Assembly: GCA_900314255.1 (NCBI GenBank)
Contig: OMUP01000020.1
Span: 1,938 to 65,937 of the forward strand
Direction: 5' to 3'
DNA length: 64,000 bases
Source: an uncultured Lachnospiraceae bacterium
GTDB taxonomy: Bacteria; Bacillota; Clostridia; Lachnospirales; Lachnospiraceae
Part shown: in pieces, positions 1 through 64,000 of the stretch
How the letters are laid out: every line of letters starts with the position of its first letter
Numbering within the stretch: the first letter of the stretch is position 1
Made by a program: the position numbers and the translations under genes
Notes under the pieces: generated by a model
Seen by the model: only the letters and a program-made list of their open reading frames with translations
Told to the model about the DNA's origin: nothing
Databases searched by the model: none

Positions 1-816
1 GAACTTCTGCATAGAACTTGTTCTCGCCAGTGGCCGGATCGCGGGAGAATGCAACGCCGGATCCGGAGGTCGGTCCCATGTTGCCGAATGCCATCATCTG
101 AACGTTGACGGCTGTGCCCCAGCTGTACGGAATATCGTTGTCGCGGCGGTATACATTCGCGCGCGGGTTGTCCCAGGAACGGAACACGGCCTTGACGGCT
201 TCAATCAGCTGCTCCTTCGGATCCGTCGGGAACGGCTTGCCGATCGCCTTCTGATACTTGTCCTTGAACTGCTCAGCCAGATCCTTCAGATCATCAGCAT
301 CCAGATCTACATCGGCGCTCACGCCCTTTTCGTTCTTCTTCGCGTCGATCAGCTTCTCGAAATCGCTCTTCGGAACCTCCATAACGACATCCGAGAACAT
401 CTGAATGAATCTTCTGTAGCAGTCCCATGCCCAGCGCGGGTTGTTCGACTTCTCTGCCAGAGTCTCAACAACATCCTCATTCAGGCCCAGGTTCAGGATC
501 GTATCCATCATACCCGGCATCGAAGCTCTGGCGCCGGAACGAACTGAAACAAGAAGCGGGTTTTCACGGGAACCGAACTTCTTGCCGGTAATCTTCTCCA
601 GCTTCTCCATGTACTCCGCGATCTGCGAACGGATTTCGTCGTTGATCTGTCTGCCGTCCTCGTAATACTGCGTGCAGGCCTCGGTTGTGATGGTGAATCC
701 CTGCGGAACCGGCAGCCCCAGATTGGTCATTTCTGCCAGGTTCGCACCCTTGCCGCCGAGAAGTTCACGCATATTCGCATTTCCTTCTGTGAACAGGTAA
801 ATCCATTTCTTTGCCA
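1..816 (-). CDS. ppdK: pyruvate, phosphate dikinase, N-terminal part (gene continues past the left edge)
   Basis: Absent from the ORF track because no stop lies inside the window. My reverse-strand translation from ATG 816-814 reads [48 protein letters not shown]...[22 protein letters not shown], the typical PPDK ATP-grasp N-terminus. GGAGGA lies 5 nt upstream of the ATG. Confidence 0.9.
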
Positions 817-850
817 TAGTATTCCTCCAAATAGCTTGCTTATGTGAGAA

Positions 851-879
851 ATTCTAGCACATTGCATAACTATTAACAA
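851..879 (-). promoter_or_regulatory. sigma-A type promoter for ppdK
   Basis: The reverse strand reads TTGTTA-17 nt-TAGAAT with TG one base upstream of the -10 (extended -10). It sits about 35 nt upstream of the ppdK RBS. Confidence 0.5.
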
Positions 880-995
880 TTATTGTAAGTGTTTACATGA
901 CAAATGTTTTTTACGGTTCCCTAAATTCTTTGTAAATTGATACCCGCACACAGTATGAAAATACAAAAAATTGCCACGCTGCTATTTGATATACA

Positions 996-1301
996 CGCAT
1001 AAGCCACGCATCGCTTCGCCGCCTGCCGGCGGCTCTCTTAACCTCGCGCATAAGCCACGCCGTCTTCAATGGCTCCCGCGCTGCTCAACGCCCTCGGCTT
1101 CGCCGAGGGATCGCGTCGTTCGCCATGCCTCATCACATGCTGTGCATGTGTGAGGACCTGGCTCACTTAGACGCGTTAATTCGCACTCTCGTCACGCTTC
1201 GCGTGTCTCCGTGCTCATTTCCGTTGCCGTGCCTGAAGCAAAAAGCCATCCTGGCATGCAAGCATGCCGGCTGGCTTCTGCTTCGGCACTGGCTTATGCG
1301 C
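996..1301. other. GC-rich multi-hairpin intergenic element (candidate structured RNA or REP-like element); function unknown
   Basis: Identical 14-mer CGCATAAGCCACGC at 996-1009 and 1047-1060. GCGCATAAGCCA (1046-1057) is perfectly complementary to TGGCTTATGCGC (1290-1301). Enclosed hairpins: 1091-1109 (8 bp), 1128-1155 (12 bp with one bulge), 1193-1205 and 1253-1268; a further hairpin at 1018-1033 lies just 5' of the closing helix. No credible ORF or RBS. Confidence 0.35.
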
Positions 1302-1304
1302 TCA

Positions 1305-1363
1305 AAAAAGGCCCCGGGAGGGGGATCCTTGTGTTTCAGAGGATTCCTTCTTCCGGGGCCTTT
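1305..1363 (-). terminator. intrinsic terminator downstream of clpB
   Basis: The reverse strand reads AAAGGCCCCGG...CCGGGGCCTTTTTT. An 11-bp GC-rich stem (1307-1317 / 1353-1363) is followed by a T-run, starting 3 nt after the clpB stop. Confidence 0.7.
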
Positions 1364-1366
1364 GGG

Positions 1367-3976
1367 TCAGGCTTGTTTTGTTACTGGTTTTTTATCACGG
1401 GCAGTCAGGAGACCATTTTCCAGATCGATCTCGATGGTGTCACCTTCGCTGATGTTTCCGGCGAGGATCTGTCTTGCCGCCAGTGTATCAACCGTTCTCT
1501 GCAGATATCTGCGAAGCGGTCTTGCACCATACTGCGGGTCAAATCCGTTGTCGATGACATACTGTCTTGCGGCATCTGTAAGGCTGACGCTGATCTGTCT
1601 GTCTGCCAGTCTCTTGTTGACGTCATTCATCATCAGGTCAACGATCCGGCTGATGTTGTCCTTCGTAAGCGGTTTGAAGAGAATGATCTCATCGAGCCGG
1701 TTCAGGAATTCCGGACGGAAGTGCGCATGCAGCTGCTGCATGACAGCCGACTCGGCCTCCGGCTTGATATCGCCCTTGTCATCAATGCCGTTAAGCAGGA
1801 TATCCGAACCAATGTTGCTGGTCATAATGATGATGGTGTTCTTGAAGTCCACCGTGCGGCCCTGCGAGTCGGTGATCCGGCCGTCGTCGAGAACCTGCAG
1901 GAGAACGTTGAACACATCCGGGTGAGCCTTTTCGACCTCGTCGAACAGAACCACCGAATACGGCTTTCTTCTGACGGCTTCCGTCAGCTGGCCGCCTTCA
2001 TCATAGCCAACGTACCCCGGAGGCGCTCCGATGAGCCGGGAGACAGAATACTTCTCCATGTACTCACTCATATCGATGCGGACCATATTGTTCTCATCGT
2101 CAAAAAGCGCTGCGGCCAGAGCCTTGGCCAGCTCGGTCTTGCCTACGCCGGTAGGTCCGAGGAACATGAACGAGCCGATCGGTTTGGTCGGATCTTTGAT
2201 GCCGGCCTTGCTGCGCATGATGGCTTCGGTTACTTTGCGCACACCTTCATCCTGTCCGATGACCCGCTTGTGCAGTTCATCTGCCAAATGCAGCGTCTTC
2301 TGCCGCTCTGTCTCGGAAAGTCTTGCAACTGGAATGCCGGTCCAGCGGGAAACGATTCTTGCGATTTCATTTTCCGTGACACTTTCGTGCACGAGATCCA
2401 TATCCTTCTCAGATACTTTCTTCTCTGCTTCCGCAAGCTGTGCCTCAACCTTCGGCAGCTCACCGTACTGCAGTCTGGCTGCCTTGTCCAGATCATAGTC
2501 ACGCTGTGCTTTCTCGATTTCAGTGTGCAGTTTCTCGATCTTGTCCTTAAGCTTGTGCGTATCTTCTACAGCAGACTTTTCGTTCTTCCACTTTGCCAGC
2601 TTCTCTGAATACTGACTGTTTAATTCACTCAGTTCCTTCTCCAGATCAGCCAGGCGCTCACGGCTCAGGTTGTCCGTTTCTTTCTTCAGCGCTGTCTGCT
2701 CGATCTCCAGCTGCATGATCTTTCTGTGAAGCTCATCCAGATCCGACGGCATGGAGTTCAGCTCGGTCTTGATCATGGCGCAGGCTTCATCTACAAGGTC
2801 GATAGCCTTGTCCGGCAGGAAACGGTCAGAGATGTAACGCTTTGACAAAGTAGCAGCCGAAACCAGCGCGCCGTCCGTTATTTTTACGCCGTGATAGTTC
2901 TCATAGCGCTCCTTCAGGCCGCGCAGGATCGAAATGGTATCCTCCACCGACGGCTCATCCACCATGACCGGCTGGAAACGACGTTCCAGCGCCGCATCCT
3001 TTTCCAGGTACTTGCGGTACTCATCCAGTGTCGTCGCACCGATACAGTGCAGCTCGCCTCTGGCAAGCATCGGCTTCAGCATGTTGCCGGCGTCCATGGA
3101 ACCTTCGGTCTTGCCGGCGCCGACAATGTTGTGAATTTCATCGATAAAGAGAATAATCTGACCTTCGCTCTTGCGGACTTCGTTCAGAACGCCCTTCAGC
3201 CGTTCCTCAAACTCGCCTCTGTACTTTGCGCCGGCAATGAGCGAGCCCATATCCAGCGAATACAGCTTCTTGTTCTTCAGTCCTTCCGGAACATCCTTGC
3301 GGACAATCCGCTGTGCGAGTCCCTCGACAACAGCCGTCTTGCCCACGCCAGGCTCACCGATCAGAATCGGGTTGTTCTTGGTCTTGCGGGACAGAATCCG
3401 GATTACATTGCGGATTTCCTCATCCCGTCCGATAACCGGATCCAGCTTGCCTTCCTGCGCTGCCTCGGTCAGATCCGTGGCATATTTCTTCAATGTATCG
3501 TAAGTGACTTCCGGATTATCGGTCGTCACAGCCTGATCCCCTCTGACCGACTGCAGGGCCTTCAGGAATTTGTCTTTCGTAACTCCGTACTGGTGGAAAA
3601 GACCTTTGATTCCCTCATTAGGCGATGCAATCAGCGAGAGCATCAGGTGCTCAACCGACACATAGGAATCACCCATGCGCTTTGCGATATCCTCGGCTCC
3701 AAGCAGCGCGTCGTTTAAGGACGGGCTGATCTGCCTCTGGACATTGGAACCGGAGACCTTGACCTTCTTCTGAAGAAGAGCGTCAAGGCTGTTCATGAAA
3801 CTCTTTTTATCGATACCCATCTTCTCGATCAGGTTCGCAATCAGGCTGTCCTCGATCGTCATCAGGCTGTACAGAAAATGTTCCTGATCGATTGTCTGGT
3901 TGCCGTAGTCATATGCCACCTTTTCACTGCCGTTGAGTGCTTCGATGGATTTCTGTGTAAACTTGCTGATGTTCAT
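1367..3976 (-). CDS. clpB: ATP-dependent chaperone/disaggregase ClpB
   Basis: 875-aa ORF with two AAA+ modules (GEPGVGKTA and GPTGVGKTE Walker A motifs), a Clp N-domain and a long coiled-coil M-domain. I place the start at the second Met ([10 protein letters not shown]) because AGGTGA lies 5 nt upstream. Confidence 0.95.
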
Positions 3977-4079
3977 GGTATCACCTTCTTTCAAACGGGA
4001 TCTGCAGCCTGCCGTCCTGTCCGGCCTCTCTGCCAGATCCTCTTATTTCCTTTCACATCATCATTTGTATCACTGGTTA

Positions 4080-4106
4080 TTAGCACTGTCAAGTGGTGAG
4101 TGCTAA
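4080..4106. promoter_or_regulatory. CIRCE operator (HrcA binding site) upstream of clpB
   Basis: TTAGCACTG-TCAAGTGGT-GAGTGCTAA versus consensus TTAGCACTC-N9-GAGTGCTAA: one mismatch and an exact 9-nt spacer. It lies about 105 nt upstream of the clpB start. Confidence 0.85.
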
Positions 4107-4131
4107 TTTTATAGAAGCTTAAGAATTTCAT

Positions 4132-4172
4132 TAAAAAAGAGCAGAGACAGGCCATCAGGCCCTCTCTGCTCT
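4132..4172 (-). terminator. intrinsic terminator after the glycerol operon
   Basis: On the reverse strand, an imperfect stem of about 14 bp (4139-4153 / 4158-4171) is followed by TTTTTT (4133-4138). Confidence 0.7.
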
Positions 4173-4225
4173 GTCCCTGGCAAATGCCACCTGTCAGCCG
4201 TGCTGCCGAAAGTCCCGGCCGCCGG

Positions 4226-4597
4226 TCAGCTTACCTTTGCGATATTCTTTGTCGCCACGATGTTCACGCCGGTCCCCGCCACATCCGGCAGGATCACATC
4301 GCCGATGGCGACCGGAGCCTTCACGTGAACCTCTTCCACAGCCGCCATGACATCAAAGATCTTTCCCTTCGGGATATCCTTCTCTGTCTTGACGGATACA
4401 ACAGGAAGATCACCTCCGTCTACCTTTACCGTCGTCGTGACGACGCGGGTCGGAGACACGACTTCCTTTGCGGCATAGATTTCGCCTCTCTTGCAGGTGT
4501 TTCCGGTGATCTTCAACACCTTTCCGTCTTCCATGTCAACTGAAATCTGACAGCCCATCGGGCAGCAGATACAGGTAAGATGCTTTGTTTCCACCAT
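4226..4597 (-). CDS. DUF1667-like small Cys-rich protein, third component of the clostridial glycerol-3-phosphate dehydrogenase-type cluster
   Basis: 123 aa with N-terminal CxCCPxGC (LTCICCPMGCQISV). The start abuts the stop of the upstream flavoprotein gene. Confidence 0.7.
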   Translation of the reverse strand: MVETKHLTCICCPMGCQISVDMEDGKVLKITGNTCKRGEIYAAKEVVSPTRVVTTTVKVDGGDLPVVSVKTEKDIPKGKIFDVMAAVEEVHVKAPVAIGDVILPDVAGTGVNIVATKNIAKVS

Positions 4598-4598
4598 T

Positions 4599-5861
4599 TC
4601 ATGCCTCCTCGATCCGGACCGTGATTTCCTTCAGGTCATCCTTGCCCAGCAGCGTCTTCTTCGGCAGAATCACCTGTTCCATCTCGCCCGGTGCCATGAT
4701 CTGCTTTCTGCGGTGCTGAATACGCTCATCGTTCAGGTAAACGCTGATATAGGAATCCTTGAAAACTTTTCCGACACGGAAACGGACCGTCACCATATCA
4801 TCGCAAAGCTGCGGGTCAATGGTCGTCGGAACCGTATAGCGCACGCCGTCAACTGCCTTCACCGGAACGGCAGAAGTGCTCTCTGCCTCTCCGCGGGTGA
4901 TGTATTCTGCTGCGTGGCGTCCGGCAGCTGCTGCCTCTTCCGAAACGTAGTCGACCAAATCGTGCACATGCAGAACATTTCCGCAGGCGAACACACCGTC
5001 GATGCTGGTCTCCAGCCGGTCATTTACAAAAGCACCTCTTGTCACAGGGTTCAGAGCGACGCCGGCACTCTTGCTCAGCTCATTTTCCGGAAGAAGTCCA
5101 ACGGAAAGAAGAACTGTGTCGCAGCTGTATTCTTCTTCTGTTCCCGGAATCGGCTTCATATGTTCATCGACCTGAGCGATGGTGACGCCTTCGACTCTCT
5201 CCTTGCCCCGGATGTCCACGAGGGTATGGGACAGCTTGAGCGGAATGCCGAAGTCGTCAAGGCACTGAACGATGTTTCTCTTCAGACCGCCGGAATACGG
5301 CATGATCTCGGCAACAACCTTGACCTTTGCCCCTTCCAGTGTCATACGTCTTGCCATGATGAGGCCGATATCGCCGGATCCGAGGATGACAACCTCACGT
5401 CCCGGCATATACCCTTCAATGTTGATCAGGCGCTGGGCCGTGCCGGCGGAAAAGATACCTGCTGGACGGAATCCCGGGATGTTCAGGGCGCCTCTGGGTC
5501 TTTCACGGCAGCCCATGGCAAGGATCACAGCCTTCGCCTGGAGCTGGAACATGCCGTCCTCCCGGTTCATGGCCGTGACAACCTTCTGCGGTGTGATGTC
5601 CATGACCATCGTCGAAAGCCGGTACTCAATCTTGCGCTCAAGTACCTGTCTGATGAAACGGTCCGCATATTCCGGTCCGGTCAGCTCTTCCTTGAACGTG
5701 TGAAGGCCGAAGCCGTTGTGGATACACTGATTGAGGATACCGCCGAGACAGTTGTCGCGCTCGAGAATCAGGATATCCCGAATGCCGGCATCATACGCGG
5801 ATACGGCTGCCGCCAGTCCGGCCGGACCGCCGCCTATGATGACCAGATCACAATTCTTCAT
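4599..5861 (-). CDS. NAD(P)/FAD-dependent pyridine nucleotide-disulfide type oxidoreductase
   Basis: Two Rossmann motifs (VIIGGGPAGLAAA and VILGSGDIGLIMA). ATG at 5861 has GAGGAGG 10 nt upstream; the track start at 5870 is a TTG overlapping the upstream stop. Confidence 0.8.
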   Translation of the reverse strand: MKNCDLVIIGGGPAGLAAAVSAYDAGIRDILILERDNCLGGILNQCIHNGFGLHTFKEELTGPEYADRFIRQVLERKIEYRLSTMVMDITPQKVVTAMNREDGMFQLQAKAVILAMGCRERPRGALNIPGFRPAGIFSAGTAQRLINIEGYMPGREVVILGSGDIGLIMARRMTLEGAKVKVVAEIMPYSGGLKRNIVQCLDDFGIPLKLSHTLVDIRGKERVEGVTIAQVDEHMKPIPGTEEEYSCDTVLLSVGLLPENELSKSAGVALNPVTRGAFVNDRLETSIDGVFACGNVLHVHDLVDYVSEEAAAAGRHAAEYITRGEAESTSAVPVKAVDGVRYTVPTTIDPQLCDDMVTVRFRVGKVFKDSYISVYLNDERIQHRRKQIMAPGEMEQVILPKKTLLGKDDLKEITVRIEEA

Positions 5862-5866
5862 ATGTC

Positions 5867-7312
5867 TCAAACCTCCTCACTTTTTTTGCTGTAGCCGAAC
5901 ACGATCTGTGACTTTCCGCCGCTCTTGGTGACCTCTGTCATCGGCACGTTCCGGTATTTCTTCAGCAGATCCATGACACGCGGTGAGCAGAATCCGCCCT
6001 GGCATCTTCCCATGCCGGCGCGCACTCTTCTCTTGACACCGTCCAGCGACTTCGCACCAAGCGGTCTTGTGATGGCGTCGATGATTTCTCCCTCCGTCAC
6101 GGACTCGCAGCGGCAGATAATCGTGCCGTAAGACGGGTTCTTTTTGATCAGCTCGTTGCGCTCTTCAAGCGTGAGCTTCTTCGGATCAAGGATTCCCTTG
6201 CGCTTTCCGTTGAAGTTCTCGTTCTTCTCAGCCGAAAGTTTTTCCGCAATTTCTCCGGCAAGCATCTCGCCGATCGCCGGTGCGGATGTAAGGCCGGGCG
6301 ACTCGATGCCGGCTGCATCAAAGAAACCGTGCGCGTCCTCCGGCTGTCCGATGACAAAGTCATCGCCGTCCTCATGCGCACGCAGACCCGCAAACGAAGT
6401 GATGACTTCTCTCGTCGGGATGTTCTTGACGCCGCGGAAGCACTTTGTGTTGACTTCGTTCAGCCCTGCCCCCGTCGTGTTGGTCGCTTCCTTGTCATCG
6501 ACATCGACAGCCGTCGGTCCGAGCAGAAGGTTGCCGTGAATCGTCGGAGAAACCAGGATGCCCTTGCCGTACTCGTTCGGAAGAACAAAAATCGTGTGGT
6601 TCACATGGCCGCCGGCCGTGTGGTCAAGCAGACAGTACTCGCCCTTGCGCGCGGTGATATGAAGCTTCTTTGCGCTCACCATGTTGTGGATCGCATCCGA
6701 ATATACGCCGGCCGCGTTGACAACAGTCCGTGTCTCATAGGATGCGGTATTTGTCATGACGGTAAATGCACCGTCTTTTCCGGAAACAGAAGAAACCTCC
6801 TCGTCGAAGCGGAATTCTACGCCGTTTGTATAGGCATTCTCCGCCATGGCAATCGTGAGAAGGAACGGGCAGATAATCCCGGCCGTCGGCGCGTAGAGAG
6901 CGCTGACAACATCATCGGACAGATTCGGCTCCATGTTGTGCAGCCGGTCAAGGTCGGTGATAATCTCCAGGCCTTTGATGCCGTTTTTCAGGCCGCGCTC
7001 ATAGAGTGCCTCCAGCTTTTTCGGATCGTCATCCTTGAGGCATACGACAAAAGATCCGATGCGGGAGAACGGAACGTCCAGATCGTCTGTCACTTCTCCC
7101 ATCATCTCATTGCCGCGGCGGTTGAGCTTTGCCTTGAGCGTTCCCGGAATCGCGTCATAGCCGGCGTGTACGATAGCCGAGTTGGCCTTCGATGTACCGG
7201 TGCAGACATCTTCACCTTTTTCCAGTACCAGTGTCTTCAGCTTGAAGCGGGAGAGCTCTCTTGCAATCGAGCATCCCGTAACACCGGCGCCGATGATGAT
7301 TACATCATACAT
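5867..7312 (-). CDS. glpA: FAD-dependent glycerol-3-phosphate dehydrogenase/oxidase-like protein with C-terminal BFD-like [2Fe-2S] domain
   Basis: MYDVIIIGAGVTGCSIAREL FAD fold; C-terminal CRCESVTEGEI...GRCQGGFC. Start moved to the Met at 7312 (AAGGAG RBS), which leaves a 35-nt gap to the glpK stop. Confidence 0.8.
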   Translation of the reverse strand: MYDVIIIGAGVTGCSIARELSRFKLKTLVLEKGEDVCTGTSKANSAIVHAGYDAIPGTLKAKLNRRGNEMMGEVTDDLDVPFSRIGSFVVCLKDDDPKKLEALYERGLKNGIKGLEIITDLDRLHNMEPNLSDDVVSALYAPTAGIICPFLLTIAMAENAYTNGVEFRFDEEVSSVSGKDGAFTVMTNTASYETRTVVNAAGVYSDAIHNMVSAKKLHITARKGEYCLLDHTAGGHVNHTIFVLPNEYGKGILVSPTIHGNLLLGPTAVDVDDKEATNTTGAGLNEVNTKCFRGVKNIPTREVITSFAGLRAHEDGDDFVIGQPEDAHGFFDAAGIESPGLTSAPAIGEMLAGEIAEKLSAEKNENFNGKRKGILDPKKLTLEERNELIKKNPSYGTIICRCESVTEGEIIDAITRPLGAKSLDGVKRRVRAGMGRCQGGFCSPRVMDLLKKYRNVPMTEVTKSGGKSQIVFGYSKKSEEV

Positions 7313-7347
7313 GTGCTTCTCCTTATCTTTTAAAAGATATTGATGTT

Positions 7348-8910
<1,563 letters not shown>

Positions 8911-8992
8911 TTACCATAGAACCTGTGAAAAAGCAGTCGGAAATTGCTGTAATCTTCCCTGTTGTTGCTGCGGCAGAATGATAATCCGAAGC

Positions 8993-9015
8993 AAAAAGAA
9001 GAGCCTCCGGCTCTG
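8993..9015 (-). terminator. probable terminator of the suf operon
   Basis: The reverse strand reads AGAGCC-GGA-GGCTCT followed by TCTTTTTGC. The stem is short (6 bp), so confidence is only moderate. Confidence 0.4.
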
Positions 9016-9084
9016 ATGAACCGTTGGCTCCCCTTTGACTTGCTTTGATTTAAAGTCCGCATTTCCCATGCGAAATGCAGTATG

Positions 9085-9534
9085 TCAGTTTTTCTTGTCC
9101 TGCTCTTCTTTTTCCTTCAGCGCCTCATCCAGCGTATGCCATCCCAGCACTGCGCACTTCACGCGGGCAGGCATGTGCCGGATGTTCTCGAAAGCCTGCG
9201 AATCCTCGAGCTCCTCGAGCTGCTCCGGATCCGTGACCGTTCCCTTGATCATGCCGATAAAGGTGTCAGCCAGATGTCTGGCTTCCTCGACACTGCGGCC
9301 CTTGATGAGATCAATCATCATGGACGCGGAGGCCTGGGAGATCGCGCAGCCGTCTCCGACAAAGGATGCGTCTTCAATCTTTCCGTCCTTCACCCGCAGC
9401 TCAAGTGTAATCTCATCGCCGCATGAAGGATTTACGCCGTCATGCACGATGTTCGGATGGTCGATGTCATGTTTGTGCTCTTTGGAACGGCTGTTCTCCG
9501 TGATAATCTGTGTGTAAATCTGATTAAGACTCAT
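9085..9534 (-). CDS. sufU: Fe-S cluster assembly sulfur-transfer/scaffold protein SufU
   Basis: NPSCGDEITL...GDGCAISQASASMM...RVKCAVL are the three conserved Cys of SufU/IscU-like proteins. The gene overlaps the sufS stop. Confidence 0.9.
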   Translation of the reverse strand: MSLNQIYTQIITENSRSKEHKHDIDHPNIVHDGVNPSCGDEITLELRVKDGKIEDASFVGDGCAISQASASMMIDLIKGRSVEEARHLADTFIGMIKGTVTDPEQLEELEDSQAFENIRHMPARVKCAVLGWHTLDEALKEKEEQDKKN

Positions 9535-10747
9535 AGCCAAGCCACTTCCTTACTTTCAGAATGCTGCTGCACAGAGCGTCGATGTCTTCCTTCGTGTTGT
9601 ACACGGAAATGCTGGCGCGGCAGCAGTTGTGAATGCCCAGATGGCCCATAAGAGGCTGCGCGCAGTGATGTCCGGCTCTCACGCACACACCGTCGGCATC
9701 AAGGATTGAAGCTACATCGTGCGGATGTGCATCGTCAATGTTAAACGCGATTGCCCCGACATGCCTTCCTTCGCTTGTCCCGTAGACGGTCACATGCGGA
9801 AGGCTGTGGAGCTTCTCCCATGCATAATCGTAGATGACCTTCTCGCGCTCCTCAATCGTATCCATGCCGATTTTGTTCATCCAGTGAATTGCGGCGGCAA
9901 GTCCGACCGCGCCGCCGGCGTTCTGGGTGCCTGCTTCAAATTTTTCCGGCAGCGGAGCCCACACAGCGTCCTGCTCGGAAACCGAGTCGATCATATCACC
10001 GCCGGCAAGGAACGGAGGCATCTCTTCGAGCAGATCTCTTCTGCCCCAGAGGATGCCGATTCCGAGCGGCGAAAAGAGTTTGTGGCCGGAAAGAGCCAGA
10101 AAATCGGCTCCGAGCGTCTGAACATCAATTTTCAGATGCGGTGCGCTCTGCGCCGCGTCCACGACAACGACAGCCCCGACCTCATGCGCTCTGGCAATGA
10201 TCGTCTCGTAAGGGGTCACAATTCCGAGCACATTGGAGACCTGAGTGATCGCGACAAGGCGCACACCCGGGACGATTTTCTTCATGATCTCCTCGTCCGT
10301 GATCTTCCCGCTGCCATTTTCCGTGTACATGTAGTCAAGCACCGCGCCATTGGCTTTCGCAACCCTCTGCCACGGGATCAGGTTGCTGTGATGCTCGAGA
10401 ATCGAGATGACGATGTGGTCACCCTTGTGAATATGGGTGAGCCCGTAGCTGTACGCAACCAGATTCAGGCTCTCGGTCGCGTTGCGCGTGTAGATCACCT
10501 GCGACGGGTCCGCATTGAGGAACTGCGCGATCACCTGGCGCGCATTTTCATAGCTCTCCGTCGCCTGCTCCGCGAGTTCATACACGCCGCGGTGCGGATT
10601 GGCATTCTTTTCATAGTAAAACTGGCTCACCGCTTCGATTACATCCGACGGGCGCTGGCTTGTCGCCGCCGAATCAAGATAGTGAAAAGGCTTGCCTTTT
10701 TTCTTCTCGAATATCGGAAATTCCGCCTTTATCTCTTCATCAGTCAA
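9524..10747 (-). CDS. sufS: cysteine desulfurase SufS (class V aminotransferase)
   Basis: 407 aa with SGHKLFSPLGIG (PLP lysine) and RAGHHCAQPL (active-site Cys loop). Confidence 0.93.
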   Translation of the reverse strand: MTDEEIKAEFPIFEKKKGKPFHYLDSAATSQRPSDVIEAVSQFYYEKNANPHRGVYELAEQATESYENARQVIAQFLNADPSQVIYTRNATESLNLVAYSYGLTHIHKGDHIVISILEHHSNLIPWQRVAKANGAVLDYMYTENGSGKITDEEIMKKIVPGVRLVAITQVSNVLGIVTPYETIIARAHEVGAVVVVDAAQSAPHLKIDVQTLGADFLALSGHKLFSPLGIGILWGRRDLLEEMPPFLAGGDMIDSVSEQDAVWAPLPEKFEAGTQNAGGAVGLAAAIHWMNKIGMDTIEEREKVIYDYAWEKLHSLPHVTVYGTSEGRHVGAIAFNIDDAHPHDVASILDADGVCVRAGHHCAQPLMGHLGIHNCCRASISVYNTKEDIDALCSSILKVRKWLGYES

Positions 10748-11756
10748 GGTTCATTCTCCTCTCCAGTGACGCATGGATTTCTTCTCTTACCGCCTCGTCC
10801 GGTATTTCGTCGATCACCGGATTGAACCGGGACTCCACGGCAAGCTGTCTTGCCTGATTCTCGGTGAGGCCTCTGGACTGAAGGTAATACATAAGATCCT
10901 TGTTGATCTTGCCGATCGAGGCTGCATGCTGGCCGTCCACATCTTCCTCATCGCACAGAATCAGCGGAATGGAGCGGTTGCGTGCCGTCGGGCTGAAGAG
11001 CAGGACGTTTTCTGCCTCGCGGCCCTTCGACTTGCTGCAGCCGTGAATGAAATCCATCGATCCGCGGTATACCTTGTCCGCATTTCCGAACAGCGCGCCA
11101 TTTGCCAGGATGGATGTCGTCGTCTTTTTCCCGGTGTGTCTTGTGACGTAGCTGAAATCCAGTCTCCGGCTCTCATCGCCGAAATAGATGGTTTCTTCCG
11201 TAAAGTCCGCCTTGTATCCTTTGAGCGCTGCGCACCCTCCGGCAAATGCGGCCTTTCCGCCGAGTTCCGACTGAATCAGGCGCACCTTTGCCTCATCGCC
11301 CACGACGGCACCGAAATCATCCCCCACAAGGCATCCGTTTCCGACTGTCTGGGACTGAATGACCGTCACCTGCGCTCTCGGCCCCGCGATAACCTTCACA
11401 AGGCGCGTGATCTGTCCGTCCTGCACGCTGTCCGATGCATGCGTGTAAAATGTAACCCGGCTGTCTTCCCCTGCTTCAATCAGGATGATTTCCGAAGCGA
11501 TGCCGGCCTTTTCGTCTTTGATCACGCCGAGGTCCTCGCCCTTGCCGGCGCGGATAATCCGCACGTAAGATGCGTGACTCTCGACAAAGGAAACGAATTC
11601 TCTGCCCATGCCGGTCTCGATATCCTTGAATTCCGACGGGATGTCGGCCTTCTTTGATGAAGCCGCCTCCAGAGGCATGTTGGCGAAATTCAGCATCAGA
11701 TGATTCCAGGTCAGAGTCGGAAGCGGGTTGACCTTCAGTATATTCTGTTCTCCCAT
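10740..11756 (-). CDS. sufD: Fe-S cluster assembly protein SufD
   Basis: 338 aa of the SufB/SufD beta-helix family, C-terminal EESRFNPVIDEIP-like tail, positioned between sufB and sufS. Confidence 0.85.
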   Translation of the reverse strand: MGEQNILKVNPLPTLTWNHLMLNFANMPLEAASSKKADIPSEFKDIETGMGREFVSFVESHASYVRIIRAGKGEDLGVIKDEKAGIASEIILIEAGEDSRVTFYTHASDSVQDGQITRLVKVIAGPRAQVTVIQSQTVGNGCLVGDDFGAVVGDEAKVRLIQSELGGKAAFAGGCAALKGYKADFTEETIYFGDESRRLDFSYVTRHTGKKTTTSILANGALFGNADKVYRGSMDFIHGCSKSKGREAENVLLFSPTARNRSIPLILCDEEDVDGQHAASIGKINKDLMYYLQSRGLTENQARQLAVESRFNPVIDEIPDEAVREEIHASLERRMNLD

Positions 11757-11769
11757 TTTTCCTCCTCTC

Positions 11770-13191
11770 TTAGAATGTGGATCCGTCCATTTCCAGTTTA
11801 ATGAGATTGTTCATCTCCACGGCGTATTCAAGCGGCAGTTCCTTGGCGACAGGTTCTGCAAATCCCGAAACGATCATCGCGCGCGCGTCCTCTTCGGAAA
11901 GGCCGCGGCTCATCAGGTAGAAAATCGCCTCGTCGGAAATGCGTCCGATCTTTGCTTCGTGCCCGACATCTGAATCTGCGTTGCGCACGTCCATCGCCGG
12001 GATGGTATCCGAACGGGACTTTGAGTCGAGCATCAGCGAATCGCAGTTGACGCTTGACTTTGCGCCGACGGCGTCCTTGCCGATGATGACCTCGCTGCGG
12101 TAAACACATACACCGCCGTCCTTGCTGATAGACTTTGTAGAAATATGAGAGCTCGTGTTTCTGCCGTTGTGCACAACCTTCGCGCCTGTATCGAGTGCCT
12201 GCGTCTTGCCGGCAAATGTAATACCTGTGAAATCCATGTGGGAATCGTTTCCCTGCAGAATCGTCATCGGATACAGATAGGAGATATGGGAACCGAACGA
12301 ACCGGAAACCCACTCCATGATGCCGTCATCTTCAACCAGAGCCCGCTTTGTGTTCAGGTTGTACATGTTCTTGGACCAGTTCTCAATGGTCGAGTAGCGC
12401 AGTCTTGCGCCCTTTCCCACGTACAGTTCAACGCACCCTGCGTGCAGGTTTGCGACATTGTACTTCGGCGCCGAACATCCTTCGATAAAGTGAAGGTACG
12501 CGCCCGGCTCCACGATGATCAGCGTGTGCTCGAACTGTCCGGCTCCGGCCGCGTTCAGGCGGAAATACGACTGCAGCGGAATGTCCACATGCACACCCGC
12601 CGGGACGTATACAAACGAACCGCCGGACCAGACGGCACCGTGCAGCGCCGCGAATTTGTGGTCCGTCGGCGGAACCAGATGCATGAACTTTTCCTTCACG
12701 AGATCCGCATACGGTCCGCGCAGCGCGCTTTCCATATCCGTGTACACGACACCCTGCCGCGCGACCTCGTCCTTAACGTTGTGATACACAACTTCCGAGT
12801 CGTACTGCGCCCCGACGCCTGCCAGAGACTTCTGCTCGGCGTCCGGAATGCCAAGGCGCTCGAAGGTATTCTTTATATCATCCGGCACTTCGCTCCATTT
12901 GCCGCGCATTGTCGTGTTCGGACGGACATACGTGATGATCTGGTCCATGTTAAGGCCGTCAAGCGGCGGTCCCCAGTTCGGCACTGCGGTCTTCTGGTAA
13001 ATCTCCAGACTCTTCAGGCGGAACTCGCGCATCCAGTCCGGATCGTTCTTCTCTTTACTAATCTGTTCTACAATCTCAGGGGTCAGCCCGGCATCCGTCT
13101 CAAAGGAGGCATGCGTCTCATAGCGGAAATCATAGATGGACTGATTCACGCCCTGAATTTCAGGTCTTTCTTCTGCCACAGTCTCATTCAC
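11770..13191 (-). CDS. sufB: Fe-S cluster assembly protein SufB
   Basis: 473 aa with strongly conserved SufB blocks (FEHTLIIVEPGAYLHFIEGCSAP, HEAKIGRISDEAIFYLMSRGLSEEDA). Confidence 0.95.
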   Translation of the reverse strand: MNETVAEERPEIQGVNQSIYDFRYETHASFETDAGLTPEIVEQISKEKNDPDWMREFRLKSLEIYQKTAVPNWGPPLDGLNMDQIITYVRPNTTMRGKWSEVPDDIKNTFERLGIPDAEQKSLAGVGAQYDSEVVYHNVKDEVARQGVVYTDMESALRGPYADLVKEKFMHLVPPTDHKFAALHGAVWSGGSFVYVPAGVHVDIPLQSYFRLNAAGAGQFEHTLIIVEPGAYLHFIEGCSAPKYNVANLHAGCVELYVGKGARLRYSTIENWSKNMYNLNTKRALVEDDGIMEWVSGSFGSHISYLYPMTILQGNDSHMDFTGITFAGKTQALDTGAKVVHNGRNTSSHISTKSISKDGGVCVYRSEVIIGKDAVGAKSSVNCDSLMLDSKSRSDTIPAMDVRNADSDVGHEAKIGRISDEAIFYLMSRGLSEEDARAMIVSGFAEPVAKELPLEYAVEMNNLIKLEMDGSTF

Positions 13192-13933
13192 CTTCCTTGA
13201 TCAGCTCGGCAAATCCGTTCGTGTTGATGTAGTCAACGAGTTCCGGCCCGCCGGTCTTGATGATCCGTCCGTCATACAGAACATGAACGAAGTCAACCTT
13301 CAGATCCTCCAGGATCTTCGTGTTGTGCGTGATAATCAGCAGACTGTTCTCATCCGTCTTGAAACGGCGGATTCCCTCGGAAACGACACGTACCGCATCG
13401 ACATCAAGACCTGAATCCGTCTCGTCAAGCATGGCAAATGTCGGATTCAGCGTCAGCATCTGTACAATTTCCGCCTTCTTCTTCTCGCCGCCGGAAAATC
13501 CCACGTTTAAGTAGCGCGATGCGTAGGAATCATCCATATCCAGCGCTTTCATCGTCGCGGCCAGCTCCTTGTGGAAAGCGAAATAGCGGATGTTTTCGCC
13601 CGTGAGGTTCTTCTTGCACACGCGCAGGAAATCTTCCATCGTGACACCAGGGACTTCCTGCGGTGCCTGGAAGGACATGAAGATGCCTTTTCTGGCGCGT
13701 GCATCTGCCTTCTGTTTGGTGATGTCCTCGCCTTTGAAGAAAATCTTTCCTTCCGTCACCTTGTATTCCGGATTTCCCATGATGCAGTTGTCCAGCGTAC
13801 TCTTGCCCGCACCGTTCGGCCCCATCAGGACATGCGTCTCACCCTTATTCACAACAAGATTAATGCCCTTAAGGATTTCTTTTTCCTCGACATCCGCGTG
13901 AAGGTTCTCCACGCGCAGCAGTTCTTCTGACAT
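13184..13933 (-). CDS. sufC: Fe-S cluster assembly ATPase SufC
   Basis: 249 aa; GPNGAGKST Walker A, FSGGEKKKAEI signature, LDETDSGLD Walker B. Confidence 0.95.
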   Translation of the reverse strand: MSEELLRVENLHADVEEKEILKGINLVVNKGETHVLMGPNGAGKSTLDNCIMGNPEYKVTEGKIFFKGEDITKQKADARARKGIFMSFQAPQEVPGVTMEDFLRVCKKNLTGENIRYFAFHKELAATMKALDMDDSYASRYLNVGFSGGEKKKAEIVQMLTLNPTFAMLDETDSGLDVDAVRVVSEGIRRFKTDENSLLIITHNTKILEDLKVDFVHVLYDGRIIKTGGPELVDYINTNGFAELIKEGE

Positions 13934-14113
13934 TATCCTCTCTCCTTGTTTAATTTCTAGTATTTCACTAGGAATAAGATAACAACAAACCAGCCAGAAT
14001 TCAACAGCCGGTTTTTCCCTATCCTGTGAAATTGTTTACACTTTTCCGAAAGTGGAACCTATCGTATTATAAGAGCAGTTCTGATTCTTCGCAACAAGAA
14101 CGGCCCGCGGATA

Positions 14114-14122
14114 TGCTATAAT
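14114..14122 (+). promoter_or_regulatory. extended -10 element (TGcTATAAT) for the LysR gene
   Basis: TGCTATAAT lies 62 nt upstream of the ATG at 14184. There is no good -35, which is usual for extended -10 promoters. Confidence 0.4.
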
Positions 14123-14183
14123 CAGGGAATCCTGACATTTGTCGGCGGGTTGTACAAAAACGCACAGGGAGGTTGGCGCCGGT

Positions 14184-15062
14184 ATGACGTTTGAGCAGCT
14201 GGAATATTTTATTGCGGTGGCGGAAACCGACACCTTCTATACTGCAGCTGACATCCTGCATATGACGCAGTCCGCCCTCTCCAAGCAGATCATGAAGCTG
14301 GAAAAAGAGCTGGACGTGCAGCTTTTCGACCGCACGCACAGAAGTGCCCAGCTCACGTACGCCGGCAAAGTGTTCTACGAAGAAGCCCAGAAGCTCGTCC
14401 TGCAGTATCGGAAAACGCTCAACCGGATGGAGCACATCAAAAGTCCCGTCGGAGAGGCGCTCGCCATCGGCACGCTTCCGGTTCTGGACGCATTCGGACT
14501 GCGCCGTCCGCTCCACGAGTTCAAGACGCGTCACACCGAAAGCCGCATCACAATCGATGAAGTAGAGGAACAGGAGCTGATGTTCGGCCTCGATTCGGAC
14601 ATCTACGATTTCGTCATCGGAAACGAATACATGTTTGCCGGCCGTGCCTTCACACTTTCGCCGTTTGGTGAAGATGAGCTCATCGCCATCTTTCCTGAGG
14701 GGCGCGAACCGGACCGTCCAGTACCGCTCGCCGCGATGGCCGATCATCCTCTGTGCCTGCTGAATTCCTACACCGCAACCTGTCAGCTCTGCCTCAGGCT
14801 TTTTAAAGAGCAGGGACTTGCGCCGGAAATTCTCCGCTCGGCAAGAGTCGGTCAGATTCTGCAGTTTGTCCGTTCCGGCGACGCATTCGGACTGATATCC
14901 CGCATGAGTCTTGCCTGTCACCCGCACGGAGGCGTAACTGCGGTAAGTCTTGATCCGCCGGTAAAGTACCGCCTCGTTTTTGCGGCGCGCGATGACAGTG
15001 CGGAATCTCTGCTCATCCGGCAGCTTCAGGAGTGCCTTCGATCTTCTTTACAGCTCTCATGA
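14184..15062 (+). CDS. LysR-family transcriptional regulator, divergent from sufCBDSU
   Basis: MTFEQLEYFIAVAETDTFYTAADILHMTQSALSKQIMKLEKEL is a canonical LysR wHTH. Start at 14184 with a GGGAGG RBS; the track start at 14139 has none. Confidence 0.9.
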   Translation: MTFEQLEYFIAVAETDTFYTAADILHMTQSALSKQIMKLEKELDVQLFDRTHRSAQLTYAGKVFYEEAQKLVLQYRKTLNRMEHIKSPVGEALAIGTLPVLDAFGLRRPLHEFKTRHTESRITIDEVEEQELMFGLDSDIYDFVIGNEYMFAGRAFTLSPFGEDELIAIFPEGREPDRPVPLAAMADHPLCLLNSYTATCQLCLRLFKEQGLAPEILRSARVGQILQFVRSGDAFGLISRMSLACHPHGGVTAVSLDPPVKYRLVFAARDDSAESLLIRQLQECLRSSLQLS

Positions 15063-15717
15063 CATCTTCCGGGGTATCCGCAATCGCGTCCGCCCCGGCT
15101 TTTTCAAGCTCTCCCGGGACAGCAAAGCCAAACCGGACTCCGATAACGGGAATGCCAACCTGATGGGCACCGAGTACATCTTCCTTGCGGTCCCCGATCA
15201 TAACGCACTGCTTCATCACGCCCGGAATATCTCTGCACTCCTCCGGAAAGCGGTCCTGGATTCTTTCCAGAGCCGTCCGGATGATATCGCTTTTTACGAC
15301 ATGCTTTCCGGCCAGATCCGCACCGGACACGACCGCAAAATCCTCAGACAGGCCAAAATGCGCGAGGATTCTGACAGCAAAAACTTCCGGTTTTGACGTT
15401 GCCAGGACATTAACATATCCGGCGTCACGCGCGGTGCGCAGGAGTTCAGGTATTCCCGGAATCACCGAGTTTTCGTAAAGTCCCGTCGTTTCGTAGCGTT
15501 CCCGGTACTTTTTCACCGCCTGAATGCTCTGCTTCTCATCAAGTCCGTAAAAATCGCGGAAACTGTCATTAAGCGGCGGCCCGACAAAGCGGTTCAGGTT
15601 CGCCACATCCGTCTCGTGAATGCCGAAGCTTTCGAGCGCATACTGTGCGCAGCGGCGGATGCCGGGACCGGAATCCGTGATCGTGCCGTCAAGGTCAAAA
15701 AGCAGAAATTTTCTCAT
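15013..15717 (-). CDS. HAD-IA family hydrolase (phosphoglycolate phosphatase-like)
   Basis: FDLDGTITDS motif I, TSK motif II, GDRKEDVLGA motif III. Confidence 0.8.
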   Translation of the reverse strand: MRKFLLFDLDGTITDSGPGIRRCAQYALESFGIHETDVANLNRFVGPPLNDSFRDFYGLDEKQSIQAVKKYRERYETTGLYENSVIPGIPELLRTARDAGYVNVLATSKPEVFAVRILAHFGLSEDFAVVSGADLAGKHVVKSDIIRTALERIQDRFPEECRDIPGVMKQCVMIGDRKEDVLGAHQVGIPVIGVRFGFAVPGELEKAGADAIADTPEDVMRAVKKIEGTPEAAG

Positions 15718-16376
15718 GCGATGAGTTCTCCCAGATTCTGTACAAAAAGATCGGCTGTCTTTCGGATTTCATCTTCCTGATCAGCCGATCCTGCATCGGC
15801 CACGCCGACGGTGAAAAAGCCGCCGGCCCTGGCACCTTGTATCGATTTCAATGTGTCTTCAACTACGATGCACTCACCGACAGACACATGATTTTTGAAT
15901 GCAGCCCGGATGTAGACATCCGGGGCTCCTTTGTCCCGGTTTACTTCCCGGGTCTGCGTGAAATTGCTGAAGTACGGCAGAATGCCGCAGCGCTTTAAGG
16001 CCGGCAGGAAAAGCGACTCATCCGACGCCGTCGCCGCGCAGATTGTGACTCCGTGTTTTTTCAGGTATGCCAGAAACTCAGCTGCATGCGGCTTCAGCCC
16101 GATTTCATCCCGGTACTGTTTCAGCGCCATCGCGTGCCACTCGGCGATAATGTCCGCCTCGCTTTCGCGCAGATGAAACCGCTTTTTTGTGTATGCGGCG
16201 CCGATTTCATAGTTCAGTGTCTTGATATTTTCCATGTAGTCCGGCGGCGCCGGGATGCCGCGTTTCTTTAGAAACTGCACGTCAATATCGTGCCACAGTC
16301 TCGTTGAATCAAGCAGCGTCCCGTCAAGATCAAAAATCGCAGCCAAGAAGTCCGGCAGTCTGCCATGCCCCGTCAT
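15714..16376 (-). CDS. HAD-IA family hydrolase (beta-phosphoglucomutase-like)
   Basis: IFDLDGTLLDS motif I, ATAS, VEDTLKSIQGA. 4-nt ATGA overlap with the downstream HAD gene. Confidence 0.8.
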   Translation of the reverse strand: MTGHGRLPDFLAAIFDLDGTLLDSTRLWHDIDVQFLKKRGIPAPPDYMENIKTLNYEIGAAYTKKRFHLRESEADIIAEWHAMALKQYRDEIGLKPHAAEFLAYLKKHGVTICAATASDESLFLPALKRCGILPYFSNFTQTREVNRDKGAPDVYIRAAFKNHVSVGECIVVEDTLKSIQGARAGGFFTVGVADAGSADQEDEIRKTADLFVQNLGELIA

Positions 16377-17617
16377 GAGTTGGTGTCATCCGGCATCACG
16401 GACAGGTGATCCTTCACGTTGTCAAACGTGTAATTGTCCTCGTAGGCCTTGATCTTGTCATAGATCATGTTGTTTTTCACCGTTGTCTTGATGCTGTCGG
16501 TGGTCAGATCCGGCGCCGTGCGGTTTTCAAAGTACACATAGTAGTATACCGGCGTGGTAGAAGAGGTGTCCGCGATGATGGTGGAGTCGCCTGCCTGCCG
16601 GGATTCATCGAACAGCCAGTCGGCCATGTCTGTGTTGGAAATGCCTGAGTAGCTCATATCCGACATTTCCATCGCATCATCGTAATGATCGCCTTCGTTG
16701 TCGGCGCTGTCCGAATAGTAGCGGTAGGTCACCGTATCCAGACTCTGCTTGTTCTCGCTGTAATAATTCTGGATGTCATCATCTGTCGGTGTGGTGTTGT
16801 CCTGCAGATACGTCAGATATGCCTGGCACTTCAGATCGTTCTTTATCCACGAAGAAATGCTGTCCTCGGTCGCATTCTCGCCGAATACCGATTTGATGTA
16901 ATCTTCGCGGCTCATGCCGGCTGTTTCGGCATCAGAGTCCAGGGAACTCATGTACGTATCGTAATCGGAATCCTGGGTGTCATATGTGAAGTCAGAGCTG
17001 GTTCCCATATCCTCAAGAAGTGCCATCTCCTGCCGGATTGTGTCAATCGCAAGGGAGTTGAAAGCCTGCTCGTAGGTATATCCGCTCTGTCCGTAATACT
17101 GTGTCGAGTCGCCTGCTGCCTCATCGTACGACATGTACTGCGTCATGTAATCGCCGTATGTCATGTCTCCGTAGAGTGTCTGATTCAGGAAGTCTCTCTT
17201 GGCATAGCCGTAGTAGTATTCATACTTCGTCTTGCTGATATTCTGGTCGCCGACAGCGATGTACTTCACGTCGGTGTAGTAATACTGCGAGCCATAGTGC
17301 CAGATCAGCGCAGCCGCGATGATTGCGCATGCCGCGCCGAGTGAAATCTTCATAATTTTTGCCGCGCGGGCATCAGAACGCTTTATCTTTTCTCTTTCGG
17401 CCATCTTCCGGTCATAGCTCGTGACCGTCTGTTCGTCTTTTTCCTCGGAGATCTTCGCATCCTCTTTGCTGCGCTTCTTTTCCTGCCGCTCTTTTTCCGC
17501 TTCTCTGGCTTTTTCGATGCGAGCGTCTTCCTTTGCCTTGCGCTCCCGCCTCTTCTCCAGTTTCTTTCTCTCTTTTTCGGAGAGATTTTCCATCAGATTG
17601 CGGTTTTTGTTAGCCAT
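16373..17617 (-). CDS. hypothetical membrane-anchored protein: K/E/R-rich cytoplasmic N-terminus, one TM segment, Tyr/Asp-rich external domain
   Basis: 414 aa with a charged coil in residues 1-90, the TM segment ISLGAACAIIAAALIW, then a Y/D/T-rich domain. It loosely resembles SurA-N/PpiC-associated chaperone domains, but I see no PPIase motif. Confidence 0.55.
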   Translation of the reverse strand: MANKNRNLMENLSEKERKKLEKRRERKAKEDARIEKAREAEKERQEKKRSKEDAKISEEKDEQTVTSYDRKMAEREKIKRSDARAAKIMKISLGAACAIIAAALIWHYGSQYYYTDVKYIAVGDQNISKTKYEYYYGYAKRDFLNQTLYGDMTYGDYMTQYMSYDEAAGDSTQYYGQSGYTYEQAFNSLAIDTIRQEMALLEDMGTSSDFTYDTQDSDYDTYMSSLDSDAETAGMSREDYIKSVFGENATEDSISSWIKNDLKCQAYLTYLQDNTTPTDDDIQNYYSENKQSLDTVTYRYYSDSADNEGDHYDDAMEMSDMSYSGISNTDMADWLFDESRQAGDSTIIADTSSTTPVYYYVYFENRTAPDLTTDSIKTTVKNNMIYDKIKAYEDNYTFDNVKDHLSVMPDDTNS

Positions 17618-17626
17618 TTTCCAACA

Positions 17627-19561
17627 TTATCCTTCCTTGGTGAGATTTTTTTCTATTTCATCCAGTTCAGCCATCCAGACCGCGCCGGATGCGTCGCTGG
17701 GCATTCGCAGATCCCCTCTCGGGCTCACCGCGACAGTTCCGACTTTCGGAGAATCCGGAAGGCAGGACCTTTTGTACTGCTGCGCGAAGAACCGCCAGGT
17801 AAACGTCCTCTGCCATTTGTAGATGGTCTGCGGACTGAATTCACCGGCAAATGCGGCCTGTGCGATCCTGAACAGTTTCTTCGGATGCACGCCGAAACGC
17901 AGGGTGTGATACAGGAAGAAATCGTGCAGTTCATACGGACCGACCAGATCCTCTGTCTTTTGCGAAATCTGACCGTCTTCCGGCGGAAGAAGTTCCGGGC
18001 TTACCGGCGTGTCAAGGACATCCATAAGCGCCTTCTGAAGTCTTTCGTCGCCGCAGGTGTCCGCCGCATAGCGCACCAGGTAGCGCACAAGTGTCTTTGG
18101 CACCGACGCGTTGACACCGTACATCGACATGTGATCGCCGTTGTACGTGGCCCACCCAAGAGCCAGCTCGCTTAAGTCGCCCGTTCCGATGACAATTCCC
18201 TTGTACATGTTGGCCAGATCCATCAGGATCTGCGTCCGCTCCCTGGCCTGGGAGTTCTCGTACGTCACATCGTGATTGCTCTCATCCTGACCGATGTCCT
18301 CGAAATGCTGGCGCACCGCTTTCCGGATGTTGATTTCCCTGAGCGTGCAGCCCATCTGACGTGTGAGCGTCACAGCGTTGTTGTACGTGCGGTCCGTTGT
18401 GCCGAAAGCCGGCATTGTGACACACAGGATTCCCTTCCGGTCAAGCCCGAGCGCGTCGAAAGCTCTGGCCGTGACAAGAAGCGCCAGCGTCGAGTCCAGA
18501 CCGCCCGAAATGCCGATCACCGCATGCGAACATCCGATGTGCGCAAGCCTCTTGCGCAGGCCCATGCTCTGAATCTGCAGAATCTCACTGCAGCGCCTGT
18601 CTCTCTCTCCGGCCGCATCCGGCACGAAAGGCGTGCGGTCATACCGGCGCGTCAGATGAAGTGTACGGCTCTTCATGGAGAACGGGACAATCCGGTACCC
18701 TGCCGTCTCCGTGGCAAATGTCGTCATCCGCGCCCGCTCTTCTGTCAGCTTCTGAAGATCAAGCTGGGCAGCCAGCACACCGTCCGTAAAGCGCTCCGAC
18801 TCCGCAAGAATTGTACCGTTTTCCGCGATCAGGCGGTGTCCGGAGAAAACGATGTCCTGTGTCGACTCGTCCTTTCCGCTGCTGCAGTACACGTATGCGG
18901 CCACCAGCCGGGCCGCCTGGCCGCTCACAAGCGCCCTGCGGTAATCGGCCTTTCCGATGAGATCATTGCTCGCGGAAAGATTGACGATGACGGATGCACC
19001 GGCAAGCGCGTGATGAACGCTCGGCGGCAGCGGGACCCACAAGTCCTCGCACAGCTCCGCCCCGATGCACAGATCCGGATTGTCCGTGCAGGAAAGCAGA
19101 ATATTTCCGCCAAACGGCACTTCCTGCCCGTCAAACAAAATGTCCGACACGTCCGGCGCACCCGGTGTAAACTGGCGTCTCTCGTAGAATTCATTGTAAT
19201 TGGGAAGATTGCGTTTTGGAATAAACGCGATCACCTTTCCCTCATAAACTGCAGCTGCCACATTGTACAGCTTGCCGCGTACCAGAAGCGGCAGCCCGAC
19301 GAATGCGAGCATTCCGGACTGCTGCGCGCTTTTCTGTGCGATCTTTTTCAGGCCTTCTGCCGCTGCATCCTGCAGTGTCCTCGTCAGGAACAGATCGCCG
19401 CAGGTATAGCCTGTGACGGCCAGTTCCGGAAAAACAAGGAGCTGAATATCACGGGCATGAGCTTCATCCATCGCGGCAAGAATCTGCTGCGTGTTATAGG
19501 CACAGTCGGCAACCCTGAGCTTCGGAGTAAAGGCCGCCACATTGAAAAATCCATCTTTCAC
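17627..19561 (-). CDS. nadE: glutamine-dependent NAD+ synthetase
   Basis: 644 aa; N-terminal CN-hydrolase domain (FPELAVTGY ... CEDLW) followed by an NAD synthase domain (GISGGLDSTLALLV). Confidence 0.93.
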   Translation of the reverse strand: MKDGFFNVAAFTPKLRVADCAYNTQQILAAMDEAHARDIQLLVFPELAVTGYTCGDLFLTRTLQDAAAEGLKKIAQKSAQQSGMLAFVGLPLLVRGKLYNVAAAVYEGKVIAFIPKRNLPNYNEFYERRQFTPGAPDVSDILFDGQEVPFGGNILLSCTDNPDLCIGAELCEDLWVPLPPSVHHALAGASVIVNLSASNDLIGKADYRRALVSGQAARLVAAYVYCSSGKDESTQDIVFSGHRLIAENGTILAESERFTDGVLAAQLDLQKLTEERARMTTFATETAGYRIVPFSMKSRTLHLTRRYDRTPFVPDAAGERDRRCSEILQIQSMGLRKRLAHIGCSHAVIGISGGLDSTLALLVTARAFDALGLDRKGILCVTMPAFGTTDRTYNNAVTLTRQMGCTLREINIRKAVRQHFEDIGQDESNHDVTYENSQARERTQILMDLANMYKGIVIGTGDLSELALGWATYNGDHMSMYGVNASVPKTLVRYLVRYAADTCGDERLQKALMDVLDTPVSPELLPPEDGQISQKTEDLVGPYELHDFFLYHTLRFGVHPKKLFRIAQAAFAGEFSPQTIYKWQRTFTWRFFAQQYKRSCLPDSPKVGTVAVSPRGDLRMPSDASGAVWMAELDEIEKNLTKEG

Positions 19562-19692
19562 CGGGGATCCCTTTCATCAGCCTGCCGCAAATATAGGAGC
19601 CATCTTCTGCAGACTGCACGTTTTTGTATTATAGCATACCTCTGCAAAAAAGATGTGACCTCTTTGTGTACGGTGAAGAACACAACGCATAA

Positions 19693-19721
19693 GCCCCCCG
19701 CAGGCAGCCGCTGCGGGGGGC
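19693..19721 (-). terminator. GC-rich hairpin downstream of ribU
   Basis: GCCCCCCGCAG-GCAGCCG-CTGCGGGGGGC, an 11-bp perfect stem. The T-tract is poor on both strands. Confidence 0.5.
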
Positions 19722-19752
19722 TTTAAGGGTAAGGGTCCAGATGAAATCCGGC

Positions 19753-20472
19753 TCAGTGTGCACCTTTCAGGAGTCTGGAAAGATGCGGATAGAGGAAAGC
19801 GACGATAACGCTCACAATCGCCCCTTTGAGCAGATTGAAAGGTCCGACGCACAGAGCGGCGAATGAATAGATATCATTCACACTGGCGTTGATGGCATTG
19901 CCCATCTCGATGAATGTGGAAACCGGCATGCCGTACAACTGTGAATATTTCGGGAGCAGATATACGGCGTTCAGCACGACACCGCCGGCTGTCATGAAAA
20001 TGGTGCCGACAATGAGGCTGATGACCGCTCTTTTCTTCGTGCGGTGGAAATGATAGACAATCGAAGCCGGCACCACCAGAAAGCACCCGACGATAAAGTT
20101 GGCGAACTCGCCGACAAATGCGGTACTCGTGCCCTTTACCACCAGCATCAGAAGGTTCTTGAGTGCCTCCATGAGAACGCCGGCGCAGGGCCCCAGCATA
20201 AATGCGCCGATGAGGATCGGTACTTCGGAGAAGTCGACACGGTAAAACGGCGGTGCCACAAACGGGAGCGGAAAATCAACATACATCAGGATCACAGATA
20301 TCGCCGTAAACATGGCGATGATGACCAGATGGTTCACCTTTGTCTTCTCGGTGGCGAACTTCCGTCCGTTTTTCTTTTCAATGATTTTCTGGAAAGCAAG
20401 CGCGGCAAAATAAACCGCAGCGGTAATGACGATTACCGCGATCAGAAATGAAACATTTTCTACAAGCTGCAT
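19753..20472 (-). CDS. ribU: ECF-transporter substrate-binding (S) component, riboflavin type (RibU-like)
   Basis: Multi-TM protein immediately downstream of an FMN riboswitch. Start moved to MQLVENVSF at 20472 (GGGAG RBS), because the first 17 codons of the track ORF lie inside the riboswitch. Confidence 0.8.
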   Translation of the reverse strand: MQLVENVSFLIAVIVITAAVYFAALAFQKIIEKKNGRKFATEKTKVNHLVIIAMFTAISVILMYVDFPLPFVAPPFYRVDFSEVPILIGAFMLGPCAGVLMEALKNLLMLVVKGTSTAFVGEFANFIVGCFLVVPASIVYHFHRTKKRAVISLIVGTIFMTAGGVVLNAVYLLPKYSQLYGMPVSTFIEMGNAINASVNDIYSFAALCVGPFNLLKGAIVSVIVAFLYPHLSRLLKGAH

Positions 20473-20479
20473 AAAATTC

Positions 20480-20672
20480 TCCCTTCTCACATCCAGACTG
20501 TACTGTCGGCTGAGGTTTCTCACCTCATCTGCCGGAGAATCTGTTCTGACCTGCAGCGGTCATTCATCCGGCTCGCGGGCTCACCGCCAGAACGAAAAGC
20601 GTCTGGTCAGTATACCGCCGGTCAGGAATTCACGTGAGGCTTCCCCACGTGTCACCTTGCCCCGAAGAGCTC
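20480..20672 (-). promoter_or_regulatory. FMN riboswitch (RFN element)
   Basis: The reverse strand reads CTCTTCGGGGCAAGGTGA...AATTCCTGACCGGCGGTAT...AGCCCGCGAGCC...GCCGACAGTACAGTCTGGATGTGAGAAGGGAG. All conserved RFN blocks are present in the right order. The P1 3' strand abuts the RBS. Confidence 0.9.
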
Positions 20673-20700
20673 AAAAATATGTAATTGTCAGCCTTTCGGC

Positions 20701-20739
20701 GAAAAAACGCGCAGGCCCAGGCTGCCGGACCTGCGCGTA
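20701..20739 (-). terminator. intrinsic terminator after the valS-aminotransferase unit
   Basis: The reverse strand reads ACGCGCAGGTCC-GGCAGCC-TGGGCCTGCGCGTTTTTT. Confidence 0.75.
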
Positions 20740-20787
20740 ATTCTTAAACTAAGGTAGTGCAGACGAACGCATTTGTCAAGAGAGGCT

Positions 20788-21963
20788 TTACTTCTCGCGG
20801 GATTTCAGCCAGTCCGTGATCTTCTGCGCGCACTGTTTTGTCTTGTCTGCCGGAAGCACGAGCGCAAAGCGCACGTGATTTTTCCCGAGAGACCCGAACG
20901 CGGAGCCCGGGGTGCACAGAACACCTGTCTGGCGCAGCATCTCAAAGCAGAACGCGCGGTCATCGGCAAAGCCTTCCGGGATTTCTGCCCACACGAACAT
21001 GGTGCCTTCCGAGTCCTGCACATCCCATCCGCCGTCCCGAAGCGTTGTGCACAGGGCGTCGCGGCGCTGCTGATATGCCATTTCCTGTTTGTACACGCCA
21101 TCCTGCGGTCCGGTGAGTGCCGCCACAGCTGCTTTCTGCTGCAGAAGACACATACCGTAATCAAACTGCGAGCGGATCACTCGGAATTTCGCGATCACAT
21201 CCGGATTGCCCATGACAAAGGAAATCCGAAGTCCCGTCAGATTGTACGTCTTTGACAGCGAATTGAACTCTACGCCGACGTCCATTGCGCCTGGAATAGA
21301 CAGGAACGAAAACCCTTTGCGGCCGTCGTATTCAATTTCCGAATAGGCATTGTCGTGCACCACGAGAATGTTGTACTTCTTTGCAAAACGGATGATCTTC
21401 TCATATGATGCGCGGTCAGCACACGTACAGGTCGGGTTGAGCGGATAAGACACGACCATCATCTTCGCTTTTTCCGCGATTTCCTCGGGCACCTTCTCCA
21501 CAAGCGGAGCGTAATGGTTGTCCGGGTCAAGATCATAGTTCACGATCTTCGCGCCGCAAAGGTACGGACCGTCCGAAAAGATCGGATATCCGGGATTGGG
21601 CGTCAGAACAATGTCTCCCGGCTCGCAGACCGTCCACGCGATGTGCGCGAATCCTTCCTGCGAACCGTTGAGCGACATGATCTCGTCCGGCGTGAGCGCC
21701 ACGCCGTAACGTCTCTCGTACCAGGCCTGAACAGCCTCAACCAGTTCTTTCGTGTCTTTGATAGCGTACTTGTAATTTTCCGGATCCAGTGCCGCTTCAG
21801 AGACCGCCTTCATGACGTGGGGCGCCGGTTTGAAATCCGGCGTTCCCACGAACATATCATAGACCGGTTTTCCGGCCTTCAGACGCTCTTCCTTCTTTTC
21901 AAGCAGCTCAGCGAAAATATTCAGTCCGAAATGATTCGCGCGCTCCGAAAAAGAAAATTCCAT
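20788..21963 (-). CDS. pyridoxal-phosphate-dependent aminotransferase, class I/II
   Basis: 391 aa; NPGYPIF, YPLNPT, DNAYSE and SLSKTYNLTGLR (PLP Lys). Substrate cannot be assigned by eye. Confidence 0.8.
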   Translation of the reverse strand: MEFSFSERANHFGLNIFAELLEKKEERLKAGKPVYDMFVGTPDFKPAPHVMKAVSEAALDPENYKYAIKDTKELVEAVQAWYERRYGVALTPDEIMSLNGSQEGFAHIAWTVCEPGDIVLTPNPGYPIFSDGPYLCGAKIVNYDLDPDNHYAPLVEKVPEEIAEKAKMMVVSYPLNPTCTCADRASYEKIIRFAKKYNILVVHDNAYSEIEYDGRKGFSFLSIPGAMDVGVEFNSLSKTYNLTGLRISFVMGNPDVIAKFRVIRSQFDYGMCLLQQKAAVAALTGPQDGVYKQEMAYQQRRDALCTTLRDGGWDVQDSEGTMFVWAEIPEGFADDRAFCFEMLRQTGVLCTPGSAFGSLGKNHVRFALVLPADKTKQCAQKITDWLKSREK

Positions 21964-21973
21964 CCCTCACGCC

Positions 21974-24628
21974 TCATTTCTGCAGGGCGGCCAGCCGTTC
22001 CTTTGTCGCAGCCAGCATGTCCTCGTAATTCTTCTTTTTGTTTTTCTCTTCTTCAACCTTTGCGGCCGGTGCCTTGGCGAGGAACTTCTCGTTGGAAAGC
22101 ATCTTCTGTGAACGCTTCACCTCGCCGGTCAGTCTTGCCTCTTCCTTCTTCAGACGCTCAATCTCAAGGCGGATGTCAACCAGATCGGCAAATGGCATGC
22201 AAATCTCACCGTCGCGGATCACAACCGATACCGCGTTGTCGTCAATGCCTGTCTTGTCTGCCTGTACAGCAACCTCGGACGCAAACGACAGCGTCGCGAA
22301 GAACTGGCCTGCCTTCTCAAATACAGAACGCACTGCCTGGTCAGCTGAAACAACATACACCTTCGCCTTGCGGGACGGTGCCACGTTCATCTGCGTGCGG
22401 GCATTGCGGATGCCGCGTACGGCCTCCATGACTCTCTCGATGTCAGCCTCTTCCTGCGGGAAGTTCAGGCTTTCATGGTATTTCGGCCAGCTCGAGATCA
22501 TGATGGACTCCTCGGCGTCCTGAACCGTGCAGAAGATTTCTTCTGTGATAAACGGCATGAACGGATGCAGGAGCTTGAGCAGCGTGATGAGAACATTCTT
22601 GGTCGTCCAGAGTGCAGTGATGCGGTCGTTCTCGTCATCCTTCTGATACAGACGCGGCTTGACCATTTCGATGTACCAGTCGCAGAACACATCGCGGATG
22701 AAACCGGCAAGCTTGTCGTAGGCGATGCCCAGATCGTAATTCTCGAGATTGTCCGTAACTTCTTTCACGATGCGGTTTGTTCTGGAGAGAATCCACTTGT
22801 CAGCATCCGTGAAATGCTCCGGTCTCGGTCCGTCTGCCTTCACGGCGTTATCCGAATCGTTCATCATCACGAAGCGGGAAGCGTTCCACACCTTGTTGGC
22901 GAAGTTGCGGCATGCTTCTACACGGGAATAGTAGAAACGCATGTCGTTGCCCGGCGTCGAGTTGCTGATGAGCGATGCCCGGAGTGCATCGGCTCCGTAC
23001 TTGTCGATGACCTCCAGCGGGTCAATGCCGTTGCCGAGTGATTTACTCATCTTGCGGCCCTGGGAATCGCGCACAAGTCCGTGGAACAGGACGTTCTTGA
23101 ACGGCGGCTGTCCCATGTTCTCGTATCCCGAGAAGATCATGCGGATAACCCAGAAGAAAATGATGTCATAACCGGTTACAAGAACGCTTGTCGGATAGAA
23201 GTACTCGAGTTCCGGTGTCTTGTCCGGCCAGCCGAGTGTGGAGAACGGCCACAGCGCAGATGAGAACCAGGTGTCCAGCGTATCCGGATCCTGCGTGATG
23301 TGCGTGCTGCCGCAGTGCGGGCACTTGGTCACAGGATCGGCAGATACCGTCAGCTGTCCGCAGTCATCGCAGGTATAAGCAGGAATCCGGTGTCCCCACC
23401 AGAGCTGTCTGGAGATGCACCAGTCGCGGATGTTGTCGGTCCAGTTGAAGTACGTGCTCTTCATGCTGTCCGGGATCAGACGGATGTCGCCGTTTCTGAC
23501 GGCGTCAGCCGCCGGCTTGATCAGATCGTTCATCTTCACAAACCACTGCTTCTTGACCATCGGCTCAACCGTTGTATGGCAGCGGTCGTGAACGCCGACG
23601 TTGTGGTGAATCGTCTCGACCTTGACGAGCAGTCCCTGTTCCTTGAGGTCTTCTACCATCGCCTCGCGGGCCGCGTAGCGGTCCATGCCGGCGTATTTGC
23701 CGCATTTGTCATTCAGTGTGGCATCGTCGTTCAGGATATTGATCTGCTCGAGATTGTGGCGCTTGCCTACTTCAAAGTCGTTCGGATCGTGGGCCGGTGT
23801 GATCTTCACGACGCCGGTTCCGAATTCCTTGTCAACATAGGAATCCGCGATGATCGGAATATCACGGTCAGTAAGCGGCAGGTGCACCATCTTTCCTACG
23901 ATGTCCTTGTAGCGCTCGTCATCCGGGTTGACAGCCAGTGCCGTATCGCCCAGCAGCGTCTCCGGACGGGTGGTTGCGATCATGACGTAACGGCCTTCCT
24001 CGCCGACCACCGGATAATTGATATACCAGAAATGGCCTTCCTGCTCCTCATACTCGACTTCCGCGTCGGAAAGCGAGGTGTGGCAGACCGGGCACCAGTT
24101 GATGATGCGGTTGCCCTGATAAATGAGGCCCTTGTTGTACAGATTTACAAAAACCTGGCGGACTGCCTTCGAGCATCCTTCGTCCATCGTGAAGCGCTCG
24201 CGGTCCCAGTCGCAGGAAGATCCGATCTTCCTGAGCTGGCTGGTGATCATCCCGCCGTATTCTTTCTTCCAGGCCCAGACATGCTTGAGGAATTCCTCGC
24301 GGCCGATTTCGTGCTTGTCAATGCCCTTTTCCTTCAGGGCATTCGTCACCTTCACTTCCGTGGAAATGCTGGCGTGATCCGTGCCCGGAACCCAGAGAGC
24401 TTCATACCCCTGCATTCTCTTAAAACGGATGAGGATGTCCTGCATGGTGTTGTCGAGCGCATGGCCCATGTGCAGCTTGCCGGTGATATTCGGCGGCGGC
24501 ATTACAATTGAAAAAGGCTTTTTGCTCTTGTCGACTTTTGCGTGAAAATATTTGTTGTCCAGCCACTTCTGATACAGTCTGCCTTCGATGGCAGCCGGAT
24601 CATACGTTTTATCAAGCTGTTTCCCCAT
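21974..24628 (-). CDS. valS: valine--tRNA ligase
   Basis: 884 aa; PPNITGKLHMGH (HIGH), KMSKSLGN (KMSKS), editing domain and C-terminal coiled coil. Confidence 0.96.
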   Translation of the reverse strand: MGKQLDKTYDPAAIEGRLYQKWLDNKYFHAKVDKSKKPFSIVMPPPNITGKLHMGHALDNTMQDILIRFKRMQGYEALWVPGTDHASISTEVKVTNALKEKGIDKHEIGREEFLKHVWAWKKEYGGMITSQLRKIGSSCDWDRERFTMDEGCSKAVRQVFVNLYNKGLIYQGNRIINWCPVCHTSLSDAEVEYEEQEGHFWYINYPVVGEEGRYVMIATTRPETLLGDTALAVNPDDERYKDIVGKMVHLPLTDRDIPIIADSYVDKEFGTGVVKITPAHDPNDFEVGKRHNLEQINILNDDATLNDKCGKYAGMDRYAAREAMVEDLKEQGLLVKVETIHHNVGVHDRCHTTVEPMVKKQWFVKMNDLIKPAADAVRNGDIRLIPDSMKSTYFNWTDNIRDWCISRQLWWGHRIPAYTCDDCGQLTVSADPVTKCPHCGSTHITQDPDTLDTWFSSALWPFSTLGWPDKTPELEYFYPTSVLVTGYDIIFFWVIRMIFSGYENMGQPPFKNVLFHGLVRDSQGRKMSKSLGNGIDPLEVIDKYGADALRASLISNSTPGNDMRFYYSRVEACRNFANKVWNASRFVMMNDSDNAVKADGPRPEHFTDADKWILSRTNRIVKEVTDNLENYDLGIAYDKLAGFIRDVFCDWYIEMVKPRLYQKDDENDRITALWTTKNVLITLLKLLHPFMPFITEEIFCTVQDAEESIMISSWPKYHESLNFPQEEADIERVMEAVRGIRNARTQMNVAPSRKAKVYVVSADQAVRSVFEKAGQFFATLSFASEVAVQADKTGIDDNAVSVVIRDGEICMPFADLVDIRLEIERLKKEEARLTGEVKRSQKMLSNEKFLAKAPAAKVEEEKNKKKNYEDMLAATKERLAALQK

Positions 24629-24706
24629 TGATGCTGTTCCTCCTGACCTTGAACCTGCCGCCTGAAGCAGACACCTGCGGTCTGTTTCACCACAGCAGTT
24701 CTTTTC

Positions 24707-24735
24707 ATAGTAGCACCGCCCCTTTGTATTATCAA
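24707..24735 (-). promoter_or_regulatory. sigma-A type promoter for valS
   Basis: The reverse strand reads TTGATA-17 nt-TACTAT with TG at -15/-14. This leaves a leader of only about 75 nt. Confidence 0.5.
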
Positions 24736-24782
24736 GAAGTCGCGCCAGTCTGCCTTTTTGGCACGCGTACCGGACTCACCAT

Positions 24783-25280
24783 TCAGAGTCCGACTCCAAG
24801 CGCCGCGTCCATCTGTTCTGTCACATCTTCCAGGCTGTGTCCCGTGGCAGCAGCGAGCTCCTGATACAGGATTTTCTTTGCCTCCGTAAGCATCCTCGCA
24901 TCCGCCGACTTCATCCTGCGCACCTGTCTGGCACGCTCATTGCGGATATTGTAGAGATGACGGATCAGATGCATGATCTCCTTCGGATCCTGTGACTTAA
25001 CGATGGTTTCGTAGTCTCTCGGAGAAATCCGCTTGTTCAGCGCCTCATCCTTTGCACATCCGGATGCGCTGATCATGAGTTCCTCTGCTTCATCCGCACT
25101 CATCACATACCGGATCGGCACTTTGTTCTCCACCGGACAATAGATGATGCCGCGGTCGTCGTACAGAGGTTTCAGAAAGTAAAATGTACCGTCAATTCCT
25201 TTTATTTCCGGCTTTCCTATATTCGTTATTTCACAGGTGCCCAGAACGCCGTATTCAACCTTGTCACCGATTTCAAACAT
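24783..25280 (-). CDS. CarD/CdnL-family transcriptional regulator
   Basis: MFEIGDKVEYGVLGTCEITNI...YFLKPLYDD...IYCPVEN is a CarD_CdnL_TRCF-type N-domain. Start at 25280 with a GAAGGGG RBS. Confidence 0.75.
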   Translation of the reverse strand: MFEIGDKVEYGVLGTCEITNIGKPEIKGIDGTFYFLKPLYDDRGIIYCPVENKVPIRYVMSADEAEELMISASGCAKDEALNKRISPRDYETIVKSQDPKEIMHLIRHLYNIRNERARQVRRMKSADARMLTEAKKILYQELAAATGHSLEDVTEQMDAALGVGL

Positions 25281-25383
25281 ACAACCCCTTCTTTTTCCCA
25301 TAAAAAAGCGGCTTTACGCCGCCGCCATTTATCATATTAACACTTTTTACAGTATTGGTTCAATACGGATTCTCAGCCAATAG

Positions 25384-25420
25384 AAAAAGATGTGCCGGAA
25401 ACACGCCCCGGCACACCTTT
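25384..25420 (-). terminator. intrinsic terminator after the Lys/Ala-repeat gene
   Basis: The reverse strand reads GGTGTGCCGGGG-CGTGTT-TCCGGCACATCTTTTTC. Confidence 0.7.
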
Positions 25421-25450
25421 GTACTTTATTCTTTGCGTTCAGGCAGAGTA

Positions 25451-26089
25451 TCAGAAAAGATCCACAGCGCCCATGAAATTATCATTGGCGACATAATAGC
25501 ACTTGCCCTCTTCCGGCTTTACATACAGCTTGACACTCTCGACAGCCACGCCCTGAGCCTTTGCGTCTGCAACGACCTTCTCGACGAGCGTTTCCTGCTC
25601 AACCTGTCCGCCCATGTACTGGAAGAACACCTTCGTCTGCGGCTCAGCCTTTGCGGCTTTCTTTGCGCGTGCAGCCTTTACCGGTGCCTTGGCAGCTTTC
25701 TTTACTTCTTCTTTCTTCTCAGCGACGGCAGCCTTTACTTCTTCGCCTGCCTTCTCAACAGCCTTCTTGACCTCAGCAGTCTTTTCTGCAGCAGCTTTCT
25801 TGACCTCTTCTGTCTTTTCCTGTGCTGCCTTTTTTACTTCAGCTGTCTTTTCTGCAGCTGCTTTCTTGACCTCGGCGGTCTTCTCCTCGGCAGCTTTCTT
25901 TACTTCTGCGGTCTTCTTCTCAGCGCTTTCCTTCACGGTTTCTGCTTTTTCTTCAACCGCTTCAGCAGCCTTGTCTGCCTTTACTTCAGCCTTCACGGCA
26001 TCTGCCATGATCGGCTCCTTTGTCGTCGCGGCCTTCGCCGTTTTTGTGGTTCTCTTTGTCGTTGTTGTTGTCTTTCTTGTCCTGCTCAT
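25451..26089 (-). CDS. Lys/Ala/Glu-rich tandem-repeat protein with a small globular C-terminal domain (function unknown)
   Basis: MSRTRKTTTTTKRTTKTAKA..., then about five 11-aa repeats (AEKTAEVKKAA), then KVFFQYMGGQVEQETLVEKVVADAKAQG...YYVANDNFMGAVDLF. Start at 26089 with a GGAGGAG RBS; the longer track ORF would overlap the HPr gene. Confidence 0.7.
   Translation of the reverse strand: MSRTRKTTTTTKRTTKTAKAATTKEPIMADAVKAEVKADKAAEAVEEKAETVKESAEKKTAEVKKAAEEKTAEVKKAAAEKTAEVKKAAQEKTEEVKKAAAEKTAEVKKAVEKAGEEVKAAVAEKKEEVKKAAKAPVKAARAKKAAKAEPQTKVFFQYMGGQVEQETLVEKVVADAKAQGVAVESVKLYVKPEEGKCYYVANDNFMGAVDLF
25754..25921 (-). repeat. in-frame 33-bp tandem repeats (about 5 copies) encoding KTAEVKKAAAE
   Basis: Protein periodicity EKKTAEVKKAA / EEKTAEVKKAA / AEKTAEVKKAA / QEKTEEVKKAA / AEKTAEVKKAV. 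These are coding repeats, not a CRISPR array. Confidence 0.8.
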
Positions 26090-26141
26090 ACCTTTCTCCT
26101 CCATCTTGTATGCTGCAGCATTTGCCTCTGAATGCAAAGCA

Positions 26142-26390
26142 TCATGAAGCCAGAAATTCGCAGATGTCTGCCACTGCCTGCTCAGCATCCGTCCCTTCGG
26201 CACACACATCTACCTTCATGCCGTCATGAAGTCCGAACGCCATCATTCCCATCAGGCTCTTGCCGTTGATGTTCTTGCCGTTTCCGACCAGTTCAATGTG
26301 GCTCTCATATTTGCAGGCCTTCTGAACAAGCTCAGCGATCGCGTTCTTATGCTTATTCTCGAGATTAGAAACCTCTACCCTTTTTGTCAT
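26142..26390 (-). CDS. ptsH: HPr-family phosphocarrier protein with an atypical active-site loop
   Basis: 82 aa that aligns by eye along the whole length to B. subtilis HPr. His15 and Ser46 equivalents are present (NKHKNAI, GKSLMGMM), but the Arg17 equivalent is Asn. Start at 26390 with a GAGGTG RBS. Confidence 0.75.
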   Translation of the reverse strand: MTKRVEVSNLENKHKNAIAELVQKACKYESHIELVGNGKNINGKSLMGMMAFGLHDGMKVDVCAEGTDAEQAVADICEFLAS

Positions 26391-26441
26391 CTCACACCTC
26401 GAATGAAGAATCATGCCGGTCGTAAGCACCGTCAAGTCGAA

Positions 26442-26470
26442 ATGATAGTATGATTTTCAAAGTATGTCAA
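26442..26470 (-). promoter_or_regulatory. sigma-A type promoter for the HPr gene
   Basis: The reverse strand reads TTGACA-17 nt-TATCAT, about 50 nt upstream of the start codon. Confidence 0.55.
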
Positions 26471-26781
26471 GTCGCCTCTGTGCCCCGAAGCCGGCCTGTG
26501 GTGTAGAGTTGCGAGACATCCGGATCGAACGTTTCTGTCACCTCATATCCCTTAAGCATTTCGAAAATCCGCTTTTCTCTCGCATCTTCCGGCTCAGGGT
26601 GACTCAGAATTTCTTCCACGCATTTTCTCAGATCATCTGCAGAATTTATTACTTCCGTTAAAATATTAAATTTTCCGCCGAGGTATCCGGCCGCGTATGC
26701 ACACTCGTAGTTTCCGACCATCACCGCTTCCGGAAATTTCGTCTTTTTTTCGACCGCCTGCACAGCCAGCAGCTGTATCAT
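26467..26781 (-). CDS. hypothetical 104-aa protein, translationally coupled to the upstream HAD gene
   Basis: MIQLLAVQAVEKKTKFPEAVMVGNYECAYAAGYLGG... Its ATG overlaps the HAD stop (ATGA). The longer 182-aa track ORF would overlap the HAD gene by 238 nt in another frame. Confidence 0.55.
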   Translation of the reverse strand: MIQLLAVQAVEKKTKFPEAVMVGNYECAYAAGYLGGKFNILTEVINSADDLRKCVEEILSHPEPEDAREKRIFEMLKGYEVTETFDPDVSQLYTTGRLRGTEAT

Positions 26782-27431
26782 GTCATATCGTCCTTTCCGA
26801 ATAATTCCTTCAGGCTGCTCACCCGGGCAATGACGGCGTCCGGTGCCGCCGCTTTCCCGAAGCCGTAAGCTGCAAAGATAAACGGCAGGCCTGCTTTCCT
26901 CGCAGACTTCTCGTCTCCAGCCGTATCGCCGATATAGACAGCCTGCTTCAGGTGATTTCTGTCCGCCAGGATCCGGATACTTCCGTCCTTCCCGACGTGT
27001 GTGCGTCCCCAGCACTCCGTGTCCTTGAAATACTTTCCAAGACGATGGGCGCCGAGAAACGCCTCAATGTACCCGTCCTGACAGTTGCTCACGATGAAAA
27101 GCGGAAAACGCGCCGCAAGATAAGCCAGGTTATCTTCCAGATCCGGGAACAATATACCGCCATGCGCCAGAAGGTACTCGTTTTCATGCGCGCACATAGC
27201 CTCCATTACACGCTCCCGCGCTTCTGGCGCTGCGTCTTTGAGCAGTCTGTCCCGGATTTCATTCATGGGAAGGCCGAAGCAAGGCAGGATTTCTTCTTTT
27301 GTGAGCGGACCTCTTTCGGCCTCCGGGTGCAGCGAGATCACTTCATTCCACGCCTTCAGAACCCCGTCCCGGGAATCCCAGAGCGTGCCGTCCAGATCAA
27401 ACAGTATGCCGTCTGTCTTCGTAAAATCCAT
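26778..27431 (-). CDS. HAD-IA family hydrolase (phosphoglycolate phosphatase-like)
   Basis: LFDLDGTLWDS motif I, SNC, GDTAGDEKSA motif III. Confidence 0.8.
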   Translation of the reverse strand: MDFTKTDGILFDLDGTLWDSRDGVLKAWNEVISLHPEAERGPLTKEEILPCFGLPMNEIRDRLLKDAAPEARERVMEAMCAHENEYLLAHGGILFPDLEDNLAYLAARFPLFIVSNCQDGYIEAFLGAHRLGKYFKDTECWGRTHVGKDGSIRILADRNHLKQAVYIGDTAGDEKSARKAGLPFIFAAYGFGKAAAPDAVIARVSSLKELFGKDDMT

Positions 27432-27435
27432 GTAT

Positions 27436-28203
27436 TTATCCTCTGAGTTTCCGGATGAGACTTAAAAGCGTCTCGTCCCGGCTTATGTCCGACGCTACTT
27501 CAAAGCAGTCTTCCGCTTCCTGCGGATGCCCTGTGCGGATCATTTCATAGCCCGCGTGGCACACAACCTGGATCGACGTTTCGTCCGGCCGGGTGTAAAT
27601 GCCGGCGTCCGAAAGCAGTCTGTCGATTTCTTCGTCCGTCATGGCAGGCGTCGTGTCCTTCAGAGCCGTTTCCAGATATTTCAGCTCCAGGTCAGCGTTT
27701 TGTGAATGAAAGTAGTTGTTCGCTCTGATGTAGCAGGCGCGCGCGGCATCAGGCTTGTAGGTCTCCACAAAATAAAATCCCGCATTGCGGTAGTACCGGG
27801 CCGTCTCTGCCCTCGTCAGACAGTACCGGTGCGCCTCCTGCGTTTTTTTAAGATACGGCTTGAGCTTGTTCTGCTGCTTCAGAGCCTCCGCGCTGGCAAG
27901 CTTGGCCGTAAGGCTCACGGGATTCCAGCTCTCGGCCTTCTGGAAATATTTGTACGCAGCGTGCGGCTTTCCGTCCTTCAGCTTTTCGCTTCCAACCTGC
28001 AGATAATACGAGCTGTACGGAACAGAGGCAAACCGGATTTCCTTGTCATCGTCAGGAAAATACCACCTGTACAGATAATACTCCATCACATGATCAAAGC
28101 TGACCGTCACCGTCGTGTCAGAGATCCGCAGGGACTCGCCGCCGTCTTCTCTGCTCTCCAGTTCTTCAACGGTCTTTCTGGCCGTCTCCAGTGTTTCGTC
28201 CAC
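27436..28203 (-). CDS. hypothetical helical-repeat (TPR-like by eye) protein
   Basis: 255 aa; GTG start with an AAGGAAGGA RBS, overlapping the glgX 3' end by 38 nt. No recognisable catalytic motif. Confidence 0.5.
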   Translation of the reverse strand: MDETLETARKTVEELESREDGGESLRISDTTVTVSFDHVMEYYLYRWYFPDDDKEIRFASVPYSSYYLQVGSEKLKDGKPHAAYKYFQKAESWNPVSLTAKLASAEALKQQNKLKPYLKKTQEAHRYCLTRAETARYYRNAGFYFVETYKPDAARACYIRANNYFHSQNADLELKYLETALKDTTPAMTDEEIDRLLSDAGIYTRPDETSIQVVCHAGYEMIRTGHPQEAEDCFEVASDISRDETLLSLIRKLRG

Positions 28204-30049
28204 CGTTTGATTCCTTCCTTATGTGTCCTTCCAGAATACAGATACTGCGCGGCGGAACTGTGAGCTTTCGCTGGTCTTCTGATATCTCCGGCATCTCATG
28301 TCCGCTGTCAGAAATGACTATCCGCCAGCCCTGACTTCTGTCTGCATCCGGAAGTGCGGCATCCCATGGTTCCCAGTACATGTTAAGTGCCGCATAAAGA
28401 AGCGCGTCCGAATCCGGATCTGCATATGTCTCGCAGAACATCAGACCGATCTGGCGCACAGATTCGTCCGTCCTCGTAAACCAGGCGTTTTCGCCGTGCA
28501 GCGAAAAATCCGGACATCCGATCGCCAGCGTATCGCTGCCGGACAGCGGTGCGTCCATATGCAGAATCTTGTGCGCTTTCCGGAGAGCAACCGCCTCGCG
28601 CGTAAAACGCAGCATCCGCGTCGCATCGGCTCCCTTGTTCCAGTTCACCCACGAAACTTCGCTGTCGATATCATAGGGATTGTTGTTTCCGTCCTGTGAA
28701 TTTAAAAACTCATCCCCGGCCCGAAGCAGCGGTGCTCCCTGCATAAGCATCAGAAGCAGGACAGCATTTTCCCGCATCTGCCTCCGAAGCGTCAGAACGG
28801 AACGTTTTCTCGTCGGACCTTCCACGCCGCAGTTCCAGCTGTAATTCTCCGCCTCTCCGCCATTCTCATTGTGTTTGTGATCGTAGGAATACAAATCCGC
28901 CAGCGTAAAACCGTCGTGACTTGTGACGCTGTTGATTCTGGCACATCTCTCCGGAAAATCCCGGATGATGCCAATCAGCGGCCGGATCTGGCCGTCGTCT
29001 CCCTTCAGAAAACGGCGCATCACCTGCCGGCATCCGTCATTGTATGAAGCAACATGGCGGTTTTTCGGCATAGTCCTGTCCCACCACACCGTGATGAGCT
29101 TCGTATCCGCCAGATACGGATCCGCGACAGCCGCTGCCAGCGTCTCCTGTGAGGCATACAGATGAAATCCGTCCACATGATAACTGTCCACCCAGTAATG
29201 CAGGCAGTCCAGAACCATCCCCGGCTCTTCATCCGCAAAGTACATCTCCAGAATGACTTCGAGCCCCGCCTTGTGCATCCGGCGCACCATCGTCCGAAAT
29301 TCATCGGTGTAGTGCTCGCTCTTGTCGGCGCAGTACGCCGCCTTCGGCGCAAAATATCCGAACGCCGGCACATAGCCCCAGAAATTCAGCTGTGGCTTTT
29401 CCTGCTGCACCCCGGCAAGGTTCTTTTGCAAACCACCTGAAGTCAGCCGGCGGCATTCGTCAAATTCATACGCCGGCATCAGTTCAACCGCCGTCACGCC
29501 GAGTGACACGATGTGCGGAATCTTTCTGATCAGACCGGCAAAAGTCCCTCTCTCTTCCTCCGGGACGCCGGAAGTCTCTGACTTCGTGAAGCCGCGCACA
29601 TGCAGTTTGTAAAAAACACTGTCGTCAAATGGTGTCCGCGGATGGCGGTCGCCCTTCCAGTCAAAAGTCTCCGGATCTTTTAGAAATGACAGGCTGCTGG
29701 TCACCGTGCCGCTTTCCGCTTCCCCGAAACAGCTGCATCCCGTAAAGCTGGTCCCGTACGGATCCGGAACAATATTTCCGTCGACCTCATAGGCATACCG
29801 GCATGCGGAAAGCTCCGGATCGCGTATGCGGATACAGCTGTATGTTCCCTGCTTAATATGGCTGTCAAGACGAATCCGGCAGAACGGCTTCTCCTCATCC
29901 CGGCGGAAAAGAAGAAGATACGCCGGGGTTTCCGGGCGCCACCTTCGCGCCTGCCGGTATTCAGAAGGAAGCGCAAAGCCGAACATCGCACCGTCTTCTG
30001 TCTTTCTCACCCCTCTGAATGCATGATATTTGTCTGAGTCAGTTTCCAT
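28166..30049 (-). CDS. glgX: glycogen debranching enzyme / isoamylase-type GH13 glycosidase
   Basis: 627 aa; N-terminal CBM48-like region, GH13 blocks (GVTAVELMP, VDGFHLY, EGPT, VTSHDGFTL). Confidence 0.85.
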   Translation of the reverse strand: METDSDKYHAFRGVRKTEDGAMFGFALPSEYRQARRWRPETPAYLLLFRRDEEKPFCRIRLDSHIKQGTYSCIRIRDPELSACRYAYEVDGNIVPDPYGTSFTGCSCFGEAESGTVTSSLSFLKDPETFDWKGDRHPRTPFDDSVFYKLHVRGFTKSETSGVPEEERGTFAGLIRKIPHIVSLGVTAVELMPAYEFDECRRLTSGGLQKNLAGVQQEKPQLNFWGYVPAFGYFAPKAAYCADKSEHYTDEFRTMVRRMHKAGLEVILEMYFADEEPGMVLDCLHYWVDSYHVDGFHLYASQETLAAAVADPYLADTKLITVWWDRTMPKNRHVASYNDGCRQVMRRFLKGDDGQIRPLIGIIRDFPERCARINSVTSHDGFTLADLYSYDHKHNENGGEAENYSWNCGVEGPTRKRSVLTLRRQMRENAVLLLMLMQGAPLLRAGDEFLNSQDGNNNPYDIDSEVSWVNWNKGADATRMLRFTREAVALRKAHKILHMDAPLSGSDTLAIGCPDFSLHGENAWFTRTDESVRQIGLMFCETYADPDSDALLYAALNMYWEPWDAALPDADRSQGWRIVISDSGHEMPEISEDQRKLTVPPRSICILEGHIRKESNGGRNTGDGQKDR

Positions 30050-30118
30050 ACCTGCCCTTCCTGATCGTCATCCCCTGGAAATCCAGCCGTAACGCTCTGT
30101 CAGCATTAAATTATAGAT

Positions 30119-30146
30119 ATTATACCATTTTCCGGCGCTGCTTCAA
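30119..30146 (-). promoter_or_regulatory. sigma-A type promoter for the glgX operon
   Basis: The reverse strand reads TTGAAG-16 nt-TATAAT with an extended -10 (TGGTATAAT). The -35 overlaps the stop codon of the radical SAM gene. Confidence 0.55.
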
Positions 30147-31072
30147 AGCGATGTGCCGAGTCCTTCTCCGTTCCAGTCCGGGATAAAGCTTTCTTTCTGG
30201 GTCGGTCCTTCCTGAATGAACGCACGCGTTACGCCCAGATCCAGAACAAAGTCAAGGAACCGCTCATATTCGCGCTTCGTCACGCGCCGGGAAAGCTCCT
30301 CAGGCAGTTTCAGGCCCTGAATCGGTGTGTACTGGTTCATCAGAGAGAAATAGATATCGTCTCCGAACGCGTCATAGAGCAGCTTCACGCCCTGACACGC
30401 TTCCTTCACGTGCCCCGGAAGAAGAAGGTGCCGCACGATAACGCCTTTCTTCAAAATCCCCGGCTCGACGCCGCACTTCTCTGCTTCTTCTTCGCAAAAG
30501 AACTCACAAGGCCCCGCCTGCTTCACCATCTGTGTGATTGCCTCGAATGCAGTCTTTGGATAGTCGGGTGCACCGGAATACGCGCGCGCCGTCTCTTCGG
30601 AAACATATTTGAAATCCGGCAGATAGCAGGTCACGAGCCCGGACAGCTCCTCAATCGTCCCGACTGACTCATAGGACGACGTATTGTAGACAAACGGAAT
30701 CGTAAGGCCCTGTGACACAGCTTTCCCCGCCGCCTCCGCCACCTGAGGCACAAACTGTGTCGCCGTCACCAGATTGATATTATTGGCGCCCTGCTTCATC
30801 AGGCCGAGAAACGCAGCAGCCAGCCCGTTTGTGCTCACTTTCACGCCGGCATCTCTGCCTGCTGAAATCCTGTAATTCTGACAGTACACACAGTGCAGCG
30901 GGCAGCCGGAGAAAAAGACAGCGCCGCTGCCGCGTCTGCCGGAGATGCATGGCTCTTCCCACGCATACAGGGCAGCCCTGCCGGCCATCACTTCGGCACT
31001 TTCCCCGCAGTATCCCCGTTCTCCGTTTTCCCTGTCCGCATTACAGTGCCTCGGGCACAAATTACAGCTCAT
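30143..31072 (-). CDS. radical SAM protein (PflX / pyruvate formate-lyase activase-like family)
   Basis: CPLHCVYCQN is a CxxxCxxC radical SAM cluster motif. There is an additional N-terminal Cys cluster, MSCNLCPRHC. Confidence 0.75.
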   Translation of the reverse strand: MSCNLCPRHCNADRENGERGYCGESAEVMAGRAALYAWEEPCISGRRGSGAVFFSGCPLHCVYCQNYRISAGRDAGVKVSTNGLAAAFLGLMKQGANNINLVTATQFVPQVAEAAGKAVSQGLTIPFVYNTSSYESVGTIEELSGLVTCYLPDFKYVSEETARAYSGAPDYPKTAFEAITQMVKQAGPCEFFCEEEAEKCGVEPGILKKGVIVRHLLLPGHVKEACQGVKLLYDAFGDDIYFSLMNQYTPIQGLKLPEELSRRVTKREYERFLDFVLDLGVTRAFIQEGPTQKESFIPDWNGEGLGTSL

Positions 31073-31125
31073 GCCGTGCTCCTCTCCCTGCCGGCCGCAT
31101 CAGGCCGCCGTTCAAATAAGAATCA

Positions 31126-31140
31126 AATTGTCATTGACAA
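31126..31140. promoter_or_regulatory. perfect 7-1-7 palindrome ATTGTCA-T-TGACAAT overlapping the tRNA promoter -35
   Basis: Read directly from the divergent region between the radical SAM gene and the tRNA genes. Confidence 0.35.
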
Positions 31141-31162
31141 TGATCGCAATTTCTTGTATATT
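31133..31162 (+). promoter_or_regulatory. sigma-A type promoter for tRNA-Thr/tRNA-Gly
   Basis: TTGACA-18 nt-TATATT, ending 14 nt before the mature tRNA-Thr 5' end. Confidence 0.6.
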
Positions 31163-31176
31163 AGTCAAGTCGACGT

Positions 31177-31249
31177 GCTACTGTGGCTCAGTTGGTAGAG
31201 CAGCTGATTCGTAATCAGCAGGTCACCGGTTCAAGTCCGGTCAGTAGCT
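31177..31249 (+). tRNA. tRNA-Thr (anticodon CGT)
   Basis: Hand-folded cloverleaf: acceptor GCTACTG/CAGTAGC, D arm GCTC/GAGC, anticodon stem GCTGA/TCAGC with loop TTCGTAA, T arm ACCGG-TTCAAGT-CCGGT. No encoded CCA. Confidence 0.9.
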
Positions 31250-31259
31250 TTTTATTTAT

Positions 31260-31330
31260 GCAGATGTAGTTCATCGGTAGAATGCTAGCTTCCCAAGCTG
31301 GAGAGGCGGGTTCGACTCCCGTTATCTGCT
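31260..31330 (+). tRNA. tRNA-Gly (anticodon CCC)
   Basis: Hand-folded cloverleaf: acceptor GCAGATG/TATCTGC (one G-U pair), anticodon stem CTAGC/GCTGG with loop TTCCCAA, T arm GCGGG-TTCGACT-CCCGT. No encoded CCA. Confidence 0.85.
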
Positions 31331-31358
31331 TATCGATTATTTTTCATTCAGGTGTCGG

Positions 31359-31898
31359 ATGATTTCCCTTGAAGTACAGAATATTCGTATATTCATGAGC
31401 AAGCTGCTTATGAAGAGTGATTTTGACCGTTTTTTTCTGGTTGAAGCTTCTGTTTCTGCGTTCTGCAATTTTGAAATTTCCGGCCGCACAAACGCCGCAT
31501 GGTTTGCGCCAGCCTCCGCAGACTCTGCAGCTTCTGCGTCAAAAGGCGTTCCTGTCATTTCCCCTTATGTGTCATGGGAGAAAATCCGCCCGCATGTGTT
31601 TCAGGTCATCCGCGGCGGACGCACGCCGCTTCGGATGAAAATCATCCTGGCCTGCACGCCGGCACAGATCGCGGCGATCTTAAAAAGCAGTCCGGAATGC
31701 GCTTCTCTTTCCCCGGACACGGTAAGCGGTATGTTTCTGAACATTGCCTTTGACAAGAACGGACTTGTTCTCACGACCGGAACGGCGATGAAAACATTCA
31801 CCATGGACCGCTCCGCCGAGAAAGCATTTGACAAGACAATGAGCTCTTTTCTTGGTGAAATCGGCATCAATTTCAATACTAGCACTCAGCTTGAATGA
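31359..31898 (+). CDS. hypothetical 179-aa protein directly upstream of htpG
   Basis: AGGTG RBS 5 nt upstream of the ATG; no motif I recognise. From memory, similar Lachnospiraceae proteins carry a DUF label (unverified). Its last codons lie inside the htpG CIRCE element. Confidence 0.55.
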   Translation: MISLEVQNIRIFMSKLLMKSDFDRFFLVEASVSAFCNFEISGRTNAAWFAPASADSAASASKGVPVISPYVSWEKIRPHVFQVIRGGRTPLRMKIILACTPAQIAAILKSSPECASLSPDTVSGMFLNIAFDKNGLVLTTGTAMKTFTMDRSAEKAFDKTMSSFLGEIGINFNTSTQLE

Positions 31899-31905
31899 GT
31901 GCTAA
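31879..31905. promoter_or_regulatory. CIRCE operator (HrcA binding site) upstream of htpG
   Basis: CTAGCACTC-AGCTTGAAT-GAGTGCTAA versus TTAGCACTC-N9-GAGTGCTAA: one mismatch. It is followed by TTGACT-17 nt-TACAGT and then htpG. Confidence 0.8.
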
Positions 31906-31969
31906 TTTTTCTTGACTTCTCTCCGGCCCCGTACTACAGTAGGGATTATACGGAAAGGAGTACTCATCT

Positions 31970-33967
31970 ATGGCAGAAAAACATGGCAGTCTCACGATCA
32001 ACAGTGAGAACATTTTCCCTATTATCAAAAAATGGATGTATTCAGATCAGGACATTTTCTTCCGGGAACTGGTCAGCAACGGATCTGATGCCATCACAAA
32101 GCTGCGTCAGCTCGCTCTGATGGGCGACTACACACAGCCGGACGATATTGAATACAAGATCGAGGTCAAAGTAAGCAGCAAGAACAAGACCATCCGCTTC
32201 ATCGATAATGGCCTCGGCATGACCGCCGACGAGGTTGACAAGTACATCAACCAGATCGCTTTCTCCGGCGCCAAAGAATTCCTGGACAAGTTCAAGGACA
32301 AGGGCGGAGCTGACCAGATCATCGGCCACTTCGGTCTCGGCTTCTACTCCGCGTTCATGGTCGCCGACCGCGTGACCATCGACACGAAATCCTGGGAAAA
32401 GGACAGCGCGCCGGTTCTCTGGAGCTGCGACGGCGGAACGGATTTCATGATGACAGACGGCTCCCGCACGGAAACCGGCACAACCATCACGCTGTTCCTC
32501 AATGACGAGAGCGTGAAGTATGCGAACTACTACACCGCCGAGGAGATTCTCCACAAGTACTGCGAGTTCATGCCCAATCCGATCTATCTGACCGATGAGG
32601 ATCTCGGACAGCAGACCGAGGACATCCCGGAAGAAGAGATCACTGAAAAGGATACCGTCATCAAAAAGTTCACGAAGCCGGCTGTGACCGAGGAAAAGAA
32701 GAAGGACGACGGGACGACGGAAACGGTTGAGAAAGAGCCGGAAAAAAAGATGGCCACCATCGTCAAGAGACCGGTTATGCTCAATGACACGCATCCGCTC
32801 TGGACGAAAAGCCCCAGCACATGCACGAAGGAGGAGTACATCTCCTTCTATCAGAAGGTCTTTAGTGACTACCGGGAGCCGCTGTTCTGGATTCATCTGA
32901 ATATGGACTATCCGTTCACGCTCAAAGGCATCCTCTACTTCCCGAAGCTCAATCCGCACATCGACAAGCTGGAAGGCACCATCAAGCTGTACAACAACCA
33001 GGTATTTGTCGCGGATAACATAAAGGAAGTTATCCCGGAATACCTGATGCTGCTCAAGGGCGTCATCGACTGCCCGGATCTGCCGCTGAACGTCAGCCGC
33101 TCGGCGCTGCAGAACGACGGATTTGTCCAGAAGGTTTCCGGCTACATCACCAAGAAGGTTGCCGAGAAGCTCACCGGTATGTTCAAGACGCAGCGCGATG
33201 ACTACAACAAGTACTGGAATGACATCAATCCGTTCATCAAGTACGGCGTAATGCGCGACGAGAAGTTCTACGACCGGATGAAGGATGCTCTCATCTTCCG
33301 CAATCTCGACGGCAAGTATCTGACGCTCAAAGAGTGCATCGACGAGAACAAGGAGAAGCACCCGAACACGATCTATTACTACACCGACGAAAAGGAACAG
33401 AGTCAGTACATCAACATGTTCAAGAACTCCGGAATCGATGCAGTGTGCTTGGATCAGTCCATCGATTCCCCGTACATCTCTTTCCTGGAGAGCAAAAACA
33501 AGGATCTGCATTTCATGCGGCTTGACGCGCAGGTTTCCGAGGCCTTCCGCGACAGCAGCGTAAAGGAAGAGGATCTCAAAGCCGATACGGACAGCCTCAC
33601 GAAGATTTTCCGCGATGCTCTGAAAAACGACAAGCTGAACGTAAAGGTCGAGAAGCTCACCGATCCGTCCGTCTCCGCCCTGATCGCGCTCGACGAGCAG
33701 GATCACCGGATGCAGGAAATGATGAAGATGTACGCCGCATATGGCGAGAGCATGCCGTTTACCGGAAAGGAACAGGAGACGCTGGTGCTCAATGCCGGAA
33801 ATGATCTGGTGCAGCATATCCTCAAAGCGCCGGATTCTGAGGATACGCCGGTTCTCTGCCGTCAGCTCTATGATCTGGCGCGCCTTTCGCACGGCACTCT
33901 GGAGCCTGACGAGATGACCGAGTTTATCCGGCGCAGCAACGATATTCTCCGCCGGCTTGCAAAATAA
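31970..33967 (+). CDS. htpG: molecular chaperone HtpG (Hsp90)
   Basis: 665 aa; FRELVSNGSDAITKLR (GHKL N-box), IGHFGLGFYSAFMVAD, LNVSRSALQ. Confidence 0.95.
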   Translation: MAEKHGSLTINSENIFPIIKKWMYSDQDIFFRELVSNGSDAITKLRQLALMGDYTQPDDIEYKIEVKVSSKNKTIRFIDNGLGMTADEVDKYINQIAFSGAKEFLDKFKDKGGADQIIGHFGLGFYSAFMVADRVTIDTKSWEKDSAPVLWSCDGGTDFMMTDGSRTETGTTITLFLNDESVKYANYYTAEEILHKYCEFMPNPIYLTDEDLGQQTEDIPEEEITEKDTVIKKFTKPAVTEEKKKDDGTTETVEKEPEKKMATIVKRPVMLNDTHPLWTKSPSTCTKEEYISFYQKVFSDYREPLFWIHLNMDYPFTLKGILYFPKLNPHIDKLEGTIKLYNNQVFVADNIKEVIPEYLMLLKGVIDCPDLPLNVSRSALQNDGFVQKVSGYITKKVAEKLTGMFKTQRDDYNKYWNDINPFIKYGVMRDEKFYDRMKDALIFRNLDGKYLTLKECIDENKEKHPNTIYYYTDEKEQSQYINMFKNSGIDAVCLDQSIDSPYISFLESKNKDLHFMRLDAQVSEAFRDSSVKEEDLKADTDSLTKIFRDALKNDKLNVKVEKLTDPSVSALIALDEQDHRMQEMMKMYAAYGESMPFTGKEQETLVLNAGNDLVQHILKAPDSEDTPVLCRQLYDLARLSHGTLEPDEMTEFIRRSNDILRRLAK

Positions 33968-34007
33968 GACCGCAGTAGGTATCCTGTAGTAGGCAGGAGA
34001 AATGAGC

Positions 34008-34040
34008 AGAGGCTCTTCTTTGCGAAGAGCCTCTTTTCTT
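34008..34040 (+). terminator. intrinsic terminator of htpG
   Basis: AGAGGCTCTTC-TTTGC-GAAGAGCCTCT followed by TTTCTT, an 11-bp perfect stem. Confidence 0.8.
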
Positions 34041-34056
34041 GTATACCGGGGAAGAA

Positions 34057-34761
34057 ATGGAAAAACTCGACATCACAGATCTGGATACCAGGCCGTCAAA
34101 AAGCCGGAAACGAAAAGCGAAACGTGTAAAAGGGACCGTCACCGTGCGCAAAGTAACCCGGCGCCAGAAAAAAATCTCGGAGCGGCGCCAGAAGCACCCG
34201 GTTCTCTTTGCAGTTCTTGACAATCTTGAAGTTGTAGGCATCGCGCTGGCGATATCCGTGTTTCTGCTCGAATTTGTCATCATCAATGCCCGGGTTCCGT
34301 CCGGATCGATGATAAGTACCATCGGGGTCGGCGACCGGCTGATCGGATTCCGGCTGGCCTACGTCGCCGAGGAGCCGCAGCGCGGTGATGTGATTATCTT
34401 CCGCTATCCGGACGACGAGAGCCAGCGGTTCATCAAGCGGATCATCGGTCTTCCGGGCGATACGGTAGAAATCCGGCAGAACGCCGAGAATCCGGAACTG
34501 GCCGACGTCTGTGTGAATGGAGAAAAGCTCGATGAGCCCTATCTTGCCGAGCCGATGCTTTATGATCCGGTTGAAGGCGGAAAGCACACCTTTACCGTCC
34601 CCGAGAATTCGTACCTCGTGTTCGGTGACAACCGGAATCATTCAAACGATGCGAGATTCTGGACCAACACATACGTCACAAAAGATGAAATCCTGGCAAA
34701 GGCCATCTTCCGCTATTTCAGCGGAACGACGCACTTCCTGTCTTTCAAAATGATCCAATAA
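34057..34761 (+). CDS. lepB: signal peptidase I
   Basis: PSGSMISTI (catalytic Ser), RGDVIIFRYP, KRIIGLPGD (catalytic Lys), GDNRNHSNDARFW. ATG at 34057 was chosen because the TTG at 34039 lies inside the htpG terminator. Confidence 0.9.
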   Translation: MEKLDITDLDTRPSKSRKRKAKRVKGTVTVRKVTRRQKKISERRQKHPVLFAVLDNLEVVGIALAISVFLLEFVIINARVPSGSMISTIGVGDRLIGFRLAYVAEEPQRGDVIIFRYPDDESQRFIKRIIGLPGDTVEIRQNAENPELADVCVNGEKLDEPYLAEPMLYDPVEGGKHTFTVPENSYLVFGDNRNHSNDARFWTNTYVTKDEILAKAIFRYFSGTTHFLSFKMIQ

Positions 34762-34765
34762 AAAT

Positions 34766-34798
34766 GCCACCGCACAATTCCGTGCGATGGCTTTTTTT
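34766..34798. terminator. bidirectional terminator between lepB (+) and efp (-)
   Basis: GCCACCGCAC-AATTCC-GTGCGATGGC, flanked by AAAAA on the left and TTTTTTT on the right. Confidence 0.75.
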
Positions 34799-34822
34799 GA
34801 TGTGTTTGTAAAAGCAGATTCT

Positions 34823-35380
34823 TTAGACGCGGGAAAGATACTCGCCTGTTCTGGTGTCGATCTTGATCTTGTCGCCTTCGTTAACGAAAAGCGGAACCAT
34901 AACCTCAGCGCCCGTCTCAACGGTAGCCGGCTTTGTGGCGTTGGTCGCCGTGTTGCCCTTTACGCCCGGCTCAGTCGCTGTGATCTCAAGCTCTACGAAA
35001 AGCGGCGGCTCAATTGCGAATACATCGCCGTTGTGGCTGTCGAGCTTCACGACATCGTTCTCCTTGACAAATTTCAGAGAATCGCCGACTGTGTCCTTGG
35101 AGAGTGCAATCTGCTCATAGGTCTCTGTATCCATGAAGTTGTACAGATCGCCGTCCTGATACAGATATGTATAGTCACGCTTGTCAATATGCGCTGTAGG
35201 AAGCTTCTCAGTCGGACGGAACGTCTTCTCGACAACACCTCCTGTGATGATGTTCTTCAGTTTTGTTCTTACAAACGGTGAGCCCTTGCCCGGTTTTACA
35301 TGCTGGAATTCGATGATCTGCCAGATGCCGCCGTCCATTTCGACTGTGATGCCGTTCTTAAAATCTCCTGCTGCTACCAT
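34823..35380 (-). CDS. efp: translation elongation factor P
   Basis: 185 aa; [19 protein letters not shown] (conserved Lys loop), three OB-like domains. Confidence 0.96.
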
Positions 35381-35447
35381 ATCTGCAGTTCCTCCTTAAC
35401 ATACTTTCTTAATTTTATAATATCTGGCACCCTCGCGCAAGTGTCCG

Positions 35448-35894
35448 TCAGCCATTTTTTCGACTTTCTGCCACAAGCGCTTCCATTGCCAGCAGGTATC
35501 CGTTCAGGCCCAGCCCCACGACCTGTCCGAGGCACGCAGGTGCCGTGACGGATACATGGCGGAAGTCCTCTCTCTTGTGCACATTTGAAATGTGGACCTC
35601 AATGACCGGAATCGGCGCAATCGATCCGATCGCATCGCGCAGCGCGTAGCTGTAGTGTGTATACGCGCCCGGATTGAAGACAATACCGTCTACGCCTTCG
35701 CGGTACGCCTCCTGCAGCCTGTCGATCAGCTCTCCTTCGCCATTGCTCTGAAACAGTTCAACTGTGACGCCGAGTTCCTCTGCCTTGTCCCGGATCATTT
35801 TCTCCAGCGTTTCAAAAGATTCCGTTCCATAGATTCCCTTCTCCCGGATCCCCAGGAAATTTATATTCGGCCCGTTCATGACCAGCAGTTTCAT
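35448..35894 (-). CDS. aroQ: type II 3-dehydroquinate dehydratase
   Basis: MKLLVMNGPNINFLGIREKGIYG...NPGAYTHYSYALRDA...EVHISN. Confidence 0.93.
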   Translation of the reverse strand: MKLLVMNGPNINFLGIREKGIYGTESFETLEKMIRDKAEELGVTVELFQSNGEGELIDRLQEAYREGVDGIVFNPGAYTHYSYALRDAIGSIAPIPVIEVHISNVHKREDFRHVSVTAPACLGQVVGLGLNGYLLAMEALVAESRKNG

Positions 35895-36424
35895 ACCTTT
35901 CTCTCCTCCTGCATTATTTCAAGAATCTGTCTGGCTGTCTGCTCCGGCGTCTGCCCTTCGGTGTCAAGGACTGTATCAGCAGCGGCCATATAGTGCGCCT
36001 CCCGCTGATCCATCAGCCGGAGGATGTGCTGCATCAGCTCTTCTCCGCTCTTCCCCTCCAGAACCGGACGGCTTCCGTCATTCTGCAGTCTTGAGCACAA
36101 AACAGCTGCCGGCGCTTTCAGATAAAAACAATGCCCGGCTTTCTTCATCAGGCCGCGGTTGATTTCCTTAAGCGGCAGTCCGCCGCCGACTGAAATGACG
36201 CTGTCTAAAGAGCCGGAAGCGGCGATTCTTTCCATCGTCTCCGTCTCCATCTGTCGGAACACGCTCTCACCGTCCTGTCTGAAAATATCGGCGATCGCCC
36301 TTCCGTCCTGCCGCACAATCTCGGCATCCGTGTCGATCATTGTCAGTCCTGCGATGCGGTGCAGTTCTTCTGCGACCGTCGTCTTCCCGGCCCCCATGAA
36401 CCCCAGCAGTACAATGTTTCTCAT
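35891..36424 (-). CDS. aroK: shikimate kinase
   Basis: LLGFMGAGKTTV Walker A, DTDAEI, VISVGGG. ATGA overlap with aroQ. Confidence 0.88.
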   Translation of the reverse strand: MRNIVLLGFMGAGKTTVAEELHRIAGLTMIDTDAEIVRQDGRAIADIFRQDGESVFRQMETETMERIAASGSLDSVISVGGGLPLKEINRGLMKKAGHCFYLKAPAAVLCSRLQNDGSRPVLEGKSGEELMQHILRLMDQREAHYMAAADTVLDTEGQTPEQTARQILEIMQEERKV

Positions 36425-37314
36425 TTTCTTCTGTCCGCCATTTCCTTCTGCATGGCAGCATATACTTCTGCTGCGGCTTCTTCCGTGACTGTCGTTTCTG
36501 TCCAGAGTTCAAATGAGGCGATGCCCTGATACAGGAGCATGAGAAGACCATTGACAGCCGGATGGCCAGCCTCTTTCATATTTTTCATAAAGCAGGTTTC
36601 TTCCGGATTGTAGATGATATCAATTCCGGCAGACGCGTTTTCAAAGAAATCAGGATGATCAACCGGACAGCTTTCTATGTCCGGATACAGTCCGACCGAA
36701 GTTGCCTGGACAGCGAGATAGCCGCTGCCGGCAAGCAATTTAAGTCTGCCCGCGTCAGAGCATACATCCATCCCCGCAGGGATGACAAGCTCTTTTCCGG
36801 CCCAGTCATTTACCGCCTGAGCGATCAGTCGTGCCTTTTCTTCCGTGCGGTTGGCAATCACAATGCGCTCCGCTCCTTCTTTGGCAAGACTGAAGCAGAC
36901 ACCGCGGGACGCGCCGCCTGCTCCGATCACGACGGCACTGGCCCCGCGCAGCGAAATGCCGGAAAGTTCCGCTTCTCTTGCAAAGCCTTCCACGTCCGTG
37001 TTGTATCCGGTGAAACCTTTATCTGTTCTCACCAGCGTATTGACAGCGCCGATGGCATCAGCCAGCGGATCAACTCTCGTCAGCACTTCCCGCACACTCT
37101 GTTTGTGCGGCACAGTCACGTTGAGCCCCTGGATTCCCAGCGCCAGCGCTCCTTTTACTGCCTCAGGCACATCGTCTCCCGCGACCGGAAAACAGACATA
37201 TGTCATGTCCAGACCCATCTTCTCAGCCAGCATATTATGGATGAGCGGCGAGATCGAGTGTGCCACCGGATTTCCGATCAGACCGTAGACGGCCGTTGTT
37301 CCCTTGATTTCCAT
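36421..37314 (-). CDS. aroE: shikimate dehydrogenase
   Basis: GLIGNPVAHSISPLIHN, NVTVPHK, GYNTD, VIGAGGASRG. Confidence 0.9.
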   Translation of the reverse strand: MEIKGTTAVYGLIGNPVAHSISPLIHNMLAEKMGLDMTYVCFPVAGDDVPEAVKGALALGIQGLNVTVPHKQSVREVLTRVDPLADAIGAVNTLVRTDKGFTGYNTDVEGFAREAELSGISLRGASAVVIGAGGASRGVCFSLAKEGAERIVIANRTEEKARLIAQAVNDWAGKELVIPAGMDVCSDAGRLKLLAGSGYLAVQATSVGLYPDIESCPVDHPDFFENASAGIDIIYNPEETCFMKNMKEAGHPAVNGLLMLLYQGIASFELWTETTVTEEAAAEVYAAMQKEMADRRK

Positions 37315-37338
37315 TTTCCTCAAAAATCCCCGTTTCGT

Positions 37339-37878
37339 TTACATTCCGTCCGCATACAGACGGTCGTAGCTGTTCATGCCTTTCTTCCACCGGTACAGGC
37401 GTCTGACCGGCCACTCAATCAGGCGTTTCAGGACAATCTGAATCTCCTCGTGGCGGTTTATCGGATCCACCAGAATAGACGGGATTCCGGTCAGATTGGC
37501 CCCCCAGATATCGGTGATAAGCTGATCTCCCACGACAAGCGTGCTCGTGCGGTCTGTCATCATCCGCTTCATCGCCCGCACATATCCGCGCACGGCCGGC
37601 TTTCCCGCCTTGCAGATGTAGGAAGACTGACACGCGTGGGCAAATGGCGCCACTCTGGCCCTGTCATTGTTGGACAGGAAACACGTGTCAAATCCCAGAT
37701 CATGAAGATATTCCATGAATTCACGCGCCCGCCTGTCGGCCTTCGCTCCGTGCGGCACGAGTGTATTGTCAATGTCAAGGATCACTCCGCGGAATCCTCT
37801 CCGATACAGAAGTTCAAAATCGACAGAGTAGATGGAGTGAAAATAGGCGGAAGGCAGCCATCCTGCGCTTTTTTTCAC
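37339..37878 (-). CDS. yqeG: YqeG-family HAD-IIIA phosphatase
   Basis: GVILDIDNTLV motif I, LSNN, GDQLITDIWGAN. 4-nt overlap with nrdR. Confidence 0.85.
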   Translation of the reverse strand: MKKSAGWLPSAYFHSIYSVDFELLYRRGFRGVILDIDNTLVPHGAKADRRAREFMEYLHDLGFDTCFLSNNDRARVAPFAHACQSSYICKAGKPAVRGYVRAMKRMMTDRTSTLVVGDQLITDIWGANLTGIPSILVDPINRHEEIQIVLKRLIEWPVRRLYRWKKGMNSYDRLYADGM

Positions 37879-38336
37879 GTGTCATCTCCTTTGTCCTTCA
37901 TGCTGCTGACTTCATCCATAAAAGACTCGACATCCTTGAACTCCCGGTAGACACTGGCAAAACGGACATACGCCACTTCATTGAGCGCCTTCAGCTTCTT
38001 CATGACCAGATCGCCGATGACAGACGACGGAATCTCCTGTTTGTCCATCGCCAGAAGCTCTGCTTCCACCTCATCGGTCAGCTTCGTCATCTCACTTTGT
38101 GTCACCTGTGTCTTGTAACAGGAACGCACGACACCCGAATAAATCTTGTTCCGGTCAAACGGCTCGCGCGTCTTGTCTTTTTTGATAACAATAAGCGGTG
38201 TTGTCTCCAGTCTCTCATATGTGGTAAAACGCCGGCCGCAGACAATGCACTGGCGGCGGCGCCGGATCGAACCGTCCTCACTCGGACGGGAATCGATCAC
38301 CTTTGTATCTTCCGCACCGCAATATGGGCAATTCAT
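37875..38336 (-). CDS. nrdR: transcriptional repressor NrdR
   Basis: MNCPYCGAEDTKVIDSRPSEDGSIRRRRQCIVCGRRFTTYE is a zinc ribbon; an ATP-cone follows. Start at 38336 with a GGAGGA RBS. Confidence 0.95.
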   Translation of the reverse strand: MNCPYCGAEDTKVIDSRPSEDGSIRRRRQCIVCGRRFTTYERLETTPLIVIKKDKTREPFDRNKIYSGVVRSCYKTQVTQSEMTKLTDEVEAELLAMDKQEIPSSVIGDLVMKKLKALNEVAYVRFASVYREFKDVESFMDEVSSMKDKGDDT

Positions 38337-38394
38337 AATTTTCCTCCGAAAGCAGTAAGAATGCACACCCGGACTCAGATAATTTTGTATACAT

Positions 38395-38423
38395 ATTATA
38401 AATTGCGCGCGGGACGCGGTCAA
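38395..38423 (-). promoter_or_regulatory. sigma-A type promoter for nrdR-yqeG-aroEKQ
   Basis: The reverse strand reads TTGACC-17 nt-TATAAT, followed 1 nt later by the 8-bp palindrome TGTATACA (38386-38393). Confidence 0.6.
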
Positions 38424-38519
38424 TCATTTGCACGTGGGAAATGGCCAGTTTCCAGTTGAAATACGCCTCTGTTCGATTTAAGATAAGTTCAGAATAATCA
38501 GAAAGGCAGTGAGAAAAGC

Positions 38520-39581
38520 ATGTCTGTAAAATACACAGCCTACGTGGGATGTTATACACGTCAGAACAAGAACGGCGGCATACAGATTTTTGATGTGGAT
38601 GTTCCGGCCGGACGGCTCATCCCCCGGGAGAACGGAACCGTTTCGATTCACAACGCGTCTTACGTCGCGCTTTCGCACAGCGGCCGCTTCCTGTATTCAA
38701 TCTGTGATGAAGGTGTTTCCGCATTTACCATCCTGCCGGACGGCAGCCTCGAAATGATCAACACGCTTTCGATCAATGGTATGCGCGGCTGTCACATCGC
38801 TCTGACAAGCGCCGACGAATACCTGGTTGTCTCCGGGTATCACGACGGCAAGGTGACGGTTGTGCGCATCAACGAGGACGGTGCTCTGGACTGCATCACC
38901 GACGAGGTCTATCACAGCGGCATCGGCATGACGCCGGACCGGAACCTGAGCCCGCACGTGGAGTGCTGCACATTCACGCCCGACGGCGAGTACCTCTGCG
39001 CGTGTGATTCCGGCATCGATCAGATTAAAATCTATCAGTTCAACTACGAGAACGGACGTCTGAAGCTTGTCGACATCATCCGCACGCAGCTCGACAGCGA
39101 TCCGCGTCAGCTTGTATTTTCAGCGGACGGTCGGTTTGCCTATGTTGTCTGTGAAAACAAGAATCTTATCGATGTCTTCGAATATACGAAGGAAGGAAAG
39201 AAGTTCAGCTTCGAGCCGGTTCAGACAATCTTTACGGTCCGCAGCAAGAATAAAGGCAACAACGCTCCGTACGACCTTATCTTCACGAAGGACGGCAGCA
39301 TGGCGCTGTGCTCAAATGCCGGCAGCAACACGGTTACGATGTACCGTGTCAACAAGGAGAAAGGTACCCTTTCGATCCTCTCGTCTCTTCCGGTCAGCGG
39401 GCGTTTCCCGAAATATCTCTGTCTTTTCCCGGACGACAGGCATCTGCTTTCGATGAATGCGGATGAGAATTCCATCACGGATTTCACTGTCCACTTTGAC
39501 AAGGGCACGATCATCATGAATGGCAATCCGATTCATATCATGTCCCCCAACAATCTGGTCATGCTGAAGAGCGAATCATAA
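38520..39581 (+). CDS. lactonase-family 7-bladed beta-propeller protein (6-phosphogluconolactonase-like)
   Basis: 353 aa; YVGCYT...GIQIF, repeated blade-like segments, and P.hv.f.PDG.ylyv.ce...i..y-type periodicity. Confidence 0.7.
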
Positions 39582-39598
39582 AACAGCTGAAAAATTTC

Positions 39599-39628
39599 TG
39601 CCGCAGTCTTGTACTGCGGCATTTTTGT
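39599..39628 (+). terminator. intrinsic terminator after the lactonase gene
   Basis: TGCCGCAGT-CTTGT-ACTGCGGCA followed by TTTTTG. Confidence 0.75.
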
Positions 39629-39694
39629 TGTAAAATGGTGCGCAGTGTGTGTCAGGAGTTTTCCATCAGCTCCCAGAATAATAAGGAGGGAACC

Positions 39695-40609
39695 ATGAGA
39701 CATCTTCTTAATCCGCTGGATTTCAGTGTTGAAGAAACGAATCGTCTTCTCGACCTCGCCAGGGACATCAAGGACCATCCGGACCAGTATGCTCACAAGT
39801 GCGACGGCAAGAGGCTTGCAACTCTGTTTTACGAGCCGAGCACCAGAACAAGACTCAGCTTTGAAGCTGCCATGATGAATCTGGGCGGCACGGTTCTGGG
39901 CTTTTCTTCTGCCCAGTCAAGCTCCGCCTCGAAAGGTGAGAGCGTAGCTGATACGATCCGCGTTGTTTCCTGCTATGCCAACATTGTGGCCATGCGCCAT
40001 CCAAAGGAAGGTGCTCCGGCTGTCGCGGCACAGTTTTCAAAAGTTCCGGTCATCAACGCCGGTGACGGCGGCCACCAGCATCCGACCCAGACGCTGGCCG
40101 ACATGATGACGATCCGCGAACTGCGCGGAAGCCTCGAGAACTTCACGATCGGACTGTGCGGCGATCTGAAGTTCGGCCGCACCGTGCACTCTCTCATCAG
40201 TTCCCTGATCCGCTATCCGGGCGTAAAATTTGTTCTGATCTCCCCGCCGGAGCTGCGCATTCCGGACTCCATCCGCGAAGATGTGCTGAATGCCCACAAC
40301 ATCGAATACAAAGAGGTGGAGAAGCTGGAAGACGTCATCCCAGAGCTTGACATTCTCTACATGACCCGCGTCCAGAAAGAGCGTTTCTTCAACGAAGACG
40401 ACTATCTGCGCATGAAGGACTTTTACATTCTGACGGAGAGCAAGCTTGCGCTCGCCAAAAAAGACATGTATATTCTCCATCCGTTGCCGCGCGTGAATGA
40501 AATCTCTGTCGAAGTGGACAAAGACCCGAGGGCTCAGTATTTCACCCAGGTACAGTACGCTGTCTACGTCCGCGAGGCGCTGATTCTCACGCTTCTCGGG
40601 CTCGCCTGA
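39695..40609 (+). CDS. pyrB: aspartate carbamoyltransferase catalytic subunit
   Basis: [26 protein letters not shown]. Start at 39695 with an AAGGAGGG RBS. Confidence 0.95.
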
Positions 40610-40623
40610 AAGGAGGTTCCCCC

Positions 40624-41052
40624 ATGTTAAATGTCGACAAGCTCAACAACGGTATTGTTCTGGACCACATCAAGGCCGGAAATGCCATGAAGCTCTACAA
40701 TTTTCTTCACCTCGACAAGCTCGACTGCGAGGTTGCCATCATCAAGAATGCACGCAGCCGCAAGATGGGACGCAAGGACATTCTGAAGATCGAAGGCGGC
40801 CTGGATCTTGTGAATCTGGACGTGATCGGTTTCGTGGATCCGGATATTACCGTCAACATCATAACCGACGGCAAAATCGAAAAGAAAAAGCTGACACTGC
40901 CCAGAGAGCTGCACAATGTCATCTCCTGCCGCAACCCGCGCTGTATCACGTCGATCGAGCAGGGACTCGAACAGGTCTTCGTGCTCACAGATGAAAAGAA
41001 AAAGGTATATCGCTGCAAGTACTGCGATGAAGCCTATACGTGGAATGACTGA
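40624..41052 (+). CDS. pyrI: aspartate carbamoyltransferase regulatory subunit
   Basis: 142 aa; NGIVLDHI, and a C-terminal zinc domain C.NP.C...E...YRCKYC. Confidence 0.92.
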   Translation: MLNVDKLNNGIVLDHIKAGNAMKLYNFLHLDKLDCEVAIIKNARSRKMGRKDILKIEGGLDLVNLDVIGFVDPDITVNIITDGKIEKKKLTLPRELHNVISCRNPRCITSIEQGLEQVFVLTDEKKKVYRCKYCDEAYTWND

Positions 41053-41100
41053 CAGCAGAAAGCATCTGCCTGCCGGCAATACAGCCTGAATCATCAAAAA

Positions 41101-41149
41101 AGCTTCAGCTCCGGAATTTTTGATTCCAGAGCCGAAGCTCAATTTTTTT
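41101..41149. terminator. bidirectional terminator shared by pyrBI (+) and rnpB (-)
   Basis: AGCTTCAGCTCCGGAAT-TTTTG-ATTCCAGAGCCGAAGCT, a 17-bp stem with 2 mismatches. A-run on the left, TTTTTTT on the right. Confidence 0.7.
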
Positions 41150-41153
41150 ATAG

Positions 41154-41536
41154 AAGAGCTGCACGATAAGCCGGGTTATGTTGCGCTCCGGGAATCTCAC
41201 CCGGAGGCCGGCGATCATCTTTCTAGGCCTGCCGTTGCCGGCAGGCTCAAGCAACCTACCCGAAAGACCGCAGCGGGCCGCTGCATCGCTTTCAATCTGG
41301 TCTTGCTTCGGACGGGGTTTACACAGCCGCTTACAGTTACCTGAAGCGCGGTAGTCTCTTGCACTGCCATTCCACCCTTACCCTTCCGGCTTGCGGAAAG
41401 GCGGTTTCTTTTCTGTTGCACTGGCCTGGGAGTCACCTCCACCGGATGTTATCCGGCGTCCTGCCCTGCGAAGCCCGGACTTTCCTCACCCGCCTCCCTT
41501 GCGGAAGACGGCCGCGACCGCCTGTGCAGCTCATAG
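41154..41536 (-). ncRNA. rnpB: RNase P RNA
   Basis: The reverse strand contains the universal GAGGAAAGTCCGGGC (P4 5' strand) and AACCCGGCTTA (P4 3' strand). The P1 helix GAGCTGCAC/GTGCAGCTC closes about 380 nt. A perfect promoter lies just upstream and a terminator just downstream. The small ORFs called here are spurious. Confidence 0.92.
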
Positions 41537-41542
41537 ACTTGT

Positions 41543-41571
41543 ATTTTAGCCTGACGGAAAATATTTGTCAA
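41543..41571 (-). promoter_or_regulatory. sigma-A promoter of rnpB
   Basis: The reverse strand reads TTGACA-17 nt-TAAAAT. Confidence 0.7.
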
Positions 41572-41788
41572 ACGGAATGCGCAGCTGCCTGCTGCCTCCT
41601 CTGCTGTCTGACACGCATCCGGTATCTGTGAGAGAGTACACCGCTGATTTCGCTTTGAATCTGCTGAAATTTATGCTATTGTATGAACATATTGATAAAA
41701 ATGTGACAGTCTTTGTCGAATCCCACGATTTTTCTGTCTCATTCCCGTTCGTACTCAAAAATATCATTTATGTGGAGGTGGATTTTCT

Positions 41789-43018
41789 ATGAACCTGTTC
41801 GGAGGGGTCATCTCGATTCAGGGAATCACGTACCTGATGTTCGTCGTCTTCGCCATCACGGCACTGGGGCTCGCACTTGGCAGAATCCGGATCAAAGGTA
41901 TTGATCTGGGAACCGCCGGTGTCTTCATCGTTGCGCTCATCTTCGGCTGCCTGTTCTACCCTTCTTTAGAGGCGCAGTTCGGCACATACACAAAAGACGC
42001 GCTGAAAATCATTGAGAATATCGGTCTGATTCTCTTCGTGACTTCCGTCGGTTTCATCGCGGGGCCGAAATTTTTCGGCAATCTGAAGAAAAACTTCAAA
42101 TCCTACGTCCTCCTCGGCTTCATCATCATCGCCAGCGGCTGGGTCGTGGCCATCCTCTGCATCCTGATCGGCCGGGCGCTCGGGGAGCCGGATCCGAAGC
42201 GCCTTACTGCTATTGTGGCCGGCCTGTTCTCCGGCGCGCTCACGAGCACACCGGCATTTTCCGCGGCCAAGTCAACGGTTGCCGCGCAGTATGAGGACCT
42301 CGTGTCCGTCGGATACGGAATTGCCTATATTTACGGAGTCATCGGCGTGGTTCTCTTCGTTCAGCTCATCCCGAAACTCACGCACGCCAATATTCCGGAT
42401 GAGCTTCACAAGCTCGAGGAGGTGTCCGGAGGTTCGGGGCGCAGCGTGGACAAGTCGTGCCTCATCGAGATGGACCCGTACGGAATGATGCCGTTCGGCC
42501 TTGCCGCCATTGTCGGCATTATAATCGGTATGATCCGTATACCGCTCTCCTCGAAAGGCTTCGACGGGACCACCTTCTCTCTCACGACGACGGGCGGCTG
42601 CCTGCTGTCCGCTCTCATCTTCGGACATTTCGGGCACATCGGCCGCATATCCATGATGCCCAATGACAAATCCTGCAAGACCTTCCGGGAATTCGGCCTT
42701 GTGCTGTTCCTCCTGGGAGCGGGCGTTTCCGGTGGCGCGCAGTTCGTGCAGAACTTCAAGGTCATCTATTTTATCTATGGTTTCCTGATCACAAACCTCT
42801 CGATGATCATCGGATACTTCTTCGCAACCAGAGTGCTGAAGCTGAACCTGCTGAACGCTCTCTCCGCCATCACCGGCGGCATGACAAGCACCCCGGCTCT
42901 GGGAACGCTGATCTCTGTCGCCGGCTCCGAGGAAGTGGCCTCCGCGTATGCCGCCACCTACCCTGTTGCCCTGATCGCCGTCGTACTGGCGACGCAGTTC
43001 CTGATCATACTGTTCTGA
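41789..43018 (+). CDS. AAE-family (AspT/YidE/YbjL-like) putative transporter, two membrane repeats without the TrkA-C insert
   Basis: 409 aa with about 10 TM segments. There is an internal duplication (LGRIRIKGIDLGTAGVFIVALIFG in the first half, FGHIGRISMMP...FREFGLVLFLLGAGVSGG in the second) typical of the Asp-Al_Ex repeat. Confidence 0.65.
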   Translation: MNLFGGVISIQGITYLMFVVFAITALGLALGRIRIKGIDLGTAGVFIVALIFGCLFYPSLEAQFGTYTKDALKIIENIGLILFVTSVGFIAGPKFFGNLKKNFKSYVLLGFIIIASGWVVAILCILIGRALGEPDPKRLTAIVAGLFSGALTSTPAFSAAKSTVAAQYEDLVSVGYGIAYIYGVIGVVLFVQLIPKLTHANIPDELHKLEEVSGGSGRSVDKSCLIEMDPYGMMPFGLAAIVGIIIGMIRIPLSSKGFDGTTFSLTTTGGCLLSALIFGHFGHIGRISMMPNDKSCKTFREFGLVLFLLGAGVSGGAQFVQNFKVIYFIYGFLITNLSMIIGYFFATRVLKLNLLNALSAITGGMTSTPALGTLISVAGSEEVASAYAATYPVALIAVVLATQFLIILF

Positions 43019-43068
43019 CACAACTGTCTGGCGCTGCTTTTATTAAAAGTACATGACAGATAAAACAT

Positions 43069-43100
43069 CCCCCGGCGGCCGTTTGATACAGCCGCCGGGG
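43069..43100. terminator. bidirectional hairpin between the transporter (+) and the RHH gene (-)
   Basis: CCCCCGGCGGC-CGTTTGATACA-GCCGCCGGGG; T-tracts are modest on both sides. Confidence 0.5.
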
Positions 43101-43108
43101 TTTCGCCG

Positions 43109-43300
43109 TTAGATGTCCAGTTTCGGGGGTTCGTCCAGGTGATCGGACACATACTTCCCGTTCTTTTTTCTCTGCCTTACGCACTCGGTGAGCAGGTATT
43201 CTATCTGACCATTTACCGAGCGGAAATCGTCTTCCGCCCATGCGGCAATTGCTGAATACAGTTCGTCGCTCAGCCGCAGGGGTACCTGCTTTTTAGCCAT
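43109..43300 (-). CDS. Arc/MetJ-type ribbon-helix-helix DNA-binding protein (63 aa)
   Basis: [41 protein letters not shown] shows an RHH beta-strand/helix pattern. AGAGGT RBS. The longer track ORF has no RBS. Confidence 0.7.
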
Positions 43301-43356
43301 GTATACCTCTTCTTTCTTCCTGCCGTCCGGCAAATCCGGAAGGCTTTCGTTAAACT

Positions 43357-44379
43357 TTAGTACAGACTTCCGGAGTTCACAACCGGCTGCGCGTCGTGAT
43401 TGCCGCATAAAACGACCAGAAGATTGGATACCATGGCCGCCTTGCGCTCCTCATCCAGATCGACGACGCCATTTTCTTTCAGGCGCTCCAGCGCCATTTC
43501 CACCATGCCGACCGCGCCGTCGACAATCATCTTGCGGGCGTCGATGACAGCTGACGCCTGCTGGCGCTGCAGCATTACGGCTGCGATCTCCGGCGCGTAC
43601 GCCAGATATGTGATGCGAGCCTCGAGAATCTCCAGTCCTGCGTTCTGCACTTTGTTCTGGATCATCGAGCGGATGCGCTCGGCCACGACTGTCGTAGAAC
43701 CACGGAGGCTTCCGTCGTCGGCCTGCCCGTCGCCTGTCGTGTCGATGCCCGGCGCCACATCATATGGATAAATCTTCACAATGTCGCGCACTGCCGCGTC
43801 AGCCTGCAGGGAAAGATATTCCTTGTAGTTGTCAACGTTAAATACCGCGCTCGCGGTGTCCTTTACTCTCCAGATAACAGCGACGGAAATTTCGACCGGA
43901 TTTCCCAGAACATCATTGACTTTCTGCCGGGCGTTGCTGAGCGTCATAGCTTTCAGGGAAATCTTGCGCGAACCGGCCGCCTCATCCTTGTTCGTGCCCG
44001 ATGTAAAAACAATCTTGCCCGCGCGGCTTCCCTCATCGACATCGCCGCTCTGTCCGAGGCGCGTCTTCGCCGCCGGATTCACCGCGGAGCAGAACGGATT
44101 TACATAGTAAAATCCTTCTCCTTTCAGCGTCCCGATATACCTGCCGAACAGCGTCAGGACCAGTGCCTCCTGCGGCTTCAGAACCTTCAGCCCCAGAAAC
44201 GGAATCCATCCGATGCACATCCAGATTAATCCCGGCAGAAACACCGGAAGATACGGTGAATCCTCCGTGCCTGCCGCAATCCCGGCGGCAAATGCAGCCA
44301 CCCCTGTCGCGTAAAGACCGCTCCACAGCACAAGAAACAGCATGCCGTTTTTCTTTCCGGACAAAACCTTCTCGCTCAT
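43357..44379 (-). CDS. SPFH/Band-7 (stomatin/prohibitin-like) membrane protein
   Basis: Two N-terminal TM segments, then [18 protein letters not shown]...ISVAVIWRV...[18 protein letters not shown]. Start at 44379 with a GGGAGA RBS; the upstream extension runs through a terminator hairpin. Confidence 0.8.
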
Positions 44380-44422
44380 ACCTTTTCTCCCTCTCGGATC
44401 TCCAAAATGATTTCCTTTATGA

Positions 44423-44454
44423 ATCAGATATTTATCTGATATCATATTGATATC
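44423..44454. promoter_or_regulatory. two overlapping perfect palindromes in the SPFH/RHH promoter region (candidate RHH operator)
   Basis: ATCAGATA-TT-TATCTGAT (44423-44440, 8-2-8) and GATATCA-TAT-TGATATC (44438-44454, 7-3-7). The latter overlaps a TTGACA-17-TATCAA promoter read on the reverse strand. Confidence 0.5.
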
Positions 44455-44494
44455 ACATCCTGAAAAGACTGTCAAGAAGAATGCAAAAAGGCAT

Positions 44495-44548
44495 AAAAAC
44501 ACCGGCTGCCTCTGCTCCATCTACGGGGCAGTCAGACAGCCGGTTTTT
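44495..44548. terminator. terminator after queA (bidirectional architecture)
   Basis: ACCGGCTGCC...GGCAG..CAGCCGGT stem, flanked by AAAAA (44495-44499) and TTTTT (44544-44548). Confidence 0.65.
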
Positions 44549-44562
44549 AAAGCCTGATTCCG

Positions 44563-45645
44563 TTACTTGATCAGCATTGCGTCTCCGAACGAGAAGAAAC
44601 GGTATTTTTCCTGAACTGCTATGCTGTAGGCGTGCAGGATGTTTTCGCGCCCGGCCAGTGCCGATACCAGCATGACCAGCGTCGATTCCGGCAGATGGAA
44701 GTTGGTGATCAGCTCATCCACTGCCTTGTAGTGATAACCCGGATAGATGAAGATCGAAGTGTCACCGGACCCTGCGTGCACGATACCGTTTTCGTCCGTC
44801 ACAGTCTCAAGCGTCCGCGTGCTGGTCGTTCCTACGGCAACGATCTTTCCGCCGGCAGCACGCGCACGGTTGATGCGGTCTGCGGCGTCCTTTGTCACCT
44901 GATACCACTCGGTGTGCATGTGATGATCGAGAATATTCTCGGTCTTCACCGGTCTGAACGTTCCGAGTCCCACGTGCAGAGTGATGCGGACGATGTCGAT
45001 TCCCTTTTCTTCAATTTCCTTCATAAGCTCTTCCGTGAAGTGAAGGCCCGCTGTCGGCGCAGCCGCCGAACCGTCGTGCTTTGCGTAAACGGTGTTGTAC
45101 ATCGACGGATCCTGCAGCTGATGCTTGATGTACGGCGGAAGCGGCATCTGGCCGAGTTCGTCAAGAATTTCCTCGAAAATTCCCTCGTACTCAAACTGCA
45201 CGATGCGGTTGCCGTCATCAATGATGTCCTTGACCTCACACTTCAGCCGGCCTTCCCCGAAGTCAATCCTCGTACCAGCCTTGCATTTCTTGCCCGGGCG
45301 GACAAGGACCTCCCAGGTATCTTTCATATCCTTCTTGCGGTTGAGCAGCAGCACCTCAATCGAAGCGCCTGTGCCTTCCTTGACGCCGATCAGGCGGGCC
45401 GGAATGACACGTGTGTCATTGATCACCATTACATCGCCGGGATTCAGATAATCGATGACATCCCGGAAAATCCTGTGCTCAATGGCACCGGTCTTTTTGT
45501 CCAGCACCATCAGGCGGCTTGCGGCCCGGTCCGACAGCGGATCCTGCGCGATCAGTTCCTGCGGCAGGTCGTAGTAATAATCATGGAGATCCATCCCTTC
45601 GGAGAGGTTCGGATCTCTCTCCTGTTTTGTTTCCAGTTCAGACAT
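44563..45645 (-). CDS. queA: S-adenosylmethionine:tRNA ribosyltransferase-isomerase
   Basis: [15 protein letters not shown]...SRLMVL...TRVIPARL...PLPPYI...YQTVYA-like...[10 protein letters not shown]...[10 protein letters not shown]. Confidence 0.95.
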
Positions 45646-48086
45646 TATTTTCTCAGCTCGATTCCAAGTTCTGCAAGAGCCTTGACGATTCGATCCATCG
45701 GTACGGACACTTCTTTGTCCTCAAGCGTGTGATCCTTCGCCCGGAATGTGATTGTGTAGGCAACCGACTTGTAACCTTCGGTGATCTGCGATCCTTCGTA
45801 GATATCGAAAAGTCTGTAGCTCTCGACATTCTCTCCGCCCTGCTCACGGATGACATCTTCGATCTGTGCGACGAGAATGTTCTTCGGAACTACCAGCGAG
45901 ATATCTCTTGATACAGCCGGGAAGTTCGCGATTCCTGTGTAACGGCGGTCAAATGTGGCAAATTTCGTCACTTCCGGCAGATCGATGACAGCAAGATAGC
46001 ATCTCTGTCCGATGCGGTAGCTTTCTGCCACCAGCGGATGCAGTTCGCCCAGATATCCCATCTTCTCGCCGTGATAGTACACAGCTGCCTGTCTGCCCGG
46101 GTGCAGGAACGGAATACCCGCCTCCGGGTCATAGCTGATCCGGTCTCTTAAGCCCGTCTCCTGGAAGAACTCCTCGATAACGCCCTTCATGTCATAGAAG
46201 TCACCCTGTCCGTAGAAGCCCAGCGTGAATTCAATCCGCTCGTCCGGCAGCTTCTCGGATGTCGTCGGGTCATCCTTGTCCGGGATATAGACCTTGGCAA
46301 GCTCGAAAAGCTTTACGTTCTCATTGCGCCGGTTGAAATTGATAGAGAGACTGTTCAGCAGTCCGTTGACCGGAAGCGTTCTCATAATGGAGAAATCCTC
46401 ACCCAGCGGGTTGGAAATCTTCACGCATGTGCGAAGCGGCGAGTCTGCCGGGATGCGAAGCTTGTCAAACACCTTCGGGCTCTCAAACGAGTAAGTCATT
46501 GCCTGAGAGAATCCGCAGAACTCAGCGGTCTCAAGCGCCTTGTCCTGAACTCTCTGCTTGAAGGAGATGCCGCCCATCGTCGTGGCGCCCTTCGGAAGCG
46601 TGGTCGGAATCTTCTGGTAGCCGTAGAATCTGGCGACTTCCTCCGCCATGTCTGCCATGCCCTTGAGGTCCTGACGGAACGTCGGAATTGTCAGCATATT
46701 TGTGGCCTTGTCGTATTGCACTTCGATGCGGCGGAAATATCCGAGCATCGTCTCCGGATCAATATCGGTGCCAAGAAGTGCGTTGTACTTGTCCGGCTCA
46801 AACGGAATCTGTACCTTTTCTTTGTGTACCGGATAGACATCCACTTTTCCGCCGACCACATCGCCCGCGTCGAGCTCTTCGATGAGCTGGCAGGCACGGT
46901 TTATCGCCTCTTCGGCCAGTTCCGGATCCAGTCCCTTTTCAAACATACCGGAAGCATCCGTGCGCAGTCCCAGTCTCTTGGACGTCTTGCGGATGTTGGT
47001 GCCGTCAAAGGTCGCCGCCTCAAACAGCATCGTCTTCACATCGTCAGTGATCATGGAGTTCTGCCCGCCCATGATGCCTGCCAGGCCGATTTCCTTCTCG
47101 CCGTCGCAGATCATCAGGCAGTCGTGATCCAGAATGTGTTCCTTGCCGTCAAGCGTTGCGAACTTGTCACCGTCAGTAGCTCTGCGGACGATGATCTTGT
47201 GACCCGCAATGGTGTCGTAATCGTACGCATGCATCGGCTGGCCGTACTCTTCCATCACGTAGTTTGTGATATCGACAATGTTGTTGATCGGGCGGATTCC
47301 GCAGGTCATCAGACGGTGCTGCATCCACAGCGGTGACGGCGCGAGACGGATATTGGTCACGACGCGGCCGATGTAGCGGGAGCACAGATCGGATGCCTTG
47401 ATCTCAACCTGAATAAAATCTGCCGCATTCTGATCATTTCCGGTCGGCTTTACAACCGGCGGAACAAACTTCGTGTCAAATGTTGCGGCTGCCTCGCGCG
47501 CAACACCAAGAATGCTGTAGCAGTCCACGCGGTTGTTCGTGATCTCATACTCGAATACCGCATCATTCAGTCCCAGAAGTGCCGGAACATCCTCGCCGAC
47601 CTTTGTGTCTGCCGGGAAAATGTAAATGCCGTTTTCCGGTGCATCCGGATAGAACTCGCGGTTTGATCCCATCTCTTCGATGGAGCACATCATACCGTCC
47701 GACTTCACGCCTCGAAGTTCACCGCTCTCAATGCGGATACCGTCTTCGGGCATCGGACCGCCGTCATGACCGCCGGCCACCTTGCCGCCAGGCAGGCAGA
47801 CCGGAACCTTAACGCCGCTCATGCCGACCGTGATGTTCGGAGCCCCGGTCACAATCTGCGCTGTGTGATCGCCCACATTGACCTGGCACACAACCAGATG
47901 ATCCGCATGCGGATGCTTTTCAACCGAAAGAATCTCGCCAACGACAATTCTTTCAAGATTCTTATTGAGTACTGTATATCCTTCCACTTTTGTGCCGGAC
48001 ATTGTCATGGCGTCGCGGAACTCGTGTTCCTGCACATCCTTGATGCCCGGGACTAATGCCTTAATCCAGTTCAGTGAAGTAACCAT
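45645..48086 (-). CDS. pheT: phenylalanine--tRNA ligase beta subunit
   Basis: 813 aa; N-terminal tRNA-binding OB ([15 protein letters not shown]), B3/4 and B5 domains, C-terminal FDX-ACB. TAATG overlap with queA. Confidence 0.95.
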
Positions 48087-48144
48087 TTCCGTTTCCTCTC
48101 TTTATTCCGTAACTTTTCCGTTAATTCCGATACGTTCACACTGC

Positions 48145-49167
48145 TCAGAACTGATCCAGGAAACGGATGTCATTCTCATACAGAAGACGCATATCGTCGA
48201 TCTCGTCCTTCAGGAGAGCGATTCTCTCAAGGCCGATGCCGAACGCGAAACCGGAATATACATTCGGATCAATGCCGCTCATCTCCAGAACATGCGGATG
48301 AATCATGCCGCATCCCAGAATCTCGATCCAGCCTTCACCCTTGCACATGCGGCAGCCCTTGCCGTGGCACTTGAAGCAGGTCACGTCGCACTCTGCAGAC
48401 GGCTCGGTAAACGGGAAATGGTGCGGGCGGAACTTAACCTTCGTATCCGGCCCGAAGAGCTGCTTTGCGAACTCCGCCAGCGTCCCCTTCAGATCGGCAA
48501 ATGTGATGCCCTTGTCGATGACCATGCCCTCGATCTGATGGAAGCACGGGCTGTGGGTCGCATCCACTTCATCGGCACGGTATACACGTCCCGGCGCGAT
48601 CATGCGGATCGGAAGCTTTCCTCTCTCCATCTGACGCACCTGAACCGGAGAGGTCTGAGTGCGCAGCAGAATCTTGTCATTGATGTAAAATGTATCCTGC
48701 TCGTCCTTGGCCGGATGATTCGCCGGGATATTCAGCGCCTCAAAGTTGTAGTAATCGTATTCAACCTCCGGGCCGTCAACCACTTCGTAGCCCATGCCGA
48801 CAAAGATTCTCTTGACTTCGTCCAGAGCCAGAGTATTCGGATGACTGTGTCCCAGTTTCCCCGATCTGGCCGGAAGCGTCACATCGATCGTCTCCGCCTT
48901 CATCTTCGCGTCAAGCGCTCTGGCAGCGAGCTTCTTTCTCGCCTCTTCCAGGGCCGCCTCAATCTGGGCGCGGGTTTCATTGACCATCTTACCGACAGCC
49001 GGACGATCCTGCGGCGCGACATCGCGCATGCTCTTCAGAACACCGGTGAGCTCGCCCTTCTTTCCGAGAATCGTGACTCGGATCTGATTCAGACCTTCCA
49101 GATCCTGAACCTGTCCGATCTGTCCGGCGGCTTTTTCCCGGATCTCCTCAAGCTTTTCTTTCATCAT
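48145..49167 (-). CDS. pheS: phenylalanine--tRNA ligase alpha subunit
   Basis: 340 aa; class II motifs (FYINDKILLRTQTSPVQ, GRVYRADEVDATHSPCFHQIEG, GFAFGIGLERIA). Confidence 0.95.
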   Translation of the reverse strand: MMKEKLEEIREKAAGQIGQVQDLEGLNQIRVTILGKKGELTGVLKSMRDVAPQDRPAVGKMVNETRAQIEAALEEARKKLAARALDAKMKAETIDVTLPARSGKLGHSHPNTLALDEVKRIFVGMGYEVVDGPEVEYDYYNFEALNIPANHPAKDEQDTFYINDKILLRTQTSPVQVRQMERGKLPIRMIAPGRVYRADEVDATHSPCFHQIEGMVIDKGITFADLKGTLAEFAKQLFGPDTKVKFRPHHFPFTEPSAECDVTCFKCHGKGCRMCKGEGWIEILGCGMIHPHVLEMSGIDPNVYSGFAFGIGLERIALLKDEIDDMRLLYENDIRFLDQF

Positions 49168-49200
49168 GACCGTGATCCTCCCATATACAGCTTGTCACCT

Positions 49201-49229
49201 ATTTTACCTTTATCCTCTTTTGAAAACAA
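49201..49229 (-). promoter_or_regulatory. possible internal promoter for pheST
   Basis: The reverse strand reads TTGTTT-17 nt-TAAAAT inside the 70-nt gap upstream of pheS. Confidence 0.4.
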
Positions 49230-49237
49230 CTCTAACC

Positions 49238-51292
49238 TTAATTTGTCAGCTTCAGATAGGAGTCCTTGAGCTCTTCCAGAAACTCTCCCATCCGGCTGTA
49301 ATATTCTTCCGGCTTTCCCGGGTCCTTCTCGGACTCGATCTGCTCCAGAAGCCGCCACTGCGCAGTAAAGCGGGCATTGTCCCTCGTCGAAGAAATGGCT
49401 TTTTTCGCGCGCACATCTTCCGGATCTTCCGCCTTTGCACTCACATAGGCGCTTCCTCTTGCCAGGATCTTTGCCTGCAGAGCGGCCATGCTGCTTGCCG
49501 GTTCTTCGTTCAGTTCAAAAGCCTTCGCAAAACACTCAGCTGCCCGGTCAAACAGGAAACAGCGCGTGTAAACGATCCCGAGATTATGCCACACCCGGCC
49601 GTAAAACCTGTCCGAAAGCGAGGCATCTCTCGGACCGGCGATGATCTTGTTCAGGTTCTCCATCGCAGAGTTCAGGCAGTCGTTGACGATCAGATTTTCA
49701 GCCACCATATTCATACGCTGGTACGGCCTTGCCGCCTTCAGGGAATCAAACTGCACAGACAGGCGGGAGATCTCGTCCTCTGTGTAAAGCCCGCATTCTT
49801 TGAGTATGGAGGAAAGACTCTTTGAGAGCGGTTCTTCTTTTTGAATCTGCGAGGCAAGATTTGCCGCAAGGCGGCCGCTGCCGGTGCTTTTTAAAAACTG
49901 AAGCAGACCGGCGTTGATAAAGTCTCTTTCGATCAGATACATACTATGGTAAATGTAGTATCCCAGCTCCTCAACCGACCACACACAGCGCTGCGATTTT
50001 CCGACCGGAAGCGGGTGTCTGGCCGGTGTGCCGGCCGGCATCAGCCAGGCTCCCTTTGGGATTACTGCGGAAAAAGGCTTTGCTGCCGCTTTCTGATCCT
50101 GACTTTCACCGGGAGCTTCCTTTTTCTCGTCAAGCTCAACGGTTTCCTCTGCGGACCGTTCAGTCGAAGCATAAAACGCCCCGAATCCGTCATCTTCCAG
50201 CTTCAGCTCTGCTTTGTCCGTGCCAGGGAAATGAACCGTCAGCTTCAGCCTGACGCTGCGGTCATCTCTTGCCGGGAAACCGGTAAGGGACAGCTGTACG
50301 GTCTGCGGTTCCTTTTCCCGGTCGCGCACCAGCACCGTGACGCTGTTCAGACCTTCTTCCATAAAATAACAGGTCCGGTCCGCCTTCAGATAACTCTCTC
50401 CCTGCCGGACAAGTGTCAGCTCCCGGCCTCTTCCGCCCTGCATCAGAATCACGGAAATGCCGGCTGTGATGCGGTTCTGCATGGCAGGAATACTGCGGCC
50501 GAACAGTTTCAGTGTGCCGTCGTCGGCTGCCAGCAGGCATGCACCCTTCACGTACAGATTCTGCCCTGCGAAAACGCGCCGTCCCGTGCACAGTTTCTTG
50601 AGAAGCCCCTCCGGGAACTGATCCGTGTCAAAATAGCAGCCGGTCAGATAGATGGCCGCACAGTTCTGACCCTTCAGCGATTCGTTGAAAAAATCCGAAA
50701 GATCACTTTCCTGGTCCGCAAGCGCCTCACGCCCGAGCACCCCGGGTCCGAAAAGCTGCAGACTGCCGGCAAGCGGCGTAACCGTTGTGTACACATTTTT
50801 TCCGCTGCGGTATTCCTTCAGAAAATACGAGAAAATCCCCGTCTCTCCGTAGTCAAACACCATGCTCCCCGGATCACGCAGGGCCGGCGGCATTCCGTAG
50901 ACATACCCGGCAAATGCCTCCTCGCGGCTGAACACAGATGTCTTCATCGCGGCAATTCCGCATTTCTCAAGAGCTGCAGTCACCGCGGCTGCATTTTCTT
51001 TTGAAAACTCATGCAGGCAGACGCCGATGCCGGCCGGCGACCCGGCTGTCTTCTTCTCCTTCAGGGCAGACAGCAGGCCGCGGAAAATCTTCTCAAGCTG
51101 TTCCGGATCCGTGCATGTGCCGTTTTTGAAAATCCGGGAGAGCGGCGCGCCATTCGGGAACAAATACGAACCCTTTCCGGTCGTAATGTTCTCCACCGCC
51201 CTGGCGTTGGCCTTGTCAGCCCCCGGAATAAAGCAGATCTGCGAGAAGCGTTCTCCCAAATCAATTCCGACATAATAATCACCCGGCTGCAT
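49238..51292 (-). CDS. divergent Hsp70-like (actin-fold) ATPase with an SBD-beta-like middle domain and a novel helical C-terminal domain
   Basis: From the Met at 51292 (AAGGAGAAGAGG RBS): YYVGIDLGERFSQ (phosphate-1-like), MVFDYGETGIFSY (phosphate-2-like), AIYLTGCYFD (adenosine-like). Next comes VTVLVRDREKEPQTVQLSLTGFPARDDRSVRLKLTVHF...LKLEDDGFG, which resembles the DnaK substrate-binding beta domain. An uncharacterised helical tail of about 290 aa follows. From memory, relatives are annotated as a DUF family (unverified). Confidence 0.65.
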   Translation of the reverse strand: MQPGDYYVGIDLGERFSQICFIPGADKANARAVENITTGKGSYLFPNGAPLSRIFKNGTCTDPEQLEKIFRGLLSALKEKKTAGSPAGIGVCLHEFSKENAAAVTAALEKCGIAAMKTSVFSREEAFAGYVYGMPPALRDPGSMVFDYGETGIFSYFLKEYRSGKNVYTTVTPLAGSLQLFGPGVLGREALADQESDLSDFFNESLKGQNCAAIYLTGCYFDTDQFPEGLLKKLCTGRRVFAGQNLYVKGACLLAADDGTLKLFGRSIPAMQNRITAGISVILMQGGRGRELTLVRQGESYLKADRTCYFMEEGLNSVTVLVRDREKEPQTVQLSLTGFPARDDRSVRLKLTVHFPGTDKAELKLEDDGFGAFYASTERSAEETVELDEKKEAPGESQDQKAAAKPFSAVIPKGAWLMPAGTPARHPLPVGKSQRCVWSVEELGYYIYHSMYLIERDFINAGLLQFLKSTGSGRLAANLASQIQKEEPLSKSLSSILKECGLYTEDEISRLSVQFDSLKAARPYQRMNMVAENLIVNDCLNSAMENLNKIIAGPRDASLSDRFYGRVWHNLGIVYTRCFLFDRAAECFAKAFELNEEPASSMAALQAKILARGSAYVSAKAEDPEDVRAKKAISSTRDNARFTAQWRLLEQIESEKDPGKPEEYYSRMGEFLEELKDSYLKLTN

Positions 51293-54200
51293 CCTCTTCT
51301 CCTTTCTCCGGAAGGACCGTGAACAGTTCCCGGACGCAGTAGTCATCCGTCAGAATCTGACGCAGTCTGGATTTCATCTTCCCGGTGTCGTGGCCCTTCC
51401 ACGCCGCAAATGCCCCGGCAAGCATTCCGAAGCGGCCCGCTTCCTCCGGTATTTCTTTCGCGGCAAGCTGCACCGGTGTCTCCCTGAGAGTACCGTCCGG
51501 GAAGGTCTCACTGAAAGTCCCGGTGATACTTTCTCCCGGGAAAAGTACAAATGCGGCCGTGCAGATCCCGCAGATCTGCTCTTTTACGCGCATGGTCCGA
51601 GGCTTTCCGGCATTGCCCAGAATGTCCGTGACCTGATATGTAAGCGAAACGTCGCTGCCCGGTTCGGCCCGGTACGTGACTACAGTCTTGTCCATCACAT
51701 CCGGCGGAAGACTCAGCGTACCGGCAAGCGTATCAAAAAACGCAAAGCTGCGTTTCGCCCGGACCATCTCGTCCAGAATTTCCTGATCAAGCGCCAGGTC
51801 CTCTTCATCAAGCCCGCGGAAATGTTCCTCGCCGTCATGCTTTAAAAGCGCCAGCCGGATGAGGTCCGGCGTTCTGCCGTTTCTGCGGCGTATGCGGTCT
51901 CTGGCCGCCGTGAAGAATACAGGCTCACATTTCTCTCCAAGAACAAAGCTGTCATACGCCTGCGCGTTCAGGAATGCTCTTGTCACCGCCGTATCAGAGC
52001 TGTGGCGCAGATACGCAGTGAAAACCTCCCCCAGGTGCGGCTGACGGCTGTGCGTCACGAGCATCTGGGAGATCAGTCTCTCTTCCAGATCAGGCGCTTC
52101 GACGCCGTTCTCCCGGCACGCAGCAAAAATATCGTACAGCTGTTTTGAAGACCCTTCTGCGCACCTCTGCAGGCAGCGAAGCGATCTCTCGTCATAACAC
52201 CCTCCGGCAAATGCATACGCGCACAGTTGTGTCGTGAGCTCGTCATCTTCTCCATTTTTCATGGCGATAAATCCCGTCGCAAGCGCGAGCACCGTCCCCG
52301 GATCCATTCCGTCCACCCCGTAGTCTTCCGCCGTCGCGGCCGCTTCCTGAAAATACCCGTGCTGCGAGAACAGGCGGATCACGCGGTGAGCTGTGTCAGC
52401 TGTAAGCTCCATGTGATCATCCGGAAGATCCGGTATTTTGCCGTATTTGTCAAAGTAGGCAGTCCTCCAGGAAAAGATCAGTGCCTTTTCCCAGTCCGAG
52501 ATCAGGGGTGAGCCCATGAGCGAACCGGAAAATGACGCGATGGTGTCCTGGGAAGCTTCTTCATGACTGTGCTGCGAGAAGAAGCAGATCTGATACAGCG
52601 GATCCGGAAGACACATCAGCTGATCGCTCTCGGCGATGTGAACATCCGGGAAAACCGCCTCCATTTCATAATTTACCGTTCCGATCTTGCGGTTCCCGTC
52701 CGCGTCCTCGAAGACAAATGCCGTGTGATCTGTGATGACCGGCAGAAAAGCCTCTCCGCCAGAAAGCCCGATCCGCACTTCCGATTTCAGTTCTCTGGTG
52801 AGCAGAACGATGGAATCTGCCTTCGGGTCGGAAGTGCTCACCCTGTACGAGCTGACCGCCCGGAATGCCTGCGGTGCGAGCGCCGGGTCCGGCGTGCCGT
52901 GTTCATACAGATACCGGCAGCAGACGGCCAGGTCGGTCGAAAGGCTGCCGGACGCAAGCGCGTCCGATGTAAATTTCAGAATGGCCGGGCGGTACTCCTC
53001 GCGGATCGATTCCGTGCCATGGCGGATTACATACGAGTAGATCCTCGCCGTCGTCCCGGCATCAAGCCCTTCGCATCCGAATTTGAAATACAGCAGAACG
53101 CTCTTTGGGAGACGGATGTCACGTCCCGGATCCAGGCTCATGGCATAGTACTCATAGAGCCGCGTGATGTTCAGGCCGCGCAGAACGGCCTTTTCGTAGT
53201 ACGGAAACCAGCTCCTGCCGCGCCGGCCTTCCCGGATCAGCAGCCGCACCAGCCCCGTCAGTATCCGGTCATCGTCGATCACCTTGTTCAGCGCGACAAG
53301 AAGCCTTTCATCCGCTGCGTCGCCCGATGAACCGCGGGACGCAAGATCGACCGCCTGCAGGGCAAGCGGCTCTGAAATGACAGAGTAGCGGCAGCCGAAC
53401 AAGATCACCTGCCTCTCGAAAGTATTTAAAACCCGCAGAAGCAGCGGATCCTGATTCAGAATCTGCAGTGCTTCCAGATACAGCACAGGACTGCTGCATC
53501 CTCTTGTGTAGGCATCCTTCATGCGCGTGAGCCAGAGACTGCTGTTCTTCTCCGACGACTTGTCGAGCTGACAGATCATCCAGAGCATCTGCCAGGCATT
53601 CAGCCCCTTGTCGAAGCTGTCCTGAAGTGTCCGCTTTACCTCGTCATCAAATTCCTTCCGGCTGTAGATTGCCGACAGAACATACAGAGAACAGTAATAC
53701 AGAAGAGACCGGTTCTTGTATTCCCGCTCGATGCGCGGCTGCAGAATCTGCATCATTTTCCCGGCTTCTTCTGTCTGTCCGTTCCTGGCGTACAGAAGCG
53801 CCCGGCACAGGCTTGCATTCAGATCTTCCGGATCACTTGCCAGGCGCTGGCTTACAAGCTGCGTGCTGGTCTTCTTCCATTCCTCTTCGCTCTGCTTGCC
53901 CGTCCGGAACATCAGATACTCTTCCGTCAGCCTGAGCGAAAGGAGTCGTTTTTCAGCGTGCTCTTTTCTCTCCTCGCTGTCCGTGAGACTCACGCCGCTG
54001 CGGCGGGCCGTCAGGGTCAGGTCCTGCGCTCTGCCGCCTGAAACAACTCTCACCCGCCCGTAATTGATCCCGGCGTGCAGTTTTTCCGCCTTGATAACGA
54101 GATCTGTCGACCATTTCCCGTTTTCAAAAGCGCCCGTGTCAAGTTCCCCGGCATCACAGGACAGAAATGCATCGTCAGTCAGAATGCGGATTTTTGCATA

Positions 54201-54848
54201 TCCCGGTCCGCTGGCAGACAGGTTCAGACGCACATGCGTGTCGGCCGTGCATGTGACCTTTTCTTCCGAGAGAGCCGCATGTATTTTTACCGGCTGTTTG
54301 GCGGACATGGCCGTCAGAAATTCTTCCACAGCCTGACGCTTGTCTGCCTGGCGCACCAGCGCTTTGTGCAGCAGATCCTCGCGCGAACCAGGCTGCGTGA
54401 GCGCCTCGAAGTCTTCACTTTCAAAGACAGAAGCCGCCGCTGCGGGGTCTTTTTCTGCTAGTAAAGCAAAATCGCGGATATTCTGTATTCTTTTTCCTTC
54501 AGCTTCCGGGTACGGACGCACAAACGTGAACAGGCAGGGAATGACGAATTCGCCGGCGCTGGTTTCGCATGCAATCTGGCACTCGATACCGCCGTCCTCC
54601 GTCTCGCCCCGGCTGTTCACCTCAAAACCGATTGTCACGATATTCCCGCTGCGGACTGCGTCGGTGAGCTTCACGCGCAGATCCGAAGAAGAGGCCTTTA
54701 CCTCGAGCGGTCCGTCCGCCTCGATGGAAAATGCAAACCGGTTCCTTCGCCCAATCCGCACCTCCTCACAGAGACTGTCCGGAATCTTCACGATTTTCGG
54801 GGGCCGCAGGTTGAAATCGCCCTGCGACAGGCGTCTGATACTGTTCAT
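51279..54848 (-). CDS. 1189-aa protein of unknown function: two N-terminal beta-rich modules, a long helical-repeat core, a C-terminal beta-rich module
   Basis: Uninterrupted ORF with no Walker, HxH or other catalytic motif, and no signal peptide or TM segment that I can see. Its ATG directly abuts the rarA stop, and its 3' end overlaps the Hsp70-like gene by 14 nt. Confidence 0.6.
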   Translation of the reverse strand: MNSIRRLSQGDFNLRPPKIVKIPDSLCEEVRIGRRNRFAFSIEADGPLEVKASSSDLRVKLTDAVRSGNIVTIGFEVNSRGETEDGGIECQIACETSAGEFVIPCLFTFVRPYPEAEGKRIQNIRDFALLAEKDPAAAASVFESEDFEALTQPGSREDLLHKALVRQADKRQAVEEFLTAMSAKQPVKIHAALSEEKVTCTADTHVRLNLSASGPGYAKIRILTDDAFLSCDAGELDTGAFENGKWSTDLVIKAEKLHAGINYGRVRVVSGGRAQDLTLTARRSGVSLTDSEERKEHAEKRLLSLRLTEEYLMFRTGKQSEEEWKKTSTQLVSQRLASDPEDLNASLCRALLYARNGQTEEAGKMMQILQPRIEREYKNRSLLYYCSLYVLSAIYSRKEFDDEVKRTLQDSFDKGLNAWQMLWMICQLDKSSEKNSSLWLTRMKDAYTRGCSSPVLYLEALQILNQDPLLLRVLNTFERQVILFGCRYSVISEPLALQAVDLASRGSSGDAADERLLVALNKVIDDDRILTGLVRLLIREGRRGRSWFPYYEKAVLRGLNITRLYEYYAMSLDPGRDIRLPKSVLLYFKFGCEGLDAGTTARIYSYVIRHGTESIREEYRPAILKFTSDALASGSLSTDLAVCCRYLYEHGTPDPALAPQAFRAVSSYRVSTSDPKADSIVLLTRELKSEVRIGLSGGEAFLPVITDHTAFVFEDADGNRKIGTVNYEMEAVFPDVHIAESDQLMCLPDPLYQICFFSQHSHEEASQDTIASFSGSLMGSPLISDWEKALIFSWRTAYFDKYGKIPDLPDDHMELTADTAHRVIRLFSQHGYFQEAAATAEDYGVDGMDPGTVLALATGFIAMKNGEDDELTTQLCAYAFAGGCYDERSLRCLQRCAEGSSKQLYDIFAACRENGVEAPDLEERLISQMLVTHSRQPHLGEVFTAYLRHSSDTAVTRAFLNAQAYDSFVLGEKCEPVFFTAARDRIRRRNGRTPDLIRLALLKHDGEEHFRGLDEEDLALDQEILDEMVRAKRSFAFFDTLAGTLSLPPDVMDKTVVTYRAEPGSDVSLTYQVTDILGNAGKPRTMRVKEQICGICTAAFVLFPGESITGTFSETFPDGTLRETPVQLAAKEIPEEAGRFGMLAGAFAAWKGHDTGKMKSRLRQILTDDYCVRELFTVLPEKGEEDAAG

Positions 54849-56177
54849 TTAAGCGTCATCTCCGTGCTTCAGATTATTCAGGAATTCGCCGACTGCCTTT
54901 TCTCTGCCCTCGGCGGTCGGTCTGTAAAAAGCTGTCCCCGCAAGAGCGTCGGGCAGATACTGCTGCTTCACGTAATGGTGCGGGAAATCATGGGCGTACT
55001 TGTATCCGGCGCCGTGTCCGAGTTTTCCTGCCCCCGGATAGTGCGAATCCCGCAGATGTTCCGGTACAGCAGGTGACGGATCTGCCGTGACAGCATCCAG
55101 GGCGTCATCAATCGCAATGGTGCAGGCATTGCTCTTCGGCGCGCTCGCGATGTAAATCGCGGCTTCGCTTAAAATCAGTTTGCCTTCCGGCATTCCGATC
55201 CGCTCCACTGCCTGTGCGGCCGCCACCGCGACAACGAGTGCCTGCGGATCCGCATTTCCGACATCTTCGCTCGCACAGATCATCATGCGCCGGGCAATGA
55301 ACTTCGGGTCCTCGCCCGCATACAGCATCCTGGCGAGCCAGTACACTGCTGCATCCGGATCCGAACCGCGCATGCTTTTGATAAATGCTGAAATTGTGTC
55401 ATAGTGGCCGTCACCGGATTTGTCATAGCGGACAGCGCGCTTCTGAATGCACTCCTGCGCCACATTCAGATCGATCACGATCCGCCCGTTCTGCGAAACC
55501 GCAGTCGTGAGCGCGCCCAGCTCGAGCGCGTTGAGCGCACTGCGGGCATCGCCTCCGCAGGCGTCCGCGAGAAAATCGCAGGCGTCGTCTGTGAGAACAA
55601 CATTCATACTGCCGAGTCCGCGCTTTGAATCCTTTACCGCGCGGCCAAGCAGGACTTTGATGTCCTCCGGCTTCAGAGGCCTCAGCTCAAAGACCGTTGA
55701 GCGCGAAATCAGGGCGCTGTTGACTTCAAAGTACGGATTTTCCGTCGTGGCACCGATGAGCACGATTGTGCCGTCCTCCACAAACGGAAGCAGAAAATCC
55801 TGCTGTCCCTTGTTAAAACGGTGAATCTCATCAATGAACAGGATCGTCTTCTTCCCGTACATGCCGAGGCTGTCTTTTGCCCGGTTTACCGCCTCTTCCA
55901 TGTCCTTCTTGCCGGCTGTCGTCGCGTTGATCTTCTCAAATCCCGCGCTCGTCGTGCCTGCGATCACCCGGGCCAGCGTCGTCTTGCCGGTCCCCGGAGG
56001 GCCGTAAAAAATCACAGAACGCAGCCTGTCTGCCTGAATCATTCTTGTGAGCATCCTGCCCGGTCCCAGAATGTGTTCCTGCCCGACGACCTCCGAGAGC
56101 GTCTGCGGCCGCATTCTGGCCGCCAGAGGTGCTTCCTTTTCCTGTGTATCTTCCCGCATCAGATCAAACAGATCCAT
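54849..56177 (-). CDS. rarA: replication-associated recombination protein A (MgsA/RarA AAA+ ATPase)
   Basis: [49 protein letters not shown]...SAFIKS.RGSDPDAA.YW. ATG at 56177; alternatively a GTG at 56189 overlapping the upstream stop. Confidence 0.92.
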   Translation of the reverse strand: MDLFDLMREDTQEKEAPLAARMRPQTLSEVVGQEHILGPGRMLTRMIQADRLRSVIFYGPPGTGKTTLARVIAGTTSAGFEKINATTAGKKDMEEAVNRAKDSLGMYGKKTILFIDEIHRFNKGQQDFLLPFVEDGTIVLIGATTENPYFEVNSALISRSTVFELRPLKPEDIKVLLGRAVKDSKRGLGSMNVVLTDDACDFLADACGGDARSALNALELGALTTAVSQNGRIVIDLNVAQECIQKRAVRYDKSGDGHYDTISAFIKSMRGSDPDAAVYWLARMLYAGEDPKFIARRMMICASEDVGNADPQALVVAVAAAQAVERIGMPEGKLILSEAAIYIASAPKSNACTIAIDDALDAVTADPSPAVPEHLRDSHYPGAGKLGHGAGYKYAHDFPHHYVKQQYLPDALAGTAFYRPTAEGREKAVGEFLNNLKHGDDA

Positions 56178-56185
56178 GAGACTCC

Positions 56186-57736
56186 TCACTTCTGAATCCA
56201 GATTTTCACGGCCGCCCCGGGACTTGTGGCATTTCCTCTGCGATCAAAAATCAGCAGCTGACCGTCACTTCCCGCTGCGTATGTTTTCCCGCGGAAAACG
56301 ATAACCTGATCCGCGTTGCCGGCCCCGGAAAGCTGTGTCTGTTCACCGGAAAGTGATATCAGATACACCCCGGAATCTGTCATAACCGCAGCGCCGTCAA
56401 ATCCCGTCACGTAAGACATCGCCCCCGTCAGACTGTCTGAAAGCACCTGCAGTTTCCGGCCGGACAACATACAGATCTCACCCTGCTCATCCGTAAACAG
56501 CAGCTTTTTCTTATCCGCTATCCATACATACGCCGAATCAGCGCGGGTATCTGCCGCCTGTACCAGAACGCCGTTATCCTCTGTAAAGATTCCGCTGGTG
56601 CCGGCCGCATATACCGCTGTGTCTCCCTTCATAAAAAATGTGAGCGACTGCGTGGAATCCCAGATTTTTTCAGTAGTCCGGCCATCAGAAATATAATATG
56701 TGCCGTCAGACCGGTAGATATATGAGCTTCCGCTTCTTAAAACTGTTCCGCCGGCCTGTGTGTACACACCTGTTTTACCAGGATCCGGAACCTGAAGATC
56801 CGAGGCTCTTTCTGCAATTTCCGTGGTACTGATCGCACCCCGGCTGTCAGATGAAAACTTATACAGTACACCGTCCCGGATGTACACAGCACTTCCGTCT
56901 TCCGGCGTCCCGTGAAACTGTGTGACATTGATATCCACGCGCACGCTTCCGCCCGATGCGCGGGCAAAATAAGCCGTAGCACCGCTGCCCGAATACGCCC
57001 AGTTTTCTTCCGAAGACGGATTCAGCAGATAAAAGCAGGCTCCGTCATCCGCAATCCCGGCCAGCTCCACATCGACATCTTCTGTCGCCAGCTTCTCGTA
57101 TCCGTCCGGATTGCCGCTCTTCCACCGGCAGATGACATTCCGGCCGCCGGTGTAAAACACAGCCGCAAAATACCGGCCGTTTTCTGACACCGCAGAAACT
57201 TTAAGTGTCTCTCCGGCCATATCGCCCGGAAGCGCCGAAAAGTACGCTTTCCCGGAATCGCTCCAGAAAGTGGTCCGCCCGTCGGACACATCCTTCAGGC
57301 TGTCACTTTCCACCTGACTTGTGGTGCCATCTGCGTACACCCACAGATGGGTGTGCGTATAGGTCCATATTCCTCTTCCCGCAGATACGCAAATCAGCAG
57401 CAGCAGACAAACTGCCGCTGCTGTGAGAATCTGTTTCCGGAAGCGCCTGCCGAATTTCCCGAGAACATACAGAAAGTCCTGTATCTTCTCATATAGAAAA
57501 TCCAGCGCCGCATTCAGGGCACGCAGCGTTTTGGAAGCGGCCGGCTTCTTTTTCGTGCGCCTGCCATTTCTGCCGCGTCTCCTGTTATTTTTCTTATTAA
57601 GGCTGTCCTGACTCCGCTCATATGCCGCGCGGCGCTTTTCATACGCCTCCTGGTTGACCAGGATTTTCGGCTTTTCACAGTACGGGCAGGAATCGCCCTC
57701 ATATTCGCGCCCGCATTTGGGACAGATTTTTGCCAT
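56186..57736 (-). CDS. zinc-ribbon membrane protein: cytoplasmic CPKC...CPYC ribbon and basic linker, one TM segment, large extracytoplasmic beta-rich (propeller-like) domain
   Basis: MAKICPKCGREYEGDSCPYCEKP, RRRGRNGRRTKKK, TM ILTAAAVCLLLLICV, then about 380 aa of repetitive G/S/T/Y-rich beta-type sequence. Confidence 0.6.
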   Translation of the reverse strand: MAKICPKCGREYEGDSCPYCEKPKILVNQEAYEKRRAAYERSQDSLNKKNNRRRGRNGRRTKKKPAASKTLRALNAALDFLYEKIQDFLYVLGKFGRRFRKQILTAAAVCLLLLICVSAGRGIWTYTHTHLWVYADGTTSQVESDSLKDVSDGRTTFWSDSGKAYFSALPGDMAGETLKVSAVSENGRYFAAVFYTGGRNVICRWKSGNPDGYEKLATEDVDVELAGIADDGACFYLLNPSSEENWAYSGSGATAYFARASGGSVRVDINVTQFHGTPEDGSAVYIRDGVLYKFSSDSRGAISTTEIAERASDLQVPDPGKTGVYTQAGGTVLRSGSSYIYRSDGTYYISDGRTTEKIWDSTQSLTFFMKGDTAVYAAGTSGIFTEDNGVLVQAADTRADSAYVWIADKKKLLFTDEQGEICMLSGRKLQVLSDSLTGAMSYVTGFDGAAVMTDSGVYLISLSGEQTQLSGAGNADQVIVFRGKTYAAGSDGQLLIFDRRGNATSPGAAVKIWIQK

Positions 57737-57754
57737 TTTTCAGCCTTTGCTTCT

Positions 57755-57790
57755 TCAAAGAAAGCTCCCGGGAAAAGTCCCCCGGGAGCC
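57755..57790 (-). terminator. intrinsic terminator after glyQS, ending about 20 nt before the next start codon
   Basis: The reverse strand reads GGCTCCCGGG-GGACTTTT-CCCGGGAGCTTTCTTTG. Confidence 0.65.
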
Positions 57791-57804
57791 GCGCAAATGC
57801 ATCT

Positions 57805-59193
57805 TCAGAATGCAAGTTTCTCTGCGAAGTACGCTCTCAGATCATCGATCTTCACGCGCTCCTGCGCCATTGTGTCGCGGTCGCGCACCGTAACAGCACC
57901 GTCTGTTTCCGAATCGAAGTCGTAGGTGACGCACCACGGCGTTCCGATCTCATCCTGTCTTCTGTAGCGCTTGCCGATGTTGCCGCGGTCGTCATAATCG
58001 CAGACAAAGTCCTTCGACAGCATGTCGCGGATCGGCTCCGCCTTGTCGCCAAGCTTCTTGGAGAGCGGAAGCACGGCCACCTTGACCGGTGCAAGAGCCG
58101 GATGGAAATGCAGAACGGTGCGCTTGTCGCCGCCCTCGAGCTCTTCTTCATCATAAGCAGAACACAGGAATGCGAGTGTCACGCGGTCCGCGCCCAGTGA
58201 CGGCTCGATGACATACGGAATGTATTTTTCCTTGGTCTCATCGTCAAAATAGGAAAGATCCTGGCCGGAAACTTCCTGATGACGGGTCAGATCGTAATCC
58301 GTGCGGTCTGCGATGCCCCACAGCTCGCCCCATCCGAACGGGAACAGGAACTCAAGATCGGTCGTGGCCTTTGAGTAGAAGGACAGCTCTTCCTTCTCAT
58401 GATCTCTTGCTCTCATCTCTTCCGGCTTGATACCCAGATCCTGCAGCCACTTGATGCAGAACTGTTTCCAGTATGCGAACCACTCCAGATCTGTGTCCGG
58501 CTTGCAGAAGAACTCAAGCTCCATCTGCTCAAACTCTCTGGTGCGGAACGTGAAGTTGCCCGGCGTAATCTCGTTTCTGAAGGACTTGCCGATCTGGCCG
58601 ATGCCGAACGGAACCTTCTTGCGGCTCGTGCGCTGAACATTCTTGAAGTTTACAAAAATCCCCTGTGCAGTCTCCGGGCGGAGATATACGGTATTCTTCG
58701 CATCTTCCGTGACGCCCTGGAAGGTCTTGAACATCAGGTTGAACTGACGGATCTCCGTGAAGTTGTGCTTTCCGCACTTCGGGCAGCAAATATTGTGCTC
58801 TTCCACGAAGTCTTCCATCTGCTTGTTGGACCAGCCGTCAACCGAACCGCCGAGATCAAAATCATTGTCAGCCGCCCAGTCCTCAATCAGCTTGTCCGCT
58901 CTGTATCTCTCATGGCATTCCTTGCAGTCCATCAGCGGATCCGAGAAGCTCGACAGATGTCCGCTGGCGATCCAGGTCTGCGGATTCATCAGAATTGCGC
59001 AGTCAACGCCTACATTGTAGCGGCTCTCCTGAATGAACTTCTTCCACCAGGCTTTCTTTACATTGTTCTTGAGCTCAACACCTAAGTTCCCGTAATCCCA
59101 TGTGTTGGCCAGCCCGCCGTAGATCTCGGAACCCGGATATACAAAGCCTCTTGCCTTGGCAAGCGCAACAATCTTGTCCATTGTCTTTTCCAT
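57805..59193 (-). CDS. glyQS: glycine--tRNA ligase (single-chain alpha2 type)
   Basis: 462 aa; [39 protein letters not shown] and a C-terminal anticodon-binding domain. GGGAGGAG RBS. Confidence 0.95.
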
Positions 59194-59241
59194 ACCAAAC
59201 TCCTCCCGGCGCCCGTAGCTTCTTACCGGCAGCCGTTCTTT

Positions 59242-59270
59242 ATTTTACTCTATCTGATTTACTTTCACAA
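59242..59270 (-). promoter_or_regulatory. sigma-A type promoter for glyQS
   Basis: The reverse strand reads TTGTGA-17 nt-TAAAAT, leaving a leader of only about 40 nt. Confidence 0.5.
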
Positions 59271-59295
59271 GCCGCAAGGGCTTTCACGCCGCGTC

Positions 59296-59967
59296 TTACG
59301 TGTCTTCCAGCATCTTTTCCGAGCGCATCGGCCACTCAAACGTCCTGTCACACATCTTCCGGCAGATCGTCCCGAGACGCTTCTGCACATCCTCCCGAAC
59401 CGTGAAGGAAAACACTTTTGAAAGCGGCGTCGTCTCGATGAACCGGATCGTATACTGCAGAATATTCTGAAGATCCGGCGCATCTCCTTCAAGCGCTCCC
59501 GTGAAGGCTGAAAGATCCGGCAGCTCGCCGGCTGCCATGACAGCCCTGATTTCATACACATACCGGATCAGCTTGTCGGGCATCTGCCTCTTCTCAAGAG
59601 CTGCCAGCCCTGCGTAAAGAAGATTGATATTGTCGGACGCGTCGAGCCCTTCTTTTCCGTAGTAATCGGCAATCTCCGCAAAGTAGCAGGCATAGAGCAC
59701 AGCATCAAGATCCGCGCTCACCCCTCTGAAATACCGCCGGATGTCCGCACTCTTCACGCGGAACGAAGTGCGGCCTTCGTACAGCTCAAACGTCCCGAAG
59801 ACAAATGGCTGCGTCACGCCCATCAGCGGACTGTTCATCTTCCGGGCCCCACGCGCAAATGCCGATACCTTTCCAAGTTCCCGTGTCAGAAGGACCACCC
59901 GGCTGTCATACTCGCCCATCTCCGTATTCTTAAGGACAAAGCCGGTCGCGCTCACAACGCCTGCCAT
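59296..59967 (-). CDS. recO: DNA repair protein RecO
   Basis: 223 aa; N-terminal OB fold (TGFVLKNTEMGEYDSRVVLLTRELGKV). TGATG overlap with era, the usual era-recO pairing. Confidence 0.85.
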   Translation of the reverse strand: MAGVVSATGFVLKNTEMGEYDSRVVLLTRELGKVSAFARGARKMNSPLMGVTQPFVFGTFELYEGRTSFRVKSADIRRYFRGVSADLDAVLYACYFAEIADYYGKEGLDASDNINLLYAGLAALEKRQMPDKLIRYVYEIRAVMAAGELPDLSAFTGALEGDAPDLQNILQYTIRFIETTPLSKVFSFTVREDVQKRLGTICRKMCDRTFEWPMRSEKMLEDT

Positions 59968-60929
59968 CAGTCATCCCTCTTCCGGTCGTACCCCAGAGAT
60001 TTTAAAATAGCCGGATTATCCTTCCAGTCGCGGCGCACTTTCACCCAGAGCTTCAGGTTGATATGGCGGTCAAGCTGCTTCTCCATCTCCTCGCGGGCCT
60101 GCGTCCCGATGCGCCGCAGCATCTGCCCGCCGCGGCCGATAATAATACCCTTGTGGGATTCCCGCTCACACAGAATCGTGGCCTCGATGTCCGTCACCTT
60201 CCCGTTTCGCCCGTCTCTCTCGTGCATCTTCTCGATCGAAACAGCGATTCCGTGCGGAACCTCCTGTGAAAGAAGCCGCAGAGCCTTTTCGCGGATGATC
60301 TCCGCGGCGATCTGCCGCTCCGGCTGATCCGTCACCGTGTCTTCCGGGAAAAACAGCTCCCCCTCCGGCAGAAGCCGGAAGATCTCATCCCTGAGATCCT
60401 CACAGCCCACGCCCGTCCTGGCACTCACCGCCAGACACGCGTCAAACTCCGTCAGGCGCCGGTATTTCTCCAGGACCGGGGCAATCATCTCTTTTTTTAC
60501 CTTGTCCGTCTTGTTGATGACAAGGATTTTCTTTGCCGCAACGCCTGAGAGTTCCCTGCCGATCAGCTCCTCTTCGTTCCCGGGGCTGGTGCCAGGCTCC
60601 GTCACCCAGATGACGATATCAATGTCCTTGAGGCTCTTTGCCACGGCTTCTTCCATGTACTCGCCGAGACGGCTCTCCGCTTTGTGAAGCCCCGGCGTGT
60701 CCGTGAACACAATCTGCCCCCGGCTGTCCGTGTACACCGTCCGGATGCGGTTGCGCGTCGTCTGCGCCTTGCGGGATGTGATGGCAATCTTCTGCCCGAT
60801 CAGCCGGTTCATCAGCGTGGATTTTCCCGCATTCGGGCGGCCGATCAGCGTGACAAATCCCGATTTGACCGGCTTTGCCGGGCCGGCACCCGCAATGCCG
60901 CTTTGCGCGAGCATTTCATCAAGATTCAT
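59967..60929 (-). CDS. era: GTPase Era
   Basis: GRPNAGKSTLMN (G1), DTPG (G3), NKTD (G4), C-terminal KH domain (IIIGRGGQMLRRIG). Confidence 0.95.
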   Translation of the reverse strand: MNLDEMLAQSGIAGAGPAKPVKSGFVTLIGRPNAGKSTLMNRLIGQKIAITSRKAQTTRNRIRTVYTDSRGQIVFTDTPGLHKAESRLGEYMEEAVAKSLKDIDIVIWVTEPGTSPGNEEELIGRELSGVAAKKILVINKTDKVKKEMIAPVLEKYRRLTEFDACLAVSARTGVGCEDLRDEIFRLLPEGELFFPEDTVTDQPERQIAAEIIREKALRLLSQEVPHGIAVSIEKMHERDGRNGKVTDIEATILCERESHKGIIIGRGGQMLRRIGTQAREEMEKQLDRHINLKLWVKVRRDWKDNPAILKSLGYDRKRDD

Positions 60930-60961
60930 CTGACTCTCCTTTCAGTCCCACTGTCTGCGGT

Positions 60962-63949
60962 TTATTTGTTATCCTTTTCATCATTTCCGCTGTCTCCTTC
61001 GGAAAGAAACGGAACAATTCTGTCAAACATGTCTGCGTGTTTTCTGATCTGATCCTGATTTCCGATCACAACCAGATGCCCCGCATCTACTGTACTTCTG
61101 ACAATCGGCGCCAGAGCGCGGATTGCGTTCTGATCGGCCGTCATGACTTCGCGGCGGTCTCTTCTGATTTCATCGTCACTCACGCGGCTCATGTATGCCG
61201 AGAACGAATAGCTCGTCATATTCGAGGCCGGCATCGGCGTGTCCATCGCACCGATGGTTCCGATGATGTACTTGAGCATATCGCGGTCCGAAACTGTGAA
61301 ATGCTCGACAAAATCGGCCGCCTTCTGGTAAACCTCGTCAGTCTGCTTCATGTGCGGATCGCGGTAGGACACCAGAACCCCCTCGCCGTTCTTGCGGAAA
61401 TTGCTCATGCAGCCGTAGGCGCCGCCCTTCACCCGGATATTCTGCCACAGATATTCATAGCTGAAGATGATGCGCAGAACCTGCAGTGCTCCAGTGTAGC
61501 GTGCTGATCCGGAAAGGAAATTGCCGCTTCTTGCGACATAGTTGACCTGCGACGACGTGGTGAACGCTGTTCTTTCCGTCACCGGTGTGAAGTGCCGCTC
61601 CTCGCGCTGTTTATTGCCCGCCGGAAGACGCCCTGCGAGCGCTTCACACGCCGGCTCAAACGCCTTGTACCCTTCACCATCCGCGCCCAGCGATATGATC
61701 AGATTTTCTTTCGTGAAGATCAGACTGACCAAAGTCTGCAGCTTCTTGATCAGGTCATCCTTCTTCTCGTCAAAATGATCCGCCAGTGCCTTGACCGTCT
61801 GATAGAAGCGGTATCCCTGGAACTGATCGGAACGGTATGCGTCCTCCGAGTACTGCGCCGATGCACTCATGGAAGCGTACAAATGGCCGGACGACGTCAT
61901 GCCCGTCTCCATCCGGGTCACCGTCTGCTGCAGAAGATCTGAAAGTCTTCTGGTATCCGTGAATTTCGTGCGCAGCATTTCTTCTTCCATCATGCGGAGC
62001 AGGAAATCCAGCTTTCCATAAAGCGCCTTGCCGCGCACCTCATACATCAGCTCCGACTTTCCGTCTTCCAGCGCATTGCGGTACACAACCGGCTCGGTCG
62101 TAAGACCGCCCAGATTGGTGTTGATCTCATTTGACAGGTCCGTGTAGCTGTAATTCTCCGTATCCATCAGCCCCTGCACCGTGGAAAGTACGCCGACATA
62201 CGGAAGCAGGTCATCGGGAACATTTTTCATGGAGAAGGCAAGGGTCACATAGCCGATGCCGTTGGTCGGGATGTCCGTGTGCACCAGCGTCCGCCCGGCG
62301 ATTTCTTTCCGTATGCGGACCGGGAGAACCGGCTCCGGGTTGATATCTGAAAGCCGCAGCATCGGAACCTTCGCCAGATCTTCCTGTGACGACGGCTCGC
62401 TCTGATACTGCTTGAGCTGTTTCGTGTCTTCCACGATTTTTTCAAGCTGCTCATCGCTCAGGCCGCCGCGGATGGCTGCCAGGCGGTCCTGTTCTTCCTT
62501 TTCCTGACGGCGCGCCTCGTCCGCATCCGGCACAAGCGTCACATCAACGCACGTCGGATTGCCGGAAAGCCACCTGCCGATCACATCGGCAAAGTAATGC
62601 GTGGAAACAGCCTGCTCGAGCTCCTTGTACACATCCCCGAGCTCAATCCGCACAAACGGCTTCGTCTCATCATAGAGCCACGTATCCATCATCGACAGGA
62701 AATACATGAGCCCCTTCGGGAAATGTCCGAAATCAGCCTCTCTGTAGCGGAATTCCTGCGACTGCAGGCCGGCCGTGAGCATCTTCGGATCAGGCCCGGA
62801 TGTCTTCATTTCCGCGAGCGTATCCGCGATGATCTGATCAAACTGTGCCTTCTGTGACTCGTCGGCTCCCCTTGCGATAATTGAGTACGTCGGCTGCAGC
62901 AGCGACGTCTCCCAGGACGAGTCGATGTCCGTCCCGATGCCGGCATCAAGCAGCCGCTGCTTGAGCACCGCGCCCGGCGCCTGCACAAGTGCATAGTCAA
63001 TCGCATCCATCGCAACGAGAAGCTTCGGGGCAAGGCTCGTTCCGACTGCCCAGCTCTTTGAGAGATAGGTTCCGCCCTCCGACGGCGTGCCTTCAGCGAC
63101 CGGATACACACCCCGCACTTCTCTTGGGGCCTCAAACGCCGGCTGCATCGTGATCTGCGGATGCGCGCCGTCTCCGCCATCAAACCTGCTCAGATACTCA
63201 CGGTCCAGATAGTCCAGCTGCTCCTGCACATCCATGTCGCCGTACAGGTAAATGTAGCTGTTGGCCGGATCGTAATACGCCTTGTGGTACGCCAGAAAAT
63301 CCTCATATTTAAGCGTCGGAATGACCTTTGGATCGCCGCCCGACTCAAACGCATAGCAGGTGTCCGGATACAGGTTCATCATAATCCGGCGCTCGAGCAC
63401 GTCATCCGCCGAACTGTACACGCCCTTCATCTCGTTGAACACAACGCCGTTGACTTTAAGCGTGTCATTCCGGTCAGCCATCTCGTAATGCCAGCCTTCC
63501 TGGCGGAAAATTTCCGGATGAATATAGATGTTCGGATAGAACACAGCGTCCAGATACACATCCATGATATTCCGGAAATCCGCGTCATTGCAGCTTGCAA
63601 CCGGATAAACCGTCTTGTCCGGATAGGTCATCGCGTTCAAAAAGGTGTTGAGCGACCCCTTGACCAGCTCGACGAACGGATCCTTGACCGGATACTTCCG
63701 GGATCCGCACAGCGTCGAGTGCTCCAGAATATGCTGCAGTCCCGTGTCATTGTATGGCGGCGTCTTGAAACCGATGGCAAATACTTTGTTCCTGTCCTCA
63801 TTTGAAAGAACGGCGATTCGGGCGCCTGACTTCTTGTGACGCAGCAGCAGCCCCCAGGACGCAAGATCCGGCAGCGGAACAGACTGCATACACTCATAAG
63901 CCGACAGATTCAGTCTGCCGGCATCCTGCTCATTTTTAATGATGCGCAT
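60962..63949 (-). CDS. M16-family (insulinase/PreP-like, M16C) zinc metallopeptidase
   Basis: About 995 aa; HILEHSTLCGSRKYP (HxxEH zinc motif), FLNAMTYPDKTVYP, four M16-type half-domains. Start at 63949 with a GGAGGA RBS. Confidence 0.88.
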   Translation of the reverse strand: MRIIKNEQDAGRLNLSAYECMQSVPLPDLASWGLLLRHKKSGARIAVLSNEDRNKVFAIGFKTPPYNDTGLQHILEHSTLCGSRKYPVKDPFVELVKGSLNTFLNAMTYPDKTVYPVASCNDADFRNIMDVYLDAVFYPNIYIHPEIFRQEGWHYEMADRNDTLKVNGVVFNEMKGVYSSADDVLERRIMMNLYPDTCYAFESGGDPKVIPTLKYEDFLAYHKAYYDPANSYIYLYGDMDVQEQLDYLDREYLSRFDGGDGAHPQITMQPAFEAPREVRGVYPVAEGTPSEGGTYLSKSWAVGTSLAPKLLVAMDAIDYALVQAPGAVLKQRLLDAGIGTDIDSSWETSLLQPTYSIIARGADESQKAQFDQIIADTLAEMKTSGPDPKMLTAGLQSQEFRYREADFGHFPKGLMYFLSMMDTWLYDETKPFVRIELGDVYKELEQAVSTHYFADVIGRWLSGNPTCVDVTLVPDADEARRQEKEEQDRLAAIRGGLSDEQLEKIVEDTKQLKQYQSEPSSQEDLAKVPMLRLSDINPEPVLPVRIRKEIAGRTLVHTDIPTNGIGYVTLAFSMKNVPDDLLPYVGVLSTVQGLMDTENYSYTDLSNEINTNLGGLTTEPVVYRNALEDGKSELMYEVRGKALYGKLDFLLRMMEEEMLRTKFTDTRRLSDLLQQTVTRMETGMTSSGHLYASMSASAQYSEDAYRSDQFQGYRFYQTVKALADHFDEKKDDLIKKLQTLVSLIFTKENLIISLGADGEGYKAFEPACEALAGRLPAGNKQREERHFTPVTERTAFTTSSQVNYVARSGNFLSGSARYTGALQVLRIIFSYEYLWQNIRVKGGAYGCMSNFRKNGEGVLVSYRDPHMKQTDEVYQKAADFVEHFTVSDRDMLKYIIGTIGAMDTPMPASNMTSYSFSAYMSRVSDDEIRRDRREVMTADQNAIRALAPIVRSTVDAGHLVVIGNQDQIRKHADMFDRIVPFLSEGDSGNDEKDNK

Positions 63950-64000
63950 AAATCCTCCGATAATAATATTGTTTTCAGGTATTATCATATTCTTTCGCTT

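Follow-up and report, generated by a model that had tools for sequence, protein, structure and literature searches.

A degenerate Hsp70 relative and a large predicted scaffold protein encoded together in a conserved gene module of Lachnospiraceae

The question raised by the locus

In the 64-kb window, that is, the whole stretch of DNA analysed here, two minus-strand genes overlap each other by 14 nt. ORF analysis showed that one of them (51279-54848) encodes a protein of 1189 aa and the other (49238-51292) a protein of 684 aa that resembles Hsp70. What do these genes build together, and does the Hsp70-like protein work as a chaperone? Nobody has characterised the module to which they belong. 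No paper in the literature mentions DUF5717, the family of the larger protein, and DUF5716, that of the smaller one, is mentioned only in one unrelated paper. The explanation that we favour, and to which we give about even confidence, is a stable scaffold complex around a degenerate Hsp70, in which the Hsp70-like protein would be a structural or clamping subunit and not a cycling chaperone.

Structure of the locus

The original prediction had placed the two ORFs, their overlap and a ribosome-binding site within the upstream ORF, and all of these were confirmed in the sequence. The TGA stop codon of the 1189-aa gene (51281-51279) falls within ATGCAGCCGGGTGA (51279-51292, minus strand), in which the DUF5716 start lies inside the DUF5717 end, and the overlap of 14 nt is therefore real. 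The ribosome-binding site AAGGAG (51299-51304, minus strand) is inside the DUF5717 coding sequence, with a 6-nt spacer to the DUF5716 ATG. A longer DUF5716 ORF, up to 51346, is possible; the ATG at 51292 gives the 684-aa product, and database homologues have an equal length (684-689 aa).

This overlap had been taken to argue for a physical complex. It is weak evidence for one, because unrelated operon neighbours are packed equally tightly. That is, the TAA stop codon (54851-54849) of rarA/mgsA, which encodes an AAA+ ATPase (54849-56189, minus strand; Pfam MgsA_C, E 3.5e-72), directly adjoins the ATG with which the 1189-aa gene starts, and an unnamed ORF of 516 aa further upstream (orf516, 56186-57736) overlaps rarA by 4 nt. 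The rarA gene was upstream of DUF5717 in 22 of 42 genome loci (L001-L042), directly so in most. It is a conserved neighbour of DUF5717, and we regard it as context only and do not claim it as a member of the module.

Relationship of the 684-aa protein to Hsp70

The 684-aa protein matched Pfam DUF5716_C (PF18980) over residues 89-387 with 189.4 bits (E 9.4e-56; gathering threshold, 34.7 bits), and the same model matched all 110 family representatives. Pfam HSP70 (PF00012) gave no match at E <= 0.01 with the window protein or with any of the 110 members. When the profile of the 110-member family was compared with the PDB, the best match was DnaK (E 1.6e-8), and the six matches below 1e-6 were all DnaK. 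Alignment by hhalign of the DUF5716 nucleotide-binding domain (NBD) with residues 4-246 of E. coli DnaK, whose sequence was verified against PDB chains, had a probability of 84% (E 7e-6; overall range, 68-84%). The AF2 model of the N-terminal 388 residues had a pLDDT of about 85. In a Foldseek search with the AF2 model the top 50 matches were all Hsp70 or Hsp110 (E 3e-12), with alignments of about 510-560 columns across both the NBD and the substrate-binding beta-sandwich (SBD-beta). The matches included the lid-less DnaK 5obu, also 7krv, and Ssz1 of the ribosome-associated complex (6sr6, 7x3k).

Because the family profile finds DnaK and the predicted structure matches only Hsp70 and Hsp110, DUF5716 is a true, though extreme, relative of Hsp70. 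Of the Pfam and PDB matches that had been expected, the PDB one was obtained, by the family profile, and DUF5716_C took the place of Pfam HSP70. The identity of 9-13% in structural alignments to Hsp70s and the lack of an HSP70 match among the 110 members bear out the claim that the protein is too diverged to count as an orthologue of DnaK or HscA. The relatives of both proteins indeed carry only DUF labels.

The order of domains is similar to that of DnaK (also HscA and HscC): a homologous actin-fold NBD is followed by a beta-sandwich at the SBD-beta position. The reduced NBD comprises residues 1-258 (50519-51292, minus strand), as judged from the AF2 model, the family profile, hhalign and residue conservation. 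Its motifs are GIDLG (9-13), FDY..G (146-152), YLTGxxF (215-221) and RRVFAGQNLYVKGAC (238-252). The three actin-fold motifs that had been claimed are present in the window protein as GIDLGERFS (9-17), VFDYGETGIFS (145-155) and IYLTGCYFD (214-222); their order is kept, and in the profile alignment to E. coli DnaK the motifs correspond to the phosphate-1 and phosphate-2 positions. The family order GIDLG, FDxxxxG, LTGxGF is that of DnaK, and NLYxKGA and PxRxxxxRΦxΦxΦxF of DUF5716 resemble NPDEAVAxGAA and PAPRGxPQIEVTF of DnaK.

The SBD-beta-like part comprises residues 267-388 (50129-50494, minus strand), with AF2 strands at 267-386. The segment that had been read as SBD-beta contains the best local hhalign match (window 334-371 to DnaK 456-494), which is weak on its own (E 0.012) and is backed by the structural comparison. 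The assignment rests mainly on predicted structure, together with Foldseek and conservation. W301, R342, R348 and D367-x-G-F-G371 are nearly invariant in this part; the window protein itself has Tyr at 301. Over both domains, G218, G250, A251, R342, R348, D367, G369, F370 and G371 are conserved in at least 90% of the 110 members. No transmembrane (TM) segment was predicted in DUF5716.

The C-terminal part

The helical lid of Hsp70 had been thought to be replaced by an unrelated helical domain. The canonical lid is indeed absent; the C-terminal 270 aa are the fused product of a neighbour gene, which we call c2, and not a diverged lid. In about 90% of relatives c2 (about 275 aa) is encoded by a gene of its own, and short-form DUF5716 relatives stop directly after the beta-sandwich, where residue ~388 lies in the window protein. 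A free-standing c2 (locus L012, 9442-10275) matched the window by tblastn with an E of 2e-47, aligned from 50053 onward. The c2 domain extends over 49241-50053 (minus strand; residues ~414-684), and residues 389-433 (49994-50128, minus strand), predicted to be disordered with a pLDDT mostly below 50, form a linker at the former intergenic junction. DUF5716 thus has no helical lid (SBD-alpha), and its C-terminal helices belong to c2.

The c2 half of the AF2 model consists of helices at low confidence (pLDDT 35-60). It has one TPR-like repeat (566-597), for which TPR_1/TPR_2 scored below the Pfam threshold (20 bits vs 27), and its PDB matches were designed consensus TPRs only. The coupling of a TPR-containing helical protein to an Hsp70-type protein recalls Hop, CHIP and Tom70. 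Unlike those systems, c2 has only this one sub-threshold repeat and DUF5716 has no EEVD-like tail: the short forms end in hydrophobic-x-Leu, e.g. EELLL or TIEL.

The nucleotide site

Compared with DnaK, the NBD of DUF5716 is small (about 260 aa vs about 380), and its subdomains IB and IIB are reduced. Positions 13-15 of the phosphate-1 loop are occupied by C/G/S/T, D/N/E and D/E among the 110 members. Throughout the family the phosphate loops have acidic or non-glycine residues, and the Gly-rich phosphate-2 loop is absent. Asp was found at D11 in 93 of 110 members (85%) and at D147 in 81 (74%), and Glu at E125 in 82 (75%). The segment that holds K70 in DnaK is deleted in the window protein and its clade, and no conserved Lys or column was aligned with K70 in the family profile alignments. 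The intact catalytic set of Hsp70 (DxG(T/S)T in phosphate-1, K70, E171 and DxGGGT in phosphate-2) was thus not found, and the description of the protein as a full-architecture ATPase was overstated. Given the degenerate phosphate loops and the loss of the catalytic lysine segment, nucleotide turnover by DUF5716 is doubtful as judged from sequence. The window motifs GIDLGERFS and FDYGETG are nearer to Hsp70 than the family average, so this particular protein may still hydrolyse ATP.

We therefore considered an ATP-driven, dedicated Hsp70 cycle, in which DUF5716 would use its SBD-beta to act on DUF5717, or on clients that DUF5717 recruits, by folding, assembling or remodelling them, and in which c2 or the solenoids would replace the J-domain and exchange co-chaperones. 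Solenoid proteins such as HspBP1 and Sil1 are known nucleotide-exchange factors. The NBD and SBD-beta architecture is kept, the window protein retains D11, E125, D147 and the adenosine motif G218-x-G/F, and the TPR-like c2 recalls the TPR co-chaperones that bind Hsp70. As had been predicted, no DnaJ or GrpE gene is nearby: tblastn with E. coli queries (E <= 0.01) detected no DnaK, DnaJ or GrpE in the window or in loci L001-L042, so cofactors, if any, must be encoded by the module. We nevertheless think such a cycle unlikely. The catalytic residues vary among family members, the phosphate loops contain acidic residues and are missing the glycines, the window protein has lost the K70 segment, the hydrophobic interdomain linker of DnaK is not conserved, and tblastn detected no HPD or J-like motif. 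DUF5716 further differs from DnaK in that J-domain and GrpE partners are lacking and that it is encoded with DUF5717 and c2.

The 1189-aa protein

The larger protein had been described as motif-less. It has no predicted TM segment and no catalytic motif among its invariant residues. It does belong to known families, namely Pfam DUF5717_N (PF18984; 553.4 bits, E 1e-165) and DUF5717 (PF18983; 183.8 bits, E 6e-54), both with a gathering threshold of 25 bits, and both models were present in 24 of 24 homologues. The AF2 model (mean pLDDT 84.6) predicts beta-sandwiches at residues 19-110, 189-283, 667-731 and 1055-1129, a helical insert at 124-180, alpha-solenoids at 290-665 and 740-1041, and a helical hairpin at 1139-1176. 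The beta-rich ends that had been predicted are thus seen in the model, and the helical core is two solenoids split by a central beta-sandwich.

All that Foldseek matched were TPR/HAT scaffolds and Ig/ASH arrays of a generic kind, at TM 0.06-0.16, and none of these matches was specific. The best but weak matches of the solenoids were Ski3, Ctr9, Naa15 and IFT-A subunits (TM 0.07-0.16). These are eukaryotic proteins of unrelated functions without sequence similarity to DUF5717, which differs from them in interleaving four Ig/ASH-like sandwiches. By its predicted structure, DUF5717 is a large, non-enzymatic scaffold protein that combines Ig-like sandwiches with TPR-like solenoids.

Composition and co-evolution of the module

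We surveyed 127 loci. DUF5717 was directly upstream of DUF5716 in 111 of 115 testable loci, and c2 followed DUF5716 or was fused with it in 106 of 109 (95 adjacent, that is, 95/98, and 11 fused). A further gene, c3, which encodes a coiled-coil protein with a membrane hairpin, followed in 61 of 95 loci, about two thirds, and is absent from the window. All 25 c3 members in L001-L042 have two TM helices (only one detected in L036) with conserved helical flanks. DUF5717 and DUF5716 are thus the core of a conserved module of three to four genes (DUF5717, DUF5716, c2 and c3). That is, the unit is not the pair that had been proposed; in the window c2 is fused and c3 is missing. Four loci (L058/L060 and L080/L082) carry DUF5716-c2-c3 without DUF5717 within 10 kb, so this protein is not an absolute requirement.

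The pairwise-identity matrices of DUF5716 and DUF5717 correlated with r = 0.97, and those with c2 and c3 with r of 0.88-0.93. Adjacency and co-evolution of DUF5717 and DUF5716 across Lachnospiraceae, as the original prediction would require, were therefore observed. The 11 fusions are spread over several distinct locus groups, which implies direct contact between c2 and DUF5716. The fusions and the co-evolution are better evidence for a complex than the gene overlap is. The module is known so far in Lachnospiraceae and in unclassified gut and rumen Clostridia MAGs.

Genomic setting

The module is flanked by housekeeping genes (rarA, pheST, valS, pur genes, htpG). It is chromosomal, and its identity matrix correlates with that of RarA (r = 0.87), indicating vertical inheritance. 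Such a chromosomal location speaks for a housekeeping role, or one of the proteostasis type, more than for defence. The module proteins evolve fast, which is unusual for a housekeeping machine: their identity is about 30% at a divergence that leaves RarA at 75%.

Fast evolution would suit an anti-phage or conflict system, and so would the four virome contigs that carry the module. Kaur et al. 2020 (PMC7159879) described GTPase-centric conflict systems with GAP1-N2 or DO-type GTPases, tubulin, GrpE, DnaJ fusions and effectors, some of which encode an Hsp70 family protein with repeat proteins, sometimes TPR. In our module the GTPase, tubulin, GrpE, DnaJ, effector and toxin domains are all absent. 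Neither DUF5716 nor DUF5717 matched a defence model in PADLOC-DB v2, the module was absent among 72,556 plasmids, and no mobile-element signature was found at it. The 'phage' record MT835486, the sole one inspected, is a bacterial chromosomal contig. With the stable position among housekeeping genes and the vertical inheritance, we regard a defence role as extremely improbable.

Given the neighbouring chaperone genes, the module could be a co-chaperone platform, specific to this lineage, that serves HtpG (Hsp90) and ClpB. It would be a kind of bacterial Hop-like bridge, in which the Hsp70-like subunit and the TPR and solenoid proteins would pass clients on to Hsp90. HtpG lies 1.4-5 kb upstream in 16 loci, often preceded by a PrsA-like PPIase, and is directly adjacent in L044; 5 loci have ClpB 3-4 kb upstream, GroESL is near the module in L043, and the window carries both htpG (31970-33964) and clpB (1397-3991). 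The linkage is loose, however, with intervening genes, some of them on the opposite strand, and in the window 17 kb separate the module from htpG, whose strand is the opposite one. A single inherited synteny may have been counted repeatedly, and we know of no TPR-binding tail in bacterial HtpG. We consider this platform quite unlikely.

A membrane-associated platform tied to translation or aminoacyl-tRNA synthetases seems to us more unlikely still. An in-frame fusion joins c3 to glutamyl-tRNA synthetase in four loci (L032, L035, L038 and L040). The next gene after the module is pheST in the Lachnospira-like clade, to which the window belongs, with a 70-nt spacer and no T-box, and valS in many other clades. 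However, valS carries a separate T-box leader in L005, L039 and L057 and is therefore regulated on its own there, its adjacency is probably one ancestral arrangement, and in many loci the genes downstream are unrelated ones (pur genes, an ABC transporter, gap/pgk).

Proposed arrangement of the complex

In the scaffold complex that we favour, DUF5717, DUF5716 and c2, with c3 where present, would form one stable, roughly stoichiometric cytoplasmic assembly, in which the Hsp70-like protein would be a constitutive subunit with a structural or clamping role and not a freely cycling chaperone. We modelled this role on Ssz1, the atypical Hsp70 locked to zuotin in the ribosome-associated complex. Ssz1 and Hsp110, Hsp70 folds with impaired or absent hydrolysis that serve as permanent partner-bound subunits, are the closest functional analogy that we can offer; they are eukaryotic, whereas the bacterial DUF5716 would have a 1189-aa solenoid protein and a TPR-like protein as partners instead of a J-protein. 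Nucleotide may still bind to DUF5716 as a structural or regulatory ligand, and rapid ATP hydrolysis is unlikely. The two-helix membrane hairpin and the cytoplasmic coiled coils of c3 may tether the complex to the membrane, a tether missing from the locus in the window genome. DUF5716 would touch c2 and DUF5717 through its most conserved surfaces, one where lobe IIA ends (VFxGxNLYxKGA) and one on the final hairpin of the beta-sandwich (R342, R348 and DxGFG).

Hsp70 ancestry of the DUF5716 protein

Hsp70 is among the most conserved of proteins, and the bacterial paralogues HscA and HscC are still DnaK-like. The 684-aa product of the DUF5716 gene (49238-51292, -) had been predicted to be a highly divergent Hsp70 relative, for which a match to HSP70 or the actin fold in Pfam or the PDB was expected. 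HMMER found no Pfam HSP70 match in the window protein or in any of 110 diverse family members, and DUF5716_C was assigned instead (residues 89-387, E 9e-56). NCBIfam and PADLOC gave nothing informative for this protein, PHROGs gave one weak match, to a family of unknown function, and PDB searches with the single sequence or a 7-sequence profile gave TPR noise only. DnaK in the PDB was reached solely by an HMM built from 110 representatives of the family. All six PDB matches of this profile below 1e-6 were DnaK, including Geobacillus DnaK (E 1.6e-8) and residues 1-201 of Mycoplasma DnaK (E 3e-7).

The family was also aligned by hhalign with E. coli DnaK, whose sequence was checked against PDB chains. 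Residues 4-246 of DnaK were matched with a probability of 84%, and in this register the GIDLG of the family lies on the GIDLG of DnaK and its FDY...G on DLGGGT. For the segment predicted to correspond to the substrate-binding beta-sandwich, residues 334-371 against DnaK 456-494 formed the best local match, a weak one (E 0.012). The AlphaFold2 model of the protein has a pLDDT of about 85 over residues 1-388, and the 50 best Foldseek matches of this model in the PDB were all Hsp70 or Hsp110 (DnaK 7krv, E 2.8e-12), with alignments of about 510-560 columns and lid-less NBD + SBD-beta constructs among them. Thus, three independent lines, that is, the profile search, hhalign and the predicted structure, bear out the predicted homology and establish that the 684-aa protein is a true but extreme Hsp70 relative.

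Relaxation of the nucleotide-binding site

The NBD of DUF5716 has only about 260 residues, with IIB cut to about one helix. The IB segment is deleted in the window clade and is still present in most relatives (about 420 aa), where 'IPT...W..GeeA' corresponds to DnaK TPS...LVGqpA. Among the 110 members, positions 13-15 of the phosphate-1 loop are C/G/S/T, D/N/E and D/E as against G-T-T, and the glycine run of the phosphate-2 loop is missing. D11, E125 and D147 are conserved in 85%, 75% and 74% of these members, and no conserved lysine of the family aligns with DnaK K70. Other positions are near-invariant, namely G218-x-G-F, VFxGxNLYxKGA at the end of lobe IIA, W301, and, in the last hairpin of the beta-sandwich, R342, R348 and D367-x-G-F-G. 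Because the active-site loops are relaxed while these residues are kept, ATP turnover by DUF5716 seems doubtful, and the pattern of conservation fits selection on interfaces rather than on catalysis.

The main rival to this reading is that the protein is a true ATP-driven dedicated chaperone. The loops of the window protein, GIDLGERFS and FDYGETG, are closer to the Hsp70 consensus than those of the family, and to judge from its sequence this particular protein may have room for ATP turnover. For the family as a whole, the relaxed loops favor a degenerate Hsp70, and we consider a stable cytoplasmic complex around such a subunit to be the best-supported reading.

The C-terminal part of the window protein is a fused neighbour

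The exhaustive HMMER search for DUF5716 yielded 979 clusters at 50% identity, which fall into two length classes, most of them at about 385-430 aa and the others at about 665-727 aa. At most loci the Hsp70-like gene stops right behind the beta-sandwich and is followed by a separate gene for c2, a helical protein of about 275 aa with one sub-threshold TPR repeat. In tblastn, residues ~414-684 of the window protein are matched by free-standing c2 from its first residues on (E 2e-47), and the joining stretch, residues 389-433, is predicted to be disordered. The original prediction that the helical lid had been replaced by an unrelated domain is therefore corrected; the C-terminal part is the neighbouring protein c2, fused on.

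The DUF5716-c2 fusion was found in 11 of 127 loci, spread over several distinct locus groups, and such fusions are Rosetta-stone evidence for contact between the two proteins. Neither c2 nor c3, a further protein encoded behind c2 in many relatives, has relatives in Pfam or the PDB.

The DUF5717 partner

The 1189-aa protein encoded at 51279-54848 (-) had been described as motif-less. It is not without a family, as Pfam assigns it to DUF5717_N and DUF5717, but the description holds in the sense that no catalytic-looking constellation was found among the invariant residues of the family. These residues are mainly aromatic or structural and are concentrated in the first solenoid (residues 450-630). 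The AlphaFold2 model is good (mean pLDDT 84.6). It has two Ig/ASH-like sandwiches with a helical insert at the N-terminus, then two solenoids (290-665 and 740-1041) with a third sandwich between them, and after these a fourth sandwich and a C-terminal helical hairpin. As anticipated, there was no confident match to a characterised family. The sequence had no match in the PDB, and Foldseek against the PDB and BFVD returned nothing but generic platform-type proteins (Ski3, Ctr9, Naa15, IFT-A and Syf1) and Ig/BACON arrays (TM 0.06-0.16). On the basis of this model, we read DUF5717 as a probable scaffold. No TM segment was predicted in DUF5717, as had been noted, or in DUF5716.

Conservation of the module

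The 127 loci comprise 42 one-genome-per-species contigs, 4 loci reached via partner homologues, 1 from GenBank and 80 from metagenomes, the last gathered with a different motif variant. DUF5717 lies directly upstream of DUF5716 on the same strand in 111 of the 115 testable loci, and c2 is adjacent in 95 of 98. In L058/L060 and L080/L082, where DUF5716-c2-c3 is present, DUF5717 is absent within 10 kb on either side and may have been relocated or lost. The gene for c3 follows in 61 of 95 loci. Its product (about 390-490 aa) combines a basic N-terminus with a coiled-coil region, a membrane hairpin of two helices and a C-terminal half that is helical and conserved. No c3 homologue occurs anywhere in the 64-kb window, and several further lineages, e.g. 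the abundant human-gut clade L088-L116, lack the gene at this locus as well.

Between DUF5716 and DUF5717, the correlation of the pairwise-identity matrices is r = 0.97; it is 0.88-0.93 with c2 and c3 and 0.87 with RarA. These values indicate that the module is inherited vertically and co-evolves, and the co-conservation expected for the pair was thus found. The module proteins evolve fast, their median identity being 31-34% as against 75% for RarA. All named genome matches were to Lachnospiraceae or unclassified Clostridia MAGs, except for one MAG labelled Bacteroides, which is presumably a binning error. At L030:4406-7763, DUF5717 is split into two frames, a 692-aa ORF and a downstream fragment, and this is a frameshift, a pseudogene or an assembly error of that MAG.

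A proposed complex and its meaning

We propose that the degenerate Hsp70 would have a structural or clamping role and would be bound both to a TPR-like adaptor and to the large scaffold of Ig-like and solenoid domains. Such a complex would be stable and cytoplasmic, and it would be tethered to the membrane where c3 exists. The closest analogy for a non-cycling Hsp70-like subunit is Ssz1 in the ribosome-associated complex. A far-reaching form of this idea is an unreported Lachnospiraceae cytoplasmic machine in which the degenerate Hsp70 is locked to the TPR adaptor and the 130-kDa scaffold, is usually membrane-tethered by the hairpin coiled-coil protein, and serves as a dedicated co-chaperone or assembly platform, either together with HtpG or by acting on the translation machinery, as a bacterial counterpart of the eukaryotic Hsp70-TPR-Hsp90 or RAC-type assemblies. 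We think that this is unlikely; if true, it would be the first TPR-mediated Hsp70-family co-chaperone system in bacteria.

The families themselves are not new, since both are already Pfam DUFs. Our literature search on DUF5716/DUF5717 or on Hsp70-like proteins in Lachnospiraceae found nothing relevant, and we found no published account of the Hsp70 ancestry, of the three-to-four-gene module with its two Pfam-less families, or of the fusions. DUF5716 represents a diverged branch of Hsp70 whose dedicated partners are non-canonical. It has lost the lid, its ATPase domain is shrunken and its catalytic loops are relaxed, yet together with these partners it is retained throughout a dominant bacterial family of the human gut and rumen. 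Knowing its function would give a role to two Pfam DUFs as well as to c2 and c3, would show what an Hsp70 fold can turn into once cycling stops, and might bring to light a cell-biological or proteostasis apparatus peculiar to Lachnospiraceae. The DUF5716-c2 fusions and those of c3 with GluRS offer concrete interaction hypotheses.

Genomic setting and alternative readings

In the window, all neighbouring genes from a class II aminoacyl-tRNA synthetase (57805-59193, -) to an SPFH gene have the same orientation. The synthetase gene is followed by a strong terminator-like hairpin (57790-57763, -), orf516 (56186-57736, -), rarA (54849-56189, -), the DUF5717 and DUF5716 genes, pheS (48145-49167, -), pheT, queA and the gene for a 387-aa SPFH/Band 7 protein with three hydrophobic segments near its N-terminus (43357-44520, -). 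The next strong hairpin, the strongest, comes after the SPFH gene (43100-43070, -). The 14-nt overlap of the DUF5716 ORF with the end of the DUF5717 ORF, from which special coupling had been proposed, is real, and the ATG follows AAGGAG at 6-nt spacing. It is not distinctive, because genes are tightly packed throughout the string; orf516 and rarA overlap by 4 nt, and the TAA of rarA abuts the DUF5717 ATG.

The 516-aa product of the unannotated orf516 carries a CxxC...CxxC zinc ribbon at its N-terminus, together with a basic stretch, a single TM helix (residues 102-120) and, at the C-terminus, about 390 aa of beta-rich domain. Pfam and NCBIfam gave no match for orf516, whose conservation extends to L001-L003, L016 and L018. 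As a substitute for c3 it was rejected, since it has no homology to c3 and co-occurs with it in L016 and L018. The SPFH protein, which has no homology to c3 either, was rejected in the same role.

Of the 42 genome loci, 22 have rarA ahead of the module, directly in most. A minor rival is a co-chaperone platform for HtpG. HtpG lies 1.4-5 kb upstream of the module in 16 loci, often after a PrsA-like PPIase, and is directly adjacent in L044; five loci have ClpB 3-4 kb upstream, and L043 has GroESL nearby. Another minor rival is a link to translation or the synthetases. The module is followed by pheST (window clade), valS (many clades) or a c3-GluRS fusion. The fusion, found in four rumen MAG loci in addition to the 61 with separate c3 (L035:11651-14458, also L032, L038 and L040), joins c3 in frame and with no stop to a complete glutamyl-tRNA synthetase in ORFs of 924-935 aa, from which free GluRS could arise at an internal Met. 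An operonic tie to the synthetases is weakened by the T-box leaders that valS itself has in L005, L039 and L057. In the window, pheS begins 70 nt past the DUF5716 stop and no T-box leader was found anywhere. Transcription of pheST may thus continue from the genes upstream, or it may start at a weak promoter-like sequence, TTGTTT-17-TAAAAT, within the spacer (49168-49237). The context points loosely to proteostasis or translation, and equally perhaps to inherited synteny. The window also carries htpG (Hsp90; 31970-33964, +) and clpB (1397-3991, -).

A defence role is a further minor rival. Hsp70-containing conflict systems carry a GTPase, tubulin, GrpE, DnaJ and an effector (Kaur et al. 2020, PMC7159879), whereas the module has none of these, in line with the original remark that DnaJ and GrpE are not nearby. 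PADLOC matched neither DUF5716 nor DUF5717, and the module was absent from 72,556 plasmids. It occurs on four fecal virome contigs recorded as 'UNVERIFIED: Bacteriophage sp.' (MT835486.1, our locus L047, MT835988.1, MT837190.1 and MT835719.1). On MT835486, the one record inspected, the order rarA...DUF5717-DUF5716-c2-c3-valS identifies that record as a bacterial chromosome fragment, not phage, because rarA lies upstream and valS downstream. We therefore set aside a mobile or defence element.

A hypervariable island was also rejected. Against L001, a Lachnospiraceae MAG contig (CAIFEV010000001), DNA identity is 67-91% over the entire upstream region (61300-49300) and reaches 99-100% only in the downstream DNA, over pheS-pheT-queA (49300-44500) and again over 43000-41200. 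The sharp breakpoint at about 49300, at the DUF5716 3' end and the pheS start, means either that species have recently recombined or exchanged this DNA or that the metagenome assembly is chimeric. Rfam matches elsewhere in the window were to RNase P RNA class A, an FMN riboswitch, two tRNAs and a Clostridiales-1 sRNA (41151-41533, -; 20477-20673, -; 31177-31330, +; 1123-1297, -).
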